From positions 12,885-53,105 of the forward strand of contig CAZPXC010000002.1 of NCBI GenBank assembly GCA_964590935.1: a DNA stretch of 40,221 nt, written 5' to 3'. The notes under the pieces were generated by a model. That model was not told the DNA's origin. It saw nothing but the letters and a program-made list of their open reading frames with translations, and made no database searches. This document shows, piece after piece, positions 1 to 40,221 of this stretch (positions within the stretch are counted from its first letter, which is position 1; the number at the start of each line of letters is the position of its first letter). This stretch comes from an uncultured Methanosarcinales archaeon (GTDB lineage: Archaea; Nanobdellota; Nanobdellia; Woesearchaeales; DSVV01). The position numbers and the translations under genes are program-made.

Positions 1-180
1 TCAGGCTTGGCTTCTTTTGATCCCGGCTTTGCTTCCGGTTTCTTCTCAGGCTTGGCTTCTTTTGGCTCGGGCTTTGCTTCCGGTTTCTTTTCAGGCTTGG
101 CTTCTTTTGATCCCGGCTTTGCTTCTGGTTTCTTCTCAGGCTTGGCTTCTTTTGGCTCGGGCTTTGCTTCCGGTTTCTTC
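1..180 (-). repeat. in-frame tandem repeat, 4 x 45 bp (2 x 90 bp higher-order unit), inside the uL22 tail
   Basis: Units at 1-45, 46-90, 91-135 and 136-180 (tcaggcttggcttcttttg[a/g][t/c]c[c/g]cggctttgcttc[c/t]ggtttctt[c/t]). Alternate units are nearly identical. The minus strand codes EKKPEAKPEPKEAKP / EKKPEAKPGSKEAKP. A degenerate continuation runs to about 236. Confidence 0.9.
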
Positions 181-671
181 CCGGCCTTAACTTCCTTTGG
201 TTCCGCCTTCGCCTCAGCCTTCTTCCCGGCCTTTGCCTCCTCTTCAACGACAATCTCTATATGTGTCCTTTTCATCCTTCTCCTTCTGGCCCTGCCGTAA
301 TGCCACGGCCTTGATGCAAGGTTTGCTGATGCATGTATGATCTTTAGCTGCGAGGTGTTCAGCCCCTTGAACTGTGCATTTGACTCACAGGAGTCGATGA
401 CACGGATGATTTCTCCGCATGCCTTTACAGGGAACCTTCCGGGTCCGATGCCTTTCCTGTGGCCGACATTGTGGTTGAAACGTTTGAACGGGATCGCTGT
501 CCTGAGCTCTGCGGCATCCTGCAGCACTTTCCTGGCATCTACAAGCTTCCTGCCTCTTATATGGTTGCAGATCTCTATACAGTGTTTTGTCGACACGCTG
601 ACCGCCATCGCGACACAGCGCGCCATATGCTCACTGTTGTAGTCCTTTGAAGCATACTTGTAAATTGTCAT
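1..671 (-). CDS. rpl22: ribosomal protein uL22 (L22); 3' end runs off the window; long K/P/E/A repeat tail
   Basis: Absent from the ORF track because there is no stop in the window. Minus-strand ATG at 671 reads MTIYKYASKDYNSEHMARCVAMAVSVSTKHCIEICNHIRGRKLVDARKVLQDAAELRTAIPFKRFNHNVGHRKGIGPGRFPVKA...THIEIVVEEE, the archaeal uL22 pattern. It sits directly after S19 as in the conserved operon. Below about nt 236 the frame becomes KPEAKP-type repeats. Confidence 0.85.
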   Translation of the reverse strand, partial: MTIYKYASKDYNSEHMARCVAMAVSVSTKHCIEICNHIRGRKLVDARKVLQDAAELRTAIPFKRFNHNVGHRKGIGPGRFPVKACGEIIRVIDSCESNAQFKGLNTSQLKIIHASANLASRPWHYGRARRRRMKRTHIEIVVEEEAKAGKKAEAKAEPKEVKAGKKPEAKPEPKEAKPEKKPEAKPGSKEAKPEKKPEAKPEPKEAKPEKKPEAKPGSKEAKP

Positions 672-684
672 TTTCTGTTTATCC

Positions 685-1059
685 TTATCTTACCGATACG
701 CTTGCGCTTGAACGCGTTGCCCCGACGCCGGGTGAACTGTGCTCGACCTTTTTCCTCGTCAGGACAAACTCGCCGATATAATGCCCGATCATAAGGTCCT
801 GGATGGAGAGCATCTGGAACTCTTTTCCGTTATGCACCTTTATCGACTTGCCGACCATGCTGGGCAGTATTATCATGTCCCGGCAGTGGGTCTTTATATT
901 GTTCTTTTTCTCAAGCTTTTCAAGGAACATCTTCTGGGTGTCTGTCAGCCCCCTGAGAAGGGTCCTTCTCTGCCTCGACGGAAGAAGAGCTGCAAACTCC
1001 TTTATGCTCATCTCCCGCAGTTCCTCCAGGCTTTTGCCCCTGTACTTGAAATTGTCCAT
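685..1059 (-). CDS. rps19: ribosomal protein uS19 (S19)
   Basis: 124 aa. [48 protein letters not shown] is the uS19 core. It lies between L2 and L22. Confidence 0.93.
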
Positions 1060-1079
1060 CTGAATATCACCTTTGGATT

Positions 1080-1793
1080 TTACCTTTTCTTCTTGCCTGT
1101 CCTTCTCGGCCTTATCTTGCCGACCTTTGCACCCGGCGGTGCGTGCCTTCTGGCGATGGTCGGCCTTCCTTTTTTGCTCGACCTGCTCGTACCGTATGGA
1201 TGGTCGACAGCGTTCATCGATGTGCCTGATACCTTCGGATAAAGCCTGTTCCTGGCCCTCATCTTATGATACCTTGTCCCTGCTTTCACCAAAGGCTTCT
1301 CTGTCCGCCCTGAACCGGCTATCATGCCGATGTTTGCCCTGCATTTAGGGCTAAACACCTTCTCCTGCTTGGACGGCAGGAGCACGACGACACGGTTGTT
1401 GCTCCTTGAGATGACCCTTGCCGCAAGCCCTGAGCTTCTCACGAACTTGCCGCCGTCTCCGGGCTGGTTTTCGATATTATATATAAGGGTTCCCTCGGGG
1501 ATGTCCCTGAGCGCCAGGCAGTTCCCTGCACCCAGTTCTGTATAACCAACGGCGATCTCCTGGTTGACCGATATCCCTTCTGGCGCGATTATATAGCTTG
1601 TCTCACCGTTCTTATAGCTGACCTTTGCCAATGGCCCTGAATGCCCCGGACAATGGACCAGGTCGATTACCTTTCCCTTCACCTGGTTGTGCTTCAGGCT
1701 GACATGCCTGACAGCGGCCCTGAACCTGTGGCCGGGCGACTTATATGTAGGCGTTCCTCTTCCTCTTCTTTGTGATATTATCCTTTTTCCCAT
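1080..1793 (-). CDS. rpl2: ribosomal protein uL2 (L2)
   Basis: 237 aa. Contains [40 protein letters not shown] and [19 protein letters not shown], all typical archaeal uL2 motifs. Operon position fits. Confidence 0.95.
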
Positions 1794-2054
1794 TTACATC
1801 ATGCCCAGTTTGGTCGCGAGGTCAATCGCCGGGTAATCATCAGCGAGCTTGACATACGCCTTCTTTGTGCCCTTGTTTGTGATAAAGGTATTCACTTTAG
1901 TGATCTTGACCTTGTAAGCTTCCTCGACTGCCTGTTTTATCTGGCTCTTGGTGGCTTTCCTCTCGACAATAAAGATCATCTTGTTCTCTGTATCCATGAG
2001 CCTTATCGCCTTCTCGGTCCCTGACGGGTATTTGATGATCTTGAACGCGTCCAT
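1794..2054 (-). CDS. rpl23: ribosomal protein uL23 (L23)
   Basis: 86 aa. IIKYPSGTEKAIRLMDTENKMIFIVERKATKSQIKQAVEEAYKVKITKVNT matches the uL23 pattern. It abuts the L2 start. Confidence 0.92.
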   Translation of the reverse strand: MDAFKIIKYPSGTEKAIRLMDTENKMIFIVERKATKSQIKQAVEEAYKVKITKVNTFITNKGTKKAYVKLADDYPAIDLATKLGMM

Positions 2055-2055
2055 C

Positions 2056-3084
2056 TTACTTCGGCCCCGTATCTTCAGCGGCCTTCACATCCTTCTTTTC
2101 ATCCTTCTTTCCAGCTTCCTGCTTAACATCTGCTGGTGCTGGCTTAGCCCCTGGTTTCTTATCCTTATCAGCCAGGGTCTTTTCTGGTTTTGCAGGAGCT
2201 TTTTTCGGCTTCATTGCCTTTTTCTCAGCTTTCTTCTCTTTCTCCTGGCTTTTTTCTTTTGTTTTCGGTCTCTCGATATCCATGAACAGCTGTTTTTTCT
2301 CGAGCATGTCGATCGCGTTTTCTGTAAACAGGGTAAGCCTGCCTGCTTTTGCCCCTGGTGCAAGAAGCTTTGCATTAAGCCTGTCGACCCTGACAACATC
2401 AATGCCTGCTATGTTCTTGCCTGACCTGAGCAGGTTGCAGCTGTCTCCCACGACGATAAGCGGGCCGATCTTCCTCCTGTATTTCCTTCCGCGCATCTTT
2501 CCCCTGCCTGCACGGACCTTCTTTTCCTTGACCCTTTCAAGCTCATCTCCAAGCAGGAGCTTTTCCAGAAGCGCCTGCACATCCTTTGTCCTGTCGATGG
2601 ATTCTGCCTTTGTATCGAGCAGGAAAGGGTAGTTCTCCGGCGCTGCGTGCCCTCTCTGCAGTGCTATCTCCCTTATCATGGTCGCGGTCATCGCCGAGCG
2701 AATGGCCTTTCTTCTCTCTTTCCTGTTCAGTTTCGCAGACCATGTCTTCTCTGCCTTTGGGGGGTGTGCACGCCTTCCCTTGACTGTTCCAGGTGCAAAG
2801 GCGCCCACCCAGTTCATCCGGGTCCCCCTTCTTGATAATATCTTCCTTGGAACCCTTGATATTCCCTGGCCGTAAGAACCCCTGTACTTGTGCCTTCGTC
2901 TTGACAGCTCTGCCGAAGCACGCTTTCCGGCCATGGGATCAGCACCGTACGGCTGCCTCATGTTTGATTCGATGGTTACCACTGCCCTTTTTATCAGGTC
3001 TGTGCGTATGGGCTCGGTGAACTGCACAGGCAGCTCTCTTTTCCCGACTTCAGTCCTTGCAGTGTTAAATATGGTCAGTTTCAT
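2056..3084 (-). CDS. rpl4: ribosomal protein uL4 (L4) with a roughly 74-aa K/E/P/A-rich C-terminal extension
   Basis: 342 aa. The N-terminal ~265 aa are uL4-like (YGADPMAGKRASAELSRRRHKYRGSYGQGISRVPRK, GPLIVVG). The tail DIERPKTKEKSQEKEKKAEKKAMKPKKAPAKPEK...KDVKAAEDTGPK (nt 2056-2280) is low complexity. Confidence 0.9.
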   Translation of the reverse strand: MKLTIFNTARTEVGKRELPVQFTEPIRTDLIKRAVVTIESNMRQPYGADPMAGKRASAELSRRRHKYRGSYGQGISRVPRKILSRRGTRMNWVGAFAPGTVKGRRAHPPKAEKTWSAKLNRKERRKAIRSAMTATMIREIALQRGHAAPENYPFLLDTKAESIDRTKDVQALLEKLLLGDELERVKEKKVRAGRGKMRGRKYRRKIGPLIVVGDSCNLLRSGKNIAGIDVVRVDRLNAKLLAPGAKAGRLTLFTENAIDMLEKKQLFMDIERPKTKEKSQEKEKKAEKKAMKPKKAPAKPEKTLADKDKKPGAKPAPADVKQEAGKKDEKKDVKAAEDTGPK

Positions 3085-3085
3085 C

Positions 3086-4075
3086 TTAATTTCCCTGTTT
3101 TGACTCCTGATTTATGTAAGTAATGTTCGGCTTTTCTGTTGGCACATTCTTGTCCGGCCTTGATGCCAGATTGAACCTCACGAGGCGTTTTGCAGGCCCC
3201 TGCACAGAGCCCTTGACAATGATATAATATCCTTTCACGTCGCCGTACCTGATAAAGCCCCCCTTTGGATTTACTTCTTCAGGTTTGTCCGATACCTTGA
3301 GCAGCCATTTGTTATACTCTGTCCTGGTGTGATAGCCTGTCTGGCCTGCATGCGCGATCCTGTACATGAAATGTCCCTGTGCTTTCCATCCGCCCAATGA
3401 ACCGGGATTCCTCCTGGCTTTCTCAGCCTTGTGCGATGTGAGGCCTATACCGAACCTCTTGACCGGCCCCTGAAAACCCTTTCCCTTGGTGACAGCGTGA
3501 AAATCGAGCAACTGCCCTTCATCAAAGACATTGTTGACAAAAACCTCCTTGCCAAGGTTCTCCTTTGCAAACTTAAGCCTGTCCTCGTTTGAGCCTCCGA
3601 GCGCGACCTCGAAGAGTTCCGGCTTTTTCTTGCCTACTGCACTCATCTTCGGCTGGGTATATACATTTACCCTGATATCATAATAATCAGCAGGATTCAG
3701 GCCCTCGAGCTTTTTCTCGTCTGGCTTTTTTGGCGAAGGTATCTTCCTCTTCAGCTCATTGTCGACCTTGCCGTAGATCTCGTCTTTCAGCTTCAGGCCG
3801 GATGCATCCAGCTTGTAGAGCCTGATGGAAGCTATCTTTAATGGCGGGCATTCGATGACTGTTGCCGGTACAGCGACCTCCTCTCCCTTGCTCTTTGAGC
3901 GCTTTCGGTTTTCAAGATAGGTAAGAGTGGTCATGCCTGCCTTGTATCCTGCAAAGCCAAGAAGTTTTGCCTTGCCCGAGCTGGGCCAGGACTTGACTCT
4001 AGCATAAGCTCTCTTGGCCCTTTTCCTTGGCCAGTACTGCATTGAACCGTGTCTCGGTGACCTTGTTGTAGGCAT
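3086..4075 (-). CDS. rpl3: ribosomal protein uL3 (L3)
   Basis: 329 aa. PRHGSMQYWPRKRAKR, FAGYKAGMT, VTKGKGFQGPVKRFG and HAGQTGYHTRTEYNK are archaeal uL3 hallmarks. It is the first gene of the operon. Confidence 0.95.
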   Translation of the reverse strand: MPTTRSPRHGSMQYWPRKRAKRAYARVKSWPSSGKAKLLGFAGYKAGMTTLTYLENRKRSKSKGEEVAVPATVIECPPLKIASIRLYKLDASGLKLKDEIYGKVDNELKRKIPSPKKPDEKKLEGLNPADYYDIRVNVYTQPKMSAVGKKKPELFEVALGGSNEDRLKFAKENLGKEVFVNNVFDEGQLLDFHAVTKGKGFQGPVKRFGIGLTSHKAEKARRNPGSLGGWKAQGHFMYRIAHAGQTGYHTRTEYNKWLLKVSDKPEEVNPKGGFIRYGDVKGYYIIVKGSVQGPAKRLVRFNLASRPDKNVPTEKPNITYINQESKQGN

Positions 4076-4298
4076 TTTCGCTTCTATTTAGACAAAATAC
4101 CCTAGTATTTTGTCATTTTTTTCAAAAATAAGCCTATTTGCGAAGTTTTACAGAAGAACAAGTTTATTTAGCTAAACTTTGTACTGAAAAACTTCTTTTC
4201 AGGCTCTGTTTATGTATAATATAGTGTTTAAAGCGTTATTTGTTATTTTAAACACTTTTGTAAGGTTTTCAGCTTGAAATTGCAGGTATTTATAAAGA

Positions 4299-4703
4299 TT
4301 ATGGTTCCTGCAGTGAGGCGATCACATTGTCAGCCTCCTTAAGAATCTCTTTCATATCCTTGTATTTTAATTTCCCCAATGATTCTTTTAGCCCGAAAAA
4401 CCCGGATTTGGTATGCTCTGAGGACAGCACCACTTCTTTATCAGGCACCATGGCCAGGAAGTATGTGACTTCCTTTGGCCCGGATTCCAGCATATAGCGG
4501 GTTTTCCAGCCCTGCGACCCTATCACCTCGACCCTAAGCCCGGTCTCCTCAATGGTTTCTCTCATCGCGGTCTGGGCCAGTGTTTCATTTTTCTTTGCCT
4601 TGCCTTTCGGAAATCCCCAGTGGCCGTCAACATGCTTGAGAAGAAGGTATTTTACTTTCCCGTTCTCTTTTTTGAAGGCGATCACTCCTGCTGAAATTAT
4701 CAT
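4299..4703 (-). CDS. Nudix hydrolase (Ap4A-hydrolase-like)
   Basis: Nudix box GFPKGKAKKNETLAQTAMRETIEETGL (Gx5Ex7REUxEExGU). I prefer the ATG at 4703 (MIISAGVIAFKK) because TTTAAATATAA lies about 23 nt upstream on the minus strand, giving a leaderless start. The ORF track's longer version starts at 4784. Confidence 0.8.
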   Translation of the reverse strand: MIISAGVIAFKKENGKVKYLLLKHVDGHWGFPKGKAKKNETLAQTAMRETIEETGLRVEVIGSQGWKTRYMLESGPKEVTYFLAMVPDKEVVLSSEHTKSGFFGLKESLGKLKYKDMKEILKEADNVIASLQEP

Positions 4704-4726
4704 TATATTATAATGGGAGATATCAA

Positions 4727-4737
4727 TTATATTTAAA
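4727..4737 (-). promoter_or_regulatory. TATA box for a leaderless Nudix transcript
   Basis: The minus strand reads TTTAAATATAA about 23 nt upstream of ATG 4703. The same TTTAAATA core is seen before several other genes in the window. Confidence 0.4.
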
Positions 4738-4810
4738 GTGATACGCTTAATGTTAAGTAAAATTCTTATGTGCTCATCTGGCATTAAGGAAATTTATATT
4801 TTATTTTTAA

Positions 4811-5123
4811 TCGTGCAGGTGAAATTTTTTCATACTCCAAAATGGAACATTTTTGGTACCCTAAAAATCTAATAGATTTTTATGGTTTCATGGCTGCAAA
4901 CTGGCTTCTACACGGCGCTGAGGGCGCCTGCCAGTTTGCGCCATGAAAAAATTTCAATTTGAGTTGCCCTTCGGGCTAGCTTGTTGCACTTACAGAAAAA
5001 ATCCAGCCACGGCCGGGCGTAGCTGACCATGTTCTCTTGCGAAGCGAGAGGTTATGGTCAGCGAAGTAGGCCGCTGAACCGCAAGTTCGTGGCCGTCCGT
5101 GCCCTGGGTGGATGGATTTTTTC
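4811..5123 (+). repeat. structured intergenic repeat family, copy A (candidate ncRNA or MITE-like element)
   Basis: The core hairpin at 4889-4945 is homologous in structure to 15481-15533 and 35446-35498. There are extra triloop hairpins at 4838-4859 and 4863-4881. A 16-bp stem (4995-5010 with 5108-5123) encloses a nested 9-bp (5022-5030/5054-5062) and 7-bp (5034-5040/5044-5050) hairpin. Confidence 0.6.
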
Positions 5124-5220
5124 TTGACTCGAATAAAAAGAAATCAAATTAGAAACCAGGCATAACGCCAATAAAACATTTCAATACAATCCATTCAAAT
5201 TAGGTTGCATAAAATCTAAA

Positions 5221-5236
5221 CGCCGAGGCGGGGATT
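5221..5236 (-). repeat. duplicated tRNA-Ser 3' end (16-nt direct repeat of 5326-5341)
   Basis: cgccgaggcggggatt occurs at 5221-5236 and again at 5326-5341. The second copy is the T-loop to 3'-acceptor end of the tRNA. I could not fold a cloverleaf around the first copy. Confidence 0.7.
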
Positions 5237-5325
5237 CCCAGAGTGCGGTAGCACGATGGGGGCCGGGAAACTTGTTTCCCGAGCATGTTCAAATCCCAAG
5301 GTTGTTCCATAAACAGAATAAAATA

Positions 5326-5448
5326 CGCCGAGGCGGGGATTTGAACCCCGAAGACCAAAGGTCACAGGATCTTTGCAGATAATGCGTGGTTTCATACCGG
5401 CCATGGTCGATAGCAATCCTGCGCAGTACCAGATTGTGCCACCTCGGC
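5326..5448 (-). tRNA. tRNA-Ser (anticodon GCU) with a 40-nt intron after position 37
   Basis: The minus strand reads GCCGAGG-TG-GCAC..CTGC-G-CAGGA-TTGCTA[intron 5371-5410]A-TCCTG-TGACCTTTGGTCTT-CGGGG-TTCAAAT-CCCCG-CCTCGGC-G. That gives a 7-bp acceptor, 5-bp anticodon and T stems and a 14-nt long variable arm, i.e. class II. The anticodon is at 5412-5414. Confidence 0.85.
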
Positions 5449-5614
5449 ATGTGTTTTAGCCTGATTCTCCTGCGATAAAAAATATTTTGGCCCCTTTTGC
5501 TGGAGAACGCCTGGTTATTTTATAAATTTTTCTACAAAAAAATTGCATCATAACAACAAAATTTAAATATAAGCTCATCCCAGAAATTACTAACAGTTTA
5601 TGGGGTGATATTGA

Positions 5615-5827
5615 ATGGCAAAAACCATTAAAGTGAAGAAAGTAGGTGTCAAGAAAAAGGATGGCTACTTATACTTCGTCGATAAGAAAGGGGACATCTC
5701 CATGGTCAAGATGAACCGTGGCGGCAAGAGGAAAAAGAAGAAAAAAGCAGCGAAGAAGAGAAAACCTGCAAAGAAAAGGAAGCCGGCCAAAAAGAAAAAA
5801 GCAGCTAAAAGGAGACGAAGGAGATAA
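5615..5827 (+). CDS. small polybasic protein: roughly 33-aa beta-rich N-domain plus a K/R tail
   Basis: 70 aa. MAKTIKVKKVGVKKKDGYLYFVDKKGDISMVKM is followed by GGKRKKKKKAAKKRKPAKKRKPAKKKKAAKRRRRR. A GGGGTGAT Shine-Dalgarno lies 5 nt upstream, with a TATA-like ATTTAAATATAA further upstream. Confidence 0.6.
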   Translation: MAKTIKVKKVGVKKKDGYLYFVDKKGDISMVKMNRGGKRKKKKKAAKKRKPAKKRKPAKKKKAAKRRRRR

Positions 5828-5833
5828 ACACTA

Positions 5834-5849
5834 TTTATTTTTTTTTCTT
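5834..5849 (+). terminator. oligo-T terminator
   Basis: A T9 run at 5838-5846 sits immediately after the stop of the polybasic protein gene. Archaeal terminators are typically oligo-T. Confidence 0.4.
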
Positions 5850-5883
5850 AATTTGAATTCTTTTGTATTATCTGACGGCATAA

Positions 5884-6046
5884 GCTTCATCCAAAAACTC
5901 GCTAACGCTCGGGTTAGCATCGGCTTCGGTCTTGCTCATTCATCTTGAAGAGTTGGTATCCCCGCAGGGGACAACCCCCTCCCAACTTTAAAAATATTCT
6001 CGAAGGGCCTACGCGTATTGATGCTAACCTTCTTTTTGGATGAAGC
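5884..6046. mobile_element. 163-bp MITE-like palindromic element
   Basis: The terminal inverted repeats are bipartite: gcttcatccaaaaa (5884-5897) with tttttggatgaagc (6033-6046), and ggttagcatc (5912-5921) with gatgctaacc (6020-6029). A 44-nt half copy is at 13265-13308 (36/44 identical). Confidence 0.45.
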
Positions 6047-6060
6047 AAGTAGCATAACAA

Positions 6061-6070
6061 TATTTATAAA
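6061..6070 (+). promoter_or_regulatory. TATA box upstream of the 6095 gene
   Basis: TATTTATAAA lies 24 nt before ATG 6095, the spacing expected for a leaderless transcript. Confidence 0.4.
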
Positions 6071-6094
6071 TGAATTCCGGCACTGTCACATCCA

Positions 6095-7189
6095 ATGGAA
6101 AAGGGTGAAGAGATAATAAAAGGATTTTTCAAGGAGAGGTTCGGCAGCCTGGTCGCTGAGGAGCTGTTCAGGGAAAGGATGGACAGGCTGAAGATTGCTA
6201 ATTTTGAAAATATGGACAACCAGCAGAGGATCGCCACAGGACAGCAGATGATCGAGGAGATATGCAGCACATTTCTCAGCCCTGAGAAGGTAAGGAACAT
6301 GAAGCTCCTTTTCCTGCTCAGGTTCTCATTGAACGAGGCAGGAAAGAAGGTGACAGACGCCCTTAAAAAAGAGTGTGATATCAGGATAGAGTCTCCAGAA
6401 GACATAACAAGCGCAGAGCTTGAGGAATACACCAGCAGCCTTGACAGCACGGACAACACAAGCTTTGGATACCAGCTGTCAGCAATACTGGACGGTGCAA
6501 TAATCATCACGATGAGCAACAAGGGCGCACTGGAGCTGGCAAAAGAGATAATGCAGTCCATGATGGGGGCTGAAGGGGACAGCGACGAGCTTAATGACCT
6601 CAAGCTGTCAGCGATTGGGGAGTTCTTCACGATCATCCTGCCTGTCTTCACAAAAACAGTGGGCGACGCCTTCGACCAGGAGGTCCTGTTCGCGCCAATG
6701 AAACAGGAAGAGATAAACTCAGAGCTGCTCTCAGGGGAAAGCGCAAGAAGCATGCAGCTGACCATCAAGACAAAGGTGCTGATATCGATCGGCGAGTTCA
6801 AAACAGAGGGAAACGTACTGTTCTTCGTAAAAAAGGCAAATGGAAAGATCAAAGAGATCCTGGACGAGGCGCATAAGGACCCGTTTGAGGAATCCCCTCC
6901 CAGGATCGTCGTGAAAAAGACCGGCAACCCCAGGCTTGACATGGCTGTCCTTTTCAGCATGCTCAGGATACCCGAAGAGAACATAGGGTTCATACTGAAG
7001 TCGATGAAAAAGGACAGTTTCGATGACTTTACCTATCTTGACTTCAGCAGGTTCTGCAAGATACTGATAGACGAGTTTATCTTCCACGCATCAGACAAGA
7101 AGCAGCGGTCGATAAAAGCCAATGTACTCCACATACTGTCCCTGAAAAAAGACACTGCCTATGACAGCGACGGTGTAGAATGGGTCTGA
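6095..7189 (+). CDS. hypothetical cytoplasmic protein with a weak CheC/CheX-like motif
   Basis: 364 aa with no signal peptide or TM helix. LSAIGEFFTIILPVFTKTVGDAFDQEVLFAP approximates the CheC-family site S-x3-E-x2-N-x22-P, seen here as S-x3-E-x2-T-x21-P. Otherwise unrecognised. Confidence 0.55.
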   Translation: MEKGEEIIKGFFKERFGSLVAEELFRERMDRLKIANFENMDNQQRIATGQQMIEEICSTFLSPEKVRNMKLLFLLRFSLNEAGKKVTDALKKECDIRIESPEDITSAELEEYTSSLDSTDNTSFGYQLSAILDGAIIITMSNKGALELAKEIMQSMMGAEGDSDELNDLKLSAIGEFFTIILPVFTKTVGDAFDQEVLFAPMKQEEINSELLSGESARSMQLTIKTKVLISIGEFKTEGNVLFFVKKANGKIKEILDEAHKDPFEESPPRIVVKKTGNPRLDMAVLFSMLRIPEENIGFILKSMKKDSFDDFTYLDFSRFCKILIDEFIFHASDKKQRSIKANVLHILSLKKDTAYDSDGVEWV

Positions 7190-7307
7190 AAATGATGATT
7201 ACCGGTGAGGCAGACATCAGGTACCTGGTAAAAAAACAGTCAATCAAAAACTGACCACAGGTCTCAGACCGGTGGAATTATCATATTCAAAATAACGAAA
7301 ATACAAG

Positions 7308-7532
7308 ATGTGCTATGCAATACCTGCAAGGATAATCGAGCTGGACAGAGATACGGCAAAGGTTGATTACGGCGGCGTCATGAAGAGGATAAACATATCC
7401 CTGCTCAAGGGAAGCAGGAAAGACGACTATGTCCTTGTCCACGCCGGCTTTGCCATCGAGAAGCTGAGCAGGCGTTCTGCAGAGGATTCCCTTAAGATAA
7501 TAAGGAGTAATATGCCTAAGGATGGAAGATAG
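7308..7532 (+). CDS. hypC: hydrogenase maturation chaperone HypC/HupF
   Basis: 74 aa. The N-terminal MCYAIPARIIEL carries the essential Cys2 motif (MC[LIV][GA][LIV]P). DYVLVHAGFAIEKL is also present. It overlaps hypD by 11 nt. Confidence 0.88.
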   Translation: MCYAIPARIIELDRDTAKVDYGGVMKRINISLLKGSRKDDYVLVHAGFAIEKLSRRSAEDSLKIIRSNMPKDGR

Positions 7533-8556
7533 GCAACTGATCAGAAAACATGTTGAAAGCATCAGGAAGACCGCAGAACAGATTGGGAGACATATTACCA
7601 TCATGGAGATATGCGGCGGCCATACCAGGACCATCATCAGGTACGGTATAAGGCAGATGCTGCCCGGCAACATCAGGCTTATCTCGGGCCCGGGCTGCCC
7701 TGTATGCGTAAGCTCGCAGCACGACATCGACTGCATGGTCGAGATCGCAGGCAGCGGGGTCCCTGTCGCGACCTACGGCGACATGCTCAGGGTTCCAGGA
7801 AGCAGACAGAGCCTTGAAGATGTCAAGGCATCCGGAGGCAAAGTATTCGAGGTCTACTCTGCAACAGAGGTTATCGAACTGAAGGACAAGTATCCTGACA
7901 TCATATTCTTCGGCATAGGGTTTGAGACGACCGCCCCGATGACAGCATACCTCCTGGAGCATGGCATCACAGTCTATTCTGTGCATAAGCTCGTGCCTCC
8001 TGCAATGGAATCCCTGTCCAGGGGAAAAGCCGGGATAGATGGCTTCCTGGACCCGGGCCATGTTTCCGCGATAACAGGACCTGAGGTTTACAGCAAGATA
8101 AAGGTGCCGCAGGCGATCGCGGGCTTCACTCCGGAGAGGATCCTGCGGGCACTTTGCATCCTGCTTGAGCTGATAAGGGACAGAAGGCCAGTCGTGATAA
8201 ATGCATACCCTGAAGCTGTAAAGGATGGCGGCAACAAGGAGGCGCAGATGATGCTCAAGAAGCATTTCCTGGTATCCGACAGTGAGTGGCGCGGCCTTGG
8301 CTTCCTGCCGATGTCCGGGCTTGAGCCCCGAAACAGTAAACTGGACGCAAAGAAAAGATACAATGATCTGGTCAGGAATGTTCCCGCAGCAAAAAAAACA
8401 GCCTGCAGGTGCGGGGACGTATTGAAAGGCCTGATCGAGCCTGTCGAATGCCCCCTGTACAGTAAATCGTGCACGCCTGAAACACCCCAGGGAGCATGCA
8501 TGGTATCTGCAGAAGGAAGCTGCGCTATACATTACTCATTTCAGAAGCTTTCGTGA
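7522..8556 (+). CDS. hypD: hydrogenase maturation factor HypD
   Basis: 344 aa. Motifs present: MEICGGHT, GPGCPVCV, GFETTAP and the C-terminal Cys cluster CRCGDVLKG...CPLYSKSCTPETPQGACMVSAEGSCAIHY. Confidence 0.93.
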   Translation: MEDRQLIRKHVESIRKTAEQIGRHITIMEICGGHTRTIIRYGIRQMLPGNIRLISGPGCPVCVSSQHDIDCMVEIAGSGVPVATYGDMLRVPGSRQSLEDVKASGGKVFEVYSATEVIELKDKYPDIIFFGIGFETTAPMTAYLLEHGITVYSVHKLVPPAMESLSRGKAGIDGFLDPGHVSAITGPEVYSKIKVPQAIAGFTPERILRALCILLELIRDRRPVVINAYPEAVKDGGNKEAQMMLKKHFLVSDSEWRGLGFLPMSGLEPRNSKLDAKKRYNDLVRNVPAAKKTACRCGDVLKGLIEPVECPLYSKSCTPETPQGACMVSAEGSCAIHYSFQKLS

Positions 8557-8961
8557 CGCCTTTATATTTATAAAGAGGAAGGCATTTACTGCCAGGAACA
8601 TGAGCTGCAGGAAAACAAACCCCAGGAAGACATTCTCCCCGAATATCCTCTGGTGAAGAAAATCTGATATATCCCCAGCGACAAATGCAAGCAACACCAG
8701 GTTGATCAGGCTGTTGATGAAAAGGAACGCAGCAAGCGCCAGGCCAAGCCTGTAAGCAAACCTGCGCTTCCTCAGTATACCGTATCCGGCAACTATGCCT
8801 ATAAACACCAGCAGCAGTACCATGACAGTTGCCCACAGATGCTCCATGAAAAAGATCCCGAAGAGGACAAAATAAGGGTTTTTAAGATGGTCAAGCACCA
8901 GTACAATGTCTATGAAGAGAAGCAACACAGATGACTTAATTAAATTTGGCAGCTGTCTCAT
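8536..8961 (-). CDS. small integral membrane protein (about 4 TM helices), function unknown
   Basis: 141 aa with four hydrophobic segments. Its ATG overlaps the upstream gene's TGA (ATGA at 8958-8961), implying translational coupling. Confidence 0.6.
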   Translation of the reverse strand: MRQLPNLIKSSVLLLFIDIVLVLDHLKNPYFVLFGIFFMEHLWATVMVLLLVFIGIVAGYGILRKRRFAYRLGLALAAFLFINSLINLVLLAFVAGDISDFLHQRIFGENVFLGFVFLQLMFLAVNAFLFINIKASRKLLK

Positions 8962-9650
8962 GGTAAGCTGTAACGGTTCTTGTCCTTTTTGATCCTGCCT
9001 TCTTTGAGCAGCGCATCAAGGAAGACCAATACATGCTTCTCAGGCATGCCAGCGTTCGATGCCAGGGTCTTGACATCCTTGGTCCCATCCTTGAGCAGCA
9101 TCATGATTATGTTCCTGACCAGCGTTGCGCCGTTTTTCTTGACGACCTTGTTCTCGGCGCTGAGATTCTTGATGACCATGTCCACCTTGTGCAGTCTTCC
9201 CTGCAGGTCATTAAGAAAATCTGTGAACTCATGTGAACTGTAGACCAGGCTTTCGGGTTCCATTATCTCTACTGATGCTGGCATATAATCAAAGCAGAAC
9301 CAGACCAGCTCCTCTACGCCCTGCACCTCGAACTCAAGCTCTGAAAAAACGTTGAAGAGCTTGCTGCCTTTCTTTTTCTCTGCCTTGCTGGTGTAATCCT
9401 TAAGGACCGTTATGCCCTTGTGCTCCTCCTTGATCTTATCGACGTAAAGCTTTAGCGTATCCTCGATATGCTTTTTTGGGGCACCCATCATCTGTATTAT
9501 GGCCCTTACGACCACTTTTTGATCCTTGGTCATGATTGCATTAGAAATCATGACAGTCTTATATAATTTTCGAATGTTGTAGGTAAAGTTGTTAGGTTTT
9601 TTAATGTAGATTTCTTGAAGGTGTGATTGAAATTTTTTCATTAAGGACAT
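8958..9650 (-). CDS. hypothetical protein with a possible C-terminal winged-helix; N-terminus uncertain
   Basis: 230 aa. The C-terminal LASNAGMPEKHVLVFLDALLKEGRIKKDKNRYSL looks wHTH-like. The first ~13 codons (9611-9650) are 94% identical to the 5' arm of the intergenic repeat family, so the true start may be an internal Met (MISNAIMTKDQK). Confidence 0.55.
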   Translation of the reverse strand: MSLMKKFQSHLQEIYIKKPNNFTYNIRKLYKTVMISNAIMTKDQKVVVRAIIQMMGAPKKHIEDTLKLYVDKIKEEHKGITVLKDYTSKAEKKKGSKLFNVFSELEFEVQGVEELVWFCFDYMPASVEIMEPESLVYSSHEFTDFLNDLQGRLHKVDMVIKNLSAENKVVKKNGATLVRNIIMMLLKDGTKDVKTLASNAGMPEKHVLVFLDALLKEGRIKKDKNRYSLP

Positions 9651-9696
9651 ATTTAGAAAGCTGACTTAATAAAATGATAATAATGTTTTACCCGTT

Positions 9697-11511
9697 TCAA
9701 TGCCTCTTCCAGATGATGATACCGGCAAGGATGCAGCCAAGCGCAGCAAACAGGTACTTTATCCTGCCTTTTGACTTTTCACCGGATGATTCATAGACTG
9801 TCTGCGGCTGTGCTGTTGCATATGCTGTGATCTCATCTGCGATTCCAGTCATGGCCTGTCCCGAATCATTGGCCTGGACAGCCGGAATCTCCAAAGGGGC
9901 TGATGAATTGAACCCAACATCAAGCTTCTTCATATCGACGACTGTCCCATTATTGAGAAGGGCCAGAAAAAAAGTGTTATTGCCGTCTGCAACCGCAGCA
10001 TCAAAGCTTACCTTGCTGCTTGAATTGACTTGTTTCTGGATATTCTCACGTGATGACACCAGTAGGAGTTCGCTCCCGGATGCTGGCTCAACAGTTGCAA
10101 AGAGATTTATCCTTGGAGAATATTTCCTGCTCAGGGTATAAAAGCTCCTGATCCTGGGGTGCTCATCCCTGCGGCTCTGTACCGGGCAGTCGCCGCATTC
10201 TGTTGATGTCTCGCTGCAGCCCTGACACTCCTTGGCAGTGCCCGATATCCTTATGCTCATTCTATCCTCTTCACCGAGCCCTGTTGCGATGATAGTATAT
10301 TCTGTGTCATCATTATCATCACAATCTAGCTTTAGCGGTATTGTTACTGTGTTATCAGAATATCTGCTGCTCAGGGTTATCTTGCTCACCTCGCTTGCCT
10401 TTTTTCCGCTTTCGTCCTCAGCATATACCTGTACGACGGACTTGGCGGTGTTTCCACGGTAAGCATAGATCTTCAGCAATACTGTCTCGCCGGATTTTGC
10501 GCTGTTGTCTGTGCCAAGATAAATTTTTTCGATCCTGAGCTCTGAATCCTGCTTTTTTTCGTCAGTGTCCTCATCTCCGGTAGGGTTTTCATCACCCCTG
10601 ACAGCGACAAGCAGTGAGGAACTTGGCATATTTTCCATGGTGCAGTTTACATAGGCAAGCCTGGCCATTATTATATAAGCACCGGCACTTCTGTCAGCTG
10701 GCGGGGTCCATGATCTCATGTTGGTGTTTGTAGTATTGTATCTCTTCTTCACTATCCTGCCGTACAGGTCCTCGACCCAGTACTCGATCACAAAGCCGCG
10801 GGACGTGTCATTAAGGCTTATCCTGTAGCTTATCTTCTCATCCTGTCCATAGAGCTGTCTTGCCGATGAGATGCTGATGTTGATACTGCACGTATCATCA
10901 TGCGTCTGGTTTGCCGCGCTGGTGCTGTTTCCTGTACCATTATATATCACGCCGGCATTGCCTGATGCATTGGTATCATCCTGGACTGTGCTGCTGTTAG
11001 ATATATTTCCCAGACTAGCATGGCTTTCAGGGATGCTGTTCATGGCTCCGGGCGTGCCCCCTTCAACAGCAGACTCAAACCATGAGCCGTTGAAGTACTC
11101 AAGCGACCTGTTGTTGTTGTTTGCCATGCTGCCGTCATAGCTCATCGAATCGACAAGACTGCCGCTGGCATCATACAGCTTGACTTCGTCAAGATCATTG
11201 TTCAGGTTGTTGCCGATCGTTGCGCCGGCCGAGTAATATGATGCGCCGGAATTTTGATAGTCGTACCCGTCCTCCACAATAAGGGCATAGCTGGAATCGA
11301 CGAAATTCAGTGCCTTAAGCATGTCACCTGACTCTGAATCAGATATAGTCCAGTTTTCCAGGCTCTGGTTGTTTTCAAGGTAGACCTCGACAAACTCCCT
11401 GTTGTTATCATTCCCAGGGGGATTGTACATCACCTCGTTGATATGGACTGCCATGGCAGCCTGGGCGATGAGCAGAAAAACCATGGCTGCGGTCAAGATG
11501 CTTTTTTCCAT
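9697..11511 (-). CDS. surface protein: signal peptide, lamin-tail domain (LTD), sequon-rich region, C-terminal TM anchor
   Basis: 604 aa. INEVMYNPPGNDNNREFVEVYLENNQSLENWTISD...DEVKLYDASGSLVDSMSY is the LTD signature. The N-terminus is hydrophobic (LTAAMVFLLIAQAAMA) and the C-terminal helix is YLFAALGCILAGIIIWKRH. Confidence 0.8.
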   Translation of the reverse strand: MEKSILTAAMVFLLIAQAAMAVHINEVMYNPPGNDNNREFVEVYLENNQSLENWTISDSESGDMLKALNFVDSSYALIVEDGYDYQNSGASYYSAGATIGNNLNNDLDEVKLYDASGSLVDSMSYDGSMANNNNRSLEYFNGSWFESAVEGGTPGAMNSIPESHASLGNISNSSTVQDDTNASGNAGVIYNGTGNSTSAANQTHDDTCSINISISSARQLYGQDEKISYRISLNDTSRGFVIEYWVEDLYGRIVKKRYNTTNTNMRSWTPPADRSAGAYIIMARLAYVNCTMENMPSSSLLVAVRGDENPTGDEDTDEKKQDSELRIEKIYLGTDNSAKSGETVLLKIYAYRGNTAKSVVQVYAEDESGKKASEVSKITLSSRYSDNTVTIPLKLDCDDNDDTEYTIIATGLGEEDRMSIRISGTAKECQGCSETSTECGDCPVQSRRDEHPRIRSFYTLSRKYSPRINLFATVEPASGSELLLVSSRENIQKQVNSSSKVSFDAAVADGNNTFFLALLNNGTVVDMKKLDVGFNSSAPLEIPAVQANDSGQAMTGIADEITAYATAQPQTVYESSGEKSKGRIKYLFAALGCILAGIIIWKRH

Positions 11512-11678
11512 GATTCAGGGTCATATGGATATCTTAAAAAGCCTTTTCGTACAAAAACCGGAACATGGATTACCTCGACGGCATGTTTTCTGGGCAAAGC
11601 AGAAAAAGTCTGTCAAAAGGGAATCATTTCACCCTCTTTTTCTGGGGCTGGCGGAATAAGAAGATAAAAAATGGGCTG

Positions 11679-12731
11679 TCAGATAGCTTTCGCGCTGCTC
11701 CCTGACGTGTCCAGCTCGACCTCTGTGCTGCTAAAAGATATCTTGCCGCCTGTCAGCGCCTCTGCAGCCTTCTGGGTGTCAACAGGCGTATGACCGCCGA
11801 TAAACAGGATATCCCTCTTGTTCTGTATTATCAGCTTGATTATCGCCCTGTCCTCTTTTATGTAATCCTTGTCGCACTCAACACCCAGGTAGGTATCCCA
11901 GAGCTGGTTGTCGCAGGGGCCTCCAAGCGCTATTATATCGTTTGAGCTGAGCTTTGCAGGGCTTATAAGGCTAAGAAGGTCAGAATCTGCATCAATCCCG
12001 GCCACTTCAAGCTTTGTGATCATGCCTGTTGCAGTGACCACGTCGCGGCTTGTCGCCTTGTCTCCCACGACTATAAGCGTGCCGTCATGGAGAAAGCCAG
12101 GGTAGCGGACCAGGTCAACATCATCATTGCATTCGCAGTCCTCTTCGCAGCTTGAGCAGCTCTCGCTGACATCACATATTCCGTTGCCGCAGCATGGCAC
12201 TTGCCGCTTGGTCACGCAACTGTTGCTGTCATAGTCAAATAGAGACTTCTTGCATTTTTCATCTGTCGTGCATTCAGGGCAGTCCTCACTGCAGCTCTCA
12301 TAAGTCTCGTTCCTCTCGCACATGTCGTTGCCACAGCACGGGGAAACAGTCACATTTATGCATTTCTGCTTGTCATGATCAAACTCTGCTTTCTCGCATT
12401 TGCCGGCTGTGCATTCAGGGCAGTCTGCAGCGCAACTGCTGTGATTCTCATTCTCCTCACAGATATTGTTGCCGCAGCACGGCACTATAGTATCATGAGT
12501 ACAGGCAAATCCTGTGCTGTTTGAACAATAGTCTTCTGTGCATCTGTCATCATCATCGCATGATGCAGGGCACTGGCCAGCTGCCTGATCCTGTGCCTGT
12601 CCTGGTGTCGCCTGCGCCTCACTGAGATTCCCTTGAAGGGGTGTCTGGGTATCCTGCACAGCCTCATCACAGCCATAAAGAAAGATCATGAGCAGTATAA
12701 TAAACAAAAACCATCTCGTTGCAGTCATCAT
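11679..12731 (-). CDS. secreted Cys-rich repeat protein (PCCGNxxCE repeats) with a C-terminal S-layer-like domain
   Basis: 350 aa. The signal ends in LYGC (lipobox-like). Three ~45-aa repeats of the form CPECT..KC...FD.D...C......PCCGN.ICE..E..SC..DC. The C-terminal TLIVVGDKATSRDVVTATGM...IIALGGPCDN resembles archaeal S-layer domain motifs; that part is a weak call. Confidence 0.65.
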   Translation of the reverse strand: MMTATRWFLFIILLMIFLYGCDEAVQDTQTPLQGNLSEAQATPGQAQDQAAGQCPASCDDDDRCTEDYCSNSTGFACTHDTIVPCCGNNICEENENHSSCAADCPECTAGKCEKAEFDHDKQKCINVTVSPCCGNDMCERNETYESCSEDCPECTTDEKCKKSLFDYDSNSCVTKRQVPCCGNGICDVSESCSSCEEDCECNDDVDLVRYPGFLHDGTLIVVGDKATSRDVVTATGMITKLEVAGIDADSDLLSLISPAKLSSNDIIALGGPCDNQLWDTYLGVECDKDYIKEDRAIIKLIIQNKRDILFIGGHTPVDTQKAAEALTGGKISFSSTEVELDTSGSSAKAI

Positions 12732-12750
12732 TGCACCTCTTTATCTAAAT

Positions 12751-13209
12751 CTAGTTTAAACCAAGCACAGGTCTCTTGAACTCGCCGACGAAAAGTTTCT
12801 CATGCACAGCGATAAAGCTATCGAACACCTGCGGTATTTCGTTTACCTTATGGCACAGGACAGGCTCATCATTAGGCAGTTTTCCATTGATAAAGTAACC
12901 CAGGGTATCATTGTATATGGAACTGCTCTGGTTTTCATAAGGCCGAAGCTGCCATGCCGGATGGTCCGTTGTCATCCTGTAAGTGCCGACAGGTGAATAT
13001 ATTACATAGGCATCTTCCTTGTCAACATGATAGATAAAGAAGCTGCTGACGTAATAGTCTGTGCCTGAAAAGTCGCATAAGTAAGATGTGGGGTTGCTCT
13101 GCACTGAAAAGTTCTCCTGCTGATATGATACCGGCTCTTTGTCCTTATGGCATGCAAACACCAACAGTAGTACAGACATCAGCACGATTATCTTGGTTAT
13201 GGTTCTCAT
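12751..13209 (-). CDS. putative secreted lipoprotein, function unknown
   Basis: 152 aa. MRTITKIIVLMSVLLLVFAC is a signal peptide with a lipobox-like VFAC. It is the first gene of the minus-strand surface-protein operon. Confidence 0.6.
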   Translation of the reverse strand: MRTITKIIVLMSVLLLVFACHKDKEPVSYQQENFSVQSNPTSYLCDFSGTDYYVSSFFIYHVDKEDAYVIYSPVGTYRMTTDHPAWQLRPYENQSSSIYNDTLGYFINGKLPNDEPVLCHKVNEIPQVFDSFIAVHEKLFVGEFKRPVLGLN

Positions 13210-13264
13210 ATACCTGTAGAAATAAACCGGCCATATAAATATGTTTGCGTTTATCGGGATTTTA

Positions 13265-13308
13265 AAGGGCCTGCCGGTATCGATGCTAACCTGGTTTTAG
13301 GATGAAGC
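13265..13308. repeat. solo half-copy of the 5884-6046 MITE-like element
   Basis: aagggcctgccggtatcgatgctaacctggttttaggatgaagc matches 6003-6046 at 36 of 44 positions without gaps. No partner arm is nearby. Confidence 0.55.
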
Positions 13309-13324
13309 CCGGTCATTGGCAAAA

Positions 13325-13336
13325 CTTTTAAATAAA
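13325..13336 (+). promoter_or_regulatory. TATA box for leaderless speB
   Basis: CTTTTAAATAAA ends 21 nt before ATG 13358. Confidence 0.4.
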
Positions 13337-13357
13337 CATCCGGTTTCTTGCCCCCTT

Positions 13358-14245
13358 ATGCTGAAATACAATGAAAGAGTGCCAGCAACCTTCATGGGAT
13401 ACGAGAACCCGGATATGGATGATGCGGATGTAGTTGTCCTGCCTATCCCTTACGAGGGGACTGTCTCGTACAAGGGCGGCACAAGGTTCGGCCCTAGGCT
13501 TATCATCAGGGCTTCTGGCCAGACCGAGACATTCGATTCTGAGCTTAAGAAGGAGATAATAGAGCATATTAAGATATATACAGCCAGGGAGATGGAGTCA
13601 AACCTGAGTTCGCCTGAAAACATGGCTAAAGATATCTACAAGGCAGCAAAACAGGTCCTTGCGATGGATAAGTTCATGGTCGCTCTCGGCGGCGAGCATT
13701 CCATATCATACGGCATAGCAAAGGCTGCTTCTGAAAAATACAGGAAACTTACTGTGCTGCAGATCGATGCGCATACAGACCTCCGCGACAGATATGAAGG
13801 CACCAGGTTCAACCATGCATGCGTGATGCGAAGGATAAGGGAGCTTGGTATAAACACAGTGCAGGTAGGCATAAGGTCGCTTAGCCTGGAGGAGCATGAA
13901 TATATCGATAAAAACAAGGTCAAGAACATCTTCTGGGCGCCGTTTACAAGAGCACAGATCAGCAGCATAATCGATGCATGCACTGAAAACGTATACCTGA
14001 CAATAGATGCAGACGGCTTTGACCCGGGCGTCATCCCGGCAACAGGAACGCCTGTACCTGGCGGGCTCGGATGGTATGAGTCGCTTGAGCTGCTCAGGGC
14101 CCTGTTCAGGAAAAAGAATGTCATCGGCCTTGACTTTGTCGAGCTTGCATCAAAAGGCGGGGAACAGGACACGCGCTCAGAGGATGCAGCCGCAACACTG
14201 GTATACAGGCTTATCGGCTATAAGTTTCTCAGTGGAAAAAGATGA
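13358..14245 (+). CDS. speB: agmatinase (arginase/ureohydrolase family)
   Basis: Metal-site motifs LGGEHSISYG, QIDAHTDLRD and LTIDADGFDPGVIPATGTPVPGGL are present. The ORF track starts at TTG 13316. I prefer ATG 13358 (MLKYNERVPATFMGYE) because of the TATA spacing. Confidence 0.88.
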   Translation: MLKYNERVPATFMGYENPDMDDADVVVLPIPYEGTVSYKGGTRFGPRLIIRASGQTETFDSELKKEIIEHIKIYTAREMESNLSSPENMAKDIYKAAKQVLAMDKFMVALGGEHSISYGIAKAASEKYRKLTVLQIDAHTDLRDRYEGTRFNHACVMRRIRELGINTVQVGIRSLSLEEHEYIDKNKVKNIFWAPFTRAQISSIIDACTENVYLTIDADGFDPGVIPATGTPVPGGLGWYESLELLRALFRKKNVIGLDFVELASKGGEQDTRSEDAAATLVYRLIGYKFLSGKR

Positions 14246-15339
14246 AAAAAGGCAACCCATACATGCAGGGGGACACGATAGAGCCCCTCCCTATAGAAAA
14301 AGGCAGCAGTGTCATGGAATTTGTCGATAACGTGTTCTCAAGATCAGGCTACAATGCGCGCAGGCTGGGCGAGGCATGCGGGCTTTACAGGAGGATGCTG
14401 GACGAGGATGTTACAGTCTGCCTGACACTTGCCGGCGCCATGACCCCAATAGGCATGTCCGGGCCGATAATAAGACTTATCGAGAGCGGCTTTGTCGACT
14501 GGATAATAAGCACAGGCGCAAACCTCTACCATGACATCCACAGGAGCTTTAACTACCCCATGGTCCAGGGCGACTTCAGAGCAGACGACAACATGCTTTA
14601 CGAGAAGGGCGTCGCCAGGATATATGACGTGTTCATAGAAGAGGAGGACACGCTCATGGCGACAGACAGGATAATCATAAAGGCGTTAATGAAGCATAAG
14701 TTTGCGCCCAAGTTTTCAACAGCAGACCTTCATCATGTGCTTGGAAAGGAGATACTGAGGATAGCGCCGCATCCTGAGAAATCATTGCTTGCAGCCGCTG
14801 CAAAGCACAATGTGCCTGTCTACTGCTCCTCGCCGGGTGATTCATCCATAGGCATGAACCTTACCATCCCGTTTATCTTCGGCAATGATGTCGATGTGAG
14901 CACGACACTGGATATACTCGAGACATCTGCATTGGTCAAGCACAGCAGCAAGAACGGCGCCATCGAGGTCGGCGGCGGCTCTCCCAAGAATTTCTTCATG
15001 CAGACCCAGCCGACTCTGTGGCAGATACTCGACCAGGACCAGGGTGGGCATGACTATTTCATCCAGCTCACCACAGATTCGCCGCACTGGGGCGGGCTTT
15101 CAGGCGCGACGCCGCAGGAAGCAAAATCATGGGGAAAGGTGAAAAAGGCGGATATCAACAACGTGGTCGTCTACTCGTGCGCATCGATAACATTTCCCAT
15201 CCTTGCCCAGTATGCCGTGGATACATGCTCTGCAAAAAAGACGAAGCAGCTCTATCTCAGGAAAAAGGGATTTACAGACGAGCTCATAAAAAACAGCAGG
15301 AAGATCAAAGGCAAGGTGTTTAAAGAGCTAAGCGGTTAA
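14242..15339 (+). CDS. dys: deoxyhypusine synthase
   Basis: 365 aa. Contains GYNARRLGEA, TLAGAMTPIGM, ISTGANLYHD, GGGSPKNF and QEAKSWGKV (catalytic Lys context). It overlaps the speB stop by 4 nt. Confidence 0.93.
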   Translation: MKKGNPYMQGDTIEPLPIEKGSSVMEFVDNVFSRSGYNARRLGEACGLYRRMLDEDVTVCLTLAGAMTPIGMSGPIIRLIESGFVDWIISTGANLYHDIHRSFNYPMVQGDFRADDNMLYEKGVARIYDVFIEEEDTLMATDRIIIKALMKHKFAPKFSTADLHHVLGKEILRIAPHPEKSLLAAAAKHNVPVYCSSPGDSSIGMNLTIPFIFGNDVDVSTTLDILETSALVKHSSKNGAIEVGGGSPKNFFMQTQPTLWQILDQDQGGHDYFIQLTTDSPHWGGLSGATPQEAKSWGKVKKADINNVVVYSCASITFPILAQYAVDTCSAKKTKQLYLRKKGFTDELIKNSRKIKGKVFKELSG

Positions 15340-15377
15340 GTTTATGTATTTGTTTGGTATTAAGTATGATGTACCCT

Positions 15378-15703
15378 TTTCTTGAAGGTGTGATTAAAAT
15401 TTTTCCATTCGGCGGCTGGTCCGGCTTAAACACATTAGAATATATTTTTTTGATAGTGCAATGAAATTTTTCCATCCACTGGCTGCAGGAGTCGCTTAAA
15501 CACGGCACTGCTGGTGCCTGCGACTCCTGCGCCTATGGAATATAATAATTCCGCCGTTTTAAAACAGGCGGAATTATTATGGTCGGAGAAAACTGACGCA
15601 GTCAGTTTTCGATTGACAAATTTCTGTTTGAGAAGCCCTCCGGGCCTGCCTCTTGCACTGGAAGGAAAATGACCGTCGAAGCCATGGGTGGCTGGATTTT
15701 TTC
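15378..15703 (+). repeat. structured intergenic repeat family, copy B (partial 5' duplication plus a full unit)
   Basis: Partial unit at 15378-15433. The full unit has hairpin 1 at 15481-15533, hairpin 2 at 15542-15580 (14 bp) and hairpin 3 at 15588-15610 (10 bp, triloop). Ends tccatccac (15471-15479) and gtggctgga (15688-15696) are inverted. Confidence 0.65.
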
Positions 15704-15760
15704 TACATACAAATAGAACAGTATCAAAATCATACTTAGAAACTTTACTTGGCACGGGCA

Positions 15761-15773
15761 AAAGATTTAAATA
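15761..15773 (+). promoter_or_regulatory. BRE/TATA-like AAAGATTTAAATA
   Basis: The same 13-mer recurs at 28777-28789 and 38255-38267, and as cAGATTTAAATA at 26889-26900. Each copy is upstream of a gene start. Confidence 0.45.
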
Positions 15774-15838
15774 AAATGTTAATCTGCAGATAGTACAATA
15801 AAAAGAGGGCTGATAATAATAATGCATGATGCACCACA

Positions 15839-16969
15839 ATGAAAATAATATGCTATGTTCTCATGATCCTGCTGGCAGCGTTCATAGTTGCCGGAGTTGA
15901 TGGTTCGTTCAGGCTGAAGGTCTGCAAGGACCAGGCATGCACGATGGAATCGACAGTGTTCCTGCAGCACAGCAATATCTACTTCAATTACGAGTCGTCA
16001 GAAGAGGTTCTTTCCGCAGCGGCAGTGCTTACTTATCCTGACGGCAAGACTATGAAGCTAAAGCTGCCGGCATCGATAAAGGCAGACCTGATGGGGCCTT
16101 ATGTCCTGGAGGCCACGGCAGTTGCAGGCGGAACAATAAAACAGACCAAACGCTTTGGCGTGATAGAGGCACCGGCACAAAACCTGCAAAGCGAGCCTGC
16201 ACAGGAAAAAAAGGAAAAGGAGCAGGCAGCGGTGCCGGACCAGCCAGCAGTGACCAATGACCAGCCAGAAACAGGCCTGACTGACCTGATGGTACCGCAG
16301 AACAGGACCAACAAGAACGATTCCTTGATGGACAATGAGCTTCTCTTAGGGATATACATGATGGGGGGATTGCTGGCCCTCTTCATCGCTCTCTATCTTA
16401 TCGTCCGCTGGAAAAACAGGAGCAGAGACAAGGCGCATCCGAGAAAAAGCCTCAAAGAGTTTGCAGAGGACCATGACGTGCTCCACCCGCATAAGTATAT
16501 GAACAAGATCGTAAGCTACATAAGCTCGTCGCTGGAGCAGGGCTATTCAACAAAGGATATCTATGACCATCTGCGCTCAAATGGCTGGAAGGAAAAGCAG
16601 ATAAACGAGGGATTCAGGAGATACAAGCTGCTGGGAAGCTATCATGAGATGAAAGACAGCAACATGCCCGAGAAGGAGATAAAGAAGGCGCTCTTGAAAG
16701 ATTACAGCCGGGCACAGATAAGGGAGACGCTCTCGCACCATTCAGCCATACTTGGCAGGGATGCGACAGAGGAGGACAGGATGAGGCACCTGCATGAGCT
16801 TGCAGAGGTCCACGAGGTCCACAAGGCAGAAGGCAACCTGGCAAAGCTCCAGTCTTACATATCAAAGTGCTACAGCCATGGATACAGCCGTCAGATGATA
16901 AGGGATACCCTGATCGACAAGGGCTGGTCTGCGGAGACCGTAGACAAGGCGTTCGAGCTGTTGAGGTAG
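15839..16969 (+). CDS. bitopic membrane protein: small extracellular domain, TM helix, cytoplasmic tail with three helical repeats
   Basis: 376 aa. N-terminal signal or anchor MKIICYVLMILLAAFIVAG. Second TM LLLGIYMMGGLLALFIALYLIV followed by RWKNRSRDK (positive-inside). Tail repeats: YISSSLEQGYSTKDIYDHLRSNGWKEKQINEGF, EKEIKKALLKDYSRAQIRETL and YISKCYSHGYSRQMIRDTLIDKGWSAETVDKAF. Confidence 0.7.
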   Translation: MKIICYVLMILLAAFIVAGVDGSFRLKVCKDQACTMESTVFLQHSNIYFNYESSEEVLSAAAVLTYPDGKTMKLKLPASIKADLMGPYVLEATAVAGGTIKQTKRFGVIEAPAQNLQSEPAQEKKEKEQAAVPDQPAVTNDQPETGLTDLMVPQNRTNKNDSLMDNELLLGIYMMGGLLALFIALYLIVRWKNRSRDKAHPRKSLKEFAEDHDVLHPHKYMNKIVSYISSSLEQGYSTKDIYDHLRSNGWKEKQINEGFRRYKLLGSYHEMKDSNMPEKEIKKALLKDYSRAQIRETLSHHSAILGRDATEEDRMRHLHELAEVHEVHKAEGNLAKLQSYISKCYSHGYSRQMIRDTLIDKGWSAETVDKAFELLR

Positions 16970-17028
16970 AAACCGTCTGACAATTCCCAAATAAATGTCA
17001 AGGACCAGTGGTTTTTGAGCATGTGCTT

Positions 17029-17206
17029 AAAAATTCACATAGTGAATTTTTGGCATGTTAGGAATCTTCGATTCCAAACACTCAAGAATACCAGTCTCAT
17101 CGATTGGCAAGAGATAAGCTTTGCTTATCCACTTGTCAAAAATCTTAGATTTTTGATCATCTTAAGAATCTATGATTCTTACGACCTCAATAGATGGGTG
17201 GTATTC
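17029..17206. other. cluster of five triloop hairpins; three are enclosed by two closing stems (cloverleaf-like, 17086-17206)
   Basis: Hairpins at 17029-17051 (10 bp), 17061-17075 (6 bp), 17113-17129 (7 bp), 17137-17155 (8 bp) and 17163-17181 (8 bp), all with 3-nt loops. Closing stems are 17098-17106/17188-17196 and 17086-17093/17199-17206. Confidence 0.55.
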
Positions 17207-17237
17207 CTGACATATAAAAAATAACGTGGCCTTCAGA

Positions 17238-18464
17238 TTAATGATGTCCTAATATTATAAATGGAATATCGGTTAGCGTGTCATAGCATGGAATAACGCC
17301 GGTTTTTTGGATAAGACAATATTTTCCATTTTTTCTGAAATATACAAGCGTGTGGCCATCTCTGTCATCCTGAGCATCAAGCATTCCTGATGCATAACCT
17401 GACCTATCAAGTAAATAAGAAGCAAATCGCGCAAAATCTACACAGTTGGCTTCATGTTTGTCAAAAACTTTGCGAATGCTGAATCGTGCACCACAATAGT
17501 ATTTATATTCAATATTTTTCCTTGTCCAGTATTCAATGGTCTCTGGCGAATTCAATCTGTCCGCAACAGTATCAAAATCTGACCATCTTTGTTTGTTCTT
17601 CGCTTGGATCACTGCGAATTTTCTATCATCAAAAACATACCCAAACTTCTCAGGATGCTCTCTTGACACCTGGATCGTATACTGAATTGCCAGTCCGTTG
17701 CCGAACTGGGGATTCTCTTGGCTGTATTTCAGTATCTGTTTCTTGAGGCTCTCATCTGTACAACTGTCAAATATTTTCCTGCTTTCACTCTGCATCCATT
17801 TTCCTATCTGCAGGTAACTGTTTAGCTTGCCCCACCAGGCCCTGTCTAACAAGTCCTCGAGCTCATAGTCATTGATAACCTCTTTTGCTTCATCGCTTTT
17901 ACCATCTTCAAAGAGCCAGAACAGTGCCTGCAGGGGCGAGTTATATTTCCTGACATTCTTGATGCCGATCTTGTCCATCTGCCTGAAGACGTCCTCGAAT
18001 CTGTCAGGCATCTGCTGGTATAGCCCGACCAGCTCATCCAGTGCCTTGATCTCGTGTTCTGATATACCGTCCTTTATCTCTGGCAATTGCCCCAGCTGGA
18101 AAGCAAGCTCTGAAAAACCGGTCTTGCTGTTTTTGTCAAACAGGGAGAACAGTGCAGGGACGACCCTGTCAGAGTATTTTTCTGGATCGCTGTGATACAG
18201 CTCGACAATCTGCTTTGCCTTATCTTCAGGAACATACGAAAGACTGTTTATCTGGCTGGAGTTTGGAGATGTCTTTCCAAAGCCCACTGTGGCGCAACCG
18301 GACAGGGTGTCAAGAATAAAAGGGACAGATGCAGTGCTGGCTATTGCCACAGCTATCTTAGACAGGGCTTCCCTTCTTCCAGGAATAGTTGGCGGATTGA
18401 TCAATCTGTCCAGAGACGATCTCATCCTGTTTCCAAACGAGCCAAAAACTGCCATTTTCATCAA
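17238..18464 (-). CDS. secreted transglutaminase-like cysteine protease-fold protein (Tat-like signal plus lipobox)
   Basis: 408 aa. The N-terminal GRREALSKIAVAIASTASVPFILDTLSGC combines an RR motif, a hydrophobic stretch and LSGC. The C-terminal EANCVDFARFASYLLDRSGY...DGHTLVYF matches the Cys/His core of transglutaminase-like domains. Confidence 0.65.
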   Translation of the reverse strand: MMKMAVFGSFGNRMRSSLDRLINPPTIPGRREALSKIAVAIASTASVPFILDTLSGCATVGFGKTSPNSSQINSLSYVPEDKAKQIVELYHSDPEKYSDRVVPALFSLFDKNSKTGFSELAFQLGQLPEIKDGISEHEIKALDELVGLYQQMPDRFEDVFRQMDKIGIKNVRKYNSPLQALFWLFEDGKSDEAKEVINDYELEDLLDRAWWGKLNSYLQIGKWMQSESRKIFDSCTDESLKKQILKYSQENPQFGNGLAIQYTIQVSREHPEKFGYVFDDRKFAVIQAKNKQRWSDFDTVADRLNSPETIEYWTRKNIEYKYYCGARFSIRKVFDKHEANCVDFARFASYLLDRSGYASGMLDAQDDRDGHTLVYFRKNGKYCLIQKTGVIPCYDTLTDIPFIILGHH

Positions 18465-18546
18465 AAAATATGCAGGTATTTAATAATCTTATTTTTAACA
18501 CGCCTGTATTTACCATGCAAACTATAATTCCAGCGCAAAATCCGAA

Positions 18547-20067
18547 ATGTTCATAAACTACTCCTCTATTCTAATGCCAAATATGAAAAAGAAACACCTG
18601 CTGATGATATCCCTGCTGGTGATATTCCTTATTACGGTCGGGATAAGATTGTTCTATGCGTTCGGGACATCGACGTTCAGCGATGATTCCGCCTATTTCA
18701 CGCTCAGGCAGATAGAGCATATAAAGGATACAGGCCACCCGCTGTACTATGACCCGTTGAGCTACGGTGGCAGGACCCATGTGTTCCTGCCGTTATTCCA
18801 TTATATACTTGCATTCTTCAGCCTGTTCTTCGGCACGATCGCTGTTGCCAAGGCTGTCCCGAATATAGTCGCATCCACGCTTGTCTTCGTGGTGTATCTC
18901 ATCATCAGCCGCATCACAAGGAACAAGTGGGTCGCTGTCCTGACAGCGTTCATAAGCGCCTTTATCCCAATATACATCTCAGAGACTATAAACTCGATAT
19001 CTGTCTACTCTTTCACTATTCCGCTCAGCTTCCTGATGCTCTATTTCCTGCTTAGCAGGAAGTTCAACCTTTTCCTGGCCTCATTGATACTGTTCATGCT
19101 GCTCTCCCCTTCTGTAGTGCTCATCGTCATGACGATGATACTGTATTTCGTGTTTTCATGGGTAGAGGGCTTTACGCCCCACAGGGCTGAGATCGAGCTT
19201 ACAGTCTTCTCTGTATTCTTGGTGACCTGGTTCTATTTCCTGGTCTACAGGGATGCATTTTTGCTATACGGATACAGGATAATATGGTACAACATCCCAA
19301 AGGAGGTGCTTGCCAAGTATTTCTCCCAGTTTGACATGCCCACCGCGCTGTACCAGATCGGCATCATACCAATCCTGTCAGGCATATACATGTTTTATCA
19401 TTACATGTTCAAAAAGAAGAAAAAGTCAGTATACATGCTTATCAGCCTCCTGGTAATAGTCGGGCTGCTCCTGCTCCTGAAGTTCATCCAGCTCAGGATG
19501 GGCATGATGTACATAGGTGTTGCACTCGCGATCCTGTTCGGCGAGTTCTTCATCCTGCTCATGTCATACATCTCGAGGACCAAGTTTGCAGGGTACAGGA
19601 ACTGGATCGTCGCCGGATTCATCGCAATCTTCATCGCCACTTCCTTCCTTCCATCGCTTGGCTATGCCAATGAGAAGATGTCTGAAAGCGTAAGCGAGGA
19701 AAAGGTCTTTGCGTTCACGTTCCTGGGCAACATATCAGAGGAAAACGCCGCCTTCGTCGGCTCGGTATTCGAGGGCAACCTTATCAACTATTACATAAAA
19801 AGAAAGAACATCATCGACACGGACTTCCTGATGATCAGGAATGTGGATGCAAGGCTGCGCGACGTAAGGACAATATACACCTCGGCTATCGAGACCAAGC
19901 CTGTCGAGATCATGAAAAAATACAACGCTGACTATATAATATTTACAGATGCTGAAAAAAGATATTACAACATCACAAGGATAGCGTACGTGGATGAGGA
20001 CTGTTTCCCCCTTGTCTACTCAGGAAAGGACGTGAAGGTCTATAAAAGAAAATGCTGGACAGACTAA
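18547..20067 (+). CDS. GT-C fold membrane glycosyltransferase, STT3/AglB-like (short form)
   Basis: 506 aa, more than 10 TM segments. The first loop FSDDSAYFTLRQIEHIKDTGHPLYYDPLSYGG resembles the STT3/AglB EL1 acidic motif. It has a short C-terminal soluble domain and no canonical WWDYG. The start may be at 18583 (MKKKHLL). Confidence 0.55.
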   Translation: MFINYSSILMPNMKKKHLLMISLLVIFLITVGIRLFYAFGTSTFSDDSAYFTLRQIEHIKDTGHPLYYDPLSYGGRTHVFLPLFHYILAFFSLFFGTIAVAKAVPNIVASTLVFVVYLIISRITRNKWVAVLTAFISAFIPIYISETINSISVYSFTIPLSFLMLYFLLSRKFNLFLASLILFMLLSPSVVLIVMTMILYFVFSWVEGFTPHRAEIELTVFSVFLVTWFYFLVYRDAFLLYGYRIIWYNIPKEVLAKYFSQFDMPTALYQIGIIPILSGIYMFYHYMFKKKKKSVYMLISLLVIVGLLLLLKFIQLRMGMMYIGVALAILFGEFFILLMSYISRTKFAGYRNWIVAGFIAIFIATSFLPSLGYANEKMSESVSEEKVFAFTFLGNISEENAAFVGSVFEGNLINYYIKRKNIIDTDFLMIRNVDARLRDVRTIYTSAIETKPVEIMKKYNADYIIFTDAEKRYYNITRIAYVDEDCFPLVYSGKDVKVYKRKCWTD

Positions 20068-21515
20068 AAAGGCAGTATAAAAGATACTCCCTTATCATCG
20101 TGATGCTGCTGGCGTTAGCTGTATTGCTCGTCCCCCATGTGATAAGATACAGCCATTTTGACAACTTCATGGTCGGCGGTATGCCTTATTACCATGCGAG
20201 GATCGCCCAGCGCCTGAGCCACGGCTATTCCGGGTATGACCAGCTCAGCTACAGCGGCTCTGCGTACATATTCGATGCATACGACGTTGCCCTCGCCATC
20301 ATCGGGCAGTTCATAGGTGTACTTACAGCATCCAATGTCCTGCCGTTTGCACTGGGGCTCTGCTCTGTGGTGCTGCTCTTCCTCCTCCTGGGCAGGCTTA
20401 AGCTCAGCTCAGGCATGAGACTCTTGACCATGCTGCTATGGATACTCTCGCCTGTCTTCATCTACACGTTCACTGTCTCCAACCCTTTCGCTCTCGTGAT
20501 CTTCCTTAACCTCGCAGGGTTCTATTTTTTTATGTCAAAGGACAGGAAGGCTGTCTTTTCGATTCTGTTCTTTGCGTTCATACCCCTGTTCGGGATCATA
20601 AACACCCTTATCACTGCATTCCTTGCCGTTATCTACACACTGAAGGAGAGGAAAAAGACAAGGGTACTTATCATGGTGCTTGTCCTGCTGTTCTCTGTGG
20701 GGTTTGTATACAATTTTCTTTTTTATTCTGCCTATGGCCTGCCGGGAAGGTTCATCCCTGTAAAGGAGAACCTCATCCAGAACAGCCTTGTGGAGCTTGG
20801 CGCGGTCCTCGGCTTCAACACCTTTGTGCTTCTGCTTTCTATAGTTGGCATGTTGAGCAACTGGAGGAAGAAGAGCAGGTTCGTATGGCTCTATATCCTT
20901 ATGGCAGCGCTTATCCTTTCCTTTATCTTCATCGATCCCCAGTTCAAGTCCCTCCTCAGCATCCTTGTCTCTTTTTTTGCAGCGTTCGGGCTGGCCACGC
21001 TTGCTGACATGAGGTGGGAGCTTAAGCTGATAAGAAACCTGACCATTGCCATGCTTTTATTCAGCATCATGTTCTCGACGTATGCATATATAGGAAGACT
21101 GTCCTTCATGGAACCGGGCCTGGATACGATAGGTTCCTTGACATGGCTCAGGTCCAACTCAGTCCATGAAGGGGTTGTCATATCCGACTATAAGAACGGG
21201 TTCTGGATCGAGTATTTTGCGCGGCGTCCTGTGGTTATGGACTCTCTTACCAGATACAGGCCGGAACCCAGGCAGCGTTACAATGACACGATCACGCTTT
21301 TCAGGACCAGGGACATGGACACGGCATCAGGGATCCTTGACAGGTATGATGTCAGGTATATCTTTGTCGATGCAAAGACCAGGGCACTGATGCTGGGTGA
21401 GAACAATATACTGGGCCTTGAGTTCCTGCTTGAGAACAGCAACAGCTTCAAGATGATTAAAAATACCAACGATGTGGAGATATGGGAATACAACCAGAGC
21501 AAAGTTCCTGGATAA
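20052..21515 (+). CDS. GT-C fold membrane glycosyltransferase, STT3/AglB-like paralog
   Basis: 487 aa, multi-TM. It has MPYYHARIAQRLSHGYSGYDQLSYSG in loop 1. The C-terminal ISDYKNGFWIEYFARRPVVMD sits where WWDYG is expected, followed by DRYDVRYIFVD. It overlaps the upstream gene by 16 nt. Confidence 0.55.
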   Translation: MLDRLKRQYKRYSLIIVMLLALAVLLVPHVIRYSHFDNFMVGGMPYYHARIAQRLSHGYSGYDQLSYSGSAYIFDAYDVALAIIGQFIGVLTASNVLPFALGLCSVVLLFLLLGRLKLSSGMRLLTMLLWILSPVFIYTFTVSNPFALVIFLNLAGFYFFMSKDRKAVFSILFFAFIPLFGIINTLITAFLAVIYTLKERKKTRVLIMVLVLLFSVGFVYNFLFYSAYGLPGRFIPVKENLIQNSLVELGAVLGFNTFVLLLSIVGMLSNWRKKSRFVWLYILMAALILSFIFIDPQFKSLLSILVSFFAAFGLATLADMRWELKLIRNLTIAMLLFSIMFSTYAYIGRLSFMEPGLDTIGSLTWLRSNSVHEGVVISDYKNGFWIEYFARRPVVMDSLTRYRPEPRQRYNDTITLFRTRDMDTASGILDRYDVRYIFVDAKTRALMLGENNILGLEFLLENSNSFKMIKNTNDVEIWEYNQSKVPG

Positions 21516-21539
21516 AATGACCAGCAGACGGGCAGCAAA

Positions 21540-22799
21540 ATGACTATTCTGAATTACTTGCCTACAATCCTGACTTTTATCTTTCTTTTGGTAATACTTT
21601 CATACTATATACTCATTTTTATACCAAGAAAAAAGCCAAGGCCGCATAAGAGGTTTTCCAGCATCTCAGTTATCATACCTGTACATAATGAAGAAGAATA
21701 TATCGAGGAGTGTATAGAATCTGTGCTGGCAGCAGGGTTCAAAGGCACCAAGCAGGTCATTGTTGTAGACGACGGGAGCAAAGACAAAACCGCCAGTATA
21801 GTTTCTAGGTTCAGGAAAGAAGGTGTCCGGCTCATCAAGACCAGGCATACAGGAAAATCAGCATCGATAAACCGCGCGCTTGCCGTGGCGTGCGGCGAGC
21901 TCATCGCTATCGTAGATGGAGACAGCTATATCAATAAGGATGCACTGCAAGCTTTGGCCCGCGAGGTGGAGCGTAAAAATGTTGTCGGAGCCACCTGCGT
22001 CGTCAAGGTAAAGAACAGAAGCAGGCTTCTTTGTATGTGGCCCCATATAGAACTGATATACGGATCCCTTATCAGGTCGATATTATCGAAGATAAACGCC
22101 AACATCACCACACCCGGGCCCTTAAGTGTCTACAGGCATAAGCAGCTAAAGGAGATCGGCGGTTTCAGCACTGAAGGTTTTTCTGAAGATGTTGATGTGA
22201 CCATACGCCTGATAAGAAAAGGATACAGGATCGGCTTTTCAGATGATGCGACAACATGGACTAACATGCCCTATAACATTAAGGGTTTCATCAGACAAAG
22301 GACAAGGTTTGCAAGAGGCCTGCTCAATATCCTAAAAAGGCACATGCAGCTGAACACGACAGCAATTGACCTTTACACGCTGCCGCTGTATTTTTTCTTA
22401 TATGTCCAGGCTGTCATAATGGGGATGTTCACGATATACCAGATCGGCTCAGGGTACATAACATGGTTCGCATCGTACGGCACGTATATAAGCTTTGGTG
22501 TGTTAAGGTTCTTTTTTGAATGGGCCTCAATCTATGGTTTTGTAAAATGGATCATAAGTGTGGCATCAGGAACTGTGCCGCTTACTTTTTTGACCATGGC
22601 AGGGATAGTGAGCTCATTGTTGTCATATCCACTGTACTTCTATGCTGTTTTCAAGTATGATAAAAGGATCGACCTGCTCCATATTATCCCGTTGTTCTTC
22701 ATGGCTCCGTTCTGGTGGGCCCTGATGATAATCAATATAGTGTGCCTGCCTGAGATGTTCATGAGGCACCAGAACAACATCTGGAAGAAGAATGAATAG
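21540..22799 (+). CDS. family 2 glycosyltransferase, processive-synthase architecture (variant QRTRF motif)
   Basis: 419 aa. Motifs: VIIPVHNEE, VVDDGSKD, VDGDS, FSEDVDV and QRTRFARG in place of Q(R/Q)xRW. It has an N-terminal TM and several C-terminal TM helices, as in PgaC/NodC/chitin or cellulose synthase-type enzymes. Confidence 0.8.
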   Translation: MTILNYLPTILTFIFLLVILSYYILIFIPRKKPRPHKRFSSISVIIPVHNEEEYIEECIESVLAAGFKGTKQVIVVDDGSKDKTASIVSRFRKEGVRLIKTRHTGKSASINRALAVACGELIAIVDGDSYINKDALQALAREVERKNVVGATCVVKVKNRSRLLCMWPHIELIYGSLIRSILSKINANITTPGPLSVYRHKQLKEIGGFSTEGFSEDVDVTIRLIRKGYRIGFSDDATTWTNMPYNIKGFIRQRTRFARGLLNILKRHMQLNTTAIDLYTLPLYFFLYVQAVIMGMFTIYQIGSGYITWFASYGTYISFGVLRFFFEWASIYGFVKWIISVASGTVPLTFLTMAGIVSSLLSYPLYFYAVFKYDKRIDLLHIIPLFFMAPFWWALMIINIVCLPEMFMRHQNNIWKKNE

Positions 22800-22872
22800 C
22801 ATGGTGGATATCACAAAAAAACACGGATTCAAACAATATCTTTTTAAATGATGAAAACAGTTCACGGACAAC

Positions 22873-24111
22873 ATGAATGCAATTTATAACTTCCTCGTGT
22901 ACTTTGTATGGTTCCTGGCCACTTATTACACTATCTTCTTTTTCTTATCCCTATATATACACAGGAACATGCTGTTCGAGGATAAAAAATCAGTAAGCCG
23001 CAAAAGACGGATGGTTTCGGTTCTTATCCCTGCATATAATGAAGAAAAGGATATCGCAGAGACCATCAGGTCACTTAAGAAACTTGACTACAGGAGGGCA
23101 GAATTTATCATAATAAACGACGGCAGCAGCGATAATACATCTTCTATCGTAAACAAGAGCATCAGGGGCGATAAGAGGTTCAGGTTTATTGACAATAAGG
23201 TCAATTCCGGAAAGGCAGCGTGCCTGAACAATGGCATCGCCCAGGCCAGGGGTGAATTTATTGCATGCATGGACGCAGACTCTGTGATCGATAATGATAT
23301 CATGGGCAAGGTCCTGCCTTATTTTAATGATCCAAAGGTGGGTGCCGTGACCGTAACTGTGCAGGTTAAGAATCCAAAAACATTCCTTCATAAGATAATA
23401 GACCTGGAATTTACACTGGGGCTGTCGCTTTTCCTGAAACTGTTCTCATTTCTAGAATGTGTTTTCGTAACTCCAGGGCCTTTTTCCATCTATCGCAGGA
23501 GTGTACTTAACGAGATAGGCGGCTATGATACAGACAATATAACAGAGGACCATGAGATAGCCTTCAGGCTGCATAAGCATGGCTATAAGATCAGGAACTG
23601 CATGGAGGCGAAGGTGTACACCACCCTCCCGGATACTTTTAAGGGCATCTATATCCAGAGAAGAAGGTGGTATTCTGGGGCGATCCAGACCCTGTTCCAG
23701 CATAAGGATATCGTCTTTAAGAAAGAGTATGGGCTGTTCGGATTTTTTATCCCGTTCAACTATTCATTGATCGGCCTGGGGCTGGTCCTTTTTGGGGCAT
23801 CTACTTATCTTTTATTTTCAAAGACCCTCGACAATATATTATATTTCAAATACACGAATTTCAATTTTCTTGACCATATCTTTGATTTCAACTGGGATAT
23901 ACTTAACTATAGCAGGGTCAATCTTCTTGGGATGGGCCTGTTTGTAGGGACTGTTGTGCTCATGCTGATGGGGCTTAAGTTCACCAGGAAGAAATACTCG
24001 GACAACAAGCTTGGGCTTCTGGGATACCCTTTCCTGTTTTTTCTTTATCAATTATACTGGGGCGGTGCCATCCTTGCAGCGATAAGAGGGAAAAGGGTAA
24101 AATGGAGATAA
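22873..24111 (+). CDS. family 2 glycosyltransferase, processive-synthase architecture (canonical QRRRW)
   Basis: 412 aa. Motifs: VLIPAYNEE, INDGSSD, MDADS, ITEDHEI (TED) and QRRRWYSG, plus an N-terminal TM and C-terminal TM bundle. Confidence 0.85.
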   Translation: MNAIYNFLVYFVWFLATYYTIFFFLSLYIHRNMLFEDKKSVSRKRRMVSVLIPAYNEEKDIAETIRSLKKLDYRRAEFIIINDGSSDNTSSIVNKSIRGDKRFRFIDNKVNSGKAACLNNGIAQARGEFIACMDADSVIDNDIMGKVLPYFNDPKVGAVTVTVQVKNPKTFLHKIIDLEFTLGLSLFLKLFSFLECVFVTPGPFSIYRRSVLNEIGGYDTDNITEDHEIAFRLHKHGYKIRNCMEAKVYTTLPDTFKGIYIQRRRWYSGAIQTLFQHKDIVFKKEYGLFGFFIPFNYSLIGLGLVLFGASTYLLFSKTLDNILYFKYTNFNFLDHIFDFNWDILNYSRVNLLGMGLFVGTVVLMLMGLKFTRKKYSDNKLGLLGYPFLFFLYQLYWGGAILAAIRGKRVKWR

Positions 24112-24815
24112 AGAGACGGATAGCCCTTATATCATTCATCATAACCCTGTTTCTGCTGTTTACAGTCATACTGCTCGGCTCTGTCATGAACAATAAAAGG
24201 GAAGAGCACCTGGATTCCCAGTTTCAGACGATCTACCAGGACTTTAACAATATGCAGGTTTTATTTCTCCTGTCAGAATCCTACGATAATGAGATGGCAT
24301 GCCTGGCATTTGAGACAAAGCTTAAGGAGATGGACACAACGATCTGGACACTGGGAGAGAAGATTGATAGTTACCGTTCTGCGAGCGAAGAGTTCCATCA
24401 AAATACATACTACTGGGACCAGAAGAAAGTTTTCAATGAGGATGAGGTGTTTTATTACCTTCTCATGAAGCAGATGCTGGACAAATGCAACATAAGCAAG
24501 CAGATCATACTGTTCTTCTACCAGAATTCCGCTGACTGCAAGAAGTGCGATGACCAGTCGTTCATACTAAGCGATATAAGAAAGCTTGATGATGACAAGG
24601 GCAGGCAGGAGGTCGCGATCTTTTCCTTTGACATGGACCTTAACCTGTCAACACTCAATATCTTATCAAAGTATTATAAGATCGAAAAATACCCCTGCAT
24701 TATAATGGATGAACAGAAATACTGCGGCATCCAGGATAAGGATTTCATCATGGACAGGATATGCTCTGATAAACCGAACCTCTACATCTGTTCTATATAC
24801 AATAAAGGAAAGTAA
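24102..24815 (+). CDS. membrane-anchored thioredoxin-fold-like protein with a CxxC motif
   Basis: 237 aa. N-terminal TM IALISFIITLFLLFTVILLG. ILFFYQNSADCKKCDDQ carries CKKC, and KYPCIIMD is a possible cis-Pro loop. It overlaps the upstream GT2 by 10 nt. The fold assignment comes from motif spacing only. Confidence 0.5.
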   Translation: MEIKRRIALISFIITLFLLFTVILLGSVMNNKREEHLDSQFQTIYQDFNNMQVLFLLSESYDNEMACLAFETKLKEMDTTIWTLGEKIDSYRSASEEFHQNTYYWDQKKVFNEDEVFYYLLMKQMLDKCNISKQIILFFYQNSADCKKCDDQSFILSDIRKLDDDKGRQEVAIFSFDMDLNLSTLNILSKYYKIEKYPCIIMDEQKYCGIQDKDFIMDRICSDKPNLYICSIYNKGK

Positions 24816-24826
24816 GTGATACATCC

Positions 24827-25417
24827 ATGAAAAAGATAACAGATGAATCATCCGGCAGGATACTGGCAATCTGTATCTGCGTATTCTTTATCGTCCTGGG
24901 CATCATCGACATGACAGCAGGAAGAAAGGACCTGATGGCTGACAGGTTCTTCATCGCCTTTCTGGCCCTGGTTTCCTTTTTCCTGTATAAAAAACTGCAC
25001 ATGAACATCGTCATCATGCTTGTCGGCCTGGCTGCTGTAGTCCTGCATTCGATAAAGCTGTACGGCAACAACTACTTTGGCATCCCCTTCGACCATTATA
25101 TGCACGTCGTAGGGGGCTTTGCATGCGCCCTTATCTTCTACAATTACCTTAACCATGAGCTTAAGAAAAAGAACCATCTCCAGGCATTTTTCCTTGCCGT
25201 CTGCATCACAGCCGGTCTCGGCTCATTCATGGAAATAATGGAGTTTGTCGGCTATTCATTATTGGGCCAGGGAGGAGGGGTTTTCTTTTACGGAGCAGGA
25301 GACATAGGTGAATGGAACAATGCAGCATGGGATATGATCAACAACTCTATCGGCGCTATCGTAGCCTCTTTCACCTGTTTTCTTGTAGATATCCTCAAAG
25401 ACAGGAACCGCCGTTGA
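24827..25417 (+). CDS. integral membrane protein, function unknown
   Basis: 196 aa with 5-6 hydrophobic segments. It is the last gene of the plus-strand glycosylation operon, 11 nt after the previous stop. Confidence 0.6.
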   Translation: MKKITDESSGRILAICICVFFIVLGIIDMTAGRKDLMADRFFIAFLALVSFFLYKKLHMNIVIMLVGLAAVVLHSIKLYGNNYFGIPFDHYMHVVGGFACALIFYNYLNHELKKKNHLQAFFLAVCITAGLGSFMEIMEFVGYSLLGQGGGVFFYGAGDIGEWNNAAWDMINNSIGAIVASFTCFLVDILKDRNRR

Positions 25418-25631
25418 CTTATTTCTTAAAAAATTATATAGTCGTTGGTTATCTTTTATGATAATTGTCTTGATACGCTTTTTTCCTTTGGATATCTTCA
25501 ATGTGGCGACAGACATCACAAGCGTGATTATGCCGGACAACATCCCGAATATGTTCAGGAAATTCAGCCCCCTGTCACCAAGATCTTCATACAGTTCCGC
25601 AAAAACAGGATGTATAAAAAATTATTGGCTG

Positions 25632-26843
25632 TCAGGCATACTTTTTGATGAGCCTCTCCAGATGCTCAAAAAGCAGGGAATCATCCCATCTCCCGATCCT
25701 GGAAATATTTTTCCTGTATCTTTCAAGGTTAGACTCAAATGACCTGATATCCCTGAGGCTTAACCTCTCTGCAAATGAGCCGTACCCTTTCTGTTTTATG
25801 CAGTAGGCGTTGTATATCTGCTCAAACTGCTTTTCCACAGGGATGCACAGTATCGGCTTTTTCAGGTAAAGTGCCTCTGATATCACTGTAAAGCCCCCGT
25901 TGATTATAACATACCTGCAGGTCCTCAGGTCCTCGAGAAAGGTCTTTTCGCTGAACGGCATGAACTCAAGATTGCCGGTTTTTCTCTTCCGGCCCATCCC
26001 GTATATCCTGTACCGGATGCCGGTCTTTTTCAGCACAGGCAGCATCCTTATGTTGGTCTCAGACGTCTGATAGATGAGGACAAAGTCCTTGTCAACAGGC
26101 TTTAGCGAAAGGACAGATTCGCGTATTATAGGCGGGACAACCTTTGTCCTGCCCGGTCTCCTGGCATGAAACTCTGCAAAGGCGGTGATGATGTAATGGC
26201 TGGCCCATGGGTGAAGGAAGCGGATGATACATGTCTGGTAAAACGAGTGCTTAAATCTCGTCTTAAGCTCGGTGAGAGCATGGTTATTGTCGATGTTTAT
26301 GCAGGGTATCCCAAATAACAGCGAGAAATACTCTGATGCAGACTCGAAATCAGATATTATCACATCAGGCTTAAAACGCCCAATAAGCGGCCTTAATATC
26401 CTGTAATTGGCCACAACCATGTATGGCATCGTCCGGATGAACCTTGCGAAAGAACGAAGGTACTGGACATTGTTGTCCTTGTAGACAAGAGTATTGCCGT
26501 ATATCTTATGCACTCTTGAGCCGTATCTTTCCCTGAGATAGGGATAAGACCTTTCTGCGGCTGTTATCAGGACCTCATGCTTCTTTGTAAGCCATGCAAG
26601 CACTGAATCACTCCTTGTTGCATGCCCCATGCCCTCTCCGCATACTGAGTACCATATCCTTGCCACATATACAGGTGTTCCTGCAAATAATTTAAAGTTA
26701 TCGAAGGAATCAAGTAATAAATGGATCATATGGTGAAGTCTCCAATTTGATATCTTCTTGAAAAAACCCATCCACTGCGGGTGGAGCAATGCCAACATGG
26801 ATATGATCTCAAACACGCTGGGAGCCTGCATCTGATATTTCAT
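25632..26843 (-). CDS. GT-B fold glycosyltransferase (GT1/GT28, MJ1255-like)
   Basis: 403 aa. Has the N-terminal glycine-rich motif VCGEGMGHATRS and the C-terminal INGGFTVISEALYLKKPILCIPV..QFEQ..NA. The first ~58 aa are atypical, so an internal GTG at 26666 (VARIWYSVCGEGMGH) is an alternative start. Confidence 0.75.
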   Translation of the reverse strand: MKYQMQAPSVFEIISMLALLHPQWMGFFKKISNWRLHHMIHLLLDSFDNFKLFAGTPVYVARIWYSVCGEGMGHATRSDSVLAWLTKKHEVLITAAERSYPYLRERYGSRVHKIYGNTLVYKDNNVQYLRSFARFIRTMPYMVVANYRILRPLIGRFKPDVIISDFESASEYFSLLFGIPCINIDNNHALTELKTRFKHSFYQTCIIRFLHPWASHYIITAFAEFHARRPGRTKVVPPIIRESVLSLKPVDKDFVLIYQTSETNIRMLPVLKKTGIRYRIYGMGRKRKTGNLEFMPFSEKTFLEDLRTCRYVIINGGFTVISEALYLKKPILCIPVEKQFEQIYNAYCIKQKGYGSFAERLSLRDIRSFESNLERYRKNISRIGRWDDSLLFEHLERLIKKYA

Positions 26844-26888
26844 CGCCTACCTGAGAAAGCGATAACCCTTAAGATATCTCTGAATAAT

Positions 26889-26900
26889 CAGATTTAAATA
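26889..26900. promoter_or_regulatory. palindromic TATA element (ATTTAAAT) between divergent glycosyltransferase genes
   Basis: cAGATTTAAATA lies 24 nt upstream of ATG 26925 (plus strand) and about 46 nt upstream of ATG 26843 (minus strand). Confidence 0.45.
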
Positions 26901-26924
26901 CTTGCTTTGGAATACATTTTTTTT

Positions 26925-28304
26925 ATGAAACATAGGATTTTCAGGCACCCGTTATTTTATCTTCTTTTGGTCACTGCTGCTGTTAAGGTGTTTTTTTTGC
27001 TCTCCAGATACCATCTTTTCATCTGGGATGAGGCAGTCTATCTGGGGATGGGAAAGTGGATATTTTCTGCAGGCCGCTTGGGAATCTGGGAATGGATAAG
27101 GCCCCTCGGATTACCGCTGGTCCTTGGAGCATTATGGAAAACAGGGCTTAATTACCAGGTTCTTGCTGACCTTGTGATCCTCCTCTTCACTCTCGGGACA
27201 ATAGCCATGACATATCTTATCGCTGAGGAAGTGTTCAACAGGAAAACCGCTTTTCTCTCTGCAATATTCCTGCTTGCCACACCGGTCTTCTTCTATAATT
27301 CCATGCTTGTTATGACAGGCATACCCTCGCTTTTCTTCATACTCCTGGCAGTTTATCTTGCCATGAAAAAAAAGTATTGGCTCTCCGGGCTGTTCTCATT
27401 TCTCGCGTTCTTTTTCAGGTATCCTGCCGGGCTGATCATCGTTGCAGTAAACCTGATGCTGCTGTACAAACTTATCAAAAGGAAAAACTGGAAACATATC
27501 CTGAGGCCGGCCCTGGGCTACAACCTGGTCTTCTTTTCCGGCCTTGCTGCATACCTGCTGTACAACAGGCTTTCCTTCGGGCAGTTCCTCGAGCCATTCC
27601 TGCTCGCGAGCCAGCACCAGAGCAGCATAATAGGCAATATCCCGGGCTTTTTTGCAAACCTGCTGTACTATCCCTATACTATCGTGATAACCAACATATT
27701 CATCATATCTGTTCTATTTTTCAGGTACAGGAAAAACTCAGGCCATGTCCTTGTTCCACTTGCTGTCTTCCTGCTCTATTTTACTGCAATACCCCATAAG
27801 CAGCCGCGCTTTGCCATACTGTTCCTGCCCTATGTCATGATGCTTGCCTCTTCCGGCTTTTTTACAGTGGTATCATACCTGAAAAAATACAGGTCGGCAA
27901 GGATGGTCTTGCTGCTCCTTCTGCTTGGGTTTATCGCTTACCCTGCGTATCTTGATTACCAGATATTCAGCAGGCTGCCCTCAGAAGAGCCAGGTATTGT
28001 AAAAGACTATTACAGCTATTTTGACGGCTATAACGGCACTATACTGACATCAGACCCTGTTCCTGCTGCGTACACAGACAGCAGGTACATAGGATATTAC
28101 AGCAATATGACCAACGCCTGGATGATCTATGACACCAATATCAATAATTCCATAGCAGTTATATACACGCCAGCCTCTTTCCCGTGCATAGACCAGGAGT
28201 GCAACGCTTCCAAGACAGAGCTGGAGAACGAGATAAAGAATGATGCGACTCTTGTCTACAACAGCACATGGCTGGGCGAACTAAAGCAGATATATGTTAA
28301 ATAG
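26925..28304 (+). CDS. GT-C fold glycosyltransferase, PMT_2/ArnT-like (GT39/GT83 type)
   Basis: About 459 aa from ATG 26925 (the track starts at TTG 26907). It has more than 10 TM helices and an acidic loop-1 motif HLFIWDEAVYLGMGK typical of dolichyl/undecaprenyl-phosphate-sugar dependent transferases. Confidence 0.75.
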   Translation: MKHRIFRHPLFYLLLVTAAVKVFFLLSRYHLFIWDEAVYLGMGKWIFSAGRLGIWEWIRPLGLPLVLGALWKTGLNYQVLADLVILLFTLGTIAMTYLIAEEVFNRKTAFLSAIFLLATPVFFYNSMLVMTGIPSLFFILLAVYLAMKKKYWLSGLFSFLAFFFRYPAGLIIVAVNLMLLYKLIKRKNWKHILRPALGYNLVFFSGLAAYLLYNRLSFGQFLEPFLLASQHQSSIIGNIPGFFANLLYYPYTIVITNIFIISVLFFRYRKNSGHVLVPLAVFLLYFTAIPHKQPRFAILFLPYVMMLASSGFFTVVSYLKKYRSARMVLLLLLLGFIAYPAYLDYQIFSRLPSEEPGIVKDYYSYFDGYNGTILTSDPVPAAYTDSRYIGYYSNMTNAWMIYDTNINNSIAVIYTPASFPCIDQECNASKTELENEIKNDATLVYNSTWLGELKQIYVK

Positions 28305-28812
28305 ACTAATATTTACTTATTTTTTCTTATATATTGGTTAACCTTACAAACATTTACTATTTATATTTATATTAAATTAACTAACAGAAAACTATAAAAC
28401 ATGGTTTTTTATTTTCTTATTATTCACATAACATTAGATGATACCTCAATAATTCCCATATTTTAAATGTTTAGATTAAAAAATCAGTTAACCATATTAA
28501 CAAAAAATGCTTTTTAGCTCATTTCAGTTTCTATAATCAAAAAAAATTAAATAAAAATTAAAAATGGATTAACTTATCTTAATTTAAATTAAGTTTTAGT
28601 TATTTGATTTAACAAAAAGTATGTTAAATTAGATAACCAATATGACAATTAAATGATATTTACAATATTTATCATCTGATAATTGTTATCTTTATTAACA
28701 AAAAATCATTAAAAATCGATAAAAGTTATATTTATCCGCATTTAAATTCAATAAATTGTTATATCAAACCACAGCAAAAGATTTAAATAGTAGTAAGGTT
28801 AATCTAATTAAC
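28305..28812. other. roughly 500-bp extremely A+T-rich non-coding region
   Basis: I hand-counted three 60-nt lines (28361, 28541, 28601) and got 13%, 10% and 18% G+C. A hypD line (7621) gave 53%. There is no ORF of 60 aa or more. It ends in the AAAGATTTAAATA promoter. Confidence 0.8.
28777..28789 (+). promoter_or_regulatory. BRE/TATA-like AAAGATTTAAATA for the small-ORF and giant-protein operon
   Basis: It ends 23 nt before ATG 28813, so the transcript is predicted to be leaderless. Confidence 0.5.
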
Positions 28813-29106
28813 ATGATTGGCAGTGAAGGCTATATTAACAATGGGAAGCCAATGCTGATATACACTTATTCTACAGAGCATCTGCTGAAAAAAGATAAGG
28901 TGAGGTTCTATTATGCCCTCAAATGCCGGGACGGGAAATCCGGTATTGTCAAGGAACTGAAGATAGTGCATCTTGGAAGGACCGTGCTCATGGTCGATGC
29001 CAGGCACGAAGAGGATATGGTCCAGTTCTTCAAGCTGTGGAACCTGCCCTATACCAGACGAAAGGCGATCGTAGATGATGATGTGCTGAGGGGTGGACCG
29101 CCATGA
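28813..29106 (+). CDS. small conserved-looking protein translationally coupled to the giant surface protein gene
   Basis: 97 aa from ATG 28813 (MIGSEGYINNGKPMLIYTYSTEHLLKKDKVRFYYALKCRDGKSGIV...). The track's TTG 28756 start lies inside the promoter. Its stop overlaps the giant gene ATG (ATGA at 29103-29106). Confidence 0.6.
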   Translation: MIGSEGYINNGKPMLIYTYSTEHLLKKDKVRFYYALKCRDGKSGIVKELKIVHLGRTVLMVDARHEEDMVQFFKLWNLPYTRRKAIVDDDVLRGGPP

Positions 29107-32100
29107 GAAGGCAGTATATGCTCCTTGCGATGCTGATCATCGCCGCTGCCAGCGCACAGGCTGCACAGTACTCTGTCTGCAGTACGGGCTGTGATTTCAC
29201 GAACATCACAGGTGCCCTGGAGAACGTGACCGGGACAGGGAACACGCTCTTCATCAACGGGTCAGGCACATACAACATGACCAACACCACTACGTTTTTT
29301 GTATATGCTGCCTCCAGCAACGGCGGGTTAAGTGTAAACGCGTCCGATGTAATCCTTGAATGTAATAATGTAAGCATTGCCGGCAACAGCACAGGATACG
29401 GCATCTTCGTGACTGCAGATAATGTCACTGTCCACAATTGCCAGGTCAGCAACTATACCCAGGGGATAAGGATCCTGGGCTCTTCACAGGACTCGGTAGT
29501 ATCAGGCAGCATTATCTCTGATTCTGATTACGGCCTCTGGGTGAGCGCCTCAAATTATACCCTGATAACCGGATCAACTATAAGTTCAGCCGCATCCTCG
29601 GCTGTGCAGTTTGCCAATGGCGCAGTCAACAACACGCTGCTTAACTGCATCATCCAGAGCTCTGTGCAGGACATAAGCTCAAGCGGCACAGGCAGCTCTA
29701 ATCTCGTGGTAAACAGCTCATTTGACGGTTCCAAATCCACAAATGTCCAGGACAGCTCCCGTGTATTCGTAAAATGGTACTTCCGCGTCTTTGTAAATGA
29801 CACATCAGGCAACCAGGTCAATGCCACAGTAAATATCAGCGACAGCTTCTCTACATTGGCATATTCACTGCAGACAGATGCAAGCGGCTACACTGCAGAG
29901 AAGAACATCACAGAATACATGAGAAACAGCAGCTCCTCTTCAATATTCTACACCAACTATACGTTCTATGCCTATAATTCTACTAATTTCGAGAACAGCT
30001 CTGTCAATGTAACAGGCTCTGGAACTATTGTACTGACTTTCGACCTTACTGCGCCGCAGATATCCGGCATCCAGAATTCGACAAGCAACGAGTCTGTCAA
30101 TATCACCTGGACAACAGATGACCTAAGCAACTCAAGCATCAGATGGGGCAATTCCTCTGCCAGCCTGAACAATGCACTTTCCAACAGCAGCATGACGAGG
30201 GTACATTTCATAAATATCTCTGATGAATATTCAAATAAGACCCACCTGGATGCAAACACGACATACTATTTTAACATCACTTCCTGCAATGACCAGGGCT
30301 TATGTACAGAGGCAGGGGTGTTTAATTTCACCACAAACACGACAATCGACAGATCAGCCCCTTCTGCCAGCAACATCGTCAACACAACAACAAATGAATC
30401 TGCATTGATAACATTCGACACTGATGATAATGCTAATGCGACTGTCGAATACGGGACTAATGTTTCTATGACACTGTCTACAGGAAATTCAAGCTATAAT
30501 CAAAACCATACGTTCAATATAACCGGCCTGAGTGATAATACAACATATTACTACAATATCACTGTATGCAACGGGGACCAGTACTGCAATGAGTATGGCA
30601 GCTATAATTTCACGACCAACGCAACAATAGACTATTCTGCCCCGGTCATAAGCAATATTCTCAACACAACGACAAACGAGTCTGTGCTAATAACATTCGA
30701 CACTGACGACAATGCTAATGCGACTATCGAATACGGGACCAATGTTTCTATGACACTGTCTACGGGAAATTCAAGCTATAATCAAAACCATACGTTCAAT
30801 ATCACTGGCTTGGATTCCAACACGACATATTATTACAATATAACCGCATGCAATTCAAATGGGAACTGTACAGAGCAGGGCGTTTATAATTTCACGACCA
30901 ACCAAACAACCCCAGACACATCAGCACCTGTTATAAGCAATATCATGAACACAACAACAAATTCCACAGCAACAATAACATTCGACACTGACGATAGTGC
31001 AAACGCTACCATCAAATACGGCACAAGCACATCACTGGGCTCTTCTGCAAAAAACAGCACTCTTGCCCATAATCATTCATTCAGCATCACCGGGCTGGAC
31101 TCCAACACCACATATTACCTCAACATAACCGCATGCAACTCATATGATAACTGCACAGAGCAGGGCACCTATAGCTTCACGACCAACGCAACAATAGACA
31201 CCTCTGCCCCGGCAATAAGCAACATCATCAACACAACAACAAATTCCACAGCAACAATAACATTCGACACTGACGATAGTGCAAACGCTACCATCAAATA
31301 CGGCACAAGCACATCACTGGGCTCTTCTGCAAAAAACAGCACTCTTGCCCATAATCATTCATTCAGCATCACCGGGCTGGACTCCAACACCACATATTAC
31401 TACAACATAACCGCATGCAACATCTATGGCTACTGCAGCGAAGACGGGACATACAGTTATCAGACGAATACCACTCCTGATCAGAGCCCGCCTGTGATAT
31501 CTTCTGTATCCAATTCCTCGATAACCAACATAAGCGCTGTGATATCCTGGACAACGAACGAGGCAGCGAACAGCACTGTCAAGTACGGCACATCATCGGG
31601 CAGCTATACTGCTTCAAAGGGCAGCGCAACGATGACGACAAGCCACAGCGTCACCCTCACAGGGCTCTCTGATGAGACGACATATTATTATGCTGTCAAC
31701 AGCTCTGATGCCAGCGGCAACTCTGCACAGGGCTCGGAAAAGAGCTTTACGACATCTGATTCGACCCCGCCTGTGATAAGCAGTGTCCAGAGCTCAGGCG
31801 TCATGGGAACTTCTGCCACTATCTCATGGACCACGGACGAGACTGCCGATTCCCAGGTGAAGTACGGCACCACGAGCAATTCATATTCTCATTCAAAATC
31901 GACAACAGGGTATTTCACCAACCACAGCATCGCGCTGAGCGGCCTTTCGGGGGACACGACCTATTATTATCGCGTGGTCAGCAACGATTCTACCGGGAAC
32001 TCTGCCCAGAGCAGCCAGGGCAGCTTCACCACTACGGATACTGAAGCACCATCAATAACCTTCACATACCCTGTAAATGCCTCGACCACAGTCGCTGATG

Positions 32101-35100
32101 TCAAGAACGTGAGGCTGACAGTGACGACAGACGAAGCTGCTACATGCACAGCGACCAGCTACAAGATAGGCTCCAGCGTAACTTCTACAGATAAGGTGCT
32201 TACGCCCGCAAACGCAAACAATGTCAGCCATACTGCATATTTCAACGCAACATCGGAGTCATCCGGCTATAATTTCTATTTCACTGTCCAGTGCATAGAT
32301 TCAGAAAGCAACAGCAGGACAAGCACAGTGTATTTCAAGCTTGACGACACGACAGCCCCAACTGCAACTTTTGTCTCGCCCACTCCGGCAGACGGCTCAG
32401 TCAAGGACAGCGAAAACCTGACAGTCAAGCTGAGCGTGAGCGAGGGGCAGGCATCAGGCTATCCGAAGCTGAGCATCGACGGCGGCTCAAATGCCAGCAT
32501 GACAAGCAGCAGCGGCTATTATACATACACCAAGAAAGACCTTTCCGAGGGCAGCCACAACTTCACTGTCTACCTCTCTGATGCGTATGGTAACAAGCGC
32601 TCATATACTAGGGACTATACAGTCGATACAGAGGCTCCGGACTTTGATGAGATGTATCCTGAGGATGATGATGTTATCAGCAACTGCATGGACCTCGTCC
32701 TTAACATCACCCTTGATGAGGAGGCTGACTGCCAGTATGTCCTTTATGAATACAGGGAGGAAAAATACGACAGCTGCATAGATAACTGCGATGAGGATAA
32801 GACCTCATGCAACGATGATGAAGACAAGACCACCACCGAATGCAACGATGATTATGACACTTGCGAGAGCGACTGCGATGATGATAAATACAGGGAGAAG
32901 AAGAGCGGCGACCTGAAAGAGGAATACGGGGTAGAGGACTGCAAGAATGACTGCGACGATGTGGAGGACAGCTGCGTCGATGACTGCAAGGACGAAAAGG
33001 CAACATGCATAGAGGGGGCATCCGACAGCAGTGATAGAGACGACTGCACGAGTAATTATGAAGACTGCAAGGATTCGTGCTCTGACGATAAGGATGACTG
33101 CTATGACGACTGCAACACAGGAAGCTTCTTCTACGTGGAAAAATTCGACACCACCTGTCTTGCAGACGGGGACTACATGGCAGAATACACCTGCGAGGAT
33201 AACGCGTCAAACGTGGGTGAGGAGAACGTCACGTTCACCATGAGCGACACCACAGCGCCGGAAATCGTCTTGACGAGCCCGAACGGCACCATCGAAAAGT
33301 CCAGCACAAAGCTGAGCGTGACAACAGATGAGTATGCAGTATGCAGGTTCTCTGAGAGCAACGTGGGCTATGGATCCATGAACTATACATTCATAGGCAA
33401 CACCAAGACGCACACCTACACATTGGGAGGACTTGAGAACAAGGACTACCAGTTCTATGTGCTGTGCAACGATTCAAACGGCAATGTGATGGACAATGCG
33501 GAAAAGATCGCGTTCACTGTTAGCAGCTCCACAGCTTCATCATCAGTATCACATGGGTTCAAGACGATGAAAGCAGGAGAGTCGCAGTCATTCATCATCA
33601 GCCAGACAGACATCCCGGTCACAAAGATCACGGTCACGGTGAATGAGGACGTGCAGGCTGCAAACATCAATGTCAAGAAACTGTCCGATACCTCAAGCAT
33701 CAAAAAGCCTTCAAAGCCTGTATACCAGTACATCGAGGTGACCAAGGACGGAATATCGAACAAGCAGATCGCCAAGGCGACCATCGATTTCATGGTGCCG
33801 AAGTCATGGCTCGATGACAACGGACTGAAGCCCGAAGATGTGTCGCTTTTCAGGTATACCACGACCTGGGAGGAGGTGCCCACGACAAAGATAAGCGAAG
33901 ACGGCAATAATGCATATTACCAGGCCGAGACCACTGATTTCAGCGTCTTTGCGATAATGCCGGACGGCGTCCAGGCAACTACGACGACGACAAAACAGGC
34001 GACCCAGAGCAGCGATTCACAGGCAAAGACCGCCGCATCTTCCCCTGATAACAGCAGCAAAGAGGCCAGCGTCGAGCAGCCGGCAGATGTTGCTGAAAGT
34101 GGCGGCAGCTATACATGGCTTATCATTCTTCTATGTGTTGTGGTTGTGGGAGGTGGCTCAGCAGTCTTTTACGTCTATAAGTCACATAGACACCCCCAAC
34201 AAGACTCCTTTGCTGAAGCACATAAGCAACCAACACACTCAGCTGCAGCAGGCGAGAGATCTACTTCTCAGTCGGCTCTCTCTGCTGCAGCTTCATTATC
34301 ACCAGAGCAGGTCCAGGAGGCTGAATCTGCTGTGAGGCCGGACGATGAGCTTGGGCAGTACATCGTCGCCTCGCTGAAAAGCGGCCAGGACATCCAAGCT
34401 GTAAAAAAAGCTCTGCTCGATGCGGGCTATGACGAGGACAGCATCGGAGCAGAACTGGCCGAACTGAAGCTTGCAGACCCGCTCGCTGATTACATCAAGA
34501 CCGCGCTCGAGGCAGGCCAGGAGCTTGACGTGATAAAAAACGGGCTTATAGATGCAGGCTACGGCCCGCAGGATGTCGTGAACAAGTTTTCCGACATGGG
34601 CCTAGCAAAGATGGACTCTGGCCGGCAGGACATGGAGATAAACGATTACATAAGAGCATCTCTGGGGTCCGGGATGAGGCCAGGAGATATAAAGCAGGCG
34701 CTGCAGGATGCAGGCCATGATCCGGGCCATATAGACGAGCTTATGGCTGCATTTGAAAGCCCGCAGCCGGCAGAGAGTGGCGAAACAGTGGAGCAACCGC
34801 CCGAGGAAAGTGCCCAGGTTTCGGAACAGCAATCGCCTGAAGAACAGGCACAGCCAGAGGATGCTGATGCAGAGATAAAGGAATATATTACAAAATCTTT
34901 TAGAGCTGGAGAGGACGCTTCGCAGATAAGGACAGCTCTTGTCGGCGCCGGCCACGGTCCGGAAAAGGTCGACAGGCTCATCTCTGGTATTGTGGAAGGT
35001 TCAGGGACGCAGCAGCCTCAGGAAGAGCAGGAAAAGGCAGAGCCTGCCAAAACTGATGCAGAACAGGAAAAACCGCAGAGCGCAGAAGACCACACTCCCA

Positions 35101-35375
35101 AGCATGACGAGGTAATGGATTATATCAAGGACGCGACAGAAGACAGGGTCCCCAGAAGGGTCATCAAGACCGCGCTCGTGAAGGCAGGCCACAGCAAGAA
35201 GGAGATAGACAAGAGGTTCAGGGAGATAGACACAGCGCAGAAGAAGATGGAAAGGGACATAAGGCAGTATTTCAGGATAGGAAAGAAAGAGGGCAAGACA
35301 AAGAAGCAGATAAAGGAAGACCTGATAGATTCCGGCATAGACGCCAGGACCATCAGGAAGATCGCCAAGGTCTAG
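29103..35375 (+). CDS. giant (2090 aa) cell-surface glycoprotein or adhesin with a TM helix and cytoplasmic repeat tail
   Basis: Order of parts: signal peptide MRRQYMLLAMLIIAAASAQA; beta-helix-like N-domain (CSTGCDFTNITGAL...); about 7 FN3-like modules (SAPxISN...ITFDTDD...YGT...NITGL..NTTYYYNIT); Ig-like DTxAP modules; a Cys/Asp-rich insert; a PGF-pre-PGF-like domain (VYQYIEVTKDG...DFSVFAIMP); a Thr-rich linker; the TM helix WLIILLCVVVVGGGSAVFYVY; and a roughly 398-aa tail. Confidence 0.9.
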   Translation: MRRQYMLLAMLIIAAASAQAAQYSVCSTGCDFTNITGALENVTGTGNTLFINGSGTYNMTNTTTFFVYAASSNGGLSVNASDVILECNNVSIAGNSTGYGIFVTADNVTVHNCQVSNYTQGIRILGSSQDSVVSGSIISDSDYGLWVSASNYTLITGSTISSAASSAVQFANGAVNNTLLNCIIQSSVQDISSSGTGSSNLVVNSSFDGSKSTNVQDSSRVFVKWYFRVFVNDTSGNQVNATVNISDSFSTLAYSLQTDASGYTAEKNITEYMRNSSSSSIFYTNYTFYAYNSTNFENSSVNVTGSGTIVLTFDLTAPQISGIQNSTSNESVNITWTTDDLSNSSIRWGNSSASLNNALSNSSMTRVHFINISDEYSNKTHLDANTTYYFNITSCNDQGLCTEAGVFNFTTNTTIDRSAPSASNIVNTTTNESALITFDTDDNANATVEYGTNVSMTLSTGNSSYNQNHTFNITGLSDNTTYYYNITVCNGDQYCNEYGSYNFTTNATIDYSAPVISNILNTTTNESVLITFDTDDNANATIEYGTNVSMTLSTGNSSYNQNHTFNITGLDSNTTYYYNITACNSNGNCTEQGVYNFTTNQTTPDTSAPVISNIMNTTTNSTATITFDTDDSANATIKYGTSTSLGSSAKNSTLAHNHSFSITGLDSNTTYYLNITACNSYDNCTEQGTYSFTTNATIDTSAPAISNIINTTTNSTATITFDTDDSANATIKYGTSTSLGSSAKNSTLAHNHSFSITGLDSNTTYYYNITACNIYGYCSEDGTYSYQTNTTPDQSPPVISSVSNSSITNISAVISWTTNEAANSTVKYGTSSGSYTASKGSATMTTSHSVTLTGLSDETTYYYAVNSSDASGNSAQGSEKSFTTSDSTPPVISSVQSSGVMGTSATISWTTDETADSQVKYGTTSNSYSHSKSTTGYFTNHSIALSGLSGDTTYYYRVVSNDSTGNSAQSSQGSFTTTDTEAPSITFTYPVNASTTVADVKNVRLTVTTDEAATCTATSYKIGSSVTSTDKVLTPANANNVSHTAYFNATSESSGYNFYFTVQCIDSESNSRTSTVYFKLDDTTAPTATFVSPTPADGSVKDSENLTVKLSVSEGQASGYPKLSIDGGSNASMTSSSGYYTYTKKDLSEGSHNFTVYLSDAYGNKRSYTRDYTVDTEAPDFDEMYPEDDDVISNCMDLVLNITLDEEADCQYVLYEYREEKYDSCIDNCDEDKTSCNDDEDKTTTECNDDYDTCESDCDDDKYREKKSGDLKEEYGVEDCKNDCDDVEDSCVDDCKDEKATCIEGASDSSDRDDCTSNYEDCKDSCSDDKDDCYDDCNTGSFFYVEKFDTTCLADGDYMAEYTCEDNASNVGEENVTFTMSDTTAPEIVLTSPNGTIEKSSTKLSVTTDEYAVCRFSESNVGYGSMNYTFIGNTKTHTYTLGGLENKDYQFYVLCNDSNGNVMDNAEKIAFTVSSSTASSSVSHGFKTMKAGESQSFIISQTDIPVTKITVTVNEDVQAANINVKKLSDTSSIKKPSKPVYQYIEVTKDGISNKQIAKATIDFMVPKSWLDDNGLKPEDVSLFRYTTTWEEVPTTKISEDGNNAYYQAETTDFSVFAIMPDGVQATTTTTKQATQSSDSQAKTAASSPDNSSKEASVEQPADVAESGGSYTWLIILLCVVVVGGGSAVFYVYKSHRHPQQDSFAEAHKQPTHSAAAGERSTSQSALSAAASLSPEQVQEAESAVRPDDELGQYIVASLKSGQDIQAVKKALLDAGYDEDSIGAELAELKLADPLADYIKTALEAGQELDVIKNGLIDAGYGPQDVVNKFSDMGLAKMDSGRQDMEINDYIRASLGSGMRPGDIKQALQDAGHDPGHIDELMAAFESPQPAESGETVEQPPEESAQVSEQQSPEEQAQPEDADAEIKEYITKSFRAGEDASQIRTALVGAGHGPEKVDRLISGIVEGSGTQQPQEEQEKAEPAKTDAEQEKPQSAEDHTPKHDEVMDYIKDATEDRVPRRVIKTALVKAGHSKKEIDKRFREIDTAQKKMERDIRQYFRIGKKEGKTKKQIKEDLIDSGIDARTIRKIAKV
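30348..31478 (+). repeat. four tandem 282-285 bp coding repeats (FN3-like modules) inside the giant gene
   Basis: Units start at 30348, 30630, 30915 and 31197. Positions 30948-31118 and 31230-31400 are identical over 171 nt. Units 1 and 2 are roughly 90% identical by eye. Confidence 0.9.
34341..35372 (+). repeat. six divergent cytoplasmic protein repeats (about 35-aa core, helix-rich) in the giant protein tail
   Basis: The six cores are YIVASLKSGQDIQAVKKALLDAGYDEDSIGAEL, YIKTALEAGQELDVIKNGLIDAGYGPQDVVNKF, YIRASLGSGMRPGDIKQALQDAGHDPGHIDELM, YITKSFRAGEDASQIRTALVGAGHGPEKVDRLI, YIKDATEDRVPRRVIKTALVKAGHSKKEIDKRF and YFRIGKKEGKTKKQIKEDLIDSGIDARTIRKIA. Confidence 0.8.
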
Positions 35376-35412
35376 ATTTGTGGTTTCATGATATTCTCTG
35401 ATGTTGTTTTTT

Positions 35413-35627
35413 CTTGATAGTGCGAGAGAAATTTTTCCATCCACTGGCGGCTGGTTCGGCTTAAACACGGCACTGATGGTGCCTGCCGAACCAGCGCCAA
35501 TGGAATATAATTATTCCGCCGTTTTAAAATAGACGGAATTATTATGGTCTGAGAAAACTGACATAGTCAGTTTTCGATTGACAAATTTCTGTTAGAGCAG
35601 CCCTTCGAGCTGGCTTGCTGCACAGAA
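35413..35627 (+). repeat. structured intergenic repeat family, copy C (3'-truncated)
   Basis: Hairpin 1 at 35446-35498, hairpin 2 at 35507-35545 and hairpin 3 at 35553-35575 are collinear with copy B. It starts right after the T6 run (35407-35412) that follows the giant gene stop. Confidence 0.65.
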
Positions 35628-35765
35628 AGAAAGATGTGCAAAGACAGAAAAGATGGAGTTGAGCTATAGGTATATCTTTATCCAGCACCGGGGATCAGTA
35701 TATCATATTATAGAAAAGACCGCCTTTCGAAAAATATAAAAACAAAGGAGCATACTGTATACAAT

Positions 35766-35906
35766 ATGGCTACTGAAACTGTTACAATTCCAAAAGAAGA
35801 GTATGAATTTCTTAAAAAGAAAGCTCAGATAGATGAAGATCTATTGAATCAGTTTGTCAGAAGCCTGGAAGACATTAAAAACGGAAGAATCAGAAGAGTT
35901 TGCTAA
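35766..35906 (+). CDS. 46-aa putative antitoxin-like protein (below the ORF-track cutoff)
   Basis: MATETVTIPKEEYEFLKKKAQIDEDLLNQFVRSLEDIKNGRIRRVC. A TATA-like AAAAATATAAAAA and AAAGGAG lie upstream. Its 3' end overlaps the convergent RelE gene by 4 nt. Size and charge pattern resemble small archaeal antitoxins, but this is a weak call. Confidence 0.4.
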   Translation: MATETVTIPKEEYEFLKKKAQIDEDLLNQFVRSLEDIKNGRIRRVC

Positions 35907-36220
35907 AGCCTTTTGAGGGCTTCTTTTACTATATCCTGATATTCATAAAGTTTAAATCTAATCGAATCTATAGTCGATTGCTGTGTTTTCTTATCGCTTA
36001 CAGCTACCATCAGAACAACCACGAAATCTTCATAGATCAGGTAATATATTCTTCTTTTGTTTAGCTTCTTTTCCTTCAGGAATGAGAGTCCAAGTGGCTT
36101 TCCAACAAAAGGATTTTCAGAAAGCTTTCTTTCGAATTTCTCTACTTCTCTTTGTTCAGTTTTAGGTAGCTTATCAAATTGCCTGTCAAATTCCTCTGTC
36201 CTGAAAACCTTGAATTTCAT
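35903..36220 (-). CDS. relE: RelE/ParE-family type II toxin
   Basis: 105 aa. MKFKVFRTEEFDRQFDKLPKTEQREVEKFERKLSENPFVGKPLG...RRIYYLIYEDFVVVLMVAVSDKKTQQSTID matches the RelE/ParE (COG2026-like) sequence pattern. Confidence 0.75.
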   Translation of the reverse strand: MKFKVFRTEEFDRQFDKLPKTEQREVEKFERKLSENPFVGKPLGLSFLKEKKLNKRRIYYLIYEDFVVVLMVAVSDKKTQQSTIDSIRFKLYEYQDIVKEALKRL

Positions 36221-36363
36221 ACCAGGGTCATTTAGAACTTCAAAGTTTTTAAATCTATCTACAGTAGTATGTGCTGATTTGCCATCTCCAGATTGGATAT
36301 AATATAGGGGATATACGATGTTCTGAGCAGAGCTAAGAAGCCGGCCCAGGCAGGCATCTAAGC

Positions 36364-36849
36364 TCAGATTATCTTCTCACATTTAGTGCCTAACCTATCG
36401 CTGTCTATTATGTCATTCAGCTGCTGCTCATTTAAGGTCATCTCGCCTCCGGATGCAGCCTTACAGAAATATAGTTCGGTAAACGGGTCGTCATCCATTA
36501 CATGGTGTATCAGGTCAGACGTATCATGCGTATCAGTCCATCCGCTGTTCCATTCATCCGTAGTTACATCAAAGAAAACAGACCCCTCAACATAATCTTT
36601 TGTGCAGCCATAGACAGATGTATAATACCCCTTGTCCAGGGCCTTCATCCCTTTGGAAAATCCCGGCACTGTTGCGACGATATTTTGCTTAAGATTTACT
36701 CCGCCGCCCAGATAATCGGAATAATCATCCCTGGTCTTATAGACCCAGCTGCAAGGGGCATTGCCAGAAGTTTTTACATTACAGCCAGCGATTAGCATTA
36801 TCCCTAGCATTAAGATAATTCCAGCGACAGAACAATATTTTTTATCCAT
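36364..36849 (-). CDS. putative secreted lipoprotein, function unknown
   Basis: 161 aa. MDKKYCSVAGIILMLGIMLIAGC is a signal peptide plus the lipobox IAGC. Confidence 0.6.
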   Translation of the reverse strand: MDKKYCSVAGIILMLGIMLIAGCNVKTSGNAPCSWVYKTRDDYSDYLGGGVNLKQNIVATVPGFSKGMKALDKGYYTSVYGCTKDYVEGSVFFDVTTDEWNSGWTDTHDTSDLIHHVMDDDPFTELYFCKAASGGEMTLNEQQLNDIIDSDRLGTKCEKII

Positions 36850-36907
36850 ATCTGGTATTTTGTCAAGTATCTTATTTAAACTTTTTGGAATGGGAAATCA
36901 TGTATAA

Positions 36908-37168
36908 TTTCGCGGCCCGCTCGCGCAGATCTTAACTGAAAGGGCGTTTGCCAGGTATCAATCAGGCAGGTACCATGAAGCCATAGCTGACTGCACCCTG
37001 GCCCTGGAGCAGCAACCAAACAATGTGGTCGCATTACAATCCAGAGCCACCATATACCAAGCAGTCGGCAGGTCTGACCTTGCCGAAGCAGACAATGCAG
37101 CACTCAGTTTGTACAAAAATGCTGATTCTTTGATCGGCCTGGTCCAACAGAAAGAGCCGAGGAAATGA
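36908..37168 (+). pseudogene. start-less TPR-repeat gene fragment
   Basis: An open frame of 86 codons with no start reads ...ERAFARYQSGRYHEAIADCTLALEQQPNNVVALQSRATIYQAVGRSDLAEADNAAL..., a clear TPR pattern. It is noticeably more G+C-rich than its flanks. Confidence 0.55.
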
Positions 37169-37173
37169 TTCAG

Positions 37174-37211
37174 ACGTTTTTAGAGTACAGCCAGCGATCA
37201 GCATTATCCCC
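37174..37211 (-). pseudogene. duplicated fragment of the lipoprotein signal-peptide/lipobox coding region
   Basis: tacagccagcgatcagcattatcccc (37186-37211) matches 36780-36805 at 25 of 26 positions. The minus strand encodes GIMLIAGCTLKTSE, versus GIMLIAGCNVKTSG in the intact gene. An in-frame TGA lies just upstream. Confidence 0.5.
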
Positions 37212-37277
37212 GACCATCATAACATCGGACAAATCGTAAAATATATATAATACGTTAATAACTCCTTAGGAGTAAAA

Positions 37278-37901
37278 ATGTTTCGTATTGAAAATCCTTA
37301 TTTAGAGGAGTTTTTAGCGAATTCAAGAAAAGCCAGGGATGGGATTGCTAGTAATCCGGGTCTTATTGAAAGAATTACAGAGAAAGTTAAAATCAAAGAT
37401 TGTCACAGAGAGTTCTACATTCCGAATAGCTGGGATAAGGAAGTCTATATGCCAATAGAGCCGGGCAAATTTGGAATGAAAAAAAGAAAAGACATAGAAA
37501 ATATGAAAATTGAGGCAACATTCACTGCAGATATCTATCACCCTGCCCTGCCTATGTCCCCTTTTGTTGTTATTTTAGGTGAAAGATCAGTATCAGATTA
37601 CATCTATATTGTCAAGGACTTTGGAGAGTTACAACATAAACAGATAAAGACACCTGACACTAATTTTCCAGAAATTGTCAGATACTTGACCAGGAAAGGA
37701 TATATATCGGAAGAGTGGGAAAATATTTTTGATATTGATATGGGAGGAAACCTGGTAATGGTTGATCTAAATTGTGGAAACATGGATTATTATAATTTGT
37801 TAGAGATTCTAGAAGGTGTAAATGAAGGCAAAGGAAGATTTGCAAGATTGTCTAAAGTATGGGATACTTTGAGCTCATCCGAGTATAAAATTGATTTATG
37901 A
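37278..37901 (+). CDS. hypothetical protein (no recognisable domain)
   Basis: 207 aa with an AGGAG Shine-Dalgarno 5 nt upstream. G+C is low (one 60-nt line counted at 33%). No signal peptide or TM helix. Confidence 0.6.
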   Translation: MFRIENPYLEEFLANSRKARDGIASNPGLIERITEKVKIKDCHREFYIPNSWDKEVYMPIEPGKFGMKKRKDIENMKIEATFTADIYHPALPMSPFVVILGERSVSDYIYIVKDFGELQHKQIKTPDTNFPEIVRYLTRKGYISEEWENIFDIDMGGNLVMVDLNCGNMDYYNLLEILEGVNEGKGRFARLSKVWDTLSSSEYKIDL

Positions 37902-38254
37902 CTGACAGATTTAAGCCTCTGGCTCGTTTCTTTAAGCGCAAATTCGATTGCGTATATTTACGATTTGACGAAGTTATTAGACAAAGGAGCAAAATTTGAG
38001 GTTCCTATTAAATCCCCCGAACAAAGTGAGCAATCAAGACACAGAATCAAGGGACTTTGGCATTTAGAGTGAATTATTGAAACTAACATGGGAATTTAAC
38101 GAAGTCAATCTGGGAGAAGAACGAACCGGTTAATTCCTGTTAAATGTCTTGAGCTACTCAGTGGAGAAGGTCGAGTACTGCAGAGCGATGCCGGAAGTAT
38201 CCAAAGTAAGCGGCCGCTGCAATATTAATAGTCCCTGAATAGTGGTAAAAATAG

Positions 38255-38267
38255 AAAGATTTAAATA
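38255..38267 (+). promoter_or_regulatory. BRE/TATA-like AAAGATTTAAATA
   Basis: Identical 13-mer to 15761 and 28777, ending 35 nt upstream of ATG 38303. Confidence 0.45.
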
Positions 38268-38302
38268 CTACCAGACATTTCAGTAATTATAATTAGGTAA
38301 AA

Positions 38303-38881
38303 ATGGGTCACAAAAAATTAGGTTCAAATGAAATGCCTGAAAACCTAAAGGCTTTCTATGAAAAAGAGAGAGGGTATATAGGTCACAGGGTTATGCTTAA
38401 CCTAAGAGCTATTCCGTATAGAGAAGTTAATGGCGTTATTAAAGACCTTGAAATTGCCTATATTGATAGAGATGACCCATGGAATTCCTGGCTTAATTAT
38501 GTAATTGAAACAGATGAAGGGATTGAAAGACACGATATGATTAGAGACGTACAAGGAATTTCTGATCTAGGGGTTGCTGAAGAGTTGGATCGTATTTGTG
38601 AACTAGATGGGACGTTTCCCGGTGATATAAAAACAATAGACGATGTGGCTGATTATATGAATCCTCTAATTCAAGGTATATTTGTAGGTAGACTTCATAA
38701 AGGACATCCAATCACAACATTCGATGAAGAATTTCCTGATATCAACTATTTGGCGAGAGAAATTAAAAAGGCAGTAAAAAACGGCATAATAAGTTGGGGA
38801 CAATTACATCAAGGGAGTACTGCTTGCCATTGCAGGAATGAGCAAGAATTTGATCAATGGTTAACTTACAGAAGTTCTTGA
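38303..38881 (+). CDS. hypothetical protein (no recognisable domain)
   Basis: 192 aa, acidic, no signal peptide or TM helix. It has its own consensus promoter. Confidence 0.6.
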   Translation: MGHKKLGSNEMPENLKAFYEKERGYIGHRVMLNLRAIPYREVNGVIKDLEIAYIDRDDPWNSWLNYVIETDEGIERHDMIRDVQGISDLGVAEELDRICELDGTFPGDIKTIDDVADYMNPLIQGIFVGRLHKGHPITTFDEEFPDINYLAREIKKAVKNGIISWGQLHQGSTACHCRNEQEFDQWLTYRSS

Positions 38882-39035
38882 TAAATCGGATAAAAAACGC
38901 CAACCCATCCTCATCGTTTTCAGGACTTATTTTCAATTTCGGATAACATCGGAATTAAGCGAAGTCACACGAAGTGCAATAAAGGAATACATAAAAAAGT
39001 AAAAGCATTTAAAACCAGATTTATTATCTCTGGAT

Positions 39036-39458
39036 ATGTCAGCTAAAATTCAAGCATATATCGGCCAAATGTTCCAGCTAGCGACTCCTTATGATGAAGG
39101 TTTAGCTAATGATCATATAGACATATCACCGGAGATGAATTGTGGAGCCGCAGCAAAGTTTTACAATGACAAAAGCAGATTGAAATACCATGGGGTGTTA
39201 AGAAAAGACTATTGTAAAGGTGATGGGCCTAATGATACAGGCACTGGTTCTTCGCGTAAGTTTAATTCAGTTACTGAAATATTTGGTGATTTTGAAACTG
39301 TCTTACCTTTAGAAGAAGCAATTGAGAGGGCTGAAAGAATAGCCAAACATGAAGGGGTTGCAGTTCTAGTTCAAAGAGAATATTCTGATAGACCATCCTT
39401 AGAAGTCCATCGGGAAATCCATTGGCATCCAGAAAACTGGACTCCAATGATCATGTAA
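39036..39458 (+). CDS. hypothetical protein (no recognisable domain)
   Basis: 140 aa. A TATA-like CATTTAAAA lies about 20 nt upstream, suggesting a leaderless start. Confidence 0.55.
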   Translation: MSAKIQAYIGQMFQLATPYDEGLANDHIDISPEMNCGAAAKFYNDKSRLKYHGVLRKDYCKGDGPNDTGTGSSRKFNSVTEIFGDFETVLPLEEAIERAERIAKHEGVAVLVQREYSDRPSLEVHREIHWHPENWTPMIM

Positions 39459-39554
39459 ATGCTTTCGCTTCCAAAAACAGGACTTTTTCTCGATTGAAAC
39501 TGACGTCTTTTCAGATTACCCTAACGCAGCGGACAAGCCCATATTTTCCCGGCA

Positions 39555-40221
39555 CTAAGAATTGACCAAAGCATCGATTTTCCCGCTGTCTTCGCCGGTC
39601 AGCTGAAAATCAAAGATATCCATGTTCTCTTTAAGATGCTTCTCGCTGCCCGCCTTGAAAAGGGCAACAACGTTCTTTTTTGATATCAGCCAGTTAAGGA
39701 TTATCTGTGCTTCAGTCTTATCATATTTTTTTGATAAGTCTGAAAGCAGCCTTATCTTCTCATCTGTCAGGCTTCCCCTGCCGAATGGCTCGTAAGCGAC
39801 GACCATCATATTGTTCTCCTGGCAATACCTGATGGTCTCGATGTCAGTCTTTTCCCAGAGGTTATATTTCAGTTGGTTTGCAACTATCCTGTTTCTTGAG
39901 TGTTTCTGGGCCTCTTTGACCTGTTCTGTCGAGAAATTGCTTACCCCTATAAAACGGACCAGTTTTTTTTCGACAAGATAGTCCATCGCGTTCATGGTTT
40001 CCTTGATCGGGACCTGCGGATTTGGCCTGTGGACAAGATAAAGGTCGATGTAGCCTGTCTTCAGTCTTTTAAGGCTGTCCTTTGCAGACATGATGACATC
40101 ATCGTATGCAAGATGGGTATGGCTGACTTTTGTGGTGATGAATATCTTTTTCCTGTCAAATGTTTTTATGGCCTCGCCGACCAGCTCTTCAGAATGCCCC
40201 TGGCCATAGCCCTCTGCAGTA
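39555..40221 (-). CDS. aldo/keto reductase, 5' end off the window
   Basis: The frame stays open upstream of the track's Met (TAEGYGQGHSEELVGEAIKTFDRKKIFITTKV...). LKRLKTGYIDLYLVHRP, VRFIGVSNF and NQLKYNLW are AKR signatures. Confidence 0.88.
   Translation of the reverse strand, partial: TAEGYGQGHSEELVGEAIKTFDRKKIFITTKVSHTHLAYDDVIMSAKDSLKRLKTGYIDLYLVHRPNPQVPIKETMNAMDYLVEKKLVRFIGVSNFSTEQVKEAQKHSRNRIVANQLKYNLWEKTDIETIRYCQENNMMVVAYEPFGRGSLTDEKIRLLSDLSKKYDKTEAQIILNWLISKKNVVALFKAGSEKHLKENMDIFDFQLTGEDSGKIDALVNS

Follow-up and report, generated by a model that had tools for sequence, protein, structure and literature searches.

Results

Three copies of a structured element in an archaeal window

The window, that is, the whole stretch of 40,221 nucleotides analyzed here, carries a NUDIX gene and the L3/L4/L2 ribosomal operon, a deoxyhypusine synthase gene and a gene encoding a 2090-aa surface protein. 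Near these genes we identified three intergenic copies of one element (A, B and C), all on the same strand and all sharing a core hairpin whose lower stem is varied yet paired in each of them. The L3 and the deoxyhypusine synthase of the host are closest, at ~60%, to those of Woesearchaeota, Nanoarchaeota and Micrarchaeota MAGs, and the host is, judging from these sequences, a Woesearchaeota-like DPANN archaeon. The features of the window are as follows.

4752..4771, - strand: left outer inverted-repeat motif of copy A, ACATAAGAATTTTACTTAAC (fuzzy motif search)
After the 4752..4771 motif: outward TATA box for the NUDIX/L3 operon (sequence)
4821..4833, + strand: copy A, 5' strand of stem P1, GAAATTTTTTCAT, pairing with 4943-4955 (MFE fold, alignment to model R1)
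4834..4891, + strand: copy A, optional 5' insert A5 with small hairpins (module map)
4892..4942, + strand: copy A, core hairpin M1 (sequence, core pattern, alignment to model R1), with lower stem gcaaactggc (4896-4905) / gccagtttgc (4930-4939)
4943..4989, + strand: copy A, 3' strand of P1, ATGAAAAAATTTC, followed by M3, a GCCC-TTC-GGGC hairpin and TTGCAC (fold, R1 alignment; the R1 match spans 4873-4989 and scores 95 bits)
4995..5123, + strand: copy A, 3' domain M4, with closing stem GAAAAAATCCAGCCAC / GTGGATGGATTTTTTC, three-way junction and T-run end
9600..9670, + strand: solitary fragment, M0 (9600-9641) followed by the outer motif ATTTAGAAAGCTGACTTAAT (9651-9670) (repeat family D7; identical in contig L056)
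15334..15371, + strand: left outer inverted repeat of copy B, GGTTAAGT ... TAAGTATGAT, overlapping the stop codon of the deoxyhypusine synthase gene; TAAGTATGAT is the reverse complement of 15728-15737
15378..15433, + strand: copy B1, a tandem 5' half-unit with M0, left arm GGCGGCTGGTCCGGC and loop TTAAACAC, breaking off ahead of the upper stem (repeat families D7, D8 and D17)
15445..15480, + strand: copy B, M0 with the 5' strand of P1, GAAATTTTTCCAT (15463-15475) (module map)
15481..15533, + strand: copy B, core hairpin M1 with box AGGAGTC/GACTCCT, the feature flagged initially (R1, 64 bits); lower stem gcaggagtcgc (15485-15495) / gcgactcctgc (15520-15530)
15536..15617, + strand: copy B, optional M2 inside the 3' strand of P1, with a 14-bp hairpin (15542-15580) and a triloop hairpin (15588-15610)
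15618..15658, + strand: copy B, distal 3' strand of P1, AAATTTC, and M3 (module map, R1)
15661..15703, + strand: copy B, M4b, a remnant of the 3' domain ending in GGGTGGCTGGATTTTTTC, with a deletion between GAAGGAAAA repeats
15734..15753, + strand: right outer inverted-repeat motif of copy B, ACTTAGAAACTTTACTTGGC, immediately preceding the promoter-like sequence AAAGATTTAAATA of the following gene (motif search)
35407..35445, + strand: copy C, M0 with the 5' strand of P1 (35428-35440) (module map)
35446..35498, + strand: copy C, core hairpin M1 with box TGGTTCG/CGAACCA (sequence, core pattern); lower stem gctggttcggc (35450-35460) / gccgaaccagc (35485-35495)
35504..35654, + strand: copy C, M2, M3 and a small GCAC/GTGC hairpin (R1 match 35428-35623, 67 bits); this copy is without M4 and is truncated after CAGAAAAGAT

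An earlier note on this DNA had described the three copies from the sequence, and on inspection its stem sequences and coordinates were exact for all of them. Copies B and C have GGCAC/GTGCC as the upper stem and copy A has GGCGC/GCGCC, a single bulged base follows the GGC of the GGC...GCC clamp, and an 8-nt loop (TTAAACAC, or TTCTACAC in A) lies opposite a single T, all as the note had it. In copy A, the hairpin reads GGC clamp, bulged T, GC, box AAACTG/CAGTTT, GC and loop TTCTACAC, topped by the upper stem with its opposing T. The 14-bp hairpin (15542-15555 / 15567-15580) and the 10-bp triloop hairpin of copy B were likewise found, and both recur in C. We counted three occurrences of the core pattern GCTTNNACACGGCNCNNNNNGNGCCTGC in the window vs 0.01 expected, and the three copies yielded folding z-scores of -9.0, -7.4 and -5.4 relative to shuffled sequence. 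As described, all three are placed between ORFs.

Other parts of the description needed revision. Besides the three copies, the window contains a fourth, fragmentary one at 9600-9641. The interval 15378-15703, given as copy B, is made of the 5' half-unit (15378-15433) and, from 15445 onward, a full unit. The "imperfect inverted ends" quoted for the element (GAAATTTTTCCATCCAC / GTGGCTGGATTTTTTC) are not its termini: they are internal stem strands, because the anatomy of P1 and M4 places them inside the element.

The element is modular, with modules in a fixed order

We mapped module seeds onto all loci of the family and found that the order of the modules is fixed, with optional modules at set positions: M0, optional A5, M1, optional M2, M3, an optional insert of ~165 nt, and M4. 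M0 is the 5' unit, AATGTTGATTTTTTCTTGATnGTGCnnnnGAAATTTTTCCATCCACTGGC. M1 is the flagged core hairpin, located at the tip of P1, a long A/T-rich stem in which GAAATTTTTCCAT is paired with ATGGAAAAATTTC. The insert A5, seen in copy A, is also found in loci L034, L035 and L053. The 14-bp and triloop hairpins seen in B and C constitute M2, which in the long forms of the element interrupts the 3' strand of P1. M3 is composed of AAATTTC, a variable stretch, GAG, the GCCC-TTC-GGGC hairpin and then TTGCAC. M4 is the 3' domain; its terminator-like stem GAAAAAATCCAGCCAC / GTGGATGGATTTTTTC ends in a T-run and either forms a bare hairpin (L022, L053 and L055) or encloses a three-way junction with conserved unpaired bases (GRARUAGG and CCGUC). 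In copy A, these conserved junction bases and G·U pairs lie inside the terminator-like closing stem. The sequence (G)TAG precedes both hairpins of M4 and does not precede the core hairpin. Perfect hairpins are either wholly present or wholly absent at fixed positions.

A dispersed family without conserved neighbors

The core pattern is carried by at least 40 further loci in one metagenome, all of them in sample Ga0315535 (metagenome scan). The element ranges from about 190 to 700 nt in size and, being small, non-coding and present in many dispersed copies, has the features expected of an interspersed repeat; in the window, its density is three copies and one fragment in 40 kb. No archaeal copy was detected among 185,579 representative genomes (GTDB) searched with a loose form of the core pattern, which returned 15 bacterial matches only; therefore, the host lineage is unrepresented in this set. 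Eight of the 15 bacterial matches belong to a four-way-junction repeat of Rhodovibrio/Rhodospirillales that is unrelated to the present element, with CTTCGACAC pairing with a distal GTGTCGAAG; its resemblance arises because the search pattern itself selects it. This bacterial repeat is likewise without an Rfam match. Collections of viral contigs, plasmids and phages yielded no match to the core pattern.

A Logan contig from the same organism, assembled independently, ends after the deoxyhypusine synthase gene exactly at the start of copy B, as usually happens when a repeat breaks an assembly. The copies of the family are all intergenic and are found in either orientation relative to both neighbors. 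The 146 ORFs flanking 40 copies matched 191 Pfam families, and the 25 commonest of these had at most four members each, revealing no conserved neighboring gene. Across ~225 kb of flanking sequence, these 25 families included no transposase, integrase or reverse transcriptase, and no RAYT/Y1/HUH, IscB, TnpB or TnpA protein. The window ORFs that were scanned contained no transposase domain and no tnpA, tnpB or iscB domain. The neighbors of the copies are diverse housekeeping genes.

A subset of the copies is bracketed by an outer inverted repeat (left, GTTAAGT..TTTCTAAGT; right, ACTTAGAAA..ACTTAAC), which motif searches and pairwise comparison of flanks identified in only about 40% of copies. 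These outer repeats lie just upstream of outward-facing TATA boxes; in the window, the motif is found at 4752-4771, 9651-9670 and 15734-15753. No target-site duplication was evident at copy B of the window. The sole candidate in the family is ACTTT(T)G in L043, and the ends of the element are not sharply defined.

Structural conservation is strongest in the 3' domain

We aligned P1, M1 and M3 from 12 copies, one of them diverged, and M4 from 11 copies. In the P1+M1+M3 alignment, 94.8% of cells were paired (slid controls: at most 51%). The copies are interrelated, so that neither the covariation nor the strand statistics reported here are strict probabilities; with this qualification, 10 pairs were changed on both sides vs 4.9 +/- 1.2 in shuffles, a value reached in 0 of 500. 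For M4, 96.9% of cells were paired, 15 pairs were changed on both sides vs 9.7 +/- 1.5 in shuffles, and 43 cells were changed on both sides vs 16 +/- 2.8; no shuffle reached the observed values. The covariation asserted by the earlier note is therefore real in the P1 stem and the core hairpin, and these comparisons of alignments with shuffles indicate that it is stronger in the 3' domain.

The 3' domain is also biased toward the + strand. Complete elements folded better on this strand in 12 of 13 copies, by 11 kcal/mol on average (p = 0.0007), whereas domain 1 alone presented almost no strand bias (18 of 31 copies, p = 0.07), with 97 G·U pairs on the + strand vs 70 on the - strand. Because the bias is nearly absent from domain 1, the RNA-type signal resides in M4 and not in the flagged hairpin. 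The note had attributed the core hairpin to selection on an RNA or single-stranded DNA structure; since its domain folds about equally on either strand, we do not find support for selection at the RNA level on this hairpin. Several G·U pairs of M4 are invariant or nearly so (for example that of alignment columns 36-75, present in all 11 copies, and that of columns 38-73, present in 9 of 11), and the + strand is therefore probably transcribed. M4 presents both of the properties expected of structured RNAs in general, namely pairs changed on both sides beyond controls and strand-specific G·U pairs.

No known RNA family was recognized, as the note had stated: the window scanned against Rfam 15 gave nothing at the gathering threshold, and scans of copies A and B at E <= 10 returned sub-threshold noise only, with no snoRNA-type match above that noise. 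K-turn, C/D and H/ACA motifs were rejected by inspection, as there is no GA/AG tandem and the loop is 8 nt vs 1 nt (UUAAACAC / U). Resemblances to hammerheads, the SRP Alu domain or 5S-like RNAs were supported neither by the sequence, examined by eye, nor by Rfam. We also considered a pseudoknot between the loop TTAAACAC and the stretch before the GCCC/GGGC hairpin, and rejected it: the loop is near-constant and the stretch hypervariable, with no matching changes.

The arms of the core hairpin reassort between copies

The variable box of the core hairpin (6-7 bp) exists in about seven discrete self-complementary types. Across 43 copies, the left arms were AAGCCC (20 copies), TGGTTCG (13; this second commonest type is that of copy C), AATTCG (6), AAACTG (2), AAGGCC (1) and AGGAGTC (1), and an additional type, AAGTTG, was found in locus L058. 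The lower stem is perfectly paired in 28 of the 43 copies; in the other 15, the two arms come from two different types, for instance AAGCCC with CGAACCA or AATTCG with GGGCTT. The suggestion that the stems stay paired through gradual compensated substitution is thus not supported, given these chimeric copies and the small number of discrete types across the family. Indeed, copies with uncompensated stems were what the earlier note had said would speak against its own reading. Its repeat family with a conserved secondary structure stands; its constantly paired lower stem does not.

Randomly re-pairing the arms gave 10.6 +/- 2.4 perfect copies, and the arms are linked, because the perfect copies observed exceed this number. 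Such linkage is what common descent alone predicts; reassortment is nonetheless frequent. The P1 stem behaves likewise, with three matched types. A chimeric right arm might instead have paired with the left arm of an upstream half-unit, but this fails in seven of eight cases examined by eye.

Additional rearrangements were identified in the family. The hairpin is precisely absent in L024 (...CACTGGC|GCCAATG...) and L051 (...TTGGCTGCCAATG...), the flanks being joined as GGC|GCC, and L049 carries the P1 stem with its hairpin in reverse orientation to the flanks. One or two extra tandem 5' units are present about 75 nt upstream in 17 of 39 copies; these often break near the apex of the hairpin (...GGCACTG|TAATGTTGA...), B1 of the window among them. 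The 3' end of copy B is a deletion derivative of M4. These rearrangements are DNA-level events centered on the palindrome, and they fit either crossovers in the 28-bp constant center or breakage at the palindrome center followed by repair.

A diverged homologue retains every stem

The organism that L058 derives from has an L3 with 73% identity to that of the window, and the copy of the element in L058 scores 98 bits with the model. Relative to the main family, this copy presents at least seven compensated pair changes with every stem kept. The P1 stem is GGGAATTTTTCCTT / AAGGAAAAATTCCC in L058 vs GAAATTTTTCCAT / ATGGAAAAATTTC in the main family, the variable box AAGTTG / CAACTT vs, for example, AAGCCC / GGGCTT, the upper stem GGTGC / GCACC vs GGCAC / GTGCC, and the 8-nt loop TTTGACAA vs TTAAACAC. 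The bulged T after GGC, the 8-nt/1-nt loop architecture, M3 and the junction motifs of M4 (GAGTAGG ... CCGTCGAGCC) are all retained. As with copy A of the window, the L058 copy has an intron-containing tRNA gene on one side and the L3 operon on the other, but the two copies are in opposite orientations. This shared site may reflect not mobility but a functional RNA gene that was vertically inherited long ago. In the relatives L057 and L059-L065, no copies were found beside the deoxyhypusine synthase or L3 genes.

Discussion

We consider it reasonably likely that these copies belong to a high-copy, dispersed and recombining mosaic repeat, comparable to BIMEs, BOX elements and MITEs, that encodes a structured RNA. 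The element would be a dispersed DNA element, to which Correia elements may also be compared, whose + strand, when read, would yield a highly structured RNA; the predicted transcript would run from near GAAATTTTT to the GGATTTTTT run. Copies would exchange parts through ectopic recombination and through breaks at the apex of the core palindrome. The constant clamp, the bulge, the 8-nt/1-nt internal loop and the 5-bp upper stem may together form a recognition site for a putative protein partner. The 6-7-bp box would be free to vary as long as it is paired, with few palindromic types reassorting between copies.

The main rival to this interpretation is a family of structured RNA genes that are not mobile, whether sRNAs acting in trans or punctuation and terminator RNAs acting in cis, which were duplicated and are under selection at the RNA level, the broken copies being dead paralogues. 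The covariation in both domains, the invariant G·U pairs, the folding bias of the + strand, the 3' T-run, the conserved unpaired junction bases and the 8-nt loop are all what such genes would present, and the L058 homologue between the same tRNA gene and L3 operon points in the same direction. However, the lower stem is broken in about 35% of copies and whole domains are missing in many, at least 40 copies are without a conserved neighbor, and the sequence upstream of the 5' unit showed no consistent BRE/TATA promoter. Moreover, the element at the syntenic site points in opposite ways in the two lineages, and slightly more distant relatives have no copy beside the same genes. We regard an RNA gene family as a possible but unlikely explanation.

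Another alternative is that the core hairpin acts as single-stranded or cruciform DNA that a recombinase or an HUH/Y1 transposase would recognize and cleave, in the manner of REP/RAYT, IS200/IS605 or attC systems, crossovers at the apex producing the chimeras and half-units. Like attC sites and IS608 ends, the hairpin is a near-perfect palindrome that contains a bulged base and an asymmetric internal loop; the hairpin domain has almost no strand bias, the half-unit breakpoints fall near the apex and the arm types reassort. The (G)TAG ahead of both hairpins of the 3' domain may be compared with the GTAG motif that REP elements carry 5' of a 20-40-nt palindrome. However, the 25 commonest flanking Pfam families include no Y1/HUH transposase or integrase and no cassette array, the chimeras need no dedicated enzyme, as homologous recombination in the 28-bp center or breakage at the middle of the palindrome accounts for them, and the adjoining 3' domain carries RNA-type signals. 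We regard a dedicated recombination site as an improbable explanation.

A more ambitious proposal would be that the family represents a new class of two-domain structured RNA carried on a dispersed element of DPANN archaea, in which the variable box is a specificity code that assigns each copy or subfamily to a partner protein or nucleic acid, and the breaks and exchanges at the apex are the footprint of a dedicated recombination or mobilization machinery instead of passive instability of the palindrome; we give this little credence. Finally, a protein-coding gene or pseudogene on the minus strand, with the repeats as paralogous gene fragments, has next to no likelihood and is effectively refuted: an ORF (15435-15839, 134 aa) spans copy B and its frame is partly open in several other copies, but most copies carry an interruption or a shift of this frame, modules come and go as wholes, the conserved feature is base pairing and not codons, and the ORF's one other match among 5.8 billion predicted proteins itself derives from a copy of the element.

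As a mosaic repeat, the element can be compared with several known systems. BIMEs are high-copy intergenic mosaics of imperfect palindromes and linkers in a set order, whose transcripts form hairpins and which are often located at the ends of transcription units. The present element is similarly a high-copy intergenic mosaic of palindromic modules in a set order; it differs from BIMEs and REPs by its archaeal host, the absence of sequence similarity, its larger size (about 190-700 nt), its covarying three-way-junction domain with G·U pairs and the fact that no RAYT-type transposase was found. Like BOX (boxA-boxBn-boxC of S. pneumoniae), Correia/NEMIS and ERIC elements, it is modular with a variable number of internal modules, is predicted to form long stable RNA folds, encodes no transposase and lies near promoters or terminators. 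The modular order and variable module number of BOX are both found here (one to three tandem 5' units), by analogy only: sequence and host are unrelated, and in the present element hairpins are nested at the tips of other hairpins and one module has discrete, reassorting self-complementary stem types.

The earlier note had left a MITE-like origin open, and the high copy number and mosaic make-up are consistent with it. The element and MITEs have in common a small size, a lack of coding capacity, an intergenic location and many copies, some of them truncated or rearranged; some copies of the element also have inverted repeats near their ends. The element differs from MITEs in that no target-site duplication, apart from the L043 candidate, and no parent IS with the same ends were found in the sequence scanned, the outer repeats were not found in most copies, and the internal conservation is RNA-like rather than confined to the termini. 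Integron attC sites share the sequence-variable hairpins of kept structure, the extrahelical bases, the asymmetric loop and the recombinant forms; here, however, there are no cassettes, no integrase among the 25 commonest flanking families and no R/L box consensus, and the hairpin lies within a larger conserved element. Large structured RNAs tied to mobile elements, such as HEARO/IscB omega RNA and the IS605-orfB motifs, likewise measure several hundred nucleotides and are present many times in a genome, but the 25 commonest families beside the present copies include no IscB, TnpB or TnpA, and no relevant Rfam match was obtained even at E <= 10. We found no description of such an element in the literature. 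Structured interspersed mosaic repeats are known from bacteria; the present family, its host group and its two-domain architecture with reassorting stems appear to be undescribed.

DPANN archaea have small and little-studied genomes whose non-coding RNAs and repeats are almost uncharted. If the density of the window holds genome-wide, elements of 200-700 nt at several per 40 kb would occupy a noticeable share of the genome, and the family visibly breaks metagenome assemblies. It also offers a clean natural case for distinguishing the compensatory evolution of an RNA stem from the reassortment of ready-made palindromic modules, two processes that look alike when few copies are compared. If the three-way-junction domain at the 3' end is a functional RNA, it would constitute a new RNA family, and if the hairpin is a recombination site, it would point to an unknown archaeal mobilization system.

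Shared plan of the element's two domains and a second hairpin family

The lineage with a 73% identical L3 (L058) carries a diverged copy of the main element, and the 3' domain of this copy (L058 3322-3442, minus strand) matched the domain-1 model at 29 bits on the opposite strand. Domain 1 and the 3' domain are therefore built on one plan. Common to both domains are an A/T stem, a GGC clamp, an inner hairpin and then a GCCC/GGGC hairpin.

We also observed a second family of hairpin repeats at the following positions:

Window 5884-6046 (+), second hairpin-repeat family
Window 13265-13308, half copy
L021 2537-2570, L029 5352-5379, L031 862-1025 and L051 1-30, further occurrences

The long closing stem of this family is formed by GCTTCATCCAAAAA..GGTTAGCATC paired with GATGCTAACC..TTTTTGGATGAAGC and encloses approximately 100 nt. 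Its GGTTAGCATCGGCA portion is similar to the core hairpin's left half (GGCTTAAACACGGCA), and in L029, L032 and L045 the family directly abuts the main element at its 5' unit.

A multi-copy repeat unrelated to the archaeal element was observed in Rhodovibrio/Rhodospirillales genomes (L001, L003, L006, L008, L010, L012, L014 and L015). It folds as a four-way junction with the layout CTTCGACACGG[hairpin]TGCTCAGCATGA[hairpin]TCATCCTGAGCAG[hairpin]CCGTGTCGAAGG, and was without a match when scanned against Rfam.

Genes and other sequences of the window and related loci

One tRNA gene near copy A was missed by both ARAGORN and the whole-window Rfam gathering scan:

Window 5326-5448 (-), tRNA gene interrupted by a 42-nt intron (42.9 bits against Rfam tRNA)

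In L058, the same intron-bearing tRNA is located upstream of the element copy. The nearby window stretch at 5205-5300 (+), which starts with gccgaggcgggg, looks similar to the 5' portion of the window tRNA and may represent a tRNA half or some other small RNA.

A small ORF at ~5617-5826 (+), preceded by a good TTTAAATA box, is extremely Lys/Arg-rich in its C-terminal half (KKKKKAAKKRKPAKKRKPAKKKKAAKRRRRR). Tandem repeats were found at two places: five 45-nt units (79-98% identity) at 1-225, in ORF sequence on the edge of the window, and units of 282-285 nt at 30340-31870, inside ORF 29103-35375, which code for repeated FN3/purple-acid-phosphatase-N-like domains of a 2090-aa protein.

Finally, related archaea (L058 3640-3850, L060 1300-1440 and L062 9820-9960) share a conserved leader 5' of the L3 ribosomal-protein operon. 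Its conserved pieces are gtgtttaaa..., gcctgaaaag...tttttcag and ...gcaaatagg, and it may represent a ribosomal-protein leader structure.

Follow-up and report, generated by a model that had tools for sequence, protein, structure and literature searches.

What is the helical module that two membrane proteins of very different size, encoded within one stretch of archaeal DNA, both carry in their tails, and what might it do there? Giant proteins on the surface are a hallmark of archaea that have small cells and live attached to a host; of the cytoplasmic end of such proteins, to our knowledge, almost nothing is known. The window, that is, the whole stretch of 40,221 nucleotides analyzed here, encodes a 376-amino-acid (aa) type I membrane protein and a 2090-aa surface glycoprotein; all coordinates below are window positions on the plus strand. 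A sequence-only reading had given both proteins the same topology of signal peptide, ectodomain, single transmembrane (TM) helix and basic stretch followed by helical repeats, and this description held, the basic stretch being RWKNRSRDKAHPRK in the small protein and KSHRH in the giant.

The gene of the small protein lies at 15839 to 16969, as judged from its open reading frame (ORF) and an AlphaFold model. In the model, a signal peptide, an Ig/PKD-like beta-sandwich (aa 25 to 110), a disordered stalk, a TM helix and a helical cytoplasmic tail follow each other. The TM helix (aa 168 to 189; 16340 to 16405), recognized by hydropathy and sequence and corresponding to AlphaFold helix 162 to 199, is followed by the basic stretch and then by a pre-unit helix with the motif L-x-E-F/L-A-E-x-H-x-V (aa 205 to 215; 16451 to 16483; AlphaFold helix 205 to 211). 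The repeats, placed by the sequence-only reading at 16503 to 16966, indeed correspond to aa 222 to 376 of this ORF. Unit s1 (aa 224 to 261; 16508 to 16621) is a clear three-helix unit, scoring 59 bits with our hidden Markov model (HMM) and modeled at a pLDDT above 90, with helices at 221 to 233, 238 to 247 and from 252 onward. Unit s3 (aa 337 to 374; 16847 to 16960) is equally clear (63 bits; helices at 334 to 346, 351 to 360 and 365 to 375), and it touches the Pfam model RecX_HTH1. The middle unit, s2 (about aa 264 to 301; 16628 to 16741), scores only about 3 bits, has lost both glycines and shifts register through two 1-residue deletions, so that the three units claimed earlier are better counted as two clear and one degenerate than as three equals. 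Despite its degeneracy, s2 is modeled with three helices, at about 264 to 273, 278 to 285 and 291 to 298, and it is kept in all four orthologs compared. A second pre-unit helix (aa 311 to 328, EEDRMRHLHELAEVHEV; 16769 to 16822; AlphaFold helix 311 to 324) precedes s3. The motif of aa 205 to 215 recurs within it, at aa 318 to 328, its LAEVHEV core lying 10 aa upstream of s3. Across the family, 21 of 26 occurrences of this motif fall within the 30 aa that precede a unit, a stretch accounting for 11% of residues. Orthologs of the small protein (P0002, P0036 and P0107) are 39 to 44% identical to it and unchanged in architecture. A homology search with the whole protein returned two relatives only, so the wider family had to be reached through a profile of the unit itself. 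In a Foldseek search with the full-length model, weak Ig/PKD matches predominated, and these came from the ectodomain only.

The gene of the giant occupies 29103 to 35375 and was delineated from its ORF and from Pfam and NCBIfam domain matches. A signal peptide is followed by seven purple-acid-phosphatase-N/fn3-like stretches, a PGF-pre-PGF domain, a TM helix and a cytoplasmic tail of 398 to 399 aa; the N-terminal region looks like a beta-helix, by analogy with the Pfam Beta_helix/NosD matches recorded for an ortholog (P0007). The PGF-pre-PGF domain (aa 1487 to 1619; 33561 to 33959; TIGR04213, 100.8 bits against a cutoff of 28) usually directly precedes a PGF-CTERM sorting signal. The giant shares this domain with PGF-CTERM substrates, but what follows is a TM helix (aa 1672 to 1692 by hydropathy; 34116 to 34178) that lacks the PGF motif and leads into a folded cytoplasmic tail of 398 aa, and no PGF-CTERM model matched. 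Anchoring through PGF-CTERM and archaeosortase processing was rejected on these grounds; the giant is instead held by an uncleaved TM helix plus its tail. Next to the TM helix lies the juxtamembrane motif YKSHRHPQQDSFAE (34176 to 34217), which in the ortholog alignment is nearly invariant.

Six units in the giant, as the sequence-only reading had counted, were confirmed by HMM and unit alignment, and its interval of 34341 to 35372 corresponds to aa 1747 to 2090 of the ORF. The units are g1 (aa 1750 to 1787; 34350 to 34463), g2 (aa 1794 to 1831; 34482 to 34595), g3 (aa 1846 to 1883; 34638 to 34751), g4 (aa 1925 to 1962; 34875 to 34988), which is flanked by linkers rich in E, Q and P, g5 (aa 2004 to 2041; 35112 to 35225), a basic unit that has lost Gly12 and is strongly conserved in orthologs, and g6 (aa 2053 to 2090; 35259 to 35372), also basic and forming the extreme C terminus. 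All six align over 38 residues without a gap, with Y4, L22 and G26 invariant. The units are old; identity among them is 18 to 42% at the protein level and 39 to 54% at the DNA level, and a search for DNA repeats in the unit region detected none. Orthologous tails are 41 to 46% identical overall, yet position-specific conservation is seen in g2, including its AGYGPQDVVNKF segment, in g5 and in the juxtamembrane motif.

An HMM built from the units of the giant only placed the small protein at the top of 497 six-frame ORFs (E value, 2.3e-6), and the reverse model, built from the units of the small protein, detected the giant (E value, 7e-4); the unit was found in no other ORF of the window. This reciprocal detection bears out the earlier claim that one module is common to both proteins. 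The eight clear units of the window score 48 to 63 bits, though the same units trained that HMM. The sequence-only reading had suggested searching databases with such a model, and a profile of the eight clear units, run against 1.84 billion proteins, recovered 1057 representative clusters at an E value of 1e-3 or below and 78 at 1e-10 or below. The named clusters are archaeal without exception and for the most part DPANN; relatives of the source organism carry the labels of Woesearchaeota or Methanosarcinales metagenome-assembled genomes. Among 277 units, the consensus is strong at Y4 (92%), G12 (90%), I18 (85%), K/R19 (82%), L22 (94%), G26 (97%), W/H/Y27 (92%) and V/I32 (99%). These positions together with F/L36, and a place beside a TM helix on its basic side, define the family, whose consensus reads YIKKALKKGYSxEQIKKALLKAGWxxExVDKAF, and the eight clear window units match the pattern ungapped. 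Each protein carries two to ten copies, separated by linkers with a median of 18.5 aa, and the proteins that bear them are mutually unrelated type I, type II and multipass proteins, a DUF4234 protein among them. No Pfam or NCBIfam model captures the 38-aa unit, and our literature search found no relevant description of this tail module. Both window proteins are members of a real, uncurated domain family. That they would have no common ancestry and would display nothing but a generic amphipathic-helix pattern, arising by chance or composition, is hardly credible: the units are short and helical, and their best PDB matches are designed helical miniproteins (see below), but such an artifact is refuted by reciprocal detection, by an alignment of 38 columns that has no gap and keeps Y, L and G invariant and by 1057 clusters that have the family consensus in a common register and a common placement next to a TM helix.

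On which side of the membrane the units lie was read from the 150 best-scoring family representatives, many of which are fragments. In 97 of these the units come after the last TM helix and in 23 they occupy a signal-less N terminus before the TM helix or helices, while none of the 150 has units between a signal peptide and a TM helix; the other 30, many of them fragments, lack a TM helix altogether. Nearly always the units adjoin a TM helix, and they do so on the side richer in basic residues: over the 15 aa next to the helix, K plus R averages 3.17 on the repeat side versus 1.57 on the other, the repeat side being the more basic in 84 proteins and the opposite side in 14. NxS/T sequons number 0.35 per 100 aa in tails versus 2.29 in ectodomains, and cysteines 0.45 versus 3.09. 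The giant itself has no sequon and no cysteine in its tail versus 93 NxS/T sites and 39 cysteines before the TM helix. The commonest setting is the C-terminal tail of single-pass surface proteins with a signal peptide, including giant adhesin-like glycoproteins. By these sequence measures of placement, charge, sequons and cysteines, the units are shown to sit on the cytoplasmic side, as had been proposed.

A tail of this kind could be a passive device. Its units would then be fast-folding, bulky plugs that, with no specific partner, fix the topology and resist extraction of the TM helix under a large, load-bearing ectodomain. We consider this possible but doubtful. Tail length and unit number both climb with ectodomain size, the latter with a Spearman coefficient of 0.48 (P = 5e-7, n = 97) among the 150 best-scoring representatives, a set with many fragments and biased toward multi-unit proteins. 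The net charge of the units is unconstrained, from -7 to +10, and the module is promiscuous across unrelated type I, type II and multipass membrane proteins. Plugs would not, however, account readily for the way in which certain units and the juxtamembrane motif are conserved at specific positions in orthologs, for the strong conservation of K/R19 and aromatic 27, which are not obviously core positions, or for the representatives without any TM helix, with the caveat on fragments given above. The unit-number correlation itself is best described as a trend that fits avidity or anchoring. The conservation of g2, g5 and the juxtamembrane motif points to specific roles of units and was counted for docking; since the conserved positions are mostly core and turn residues, conservation alone is no proof of a binding surface.

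The likeliest reading, to which we give about an even chance, is that the array of 38-residue units on the cytoplasmic side serves as a platform for multivalent docking or clustering. A small binding surface on each unit, combined with the reach of flexible linkers and the avidity of several units, might link the surface protein with a partner in the cytoplasm or with further copies of itself, and the ectodomain would thus be held or positioned. The outside-in coupling and the common cytoplasmic partner suggested by the sequence-only reading are likewise putative.

The sequence-only reading had pictured each unit as three short helices with glycine turns, and AlphaFold bore this out. The tail of the small protein modeled alone (pLDDT, 87.8; pTM, 0.78) has its predicted helices and loops in precise register with the glycines. 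Helix 1 (Y-I-x3-L) leads through a Gly turn, often G-Y-S, into helix 2 (I-K/R-x2-L), and a Gly-aromatic turn (G-W/H/Y) leads into helix 3 (V/I-x3-F/L). According to the model, the roughly 38 residues of a unit form a mini-domain that folds on its own. At that pTM, the units of the small protein pack as one compact helical domain, not as three free beads, and thus a beads-on-a-string picture is not valid for every member. Foldseek searches with the tail-only model gave nothing significant against the PDB (best E value, 0.11, a designed helical repeat) or against a viral library; with no significant analogue of the whole tail, there is no solved structure from which a mechanism could be taken over. 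The top PDB profile matches were idealized three-helix miniproteins, 8vl3 (4.8e-6) and 8skx (3.3e-5), aligned over helices 2 and 3 and both turns. These de novo designed HHH proteins share no ancestry with the unit and offer no transferable function, the likeness stemming from rules of helix capping and turns; as best matches, they place the unit close to an idealized, self-sufficient three-helix bundle.

Among natural proteins, profile comparison across Pfam, NCBIfam, the PDB and hhalign suggests that the most consistent weak match is the three-helix repeat of RecX (PF21982 RecX_HTH1, PF02631 RecX_HTH2 and PF21981 RecX_HTH3; structures 3c1d, 3d5l and 3dfg). RecX_HTH1 came close to its cutoff on one unit only, s3, at aa 349 to 371 (25.9 bits against 26.0); precomputed annotation of the small protein lists PF21982.3, while the giant gave no RecX match in Pfam. 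At an E value below 0.01, RecX_HTH1 matched 5 and RecX_HTH2 matched 3 of 107 single units, NCBIfam RecX models matched up to 10, and the range over all RecX models was 3 to 10 of 107. On one many-repeat family member, RecX_HTH1 totaled 89 bits. When an alignment of the 107 units (A5) was compared by hhalign with Escherichia coli RecX alone, the probability was 88.8%, rising to 92.3% (E value, 5.5e-7) over 39 columns with a narrow enterobacterial RecX alignment, with the reservation that the E values are pairwise and the RecX profile is of low diversity. The aligned segment, RecX residues 75 to 113, closely resembles the unit consensus, and the second pre-unit helix of the small protein pairs with the end of RecX repeat 1. 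The sequence-only reading had been unable to name a family; RecX repeats can now be named as nearest relative, but the match stays at or below threshold and no model captures the unit.

Both modules are tandem arrays of small, three-helix, helix-turn-helix (HTH)-like bundles, and RecX proteins too vary in repeat number, from 3 to 5 (PMC2500204). RecX repeats, however, are tightly packed in an elongated, curved rod of three repeats of about 50 aa (PMC2500204), whereas the units here are about 38 aa and in the giant and most members are separated by linkers. Foldseek found no match between the tail and RecX 3dfg (E value, 3.9; TM score, 0.20 to 0.25). RecX is a soluble bacterial regulator of RecA, typically encoded beside recA, whereas the units are parts of archaeal membrane proteins; the neighboring genes encode glycosyltransferases, and the ORFs scanned included neither recA nor radA. 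The unit is probably a remote relative or a close analogue of the RecX/HTH-type three-helix repeat, to which the function of RecX cannot be transferred.

RecX repeats resemble HTH DNA-binding domains, bind DNA and have a conserved basic, concave face (PMC2500204), and an array of such units might, as in RecX or homeodomain-like HTH proteins, bind nucleic acid, keeping DNA or RNA tethered at the membrane. Along with the RecX similarity, weak matches to wHTH, MerR and RepB_primase_C models and the lysine-rich character of g5, g6 and many DPANN units would fit that role. We nonetheless regard it as improbable. Unit net charge averages +0.5, with many strongly acidic units; by hand count the net charge is negative in g1 to g3 and roughly zero in g4, and the linkers are rich in E, Q and P. 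The units have no conserved basic face of the RecX type, and the gene context of the loci is surface glycosylation, not DNA metabolism. Further weak matches of some units, to DUF494/Smg, RepB_primase_C, MCM winged-helix and EF-hand models, were rejected because none was consistent family-wide, and PDB matches to I-MsoI, polycystin-2 and HisF were dismissed as noise.

The comparison with UBA/TS-N bundles made by the sequence-only reading was fair as to fold class, but the matches to RecX are stronger. Like UBA, CUE and TS-N domains, the unit is a three-helix bundle of about 40 aa with a Gly-aromatic (G-Y/F) loop after helix 1, the same helix-loop spacing and a conserved Leu in helix 2, and there are weak profile matches to the EF-Ts N terminus (1aip), UBA_6, UBA, UBA_2, CUE and RuvA_C. 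It would be rather unlikely, in our view, that the units are UBA-like receptors for a ubiquitin-like modifier (SAMP/Urm1 type) or an ESCRT-type partner, acting in turnover or sorting of surface proteins. UBA-type models match 1 to 3 of 107 units at an E value below 0.01 (UBA_6, 3; UBA, 2; UBA_2, 1; UBA_9, 1), fewer than RecX-type models do, the window units reach E values of only 0.02 to 0.19, and no UBA-type Pfam model attains its threshold on any single unit. No ubiquitin-like or ESCRT gene was seen beside any locus examined. A PDB sequence match also raised the CW_7 repeat of Cpl-7 endolysin (5i8l), which likewise forms tandem three-helix repeats, of 42 to 48 aa, and whose local motif L-x-x-A-G-Y-D-P-Q-x-V fits g2 and g3. 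The match, however, spans only about 15 to 20 residues per repeat (E values, 5e-4 to 8e-3), and Pfam CW_7 (PF08230) does not match the window units at an E value of 10 or below. The ligand of CW_7 is peptidoglycan, outside the cell (PMC5705596), whereas the units here are archaeal and, as judged above, cytoplasmic; with a partial match, no Pfam match and the wrong cell compartment, this identity was rejected.

The gene neighborhood offers one candidate for a partner. A conserved ORF of about 97 aa without a TM helix (28813 to 29106) ends with a stop that overlaps the ATG of the giant by 4 nucleotides. It is 69 to 71% identical to ORFs at the equivalent overlapping position in two other loci (L004 and L009), three genomes or loci in all, and has no match in Pfam or the PDB. 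Translational coupling ties this ORF to the giant, and its product is a candidate cytoplasmic partner that, for docking by the giant, would be the first choice; the linkage is with orthologs of the giant alone, at those three loci, and extends neither to the small protein nor to the wider family. A DNA element that had been noticed beside both module genes is real, with copies at 15445 to 15671 and 35409 to 35636 that are 84% identical over 228 nucleotides, and no Rfam family matched in the window. It had been allowed that its position may be coincidence, and the element is absent from the orthologous loci L001 to L007. A link of the protein module with the adjoining DNA repeat was rejected on that account, and the repeat looks coincidental.

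A wider version of the docking proposal would make the array the intracellular coupling device of archaeal giant adhesins, chiefly of the DPANN type, and a counterpart of integrin tails; we hold this as a long shot. The array would link ectodomains that bind a host or substrate to specific cytoplasmic machinery, which might be the 97-aa cotranslated protein, some cytoskeletal element or the glycosylation/assembly apparatus whose genes lie between those of the small protein and the giant, and attachment outside might thereby be sensed or mechanically resisted inside.

The outcome is a compact, easily expressed domain, present in more than 1000 protein clusters and nearly always at the inner face of the membrane. 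The handles gained are an annotation profile, a confident structural model, a conserved juxtamembrane motif and a small cotranslated protein as a partner candidate. If the units are passive anchors only, the family would still be a useful marker of the cytoplasmic side in annotating archaeal membrane proteins. If they bind a common cytoplasmic factor, the way in which these archaea anchor, cluster or read out their adhesins would come to light.

The sequence-only reading had proposed that a 376-aa membrane protein (the small protein; window 15839-16969, plus strand, units in the 3' part) and a 2090-aa surface protein (the giant; 29103-35375, units at the 3' end) share one repeated module, present three times in the small protein. 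The giant carries six units of 38 residues each, starting at aa 1750, 1794, 1846, 1925, 2004, and 2053, all of which align without any gap, with Y4, L22, and G26 (positions within the unit) invariant. Of the three units proposed for the small protein, two are clear (aa 224-261 and 337-374), but the middle one (approximately aa 264-301) is degenerate, having lost both glycines, needing two one-residue deletions, and scoring only about 3 bits. With a model built from the giant units alone, the small protein came out at the top of the window's 497 six-frame ORFs (E = 2.3e-6), and the reverse model, from the small-protein units, retrieved the giant at E = 7e-4. Because a model from one protein's units alone retrieves the other protein, the similarity is not circular; chance resemblance between the units was rejected. 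None of the other ORFs in the window contains the unit. Protein identity between units is 18 to 42% and DNA identity 39 to 54%, no DNA repeat is detectable over the unit-coding stretch, and the units are old duplicates.

Given an alignment of four orthologs, AlphaFold2 modelled the full-length small protein with an ectodomain that forms a beta-sandwich (aa 25-110), then a disordered stalk, a long transmembrane (TM) helix, and a tail with pLDDT values of 83 to 96; the tail modelled alone gave a pLDDT of 87.8 and a pTM of 0.78. The three short helices with a glycine turn that had been read from the sequence are recovered in the model, at aa 221-233, 238-247, and 252 onward in unit 1 and at aa 334-346, 351-360, and 365-375 in unit 3, with loops that coincide exactly with G12 and G26. 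Three helices are also predicted for the degenerate middle unit, and the small-protein units are predicted to pack as one compact domain. An extra helix with the motif L-x-E-L-A-E-x-H-x-V precedes each clear unit (aa 205-215 and 318-328) and is found again in a subfamily. Of 26 occurrences of the motif, 21 start a unit's approach, lying at most 30 aa before it, in a region that accounts for 11% of residues.

When the eight clear units were combined into a profile and 1.84 billion representative proteins were searched with it, 1057 clusters matched at E<=1e-3; of these, 78 reached E<=1e-10 and 10 reached E<=1e-30. The consensus of 277 full-length units is L-x-D-Y-I-K-K-A-L-K-K-G-Y-S-x-E-Q-I-K-K-A-L-L-K-A-G-W-D-E-E-x-V/I-D-K-A-F, with strong conservation of Y4 (92%), G12 (90%), I18 (85%), K/R19 (82%), L22 (94%), G26 (97%), W/H/Y27 (92%), and V/I32 (99%). 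The sources named in public records are archaeal metagenome-assembled genomes of Woesearchaeota, Nanoarchaeia, Nanoarchaeota, or Nanobdellota, and the products are called "hypothetical," "PGF-pre-PGF domain-containing," "LamG-like," "parallel beta-helix repeat," or "DUF4234 domain-containing." The giant's nearest relatives are on one 1.84-Mb chromosome labelled Ca. Woesearchaeota and two contigs labelled Methanosarcinales. Some members found by the profile, such as P0031 (1539 aa) and P0078 (2171 aa), are made of dozens of units and have no TM helix; in such proteins no single stretch passes, the weak matches to RecX_HTH1 adding up to 89 bits and those to a wHTH model to 66 bits, and JGI names one of them a "lambda repressor-like predicted transcriptional regulator."

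The unit was compared with known domains of defined function. No curated model in Pfam or NCBIfam captures it, and it represents a widespread, uncurated domain family. Pfam RecX_HTH1 scored 25.9 bits on the last small-protein unit (cut-off, 26.0) and did not match the giant's tail, while a precomputed annotation of the sequence collection, made with a later model version, assigns PF21982 to the small protein. Among 107 diverse single units searched against Pfam at E<0.01, 10 matched RepB_primase_C, 5 RecX_HTH1, 3 UBA_6, and 3 RecX_HTH2, the remaining matches being scattered over other three-helix models; only two NCBIfam names recurred, RecX (up to 10 of 107) and DUF494 (6 of 107). The top PDB sequence-profile matches were de novo designed HHH miniproteins (8vl3, 4.8e-6; 8skx, 3.3e-5), followed by Cpl-7 CW_7 repeats, the EF-Ts N terminus, and RecX. 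In profile-profile comparison the unit aligned with residues 75-113 of Escherichia coli RecX, its second repeat, at 88.8% probability, and with a narrow RecX alignment at 92.3% (E = 5.5e-7). Foldseek with the confident tail model matched neither RecX nor anything else (best E, 0.11; RecX 3dfg, 3.9). We read the unit as distantly related, or at least closely analogous in structure and sequence, to the RecX/HTH-type three-helix repeat, and UBA-like bundles as a second resemblance; that the tails are UBA-like receptors for a ubiquitin-like protein seems to us quite improbable.

RecX consists of three (up to five) tandem HTH-like three-helix repeats of about 50 aa each, forming a rigid curved rod whose basic face is functionally important (PMC2500204). 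In contrast, the units described here are shorter, usually separated by linkers (median, 18.5 aa), unconstrained in charge (-7 to +10), and membrane attached. The proteins bearing them are not RecX, and RecX function should not be transferred to them. Nucleic acid binding, which the analogy with RecX and other HTH repeats might suggest, is weakened by the acidic units and linkers, and we consider it very unlikely.

The placement of the repeats on the cytoplasmic side, as proposed from the sequence, is well supported by computation. In both window proteins, an N-terminal signal peptide is followed farther along by a single TM helix and then by a basic stretch. Among the 150 best representatives of the 1057 clusters, the units follow the last TM helix in 97 (57 of these with a recognizable N-terminal signal or anchor), stand at a signal-less N terminus before a single TM helix in 16 or before a multipass domain in 7, and occur without a TM helix in 30, many of them short or fragmentary; in none does a signal peptide precede them and a TM helix follow. 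The 15 residues flanking the adjacent TM helix contain on average 3.17 Lys plus Arg on the repeat side versus 1.57 on the other, the repeat side being richer in 84 proteins and the other side in 14. Per 100 aa, tails of these representatives hold 0.35 N-glycosylation sequons and 0.45 Cys, against 2.29 and 3.09 in ectodomains; the giant has 93 sequons and 39 Cys in its 1669-aa ectodomain and none of either in its 399-aa tail.

The giant also has a strong PGF-pre-PGF domain (33561-33959) and no PGF-CTERM sorting signal. No PGF motif is present in its TM helix (34116-34178), after which 398 residues run to the C terminus; archaeosortase-type anchoring therefore appears to have been exchanged in this lineage for a TM helix and cytoplasmic tail. 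Between its Ig-like domains, a highly acidic segment rich in Cys, Asp, and Glu (32400-32950; aa ~1100-1280) contains repeated C-x-D-D/E-x-D patterns and may bind metal or calcium.

The interval separating the two genes contains a surface glycosylation cluster (18547-28304) encoding a pair of polytopic membrane proteins, each about 500 aa long and without a Pfam match, two GT2-like ORFs (so assigned from their own sequence and from GT2 families recorded at the corresponding places of orthologous loci), a DUF2238 protein, a Glyco_trans_1_3 enzyme, a PMT_2-type GT-C enzyme, and a 237-aa Cys-containing protein. The same cluster stands in synteny beside the small protein's ortholog (locus L001) and the giant's orthologs (L004 and L009), which makes both proteins part of a conserved cell-surface island. 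The ortholog's gene in L001 (2-3702) overlaps the stop codon of a gene for a large, Cys-rich secreted protein (>866 aa) without a TM helix, which suggests a two-gene set of ectodomain protein and tail-bearing anchor, in which the small protein may act as the separate membrane anchor. Between the small gene and the cluster, a 408-aa protein (17238-18464, minus strand) has an N-terminal signal or lipobox-like segment and, toward its C terminus, a Cys...His...Asp pattern that recalls transglutaminase-like proteases, with no Pfam match at E<0.01. At the left edge of the window (1-225) there are at least 4 to 5 copies of a tandem 45-nt repeat, probably encoding a repetitive peptide on one strand. 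The intergenic DNA repeat noted earlier beside both genes, perhaps by coincidence, is real, its copies (15445-15671 and 35409-35636) sharing 84% identity over 228 nt. The repeat contains a palindrome (15542-15580), and shorter pieces of it occur at 9611-9642 and 5090-5124. Rfam gave no match to it, and none of the orthologous loci L001 to L007 contains it. Its position looks coincidental; it resembles a dispersed element specific to this genome, either MITE-like or a small RNA.

An ORF of about 97 aa (28813-29106, plus strand), ending in RGGPP and lacking a TM helix, overlaps the giant's ATG by 4 nt and has counterparts in L004 (9693-10004) and L009 (7711-8004). It is 69 to 71% identical across the three genomes, versus 41 to 46% for the giant's tail among orthologs, and matched nothing in Pfam or among PDB sequences. 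Gene arrangement points to its product as the most concrete candidate for a cytoplasmic partner; it may be the giant's partner or chaperone.

By computation, then, tandem arrays of a self-contained three-helix mini-domain face the cytoplasm at the membrane, and individual units and the juxtamembrane motif YKSHRHPQQDSFAE are conserved position-specifically among orthologs. Unit number rises with ectodomain size (Spearman 0.48, p = 5e-7, in a biased sample). The tail could be a passive anchor or stopper, which we think rather unlikely. The array would work as a multivalent docking or clustering platform, a combined statement that we judge to have an even chance of being right. The sequence-only reading is borne out for the module, with the unit count corrected, and for the fold class and membrane side; the partner and signalling that it proposed are hypothetical. 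What is new is a RecX/HTH-like three-helix repeat variant used as cytoplasmic tails of archaeal surface proteins. It is no surprise in kind, yet it provides a well-defined and testable way into the question of how giant archaeal surface proteins are held or read out from within the cell.

Follow-up and report, generated by a model that had tools for sequence, protein, structure and literature searches.

The open reading frame (ORF) at 29103..35375 (plus strand) of the window, i.e., the whole 40,221-nucleotide stretch of DNA that was analyzed, encodes 2090 residues, which probably constitute a lineage-specific giant type-I membrane glycoprotein of Woesearchaeota, a long fibre of successive modules that stands out from the cell. 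Its outer half holds N-glycosylation sequons at approximately 2-fold the expected number, an excess confirmed to exceed chance. Every part listed in an earlier note on this DNA (signal peptide, head, modules, insert, stalk, linker, TM helix, and tail) was recovered within this one ORF (Table 1), and its layout supports a surface protein that crosses the membrane once and ends in the cytoplasm. The nearest relatives of the ribosomal protein L3 of the window are those of Candidatus Woesearchaeota MAGs (≤65% identical), which places the host among the DPANN archaea.

DPANN surface proteins with β-helices, Ig-folds, and many sequons have already been published. What is new in the present locus is the tail repeat, the coupled small ORF, the conserved adjoining sugar-adding genes, and the 20 invariant cysteines. 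When it comes to how DPANN archaea attach to other cells and exploit them, the leading candidates are giant surface proteins, and this locus offers a well-defined, conserved example that would combine a fibre with a glycan-coated tip, candidate coat-building genes, and a coupled small protein.

Modular architecture of the giant protein

The head matched two Pfam β-helix families, NosD with 39.5 bits (cut-off 23.6) and Beta_helix with 36.5 bits (cut-off 25.9), while no pectate or pectin lyase family was matched by the giant protein in the Pfam profile search. It is followed by seven FN3-like modules, for which Pur_ac_phosph_N gave 146.4 bits over 7 stretches, above the gathering threshold, and then by four Ig-like modules bordered by DTxAP, one of which matched Big_13 with 28 bits (cut-off 27); earlier estimates had been about seven and about four, respectively. 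The Asp/Cys insert holds 16 cysteines in 113 residues, and M10 as a whole contains 20 Cys columns that are invariant in 8 homologues, with variable residues between them. The stalk was identified as a PGF-pre-PGF domain, scoring 100.8 bits with TIGR04213 (cut-off 28). The linker had been called Thr-rich; it is indeed present, though its composition is Ser/Thr-rich with a single TTTTT run.

The TM helix and the adjoining juxtamembrane stretch form the motif W-L-I-I-L-L-C-V-V-V-V-G-G-G-S-A...Y-K-S-H-R-H-P-Q-Q-D-S-F-A-E, which contains the conserved GGGS...HRHPQQ and is near-invariant in 8 homologues and in 10 more tail-repeat proteins. Members of the PGF-CTERM family possess a short C-terminal sorting signal that is processed by archaeosortase. 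In the giant protein, this signal is replaced by a different conserved TM/juxtamembrane motif and a tail of 398 residues (aa 1693–2090). Assignment to the PGF-CTERM class, and hence to archaeosortase A substrates, was rejected, as the TM helix lacks the PGF motif and precedes these 398 residues rather than a short basic end, and no PGF-CTERM match was obtained in Pfam or NCBIfam.

Table 1. Features of the locus in window coordinates.
Feature	Coordinates	Strand	Basis or remark
Two paralogous GT-C-like candidates, 506 and 487 aa	18547..21515	+	11–12 TM, C-terminal soluble domains
Two membrane-associated GT2 glycosyltransferases, 419 and 412 aa	21540..24111	+	Glycos_transf_2, Glyco_trans_2_3
237-aa protein, N-terminal TM anchor, CxxC and YPC	24102..24815	+	Weak NCBIfam match
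DUF2238-like membrane protein, 196 aa	24827..25417	+	Pfam DUF2238
GT1-family glycosyltransferase, 403 aa	25632..26843	-	Glyco_trans_1_3, 297.6 bits
PMT_2-type GT-C glycosyltransferase, 465 aa, ~9 TM segments	26907..28304	+	Pfam PMT_2
BRE/TATA-like element (putative)	28777..28789	+	AAAGATTTAAATA, 24 nt upstream of small ORF ATG
Small ORF, 97 aa	28813..29106	+	ATGA, 4-nt overlap with giant gene start
Signal peptide, aa 1–21	29103..29165	+	By-eye reading, MRRQYMLLAMLIIAAASAQA then AQ after cut
Right-handed parallel β-helix head, aa 22–313	29166..30041	+	Pfam NosD, Beta_helix at aa 45–225
Seven FN3-like modules M1–M7, aa 314–978	30042..32036	+	Pfam Pur_ac_phosph_N
Four Ig-like modules M8–M11, aa 979–1477	32037..33533	+	D-T-x-A-P borders; Big_13, Big_3_3, Big_7 matches
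Acidic Cys-rich insert within M10, aa 1225–1337	32775..33113	+	C-x3-C / C-x6-C spacing repeated
PGF-pre-PGF domain, aa 1487–1619	33561..33959	+	NCBIfam TIGR04213
Ser/Thr-rich linker, aa 1620–1670	33960..34112	+	17/51 residues Ser or Thr, TTTTT run
TM helix and conserved juxtamembrane motif	34113..34238	+	Hydropathy peak aa ~1671–1691
Six ~41-aa three-helix repeats, cytoplasmic tail	34344..35372	+	Repeat alignment A1, AlphaFold model
Tail repeats 1–3	34344–34466, 34476–34598, 34632–34754	+	Repeat alignment
Tail repeats 4–6	34869–34991, 35106–35228, 35253–35372	+	Repeat alignment

Proposed fibre and alternative readings of its function

As proposed here, the protein would be exported by the Sec system, and its head and outer FN3 modules would then be densely N-glycosylated to create a glycan coat. 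From tip to membrane, the fibre would consist of the head, seven FN3-like modules, four Ig-like modules (one Cys-rich), the PGF-pre-PGF domain, the linker, and the TM helix followed by the tail. The β-helix head at the tip may bind or cut carbohydrate. The fibre would make contact with another cell or a polysaccharide surface, and inside the cell it may be docked by its tail to a partner in the cytoplasm. The GT2 and GT-C enzymes encoded nearby could make or lengthen lipid-linked sugars, with the transfer taking place outside the cell; O-glycosylation of the Ser/Thr-rich parts may be the task of the PMT-type enzyme, and the CxxC protein may aid oxidation of the Cys-rich insert. An adhesin or host-contact role of the giant protein is plausible, and the host archaeon might be an episymbiont. 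In one relative, the orthologue lies on a contig of 1.84 Mb. This size is large for a DPANN genome and does not fit with a minimal episymbiont.

Similar proteins have been reported for other DPANN archaea. Three pectin-lyase-like surface proteins of Nanobdella aerobiophila (MJ1_0451, MJ1_0701, and MJ1_0776) possess 36–52 predicted N-glycosylation sites in 908–1320 residues and were proposed to act in symbiont–host interaction (bioRxiv 10.1101/2023.10.27.564410). Compared by description only, they resemble the giant protein as DPANN surface or secreted proteins with a parallel β-helix and Ig-like folds, and their site density is comparable to its 93 in 2090 residues at about half its size. The passages compared mention neither a PGF-pre-PGF domain, Cys-rich insert, or TM helix with a long repeat tail, nor a coupled small ORF or adjoining glycosyltransferase cluster. 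The giant SPEARE proteins of Nanohaloarchaeota, too, carry a Sec signal and tandem Ig/FN3-like modules, are anchored in the membrane like the protein described here, and were proposed to be a host-interaction device; their acidic pI (4.03–4.11) is close to the 4.11 of the ectodomain of the latter (PMC10266531). However, they are four times larger (SVXNc_0300 comprises 9409 residues) and possess their own VirB4/TraG-like ATPase domain, followed by a second secretion ATPase gene, whereas no ATPase family was matched by the giant protein or its neighbours.

A rather unlikely alternative is that the giant protein is the main structural glycoprotein of an S-layer-type coat rather than a specialised adhesin; the stalk would then hold a canopy at a distance from the membrane, and glycans would stabilize the coat. 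PGF-pre-PGF domains are typical of euryarchaeal S-layer and envelope glycoproteins, and the present one fits this alternative, together with the architecture of the euryarchaeal TIGR04213 protein P0001, which has a signal peptide, sequon-rich β-helix, PGF-pre-PGF domain, Ser/Thr/Pro-rich linker, and C-terminal TM helix, similar to the giant protein. Also consistent with a coat are the occurrence of a single orthologue at a conserved position beside CysRS, dCMP deaminase, and NrdD in three relatives, the putative consensus-type promoter ahead of the pair of small ORF and giant gene, and the dense N-glycosylation and Ig-like folds described for archaeal S-layer proteins. The size of 2090 residues with a TM anchor and 398-residue cytoplasmic tail is, however, unlike known S-layer proteins, and the presence of a β-helix head argues against this assignment as well. 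In addition, giant genes with different heads stand behind the same small ORF in relatives, one relative keeps the locus with the giant gene apparently missing, and the window contains another candidate at 11679–12731, which weakly matches S_layer_C. The Pfam search gave no S-layer family for the giant protein.

It was also considered, as an unlikely reading, that the protein is primarily a cell-anchored carbohydrate-active enzyme, whose NosD/pectate-lyase-like head degrades or binds polysaccharide and is presented by the stalk; host wall glycans or environmental polymers were the proposed substrates. The NosD and Beta_helix matches exceed the Pfam cut-offs, degradation of the glycosylated host wall has been proposed as a function of pectin-lyase-like proteins in DPANN archaea, and one of the related giant genes behind the same small ORF carries Peptidase_S8, indicating that genes of this class can encode enzymatic heads. 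Nevertheless, neither catalytic residues nor a CAZy family was identified in the head, the β-helix is a common adhesin fold, and the head is among the most sequon-decorated parts (23 in aa 1–330).

Sequon distribution and integrity of the ORF

Sequons were defined as N-x(not P)-S/T, and the expectation was obtained from shuffles preserving the composition. In aa 1–520, for which 45–50 sequons had been counted manually, the computation gave 45 against 18.0 ± 3.4 expected, a number reached by 0 of 5000 shuffles, so that the density is not the one expected from composition. Similarly, 78 were found in aa 1–900 (33.9 ± 4.6 expected), and the 23 of aa 1–330 compare with 9.6 expected, while aa 901–1650 stayed at the shuffle expectation and the tail contained 0 sequons and just 3 Asn. 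The sequon density per 100 residues is 4.45 over the full length of the giant protein and 8.7 in aa 1–900, compared with 0–0.6 for the cytoplasmic genes of the window. From M1 to M11, the modules hold 12, 11, 12, 9, 8, 4, 2, 3, 3, 3, and 3 sequons, which falls from distal to proximal; the module alignment places the 8–12 sequons of each of M1–M5 at about 10 conserved columns, as against 4 in M6 and 2 in M7. The string NTTYYYNIT, formerly assigned to every module, is exact in M2, M3, and M5 and closely varied in M1 and M4, but is not present in M6 and M7. The predicted extracytoplasmic position and the sequon excess over composition both agree with an N-glycosylated surface glycoprotein.

It is very improbable that this excess is a by-product of Asn/Ser/Thr richness and recent tandem copying without selection for glycosylation. 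M2–M5 are 61–87% identical to each other, meaning that their sequons are not independent, and single sequon positions turn over extensively, with only 41.5% kept between homologues. However, shuffles yielded less than half of the observed sequons (z of about 8–10), and the non-repeated head and M1 are each enriched on their own. Of the Asn residues, 72% lie in sequons in aa 1–900 and 34% in aa 901–1650, and the cytoplasmic tail contains no sequon. Asn residues in sequons are also kept more often across homologues than other Asn residues (50% vs 40%, p = 0.003). Finally, eight homologues show the excess with its distal bias again, as do giant genes unrelated to this one.

At least 8 homologues with the full architecture were retrieved using the ectodomain as the only query that did so, since a query with aa 1480–2090 gave one PGF-pre-PGF match. 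All are approximately 2-fold enriched in sequons with a distal-half bias and have nearly sequon-free tails, which speaks against both a chimeric assembly and an effect of composition. It is hardly conceivable that the ORF is a chimera or a repeat array that was collapsed or expanded during assembly: the source is presumably a metagenome assembly and the FN3-like region does contain an array of 282-bp tandem repeats (78–90% identical), but even the two most similar repeats share just 90% identity over 268 nt, long exact repeats are absent from the ORF, and homologues from independent samples are full-length with the same order of parts, including the insert, TM motif, and tail. The copy number of M2–M5 could still be off by one unit.

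Adjoining genes, small ORF, and cytoplasmic tail

The giant gene was earlier described as lying directly downstream of seven glycosyltransferase genes. Four are firm, with Pfam support (two GT2, one GT1, and one PMT_2-type GT-C), two are GT-C-like candidates, and the cluster is separated from the giant gene by the 97-aa ORF. The GT2 pair scored 107 and 123 bits with Glycos_transf_2, each with four hydrophobic segments, and its orthologues in a second genome (L038) are 64% and 69% identical. The PMT_2 score was 28.4 bits against a cut-off of 26.1, and the L038 orthologue (50% identical) matched PMT and Glyco_transf_22 as well; PMT_2 proteins hold the same position in L043 and the P0270 locus. 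A minus-strand GT1 of the same family and a DUF2238 protein also occupy the same positions in L043, the DUF2238 score of the window (24.9 bits) being slightly under the cut-off of 26.4. The 237-aa protein matched a protein disulfide oxidoreductase of NCBIfam with 18.7 bits, far under the cut-off, and is 60% identical to its L038 orthologue with invariant CKKC/CRKC and YPC motifs, which makes it a candidate extracytoplasmic thioredoxin-like oxidoreductase.

The GT-C-like proteins of 506 and 487 aa are distant paralogues of one another (E = 6e-6), and their L038 orthologues are 56% and 39% identical. Single-sequence PDB searches gave no matches for these candidates, and the 506-aa protein weakly matched Chlor_Arch_YYY. 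The C-terminal domain of the 487-aa protein (20052–21515) weakly matched AglB (Pfam AglB_core-like, E = 0.13; PDB 3vu0, E = 0.02). Identification as AglB/STT3 was rejected, since its SDYKNGYWIEY stands opposite SWWDYGNWILY without conservation of WWDYG, and no STT3 model was matched in Pfam or NCBIfam. A canonical AglB was not found in the 40-kb window, and Rfam and tRNA scans of the window gave no matches. Instead of the N-glycans implied by the sequons, the GT2 and GT-C neighbours could be concerned with O-glycosylation or with a polysaccharide of the cell surface.

When the locus was compared across genomes, the cluster, the small ORF, and the giant gene were found together in two others (L038 and L043) with conserved cluster content. 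Such repeated adjacency makes one envelope-building locus, as earlier proposed for 18.5–35.4 kb, a reasonable reading. The P0270 locus keeps the cluster and small ORF without the giant gene, indicating that the cluster is not strictly dedicated to the giant protein. A very large adhesin gene beside its own glycosylating enzymes also occurs for the bacterial adhesins Fap1 (serine-rich repeat) and HMW1/HMW1C, though by analogy only; those systems use cytoplasmic soluble glycosyltransferases with accessory Sec or two-partner secretion, whereas the present locus is archaeal and has mostly membrane-embedded GT2 and GT-C enzymes.

The earlier note had recognized the 398-aa cytoplasmic tail, but missed its repeats and the coupled small ORF. 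An AlphaFold model of the tail gave six helix-loop-helix-loop-helix units (pLDDT 80–93) joined by acidic disordered linkers (<50). The repeat profile matched at least 1428 protein clusters (E ≤ 1e-3), i.e., a module common to more than a thousand membrane-protein clusters, and no Pfam or NCBIfam family covers it. In 87 family members, the side of the TM helix that carries the repeats is rich in K/R and poor in sequons (p = 5e-9 and p = 9e-13), so these single-pass membrane proteins are predicted to hold the repeats in the cytoplasm. The fold search against the PDB gave no significant match (Foldseek E = 0.44); the best, weak sequence or fold matches were RecX (RecX_HTH1/2/3, PDB 3d5l), the UBA-like N-terminus of EF-Ts, and designed HHH proteins. 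The modeled units resemble RecX in form only, as tandem ~40-aa modules of three short helices each, and differ from it in the long disordered acidic linkers and the membrane tether; a RecA/RadA link is not indicated. The RecX_HTH1 match of the tail was rejected at 16.7 bits (gathering threshold 26), and weak matches occurred in 8 of 70 family members. Elsewhere in the window, the ORF at 15839–16969 scored 25.9 bits with this model.

The small ORF is 64–69% identical in four loci and overlaps the giant gene by 4 nt in every one. The Shine-Dalgarno-like GAGGTGG of the giant gene lies in its last codons, and the two genes appear to be translationally coupled. It sits before giant genes in L038–L043, those of L041 and L042 being other sequon-dense ones. 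Its family comprises at least 191 clusters, none annotated and all from Woesearchaeota/Nanoarchaeota; no Pfam or NCBIfam family was matched, and no relatives were found by a scan of viral contigs. AlphaFold predicted a ferredoxin-like β-α-β fold (pLDDT 90), for which the PDB and BFVD gave no significant match. A ubiquitin-like reading of the invariant C-terminal LRGGPP was rejected, as this extension exists in 34 of 68 family members only, GAGGTGGTCCGCCATGA represents the Shine-Dalgarno-like site and the giant-gene start codon inside the overlap, and the predicted fold is not a β-grasp.

Together, the 41-aa repeat and the 97-aa ORF might represent an undescribed system, mainly of DPANN archaea so far, that handles giant surface proteins, which we put forward as a tentative and rather unlikely idea. 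The repeat would be a common docking module through which many different surface proteins bind the same component inside the cell, for example one of the cytoskeleton, the division machinery, or the nucleoid, or alternatively might cluster the proteins; the small ferredoxin-like protein could be specialized in helping giant proteins to be expressed, exported, or engaged by their tails. Both would offer handles on how the cell interior connects to the surface, and defining the two families would better the annotation of Woesearchaeota genomes. Upstream of the small ORF, AAAGATTTAAATA is conserved in the intergenic regions of the window and L038. It is a putative promoter element; the window contains 3 exact copies, where 0.09 would be expected, and all of them immediately precede an ORF.

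Architecture and sequon density of the giant protein

Translation of the ORF at 29103–35375 (+) gave a product of 2090 aa, the length claimed for it by an earlier note made from the sequence alone. All the parts listed in that note were located in this protein (see the table of features), though the linker described as Thr-rich was found to be Ser/Thr-rich. The structure and topology of the giant protein are well supported.

Features of the giant protein (residue numbers) and copies of the 13-mer AAAGATTTAAATA (window coordinates)
Feature	Location	Strand	Description
Signal-like segment	N-terminal, giant protein		hydrophobic stretch
Beta-helix	aa 45–225, giant protein		NosD/Beta_helix above Pfam cut-offs
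FN3-like modules	giant protein		seven Pur_ac_phosph_N stretches, 146 bits summed
Ig-like modules	giant protein		four, D-T-x-A-P as delimiter; Big_13, Big_3_3 and Big_7 matches
Acidic Cys-rich insert	aa 1225–1337, giant protein, within third D-T-x-A-P module
PGF-pre-PGF domain	giant protein		100.8 bits, cut-off 28
TM helix, single	aa ~1671–1691, giant protein
AAAGATTTAAATA copy	15761–15773	+	before ORF start 15839
AAAGATTTAAATA copy	28777–28789	+	before ORF start 28813
AAAGATTTAAATA copy	38255–38267	+	before ORF start 38303

The giant protein contains 93 N-x-S/T sequons (x not P) in all, of which 45 lie in aa 1–520, in agreement with the 45–50 that had been estimated for the first ~520 residues. 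Their excess over the expectation from composition, a check set beforehand, was evaluated by reordering the same residues, which gave 18.0 ± 3.4 sequons for aa 1–520, and none of 5000 shuffles reached 45. The excess extends over aa 1–900 (78 sequons vs 33.9 ± 4.6 expected from shuffles), while the count equals the expectation in aa 901–1650, and the 398-aa tail following the TM helix is devoid of sequons and contains just 3 Asn. Accordingly distributed are the Asn residues located within sequons, which make up 72% of the Asn in aa 1–900 vs 34% in aa 901–1650. The density is 8.7 sequons per 100 aa in aa 1–900 and 4.45 overall, vs 0–0.6 for the cytoplasmic products of the window. From the first FN3-like to the last Ig-like module (M1 to M11), the modules carry 12, 11, 12, 9, 8, 4, 2, 3, 3, 3, and 3 sequons, and those of M1–M5 fall at about ten conserved columns of the module alignment. 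These counts indicate that the putative glycan coat is densest on the five outermost FN3 modules and on the beta-helix head (aa 22–313), and sparser near the membrane. Selection for sequon density in this protein is well supported; the protein is presumably glycosylated in fact, and may function as an adhesin or in host contact, with a tail that may dock to a cytoplasmic partner. As a fibre it would measure some 60–80 nm, a rough figure obtained by allowing ~4 nm for each of about 11 modules and adding the head.

Two other products of the window touch on this subject. A 604-aa protein (9697–11511, −), in which a Lamin Tail Domain (LTD) is combined with a signal-like segment at the N-terminus and a C-terminal TM helix, has 19 sequons vs 8.3 expected. 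A secreted-looking 350-aa protein (11679–12731, −) contains a Dicty_CTDC repeat, matches S_layer_C weakly (21 bits, below the cut-off), and is a possible alternative envelope protein.

Homologues and the glycosyltransferase cluster

The 282-bp tandem repeats of the giant gene are 78–90% identical, the top pair showing 90% identity over 268 nt, and no long exact repeats were found in it. These diverged repeats, together with homologues of the same architecture, speak against an assembly artefact or a chimera of repeats. The ectodomain query retrieved, besides the giant protein itself, full-architecture homologues of 1438–2557 aa with 38–50% identity, one of which carries the name of a Candidatus Woesearchaeota MAG. 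Common to all of them are the beta-helix, FN3 and Ig modules, the PGF-pre-PGF domain, and the repeat tail, as well as the Cys-rich insert, in which 20 Cys columns are invariant and the residues between them vary. A sequon excess of about 2-fold, its distal bias, and an almost sequon-free tail were observed for 8 of 8 homologues. Between homologues, Asn was retained more often in sequons than elsewhere (49.8% vs 40.1%, Fisher p = 0.003) and the entire sequon in 41.5% of aligned cases, which are approximate figures as the FN3 modules may align out of register. Sequon density appears, to the same approximation, better conserved than exact sequon position.

The TM and juxtamembrane motif VVVGGGSA..YVYKSHRHPQQDSFAE is near-invariant in the homologues, and the GGGS inside the TM helix may point to oligomerisation or to a processing site. 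The segment comprising the TM helix and HRHPQQDSFAE (aa 1671–1712, window 34113–34238) is near-invariant despite the low identity of the ectodomains, and recurs in 10 other proteins with the tail repeat.

Seven glycosyltransferase genes had been claimed upstream of the giant gene; four of them are firm and two are candidates, so that the count of seven did not hold. Pfam supports two TM-containing GT2 enzymes and one PMT_2-type GT-C, and the GT1 is encoded on the minus strand (Glyco_trans_1_3, 298 bits). The 506-aa and 487-aa proteins, distant paralogues of one another with 11–12 TM segments each, resemble GT-C enzymes. A weak similarity to AglB was found for the C-terminal domain of the 487-aa protein (Pfam AglB_core-like, E = 0.13; PDB 3vu0, E = 0.02), but its SDYKNGYWIEY stands opposite SWWDYGNWILY of the AglB fragment, and the AglB identity was rejected. 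Rejected as a glycosyltransferase was also the 408-aa ORF at 17238–18464 (−), which gave weak transglutaminase-like matches (E = 0.01) instead; it has one N-terminal hydrophobic segment and may be the extra enzyme of the earlier count. The cluster further encodes a TM-anchored 237-aa protein (24102–24815, +), whose CxxC and YPC motifs are invariant and kept in the syntenic cluster of locus L038, and which may be an extracytoplasmic thiol-disulfide oxidoreductase that serves the giant protein's 20-Cys module. A DUF2238-like membrane protein also belongs to the cluster.

This arrangement was found again in relatives. L038, an orthologous locus on a single 1.84-Mb contig (ENA ERZ25039495 contig_49020), has orthologues of six cluster genes (39–69% identity), then a small ORF, then a 2546-aa giant orthologue. 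The 290-kb contig L043 mirrors the window, with GT2, GT2, GT1 (minus strand), DUF2238, PMT_2, the small ORF, and a 2876-aa giant. At a further locus (P0270, JGI 3300072015), the glycosyltransferase cluster, small ORF, and downstream CysRS are kept and a 67-aa ORF occupies the place of the giant gene, whose absence could be gene loss or assembly collapse; at two further loci the contig edge lies immediately upstream of the small ORF. The context downstream of the giant gene in the window is unlike the CysRS/NrdD context of relatives, and the 105-aa ORF directly downstream (35903–36220, −) gave a weak ParE-like toxin match (15 bits, below the cut-off).

The cluster enzymes are mainly of membrane-embedded GT2 and GT-C types, which in archaeal and eukaryotic pathways form dolichol-phosphate sugars and carry out their transfer at the outer face, and the PMT type O-mannosylates Ser/Thr. 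Because of these enzyme types, a dedication of the cluster to the N-sequons of the giant protein is something that we infer, not a result.

The coupled small ORF and the cytoplasmic repeat tail

The true start codon of the small ORF is at 28813 (ATG); the resulting 97 aa are identical to the product in the protein collection, and the end of the ORF overlaps the giant gene start by ATGA. The RGGPP end of the small ORF is conserved because a Shine-Dalgarno-like GAGGTGG and the giant-gene start codon sit in this overlap. Its identity of 64–69% over four loci is above the conservation of the giant protein. The family comprises at least 191 clusters, all unannotated and of 76–166 aa (mostly 84–103 aa), and members with a named organism belong to Woesearchaeota or Nanoarchaeota. 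It also stands upstream of two giant genes whose products have different heads: one product, of 4535 aa, has both a Peptidase_S8 domain and a beta-helix, the other, of 3875 aa, has no Pfam match on record, and both are sequon-dense (5.6–6.1 per 100 aa). The AlphaFold model of the small ORF exhibited a ferredoxin-like fold (pLDDT 90), for which the top structural matches were Cas2 and a pro-carboxypeptidase domain, none significant.

The BRE/TATA-like AAAGATTTAAATA is located 24 nt 5' of the small ORF ATG and is conserved in L038. Three exact copies of this 13-mer occur in the window vs 0.09 expected, each upstream of an ORF, and it is probably the consensus BRE/TATA promoter of this organism. 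The intergenic region of ~500 bp upstream of the small ORF (28305–28812) has a very low GC content (about 31% over 28001–29000) and gave no match in an Rfam search. The L038 spacer is of similar length, with a conserved island GTTA(A/T)TTGATTTAACAA about 200 nt before the ATG.

The tail consists of six copies of a ~41-aa unit with the consensus L-x-x-Y-I-x-x-x-L-x-x-G-x-x-x-x-x-I-K-x-x-L-x-x-x-G-(W/Y/H)-x-x-x-x-I. Each unit was modeled by AlphaFold as three short helices (pLDDT 80–93), with acidic disordered linkers between units. In charge, units 1–3 of the six are acidic, whereas 5 and 6 are basic. Three such units follow the signal peptide, small ectodomain, and TM helix of a 376-aa protein (15839–16969, +), with the 13-mer 66 nt before its ATG. 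When 1.84 billion representatives were searched with a profile of the nine units, at least 1428 protein clusters matched with E ≤ 1e-3. The best 150 proteins include 84 with the order ectodomain-TM-repeats, 21 with repeats-TM-ectodomain, and 34 without a TM helix. For 87 single-pass members the two sides of the TM helix were compared: sequon density per 100 aa is 0.37 where the repeats lie and 3.12 opposite them (p = 9e-13), and K+R beside the TM helix is twice as high on the repeat side (p = 5e-9). This indicates that the repeat module, as judged from sequence, is cytoplasmic. Named members belong to Woesearchaeota or Nanoarchaeia, and one is labelled Paceibacterota. No family in Pfam or NCBIfam covers the unit, the nearest being RecX_HTH1 (below threshold), UBA_6, and MCM winged-helix domains, and PDB sequence and fold searches gave weak matches alone (EF-Ts N-domain, RecX, and designed three-helix proteins).

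Comparison with known proteins and the organism

Nanohaloarchaeota have giant membrane-anchored proteins that contain a VirB4-like ATPase (PMC10266531). The protein of the window is likewise giant and membrane-anchored but lacks this ATPase. The core finding, a sequon-rich giant surface protein, is of an already described kind; new to our reading is the combination of a cytoplasmic repeat module, coupled small ORF, invariant-Cys insert, conserved TM motif, and conserved glycosyltransferase cluster. The observation in the earlier note was confirmed overall, and its interpretation was supported in part.

The placement of the host in DPANN was borne out by ribosomal protein L3, whose nearest relatives among GTDB representative genomes are Candidatus Woesearchaeota MAGs (identity ≤ 65%), including assembly JAWABL01, which also has a homologue of the giant protein (P0008). 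The L038 contig is large for a DPANN genome, and its size bears on the question of whether such organisms are reduced episymbionts. The window further holds an archaeal L3/L4/L2 operon, agmatinase, a deoxyhypusine-synthase-like gene, and the hydrogenase-maturation gene HypD (7522–8556, +; 385 bits), which implies a [NiFe] hydrogenase in this Woesearchaeon.

Follow-up and report, generated by a model that had tools for sequence, protein, structure and literature searches.

Introduction

Discussions of archaeal surface proteins usually treat them as S-layer subunits that are anchored by a short transmembrane (TM) stub or by a lipid that an archaeosortase adds, and the biology of DPANN archaea depends on cell-cell contact. 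The closest described systems are the PGF-CTERM substrates of archaeosortase A (ArtA), found in Methanosarcinales and exemplified by the S-layer glycoprotein of Haloferax volcanii. These combine a Sec signal peptide, a heavily N-glycosylated ectodomain and a Thr-rich stalk with a hydrophobic helix that has basic residues after it, and those of Methanosarcinales also have a PGF-pre-PGF domain adjoining the anchor. InterPro counts suggest that PGF-CTERM is missing from many PGF-pre-PGF proteins (PMC5244752), although the PGF-CTERM model TIGR04126 reportedly lacks sensitivity (PMC9723798). As described in PMC6098224, one H. volcanii ArtA substrate (Abdul Halim et al. 2017) has its PGF tripartite structure in the centre, fused to a NifU domain.

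Here, we examine a locus in a 40,221-nucleotide stretch of DNA (hereafter the window) from an uncultured Methanosarcinales archaeon, and show its domain content and topology, its pattern of conservation across a family, its linked gene and its promoter motifs. The locus encodes a giant surface protein that shares the above features of ArtA substrates. In contrast to them, it has no PGF, a conserved tail of 398 aa separates its helix from the C-terminus, and the conserved residues are found within and after the helix (CVVVVGGG..HRHPQQD) rather than before it. It resembles the NifU fusion in having a mid-protein, sorting-type hydrophobic segment and a long C-terminal cytoplasmic part. However, that fusion is described as strain-specific, keeps its PGF and is cleaved by ArtA, whereas the architecture described here is family-wide and without PGF. 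Our preferred reading, to which we give a probability of roughly 0.55, is that the protein is permanently anchored as a type I membrane protein without archaeosortase, that its tail serves as a multivalent docking site and that a small, co-encoded protein is a candidate partner.

Results

A giant surface glycoprotein with one internal helix

The giant gene (29103..35375, + strand) encodes 2090 aa. The segment 33540..35375, to which attention was first drawn, covers aa 1480-2090 of this ORF and its stop codon, i.e., the C-terminus of a much larger protein. From N- to C-terminus, the protein consists of a signal peptide, seven FN3/Pur_ac_phosph_N-like domains, a Cys/Asp-rich segment and an anchoring cassette. 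The ectodomain scores above the curated HMM cutoff for PF16656 (146.4 bits, seven stretches) and PF00041 (48.4 bits), while Big_13-type Ig-like HMM matches are sub-threshold. Besides the N-terminal signal peptide, the sole hydrophobic segment is found at aa 1672-1692, and all of the 93 sequons are N-terminal to it. The same asymmetry is seen family-wide, with 4.2 sequons per 100 aa outside versus 0.4 inside, 2.6 Cys per 100 aa outside versus 0.35 inside, and an acidic outer flank to the TM helix. In members in which the order is reversed (repeats, then TM, then the remainder), the repeats are again on the side opposite the exported part. The giant protein is a secreted, heavily N-glycosylated surface protein with one TM helix and a repeat tail, which this distribution of sequons, Cys and charge places in the cytoplasm, as initially claimed.

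The last extracellular domain (33561..33959, +; aa 1487-1619) is a PGF-pre-PGF domain. It matches TIGR04213 (NCBIfam PGF_pre_PGF) with 100.8 bits against a cutoff of 28 (E=7.1e-29) over profile positions 14-152 of 153, which bears out the assignment made in the initial annotation. Eight of eight relatives tested also score above the cutoff (55-95 bits), and the domain occupies the equivalent position in 19 relatives. It is followed by a Thr/Ser/acidic linker (33960..34115, +; aa 1620-1671), in which the TTTTTKQATQ stretch reads as originally quoted. This extracellular linker, a flexible stalk, is 29 to 61 aa long across the family, with 27% identity.

The anchoring cassette defines a family

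The combination of PGF-pre-PGF domain, TM/juxtamembrane (JM) helix and three-helix tail is common to 18 database representatives and two additional loci (L001 and L002), these first three cassette elements being present in 20/20 family proteins. The window carries all four elements in order: PGF-pre-PGF, the CVVVVGGG..HPQQ helix, the three-helix tail and an upstream gene for a 97-aa protein. Those members that are labelled derive from DPANN-type MAGs (Woesearchaeota, Nanoarchaeota/Nanobdellota) and from a single MAG labelled Methanosarcinales. The family sample was collected via the tail and the TM block, so that variants without either would be missed. What had been taken for an individual protein with a "replaced" sorting tail is instead a conserved architecture, found in at least 20 proteins and endowed with its own, strongly conserved TM/JM signature.

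Since the source is a MAG contig, and L002 has an in-frame stop within its tail, we considered whether assembly or gene calling had artificially fused the gene for a surface protein with an unrelated one downstream. However, the same continuous architecture recurs, its order and spacing conserved, on no fewer than 19 independent contigs, which stem from different studies and have GC contents of 33-50%. We therefore rejected such a fusion, which has next to no chance of being correct.

The archaeosortase signal is missing

None of the tripeptides PGF, PEF, PGY, PAF and PGL occurs anywhere in the giant protein, which extends the earlier remark that P-G-F is lacking at the motif position. The outer helix edge reads GGSYTW, and a conserved tripeptide at this edge is absent in every family member. 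The PGF-CTERM model TIGR04126, whose signal had likewise been declared missing, gave no match at E<=10 with the whole giant protein or its C-terminal fragments, and none at E<=1 in eight relatives tested. Because this model is reported to be insensitive (PMC9723798), its negative result is weak alone, and the missing PGF tripeptide is the stronger argument. No exosortase/archaeosortase Pfam matches were found among about 30 ORFs of the window, a set that took in all those of 190 aa or more, apart from ORFs antisense within a larger or annotated one. The absence of a PGF motif, the internal position of the helix and its basic/His flank, the location of the conserved residues in and after the helix, and the conservation of the tail together mean that lipid-anchoring by ArtA is not expected. 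The giant protein would then stay a permanent type I membrane protein, neither cleaved nor lipid-anchored by archaeosortase A.

Alternatively, the protein could be a cryptic substrate in which ArtA cuts a degenerate internal PGF-CTERM-like signal, the tail being a disposable fusion. In keeping with this, the PGF-pre-PGF domain owes its name to its association with PGF-CTERM, TIGR04126 is insensitive (PMC9723798) and ArtA is able to act on a tripartite signal located internally (PMC6098224). However, processing in Haloferax is abolished by a PGF to PFG permutation (PMC6098224), and here there is neither a PGF in the giant protein, nor a conserved helix-edge tripeptide in the family, nor a TIGR04126 match. 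Moreover, the tail and JM motif are kept family-wide, unlike a strain-specific fusion, and while reports of archaeosortases are confined to a subset of Euryarchaeota, the labelled relatives are mostly DPANN. We consider cleavage by ArtA very improbable.

The TM helix and juxtamembrane motif are the most conserved part of the cassette

The TM helix and JM motif, WLIILLCVVVVGGGSAVFYVY-KSHRHPQQD (34116..34205, +; aa 1672-1701), come next; both WLIILLCVVVVGGGSAVFYVY at aa 1672-1692 and the KSHRH after it are as initially described. When the C-terminal regions of the homologs were aligned, as had been suggested, this block proved to be the most conserved segment of the cassette, with 67% mean pairwise identity (74% to the window protein), the remainder lying at 27-35% (PGF-pre-PGF 35%, the two linkers 27% and 34%, tail 31%). 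The 29-aa signature has the consensus ..ILLCVVVVGGGSA.FYVYKSHRHPQQD, in which V, G, G, H, P and Q are invariant, and comprises a helix with the core CVVVVGGGSA that ends in the JM motif HRHPQQD. Repeat-bearing proteins that have no PGF-pre-PGF domain do not carry the HPQQ block, and nor does P0001, which has the domain but no tail. We propose that the helix and JM motif form a specific interaction surface.

A conservation of the TM helix that goes far beyond the need of a passive anchor could also betray a processing signal. Cleavage of the GGG-containing helix, by an intramembrane protease or by a sortase-like enzyme that has escaped recognition, would release or re-anchor the ectodomain and let the repeat tail go into the cytoplasm, in the manner of regulated intramembrane proteolysis. 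The invariant small-residue G-G-G core, the conserved Cys and the conserved basic/His flank fit this scenario, and a precedent for processing at a non-terminal sorting signal exists in the Haloferax ArtA substrate whose PGF tripartite structure is central (PMC6098224). However, none of nine loci has a protease or sortase gene linked to the module, and the six ordered, conserved tail modules suggest a function while attached, which makes processing unlikely.

The cytoplasmic tail is built from six three-helix repeats

The 398-aa tail contains six repeats of ~40 aa, at 34341..34472, 34473..34604, 34626..34757, 34860..34994, 35097..35234 and 35244..35363 (all +), in agreement with the initial count. 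Each was delineated by repeat alignment, AlphaFold2 modelling and a repeat profile. Relative to repeat 1, the others show 25-41% identity, and Y, L and G residues are invariant; a profile made from the six recovers six in an independent ortholog (domain E-values 1e-5 to 5e-15). The repeats are real, far beyond chance. In the AlphaFold2 models, each forms a three-helix unit (block pLDDT roughly 72-93, >80 in most blocks), and the units are separated by disordered linkers.

No known signalling domains were detected in the tail, and the repeats have no significant relative with an established function: the top PDB sequence matches are de novo designed helical proteins, and all Foldseek matches have E>=0.04. 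RecX repeats (Pfam RecX_HTH1-3), which are likewise tandem three-helix units of ~40-50 aa, are among these weak Foldseek matches and give sub-threshold matches in the tails of four of seven relatives scanned. However, they never reach threshold in the giant protein (RecX_HTH1 15-16.5 bits vs a cutoff of 26) and NCBIfam RecX scores in relatives are only 13-19 bits vs cutoffs of 146-189; unlike RecX, the tail has no RecA context, and it has long disordered linkers and a membrane tether. The CW_7 repeats of the Cpl-7 endolysin and the UBA-like EF-Ts N-domain are also small three-helix bundles, with a similar L..AG[YHW]d...v pattern in the helix 2-loop-helix 3 region, their profile matches to the tail being weak and not significant per single repeat. 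CW_7 repeats are extracellular peptidoglycan binders, whereas the tail repeats are cytoplasmic.

We propose that the tail could be a multivalent cytoplasmic docking platform coupling the surface protein to an intracellular partner. By functional analogy only, and with no homology, this would recall the eukaryotic type I adhesion receptors (integrins and cadherins), whose large ectodomain is modular and glycosylated, and which have one TM helix and an adaptor-binding tail; the tail of the giant protein could similarly recruit cytoplasmic partners.

A small gene is coupled to the giant gene behind a conserved promoter region

Directly upstream of the giant gene lies a gene encoding a basic, 97-aa orphan protein (28813..29106, +), identified from its homologs upstream of the giant gene in relatives. 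Its stop codon overlaps the giant-gene ATG (ATGA, a 4-nt overlap). The arrangement is the same in 8/8 loci with a visible upstream region, and a fragment of the small gene is found in L001; none was found upstream of the control L010. The small protein (64% mean pairwise identity) has no hydrophobic segment and a pI of 9.4 in the window (9.4-9.9 across the family). It has no relative in Pfam, NCBIfam, PHROG or PDB. Within its last codons (RGGPP) is a Shine-Dalgarno-like GAGGGGTGGACC (29087..29098, +), 5-16 nt upstream of the giant-gene ATG, the junction reading (A/G)(A/G)GGTGG(T/A)CC..ATGA in all loci. We take GAGGGGTGGACC to be a ribosome-binding site, presumably complementary to the 16S 3' end. 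In every locus whose upstream region is visible, the giant gene is second in a two-gene unit, with its putative ribosome-binding site embedded in the first gene.

The pair is preceded by an AT-rich region (28305..28812, +; 18% GC), with an equivalent gap of 480-570 nt and 9-22% GC in all loci, of which the last ~60 nt are conserved in eight loci (alignment A9). The conserved columns include a BRE-like CAAAAG and a TATA box TTTAAATA (28775..28789, +), about 24-31 nt upstream of the small-gene ATG. Judging from the archaeal BRE/TATA consensus, these probably constitute the promoter, and the small-gene transcript is predicted to be leaderless or near-leaderless. A motif search revealed a perfect, operator-like palindrome, GTTAAT-CTA-ATTAAC, at 28798..28812, downstream of the TATA box and ahead of the start codon, and a second copy with one mismatch, GTTAACCATATTAAC, at 28487..28501, neither being assigned a strand. 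With at most one mismatch, the 15-bp GTTAAT-N3-ATTAAC occurs 12 times in the 3.4 kb that the upstream gaps of the loci comprise, and zero times in 200 kb elsewhere, the region-specific null expectation being 0.14. The two-gene unit sits behind a conserved, putative BRE/TATA promoter flanked by these palindromes.

The small protein might merely be a DNA-binding autoregulator of the operon, acting at GTTAAT-N3-ATTAAC with no physical link to the giant protein, while the tail binds other, unlinked cytoplasmic components (e.g., cytoskeleton, division or envelope machinery). This would suit a basic protein devoid of hydrophobic segments and palindromes specific to the promoter region, one of them lying between TATA box and start codon, and the same repeat type exists on other membrane proteins without a small partner gene (15839..16969; P0017/L010). 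However, scans of the small protein detected neither HTH, RHH or AbrB nor any further DNA-binding family, its conservation is like that of the TM/JM block and unlike that of the rest of the giant protein, and strict translational coupling suggests stoichiometric co-production. We regard pure autoregulation as unlikely. In our preferred reading, in which the giant protein is permanently anchored and docks partners through its tail, the co-translated small protein is the leading candidate for the tail's intracellular partner or for a regulator of the giant protein.

A far more speculative possibility, which we think improbable, is that the gene pair constitutes an archaeal device, not described before, for transmembrane feedback or signalling, in which the giant protein captures a small regulator. 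The 97-aa protein would bind the GTTAAT-N3-ATTAAC operators at its own promoter, HRHPQQD and/or the six tail modules would capture it stoichiometrically, and how much of it is free would depend on whether the surface protein is assembled, in contact with a ligand or host, or cleaved at the GGG helix. If true, DPANN-type archaea would gain an outside-in link from a host- or substrate-contacting adhesin to gene expression.

The family retains the membrane-proximal PGF-pre-PGF domain of archaeosortase substrates, with a conserved helix, a JM motif and a long modular tail instead of the sorting signal. Should tail and small protein interact, this would be a rare archaeal case of a physical link between a giant, adhesin-like glycoprotein and the cytoplasm, in a family whose labelled members largely belong to contact-dependent DPANN lineages. 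The 29-aa TM/JM signature, the ~38-aa repeat profile, the 97-aa family and the 15-bp palindrome are captured by none of Pfam, NCBIfam, PHROGs and PDB.

The window also encodes a second protein of the same design on a smaller scale (15839..16969, +; 376 aa), recognized by the repeat profile and a domain scan. It has a signal peptide, a small ectodomain, a TM segment and a tail with two to three repeats of the same type, and neither a PGF-pre-PGF domain nor an HPQQ block. Its score against the RecX HMM is 25.9 bits, with a cutoff of 26.

The giant protein joins a PGF-pre-PGF domain to an internal TM helix and a repeat tail

The giant protein, a secreted glycoprotein, carries its PGF-pre-PGF domain close to the membrane, which it crosses by an internal, conserved transmembrane (TM) helix before ending in a cytoplasmic tail built of modules. 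Its ORF (29103..35375, plus strand) encodes 2090 aa, the final 611 codons of which (33540..35375) had drawn attention in the initial annotation as a PGF-pre-PGF-like domain followed by a TM helix and a long cytoplasmic tail, with no PGF-CTERM. Every detail of that observation was borne out. The NCBIfam model for the PGF-pre-PGF domain, TIGR04213, matches residues 1487-1619 with 100.8 bits (cutoff, 28; E=7e-29), which places the protein in this domain family. The domain profile found no match in the PDB. The Thr-rich linker is present as quoted, as is KSHRH next to the hydrophobic stretch WLIILLCVVVVGGGSAVFYVY (residues 1672-1692), the sole internal hydrophobic segment. Beyond the TM helix lie six helical repeats, which align with invariant Y, L, and G residues and are modeled as three-helix units. 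At the other end, a signal peptide (MRRQYMLLAMLIIAAASAQA) precedes an ectodomain composed of seven FN3/purple-acid-phosphatase-N-like domains and a Cys/Asp-rich segment; Big_13-type Ig-like matches remained below threshold (22.6 bits vs. a cutoff of 27). That so long an ORF might be an assembly artefact is ruled out by the same continuous architecture on at least 19 independent contigs.

Two features of the ectodomain deserve mention. The Cys- and Asp-rich low-complexity segment (..DSCIDNCDEDKTSCNDDEDKTTTECNDDYDTCESDCDDDK.., at ~32650..33150, residues ~1185-1350), kept in three loci with relatives of the giant gene (L001, L003, and L002), may bind metal or be knotted by disulfides. Neighboring FN3-like units at ~30400..31300 (residues ~430-730) are near-identical, with for example two copies of ..DTSAP.ISNI.NTTTNSTATITFDTDDSANATIKYGTSTSLGSSAKNSTLAHNHSFSITGLDSNTTYY.., which indicates a recent internal duplication.

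As for topology, the signal peptide and single TM helix imply a type I orientation, and the 398-aa repeat tail is cytoplasmic. All 93 N-x-S/T sequons of the giant protein are N-terminal to the TM helix, and none is in the tail. Across 19 family proteins, sequons occur at 4.2 per 100 aa outside vs. 0.4 inside, half of the extracellular Asn residues lie within sequons vs. 11% of those in the tail, and Cys residues number 2.6 per 100 aa outside vs. 0.35 inside. In the same proteins, the 15 residues outside the TM helix carry a net charge of -3.7, and Lys, Arg, and His abound in the inner flank. In a few distant proteins the repeats are N-terminal to the TM helix, which again puts them opposite the exported part.

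Neither PGF nor PEF occurs in any part of the giant protein, and the PGF-CTERM model TIGR04126 gives no match to it even at E<=10; a cryptic PGF-CTERM is very unlikely. The protein thus lacks all three tested features of substrates of archaeosortase A (ArtA), i.e., motif, terminal position, and HMM match. Since the ArtA signal is tripartite, with a PGF motif required alongside a hydrophobic domain and a charged region, and since permuting PGF to PFG blocks processing (PMC6098224), we infer that the giant protein is not processed by ArtA. It would instead be held by a permanent type I anchor rather than an ArtA-processed lipid anchor. Alternatively, the conserved helix could be the cleavage site of an intramembrane protease or novel sortase encoded elsewhere: processing of an internal signal has a precedent in a Haloferax fusion protein with an internal ArtA signal (PMC6098224). 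Among the window ORFs scanned there are no archaeosortase or exosortase genes. InterPro counts for Methanosarcina acetivorans (24 PGF-pre-PGF vs. 2 PGF-CTERM; PMC5244752) would suggest that the domain usually occurs without PGF-CTERM, a generalization that we dropped because TIGR04126 is reported to be insensitive, with Methanosarcinales averaging ~20 PGF-CTERM proteins (PMC9723798). Elsewhere in the window, a 604-aa lamin-tail-domain surface protein (9697..11511, minus strand) with 19 sequons has at its extreme C-terminus a hydrophobic anchor and basic residues (..YLFAALGCILAGIIIWKRH), resembling a sorting signal without PGF.

The cassette defines a family

The cassette architecture is that of a family, not an accident, and its anatomy and recurrence are solid. 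An exhaustive HMMER search of 1.84 billion representatives, with the tail as query, recovered 30 proteins, in 18 of which the PGF-pre-PGF domain directly precedes a single TM helix, with the repeats following it. These 18 proteins are mostly 1359-2876 aa long, the exceptions (528 and 807 aa) being on contigs of 2.7 and 5.4 kb. When seven of them and P0001, a PGF-pre-PGF protein without the repeat tail, were checked with NCBIfam, all eight passed TIGR04213 and none matched TIGR04126. A scan of a genome collection added a 2579-aa ortholog (L001) in a MAG labeled Methanosarcinales, and a metagenome scan seeded with a seven-sequence TM block alone returned two loci, both with the domain upstream and the repeats downstream. 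Word-indexed homolog searching was nearly blind to the family: the 611-aa query gave one match, the domain alone none, and an 18-sequence domain profile two.

Members of the family are already deposited, auto-named "PGF-pre-PGF domain-containing protein" or, in some sources, "NosD domain-containing protein," from Woesearchaeota, Nanoarchaeia, and Nanobdellota MAGs. The cassette architecture is undescribed in the literature that we found to mention the PGF-pre-PGF domain. The libraries searched cover none of the TM/juxtamembrane block, the repeat, the 97-aa partner, and an operator-like palindrome. The family may be restricted to a single DPANN-like clade, or transfer between lineages may have spread it. 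The taxonomic labels of L001, L004, L005, L007, and L009 look inconsistent: L001 is titled Methanosarcinales and its gene is nearest that of L004, and the downstream genes of L004 and L005 are common with Woesearchaeota/Nanobdellota loci (CysS throughout, dCMP deaminase in L004). In L002, a single in-frame stop (3242..3244) falls inside the tail of the ortholog, the frame running on with two more repeats (3245..3517); this may reflect a sequencing error, pseudogene status, or read-through.

The TM/juxtamembrane block is the most conserved part of the cassette

Each family member contains a single ..[IL]ILLCVVVVGGGSA.F[YF]VY[KR]SHRHPQQD.., anchored on an invariant HPQ. Mean pairwise identity is 67% in this block, vs. 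35% in the PGF-pre-PGF domain, 27% in the outer linker, 34% in the inner linker, and 31% in the tail. Since passive membrane anchors as a rule conserve hydrophobicity alone, this identity implies that the block is under sequence-specific constraint. It was not found in repeat-bearing proteins without the PGF-pre-PGF domain, nor in P0001, which ends in another helix and a short basic tail. The conserved helix and the HRHPQQD motif would provide a specific interaction surface.

The tail consists of generic three-helix repeats

A profile built from the six repeats of the giant protein detects six in an independent ortholog, and when iterated it collects 133 repeats in 32 proteins (consensus ELKDYIKKSLKAGMSKEEIKKALVDAGHDEEEVDKLL). 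AlphaFold2 predicts every tail repeat as helix-loop-helix-loop-helix with disordered linkers; pLDDT is ~72-93 over the blocks in single-sequence modeling of the tail, and an MSA-based model of a two-repeat unit scores 76. No curated family reached threshold against the repeats, RecX_HTH1, DUF494, RuvA-C, and PA2779 recurring below cutoff, and Foldseek returned no significant match for the whole tail or the two-repeat unit. In profile searches of the PDB, de novo designs of three-helix proteins give the top sequence matches, the natural ones (Cpl-7 CW_7, EF-Ts N-domain, RecX, and polycystin-2) all being weak. RecX, CW_7, EF-Ts, and Pex14 are therefore weak analogies at most, and the tail does not qualify as a RecX member. 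As modeled, the repeat is a generic small three-helix bundle without assignable biochemical function. A smaller protein of this design in the window (15839..16969, plus strand; 376 aa) has two to three repeats of the giant-protein type (KGW variant; RecX_HTH1 25.9 bits vs. a cutoff of 26) in a cytoplasmic tail that follows a signal peptide, a ~150-aa ectodomain, and one TM helix, showing that in this organism the three-helix repeat has a wider use as a tail module. In the giant protein, six such modules would serve as a multivalent docking platform.

A conserved basic orphan is co-encoded with the giant protein

The giant protein is co-encoded with a conserved basic orphan behind a conserved promoter. 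When the loci were compared all against all, a small ORF emerged directly 5' of the giant gene; alignment places it at 28813..29106 (plus strand) in the window, where it encodes 97 aa. In L003-L009, homologs sit at this site, with a stop codon that overlaps the start of the giant gene (ATGA; GTGA in L003), and the C-terminal end of one lies at the very start of L001. The two genes are thus linked in all eight loci with a visible upstream region, plus one fragment. The control locus L010, whose repeat-bearing protein has no cassette, has no 97-aa gene. Identity within the 97-aa family is 52-81% (mean 64%), pI is 9.4-9.9, and there is no hydrophobic segment; searches of Pfam, NCBIfam, PHROGs, the PDB, and viral contigs yielded no significant relatives. 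The final codons of these genes (RGGPP) read GAGGTGGTCC or a near variant, 4-13 nt 5' of the giant ATG. As the 3' end of archaeal 16S rRNA is ..GGAUCACCUCC, these codons correspond to an extended Shine-Dalgarno sequence, and translational coupling of the two genes is very probable, judging from their sequences. Another small-and-large pair with a 4-nt overlap is found in L007, the Nanobdellota locus (13643..15951), where a 673-aa Cadherin_5-like protein follows a 96-aa one of MazE/AbrB type; the 96-aa protein has no detectable homology to the 97-aa family (tblastn, E<=1e-3).

At all loci, the 97-aa gene is preceded by a gap of 480-570 nt with 9-22% GC, the final ~60 nt of which are conserved and contain a BRE-like CAAAAG. 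A TATA box (TTTAAATA, 28782..28789) lies ~24-31 nt 5' of the ATG of the 97-aa gene, a distance that suggests a leaderless transcript, and a perfect palindrome, GTTAAT-CTA-ATTAAC, occupies 28798..28812. With at most one mismatch allowed, 12 copies of this palindrome lie in the upstream gaps, which total 3.4 kb (0.14 copies expected from region-specific Markov shuffles), and none lies in the remaining 200 kb of DNA compared, an enrichment that points to a dedicated dimeric DNA-binding regulator.

With conservation on par with that of the TM/juxtamembrane block, the 97-aa protein would be the leading candidate for a partner of the giant protein, its candidate targets being the peptide VFYVYKSHRHPQQDSFAEAHKQP and the tail repeats. 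Alternatively, it might be an autoregulator only, acting at the palindromes, for which a 97-aa protein dimer on GTTAATCTAATTAAC DNA is a candidate complex. That it has both roles, forming with the giant protein a sequestration-type feedback device, seems to us improbable.

Genomic context of the module

The window is chromosomal, carrying genes for rpL3, rpL4, rpL2, NUDIX, hypD, agmatinase, and deoxyhypusine synthase; no tRNA or Rfam match was found in it. Directly 5' of the module lies a glycosylation island (18547..28304) that includes three multi-TM proteins, GT-C-like by size and topology (506 and 487 aa, unannotated, and 465 aa with a PMT_2 match), two GT2 genes, a GT1 gene on the minus strand, a 237-aa single-TM protein, and a DUF2238 protein. 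The island is syntenic in L004 and L005, with its order largely conserved. On the 3' side, the module is accompanied by CysS and dCMP deaminase in L004, L007, and L009, and by CysS and a dCTP-deaminase/dUTPase-type gene (PF06559/PF22769/PF00692) in L005. Matches to Pfam LGT (prolipoprotein diacylglyceryl transferase) near the module in L004 (26102..26881) and L005 (25629..26276) stand out, since archaeal homologs of Lgt have reportedly not been identified (PMC12462473). In the window, a 105-aa RelE-like toxin (35903..36220, minus strand; PHROG 1213, E=7e-6) is encoded just 3' of the giant gene. The ribosomal protein L4 ORF (2056..3084, minus strand) is, at 342 aa, long for an archaeal L4, its Pfam match spanning residues 18-263 with insertions.
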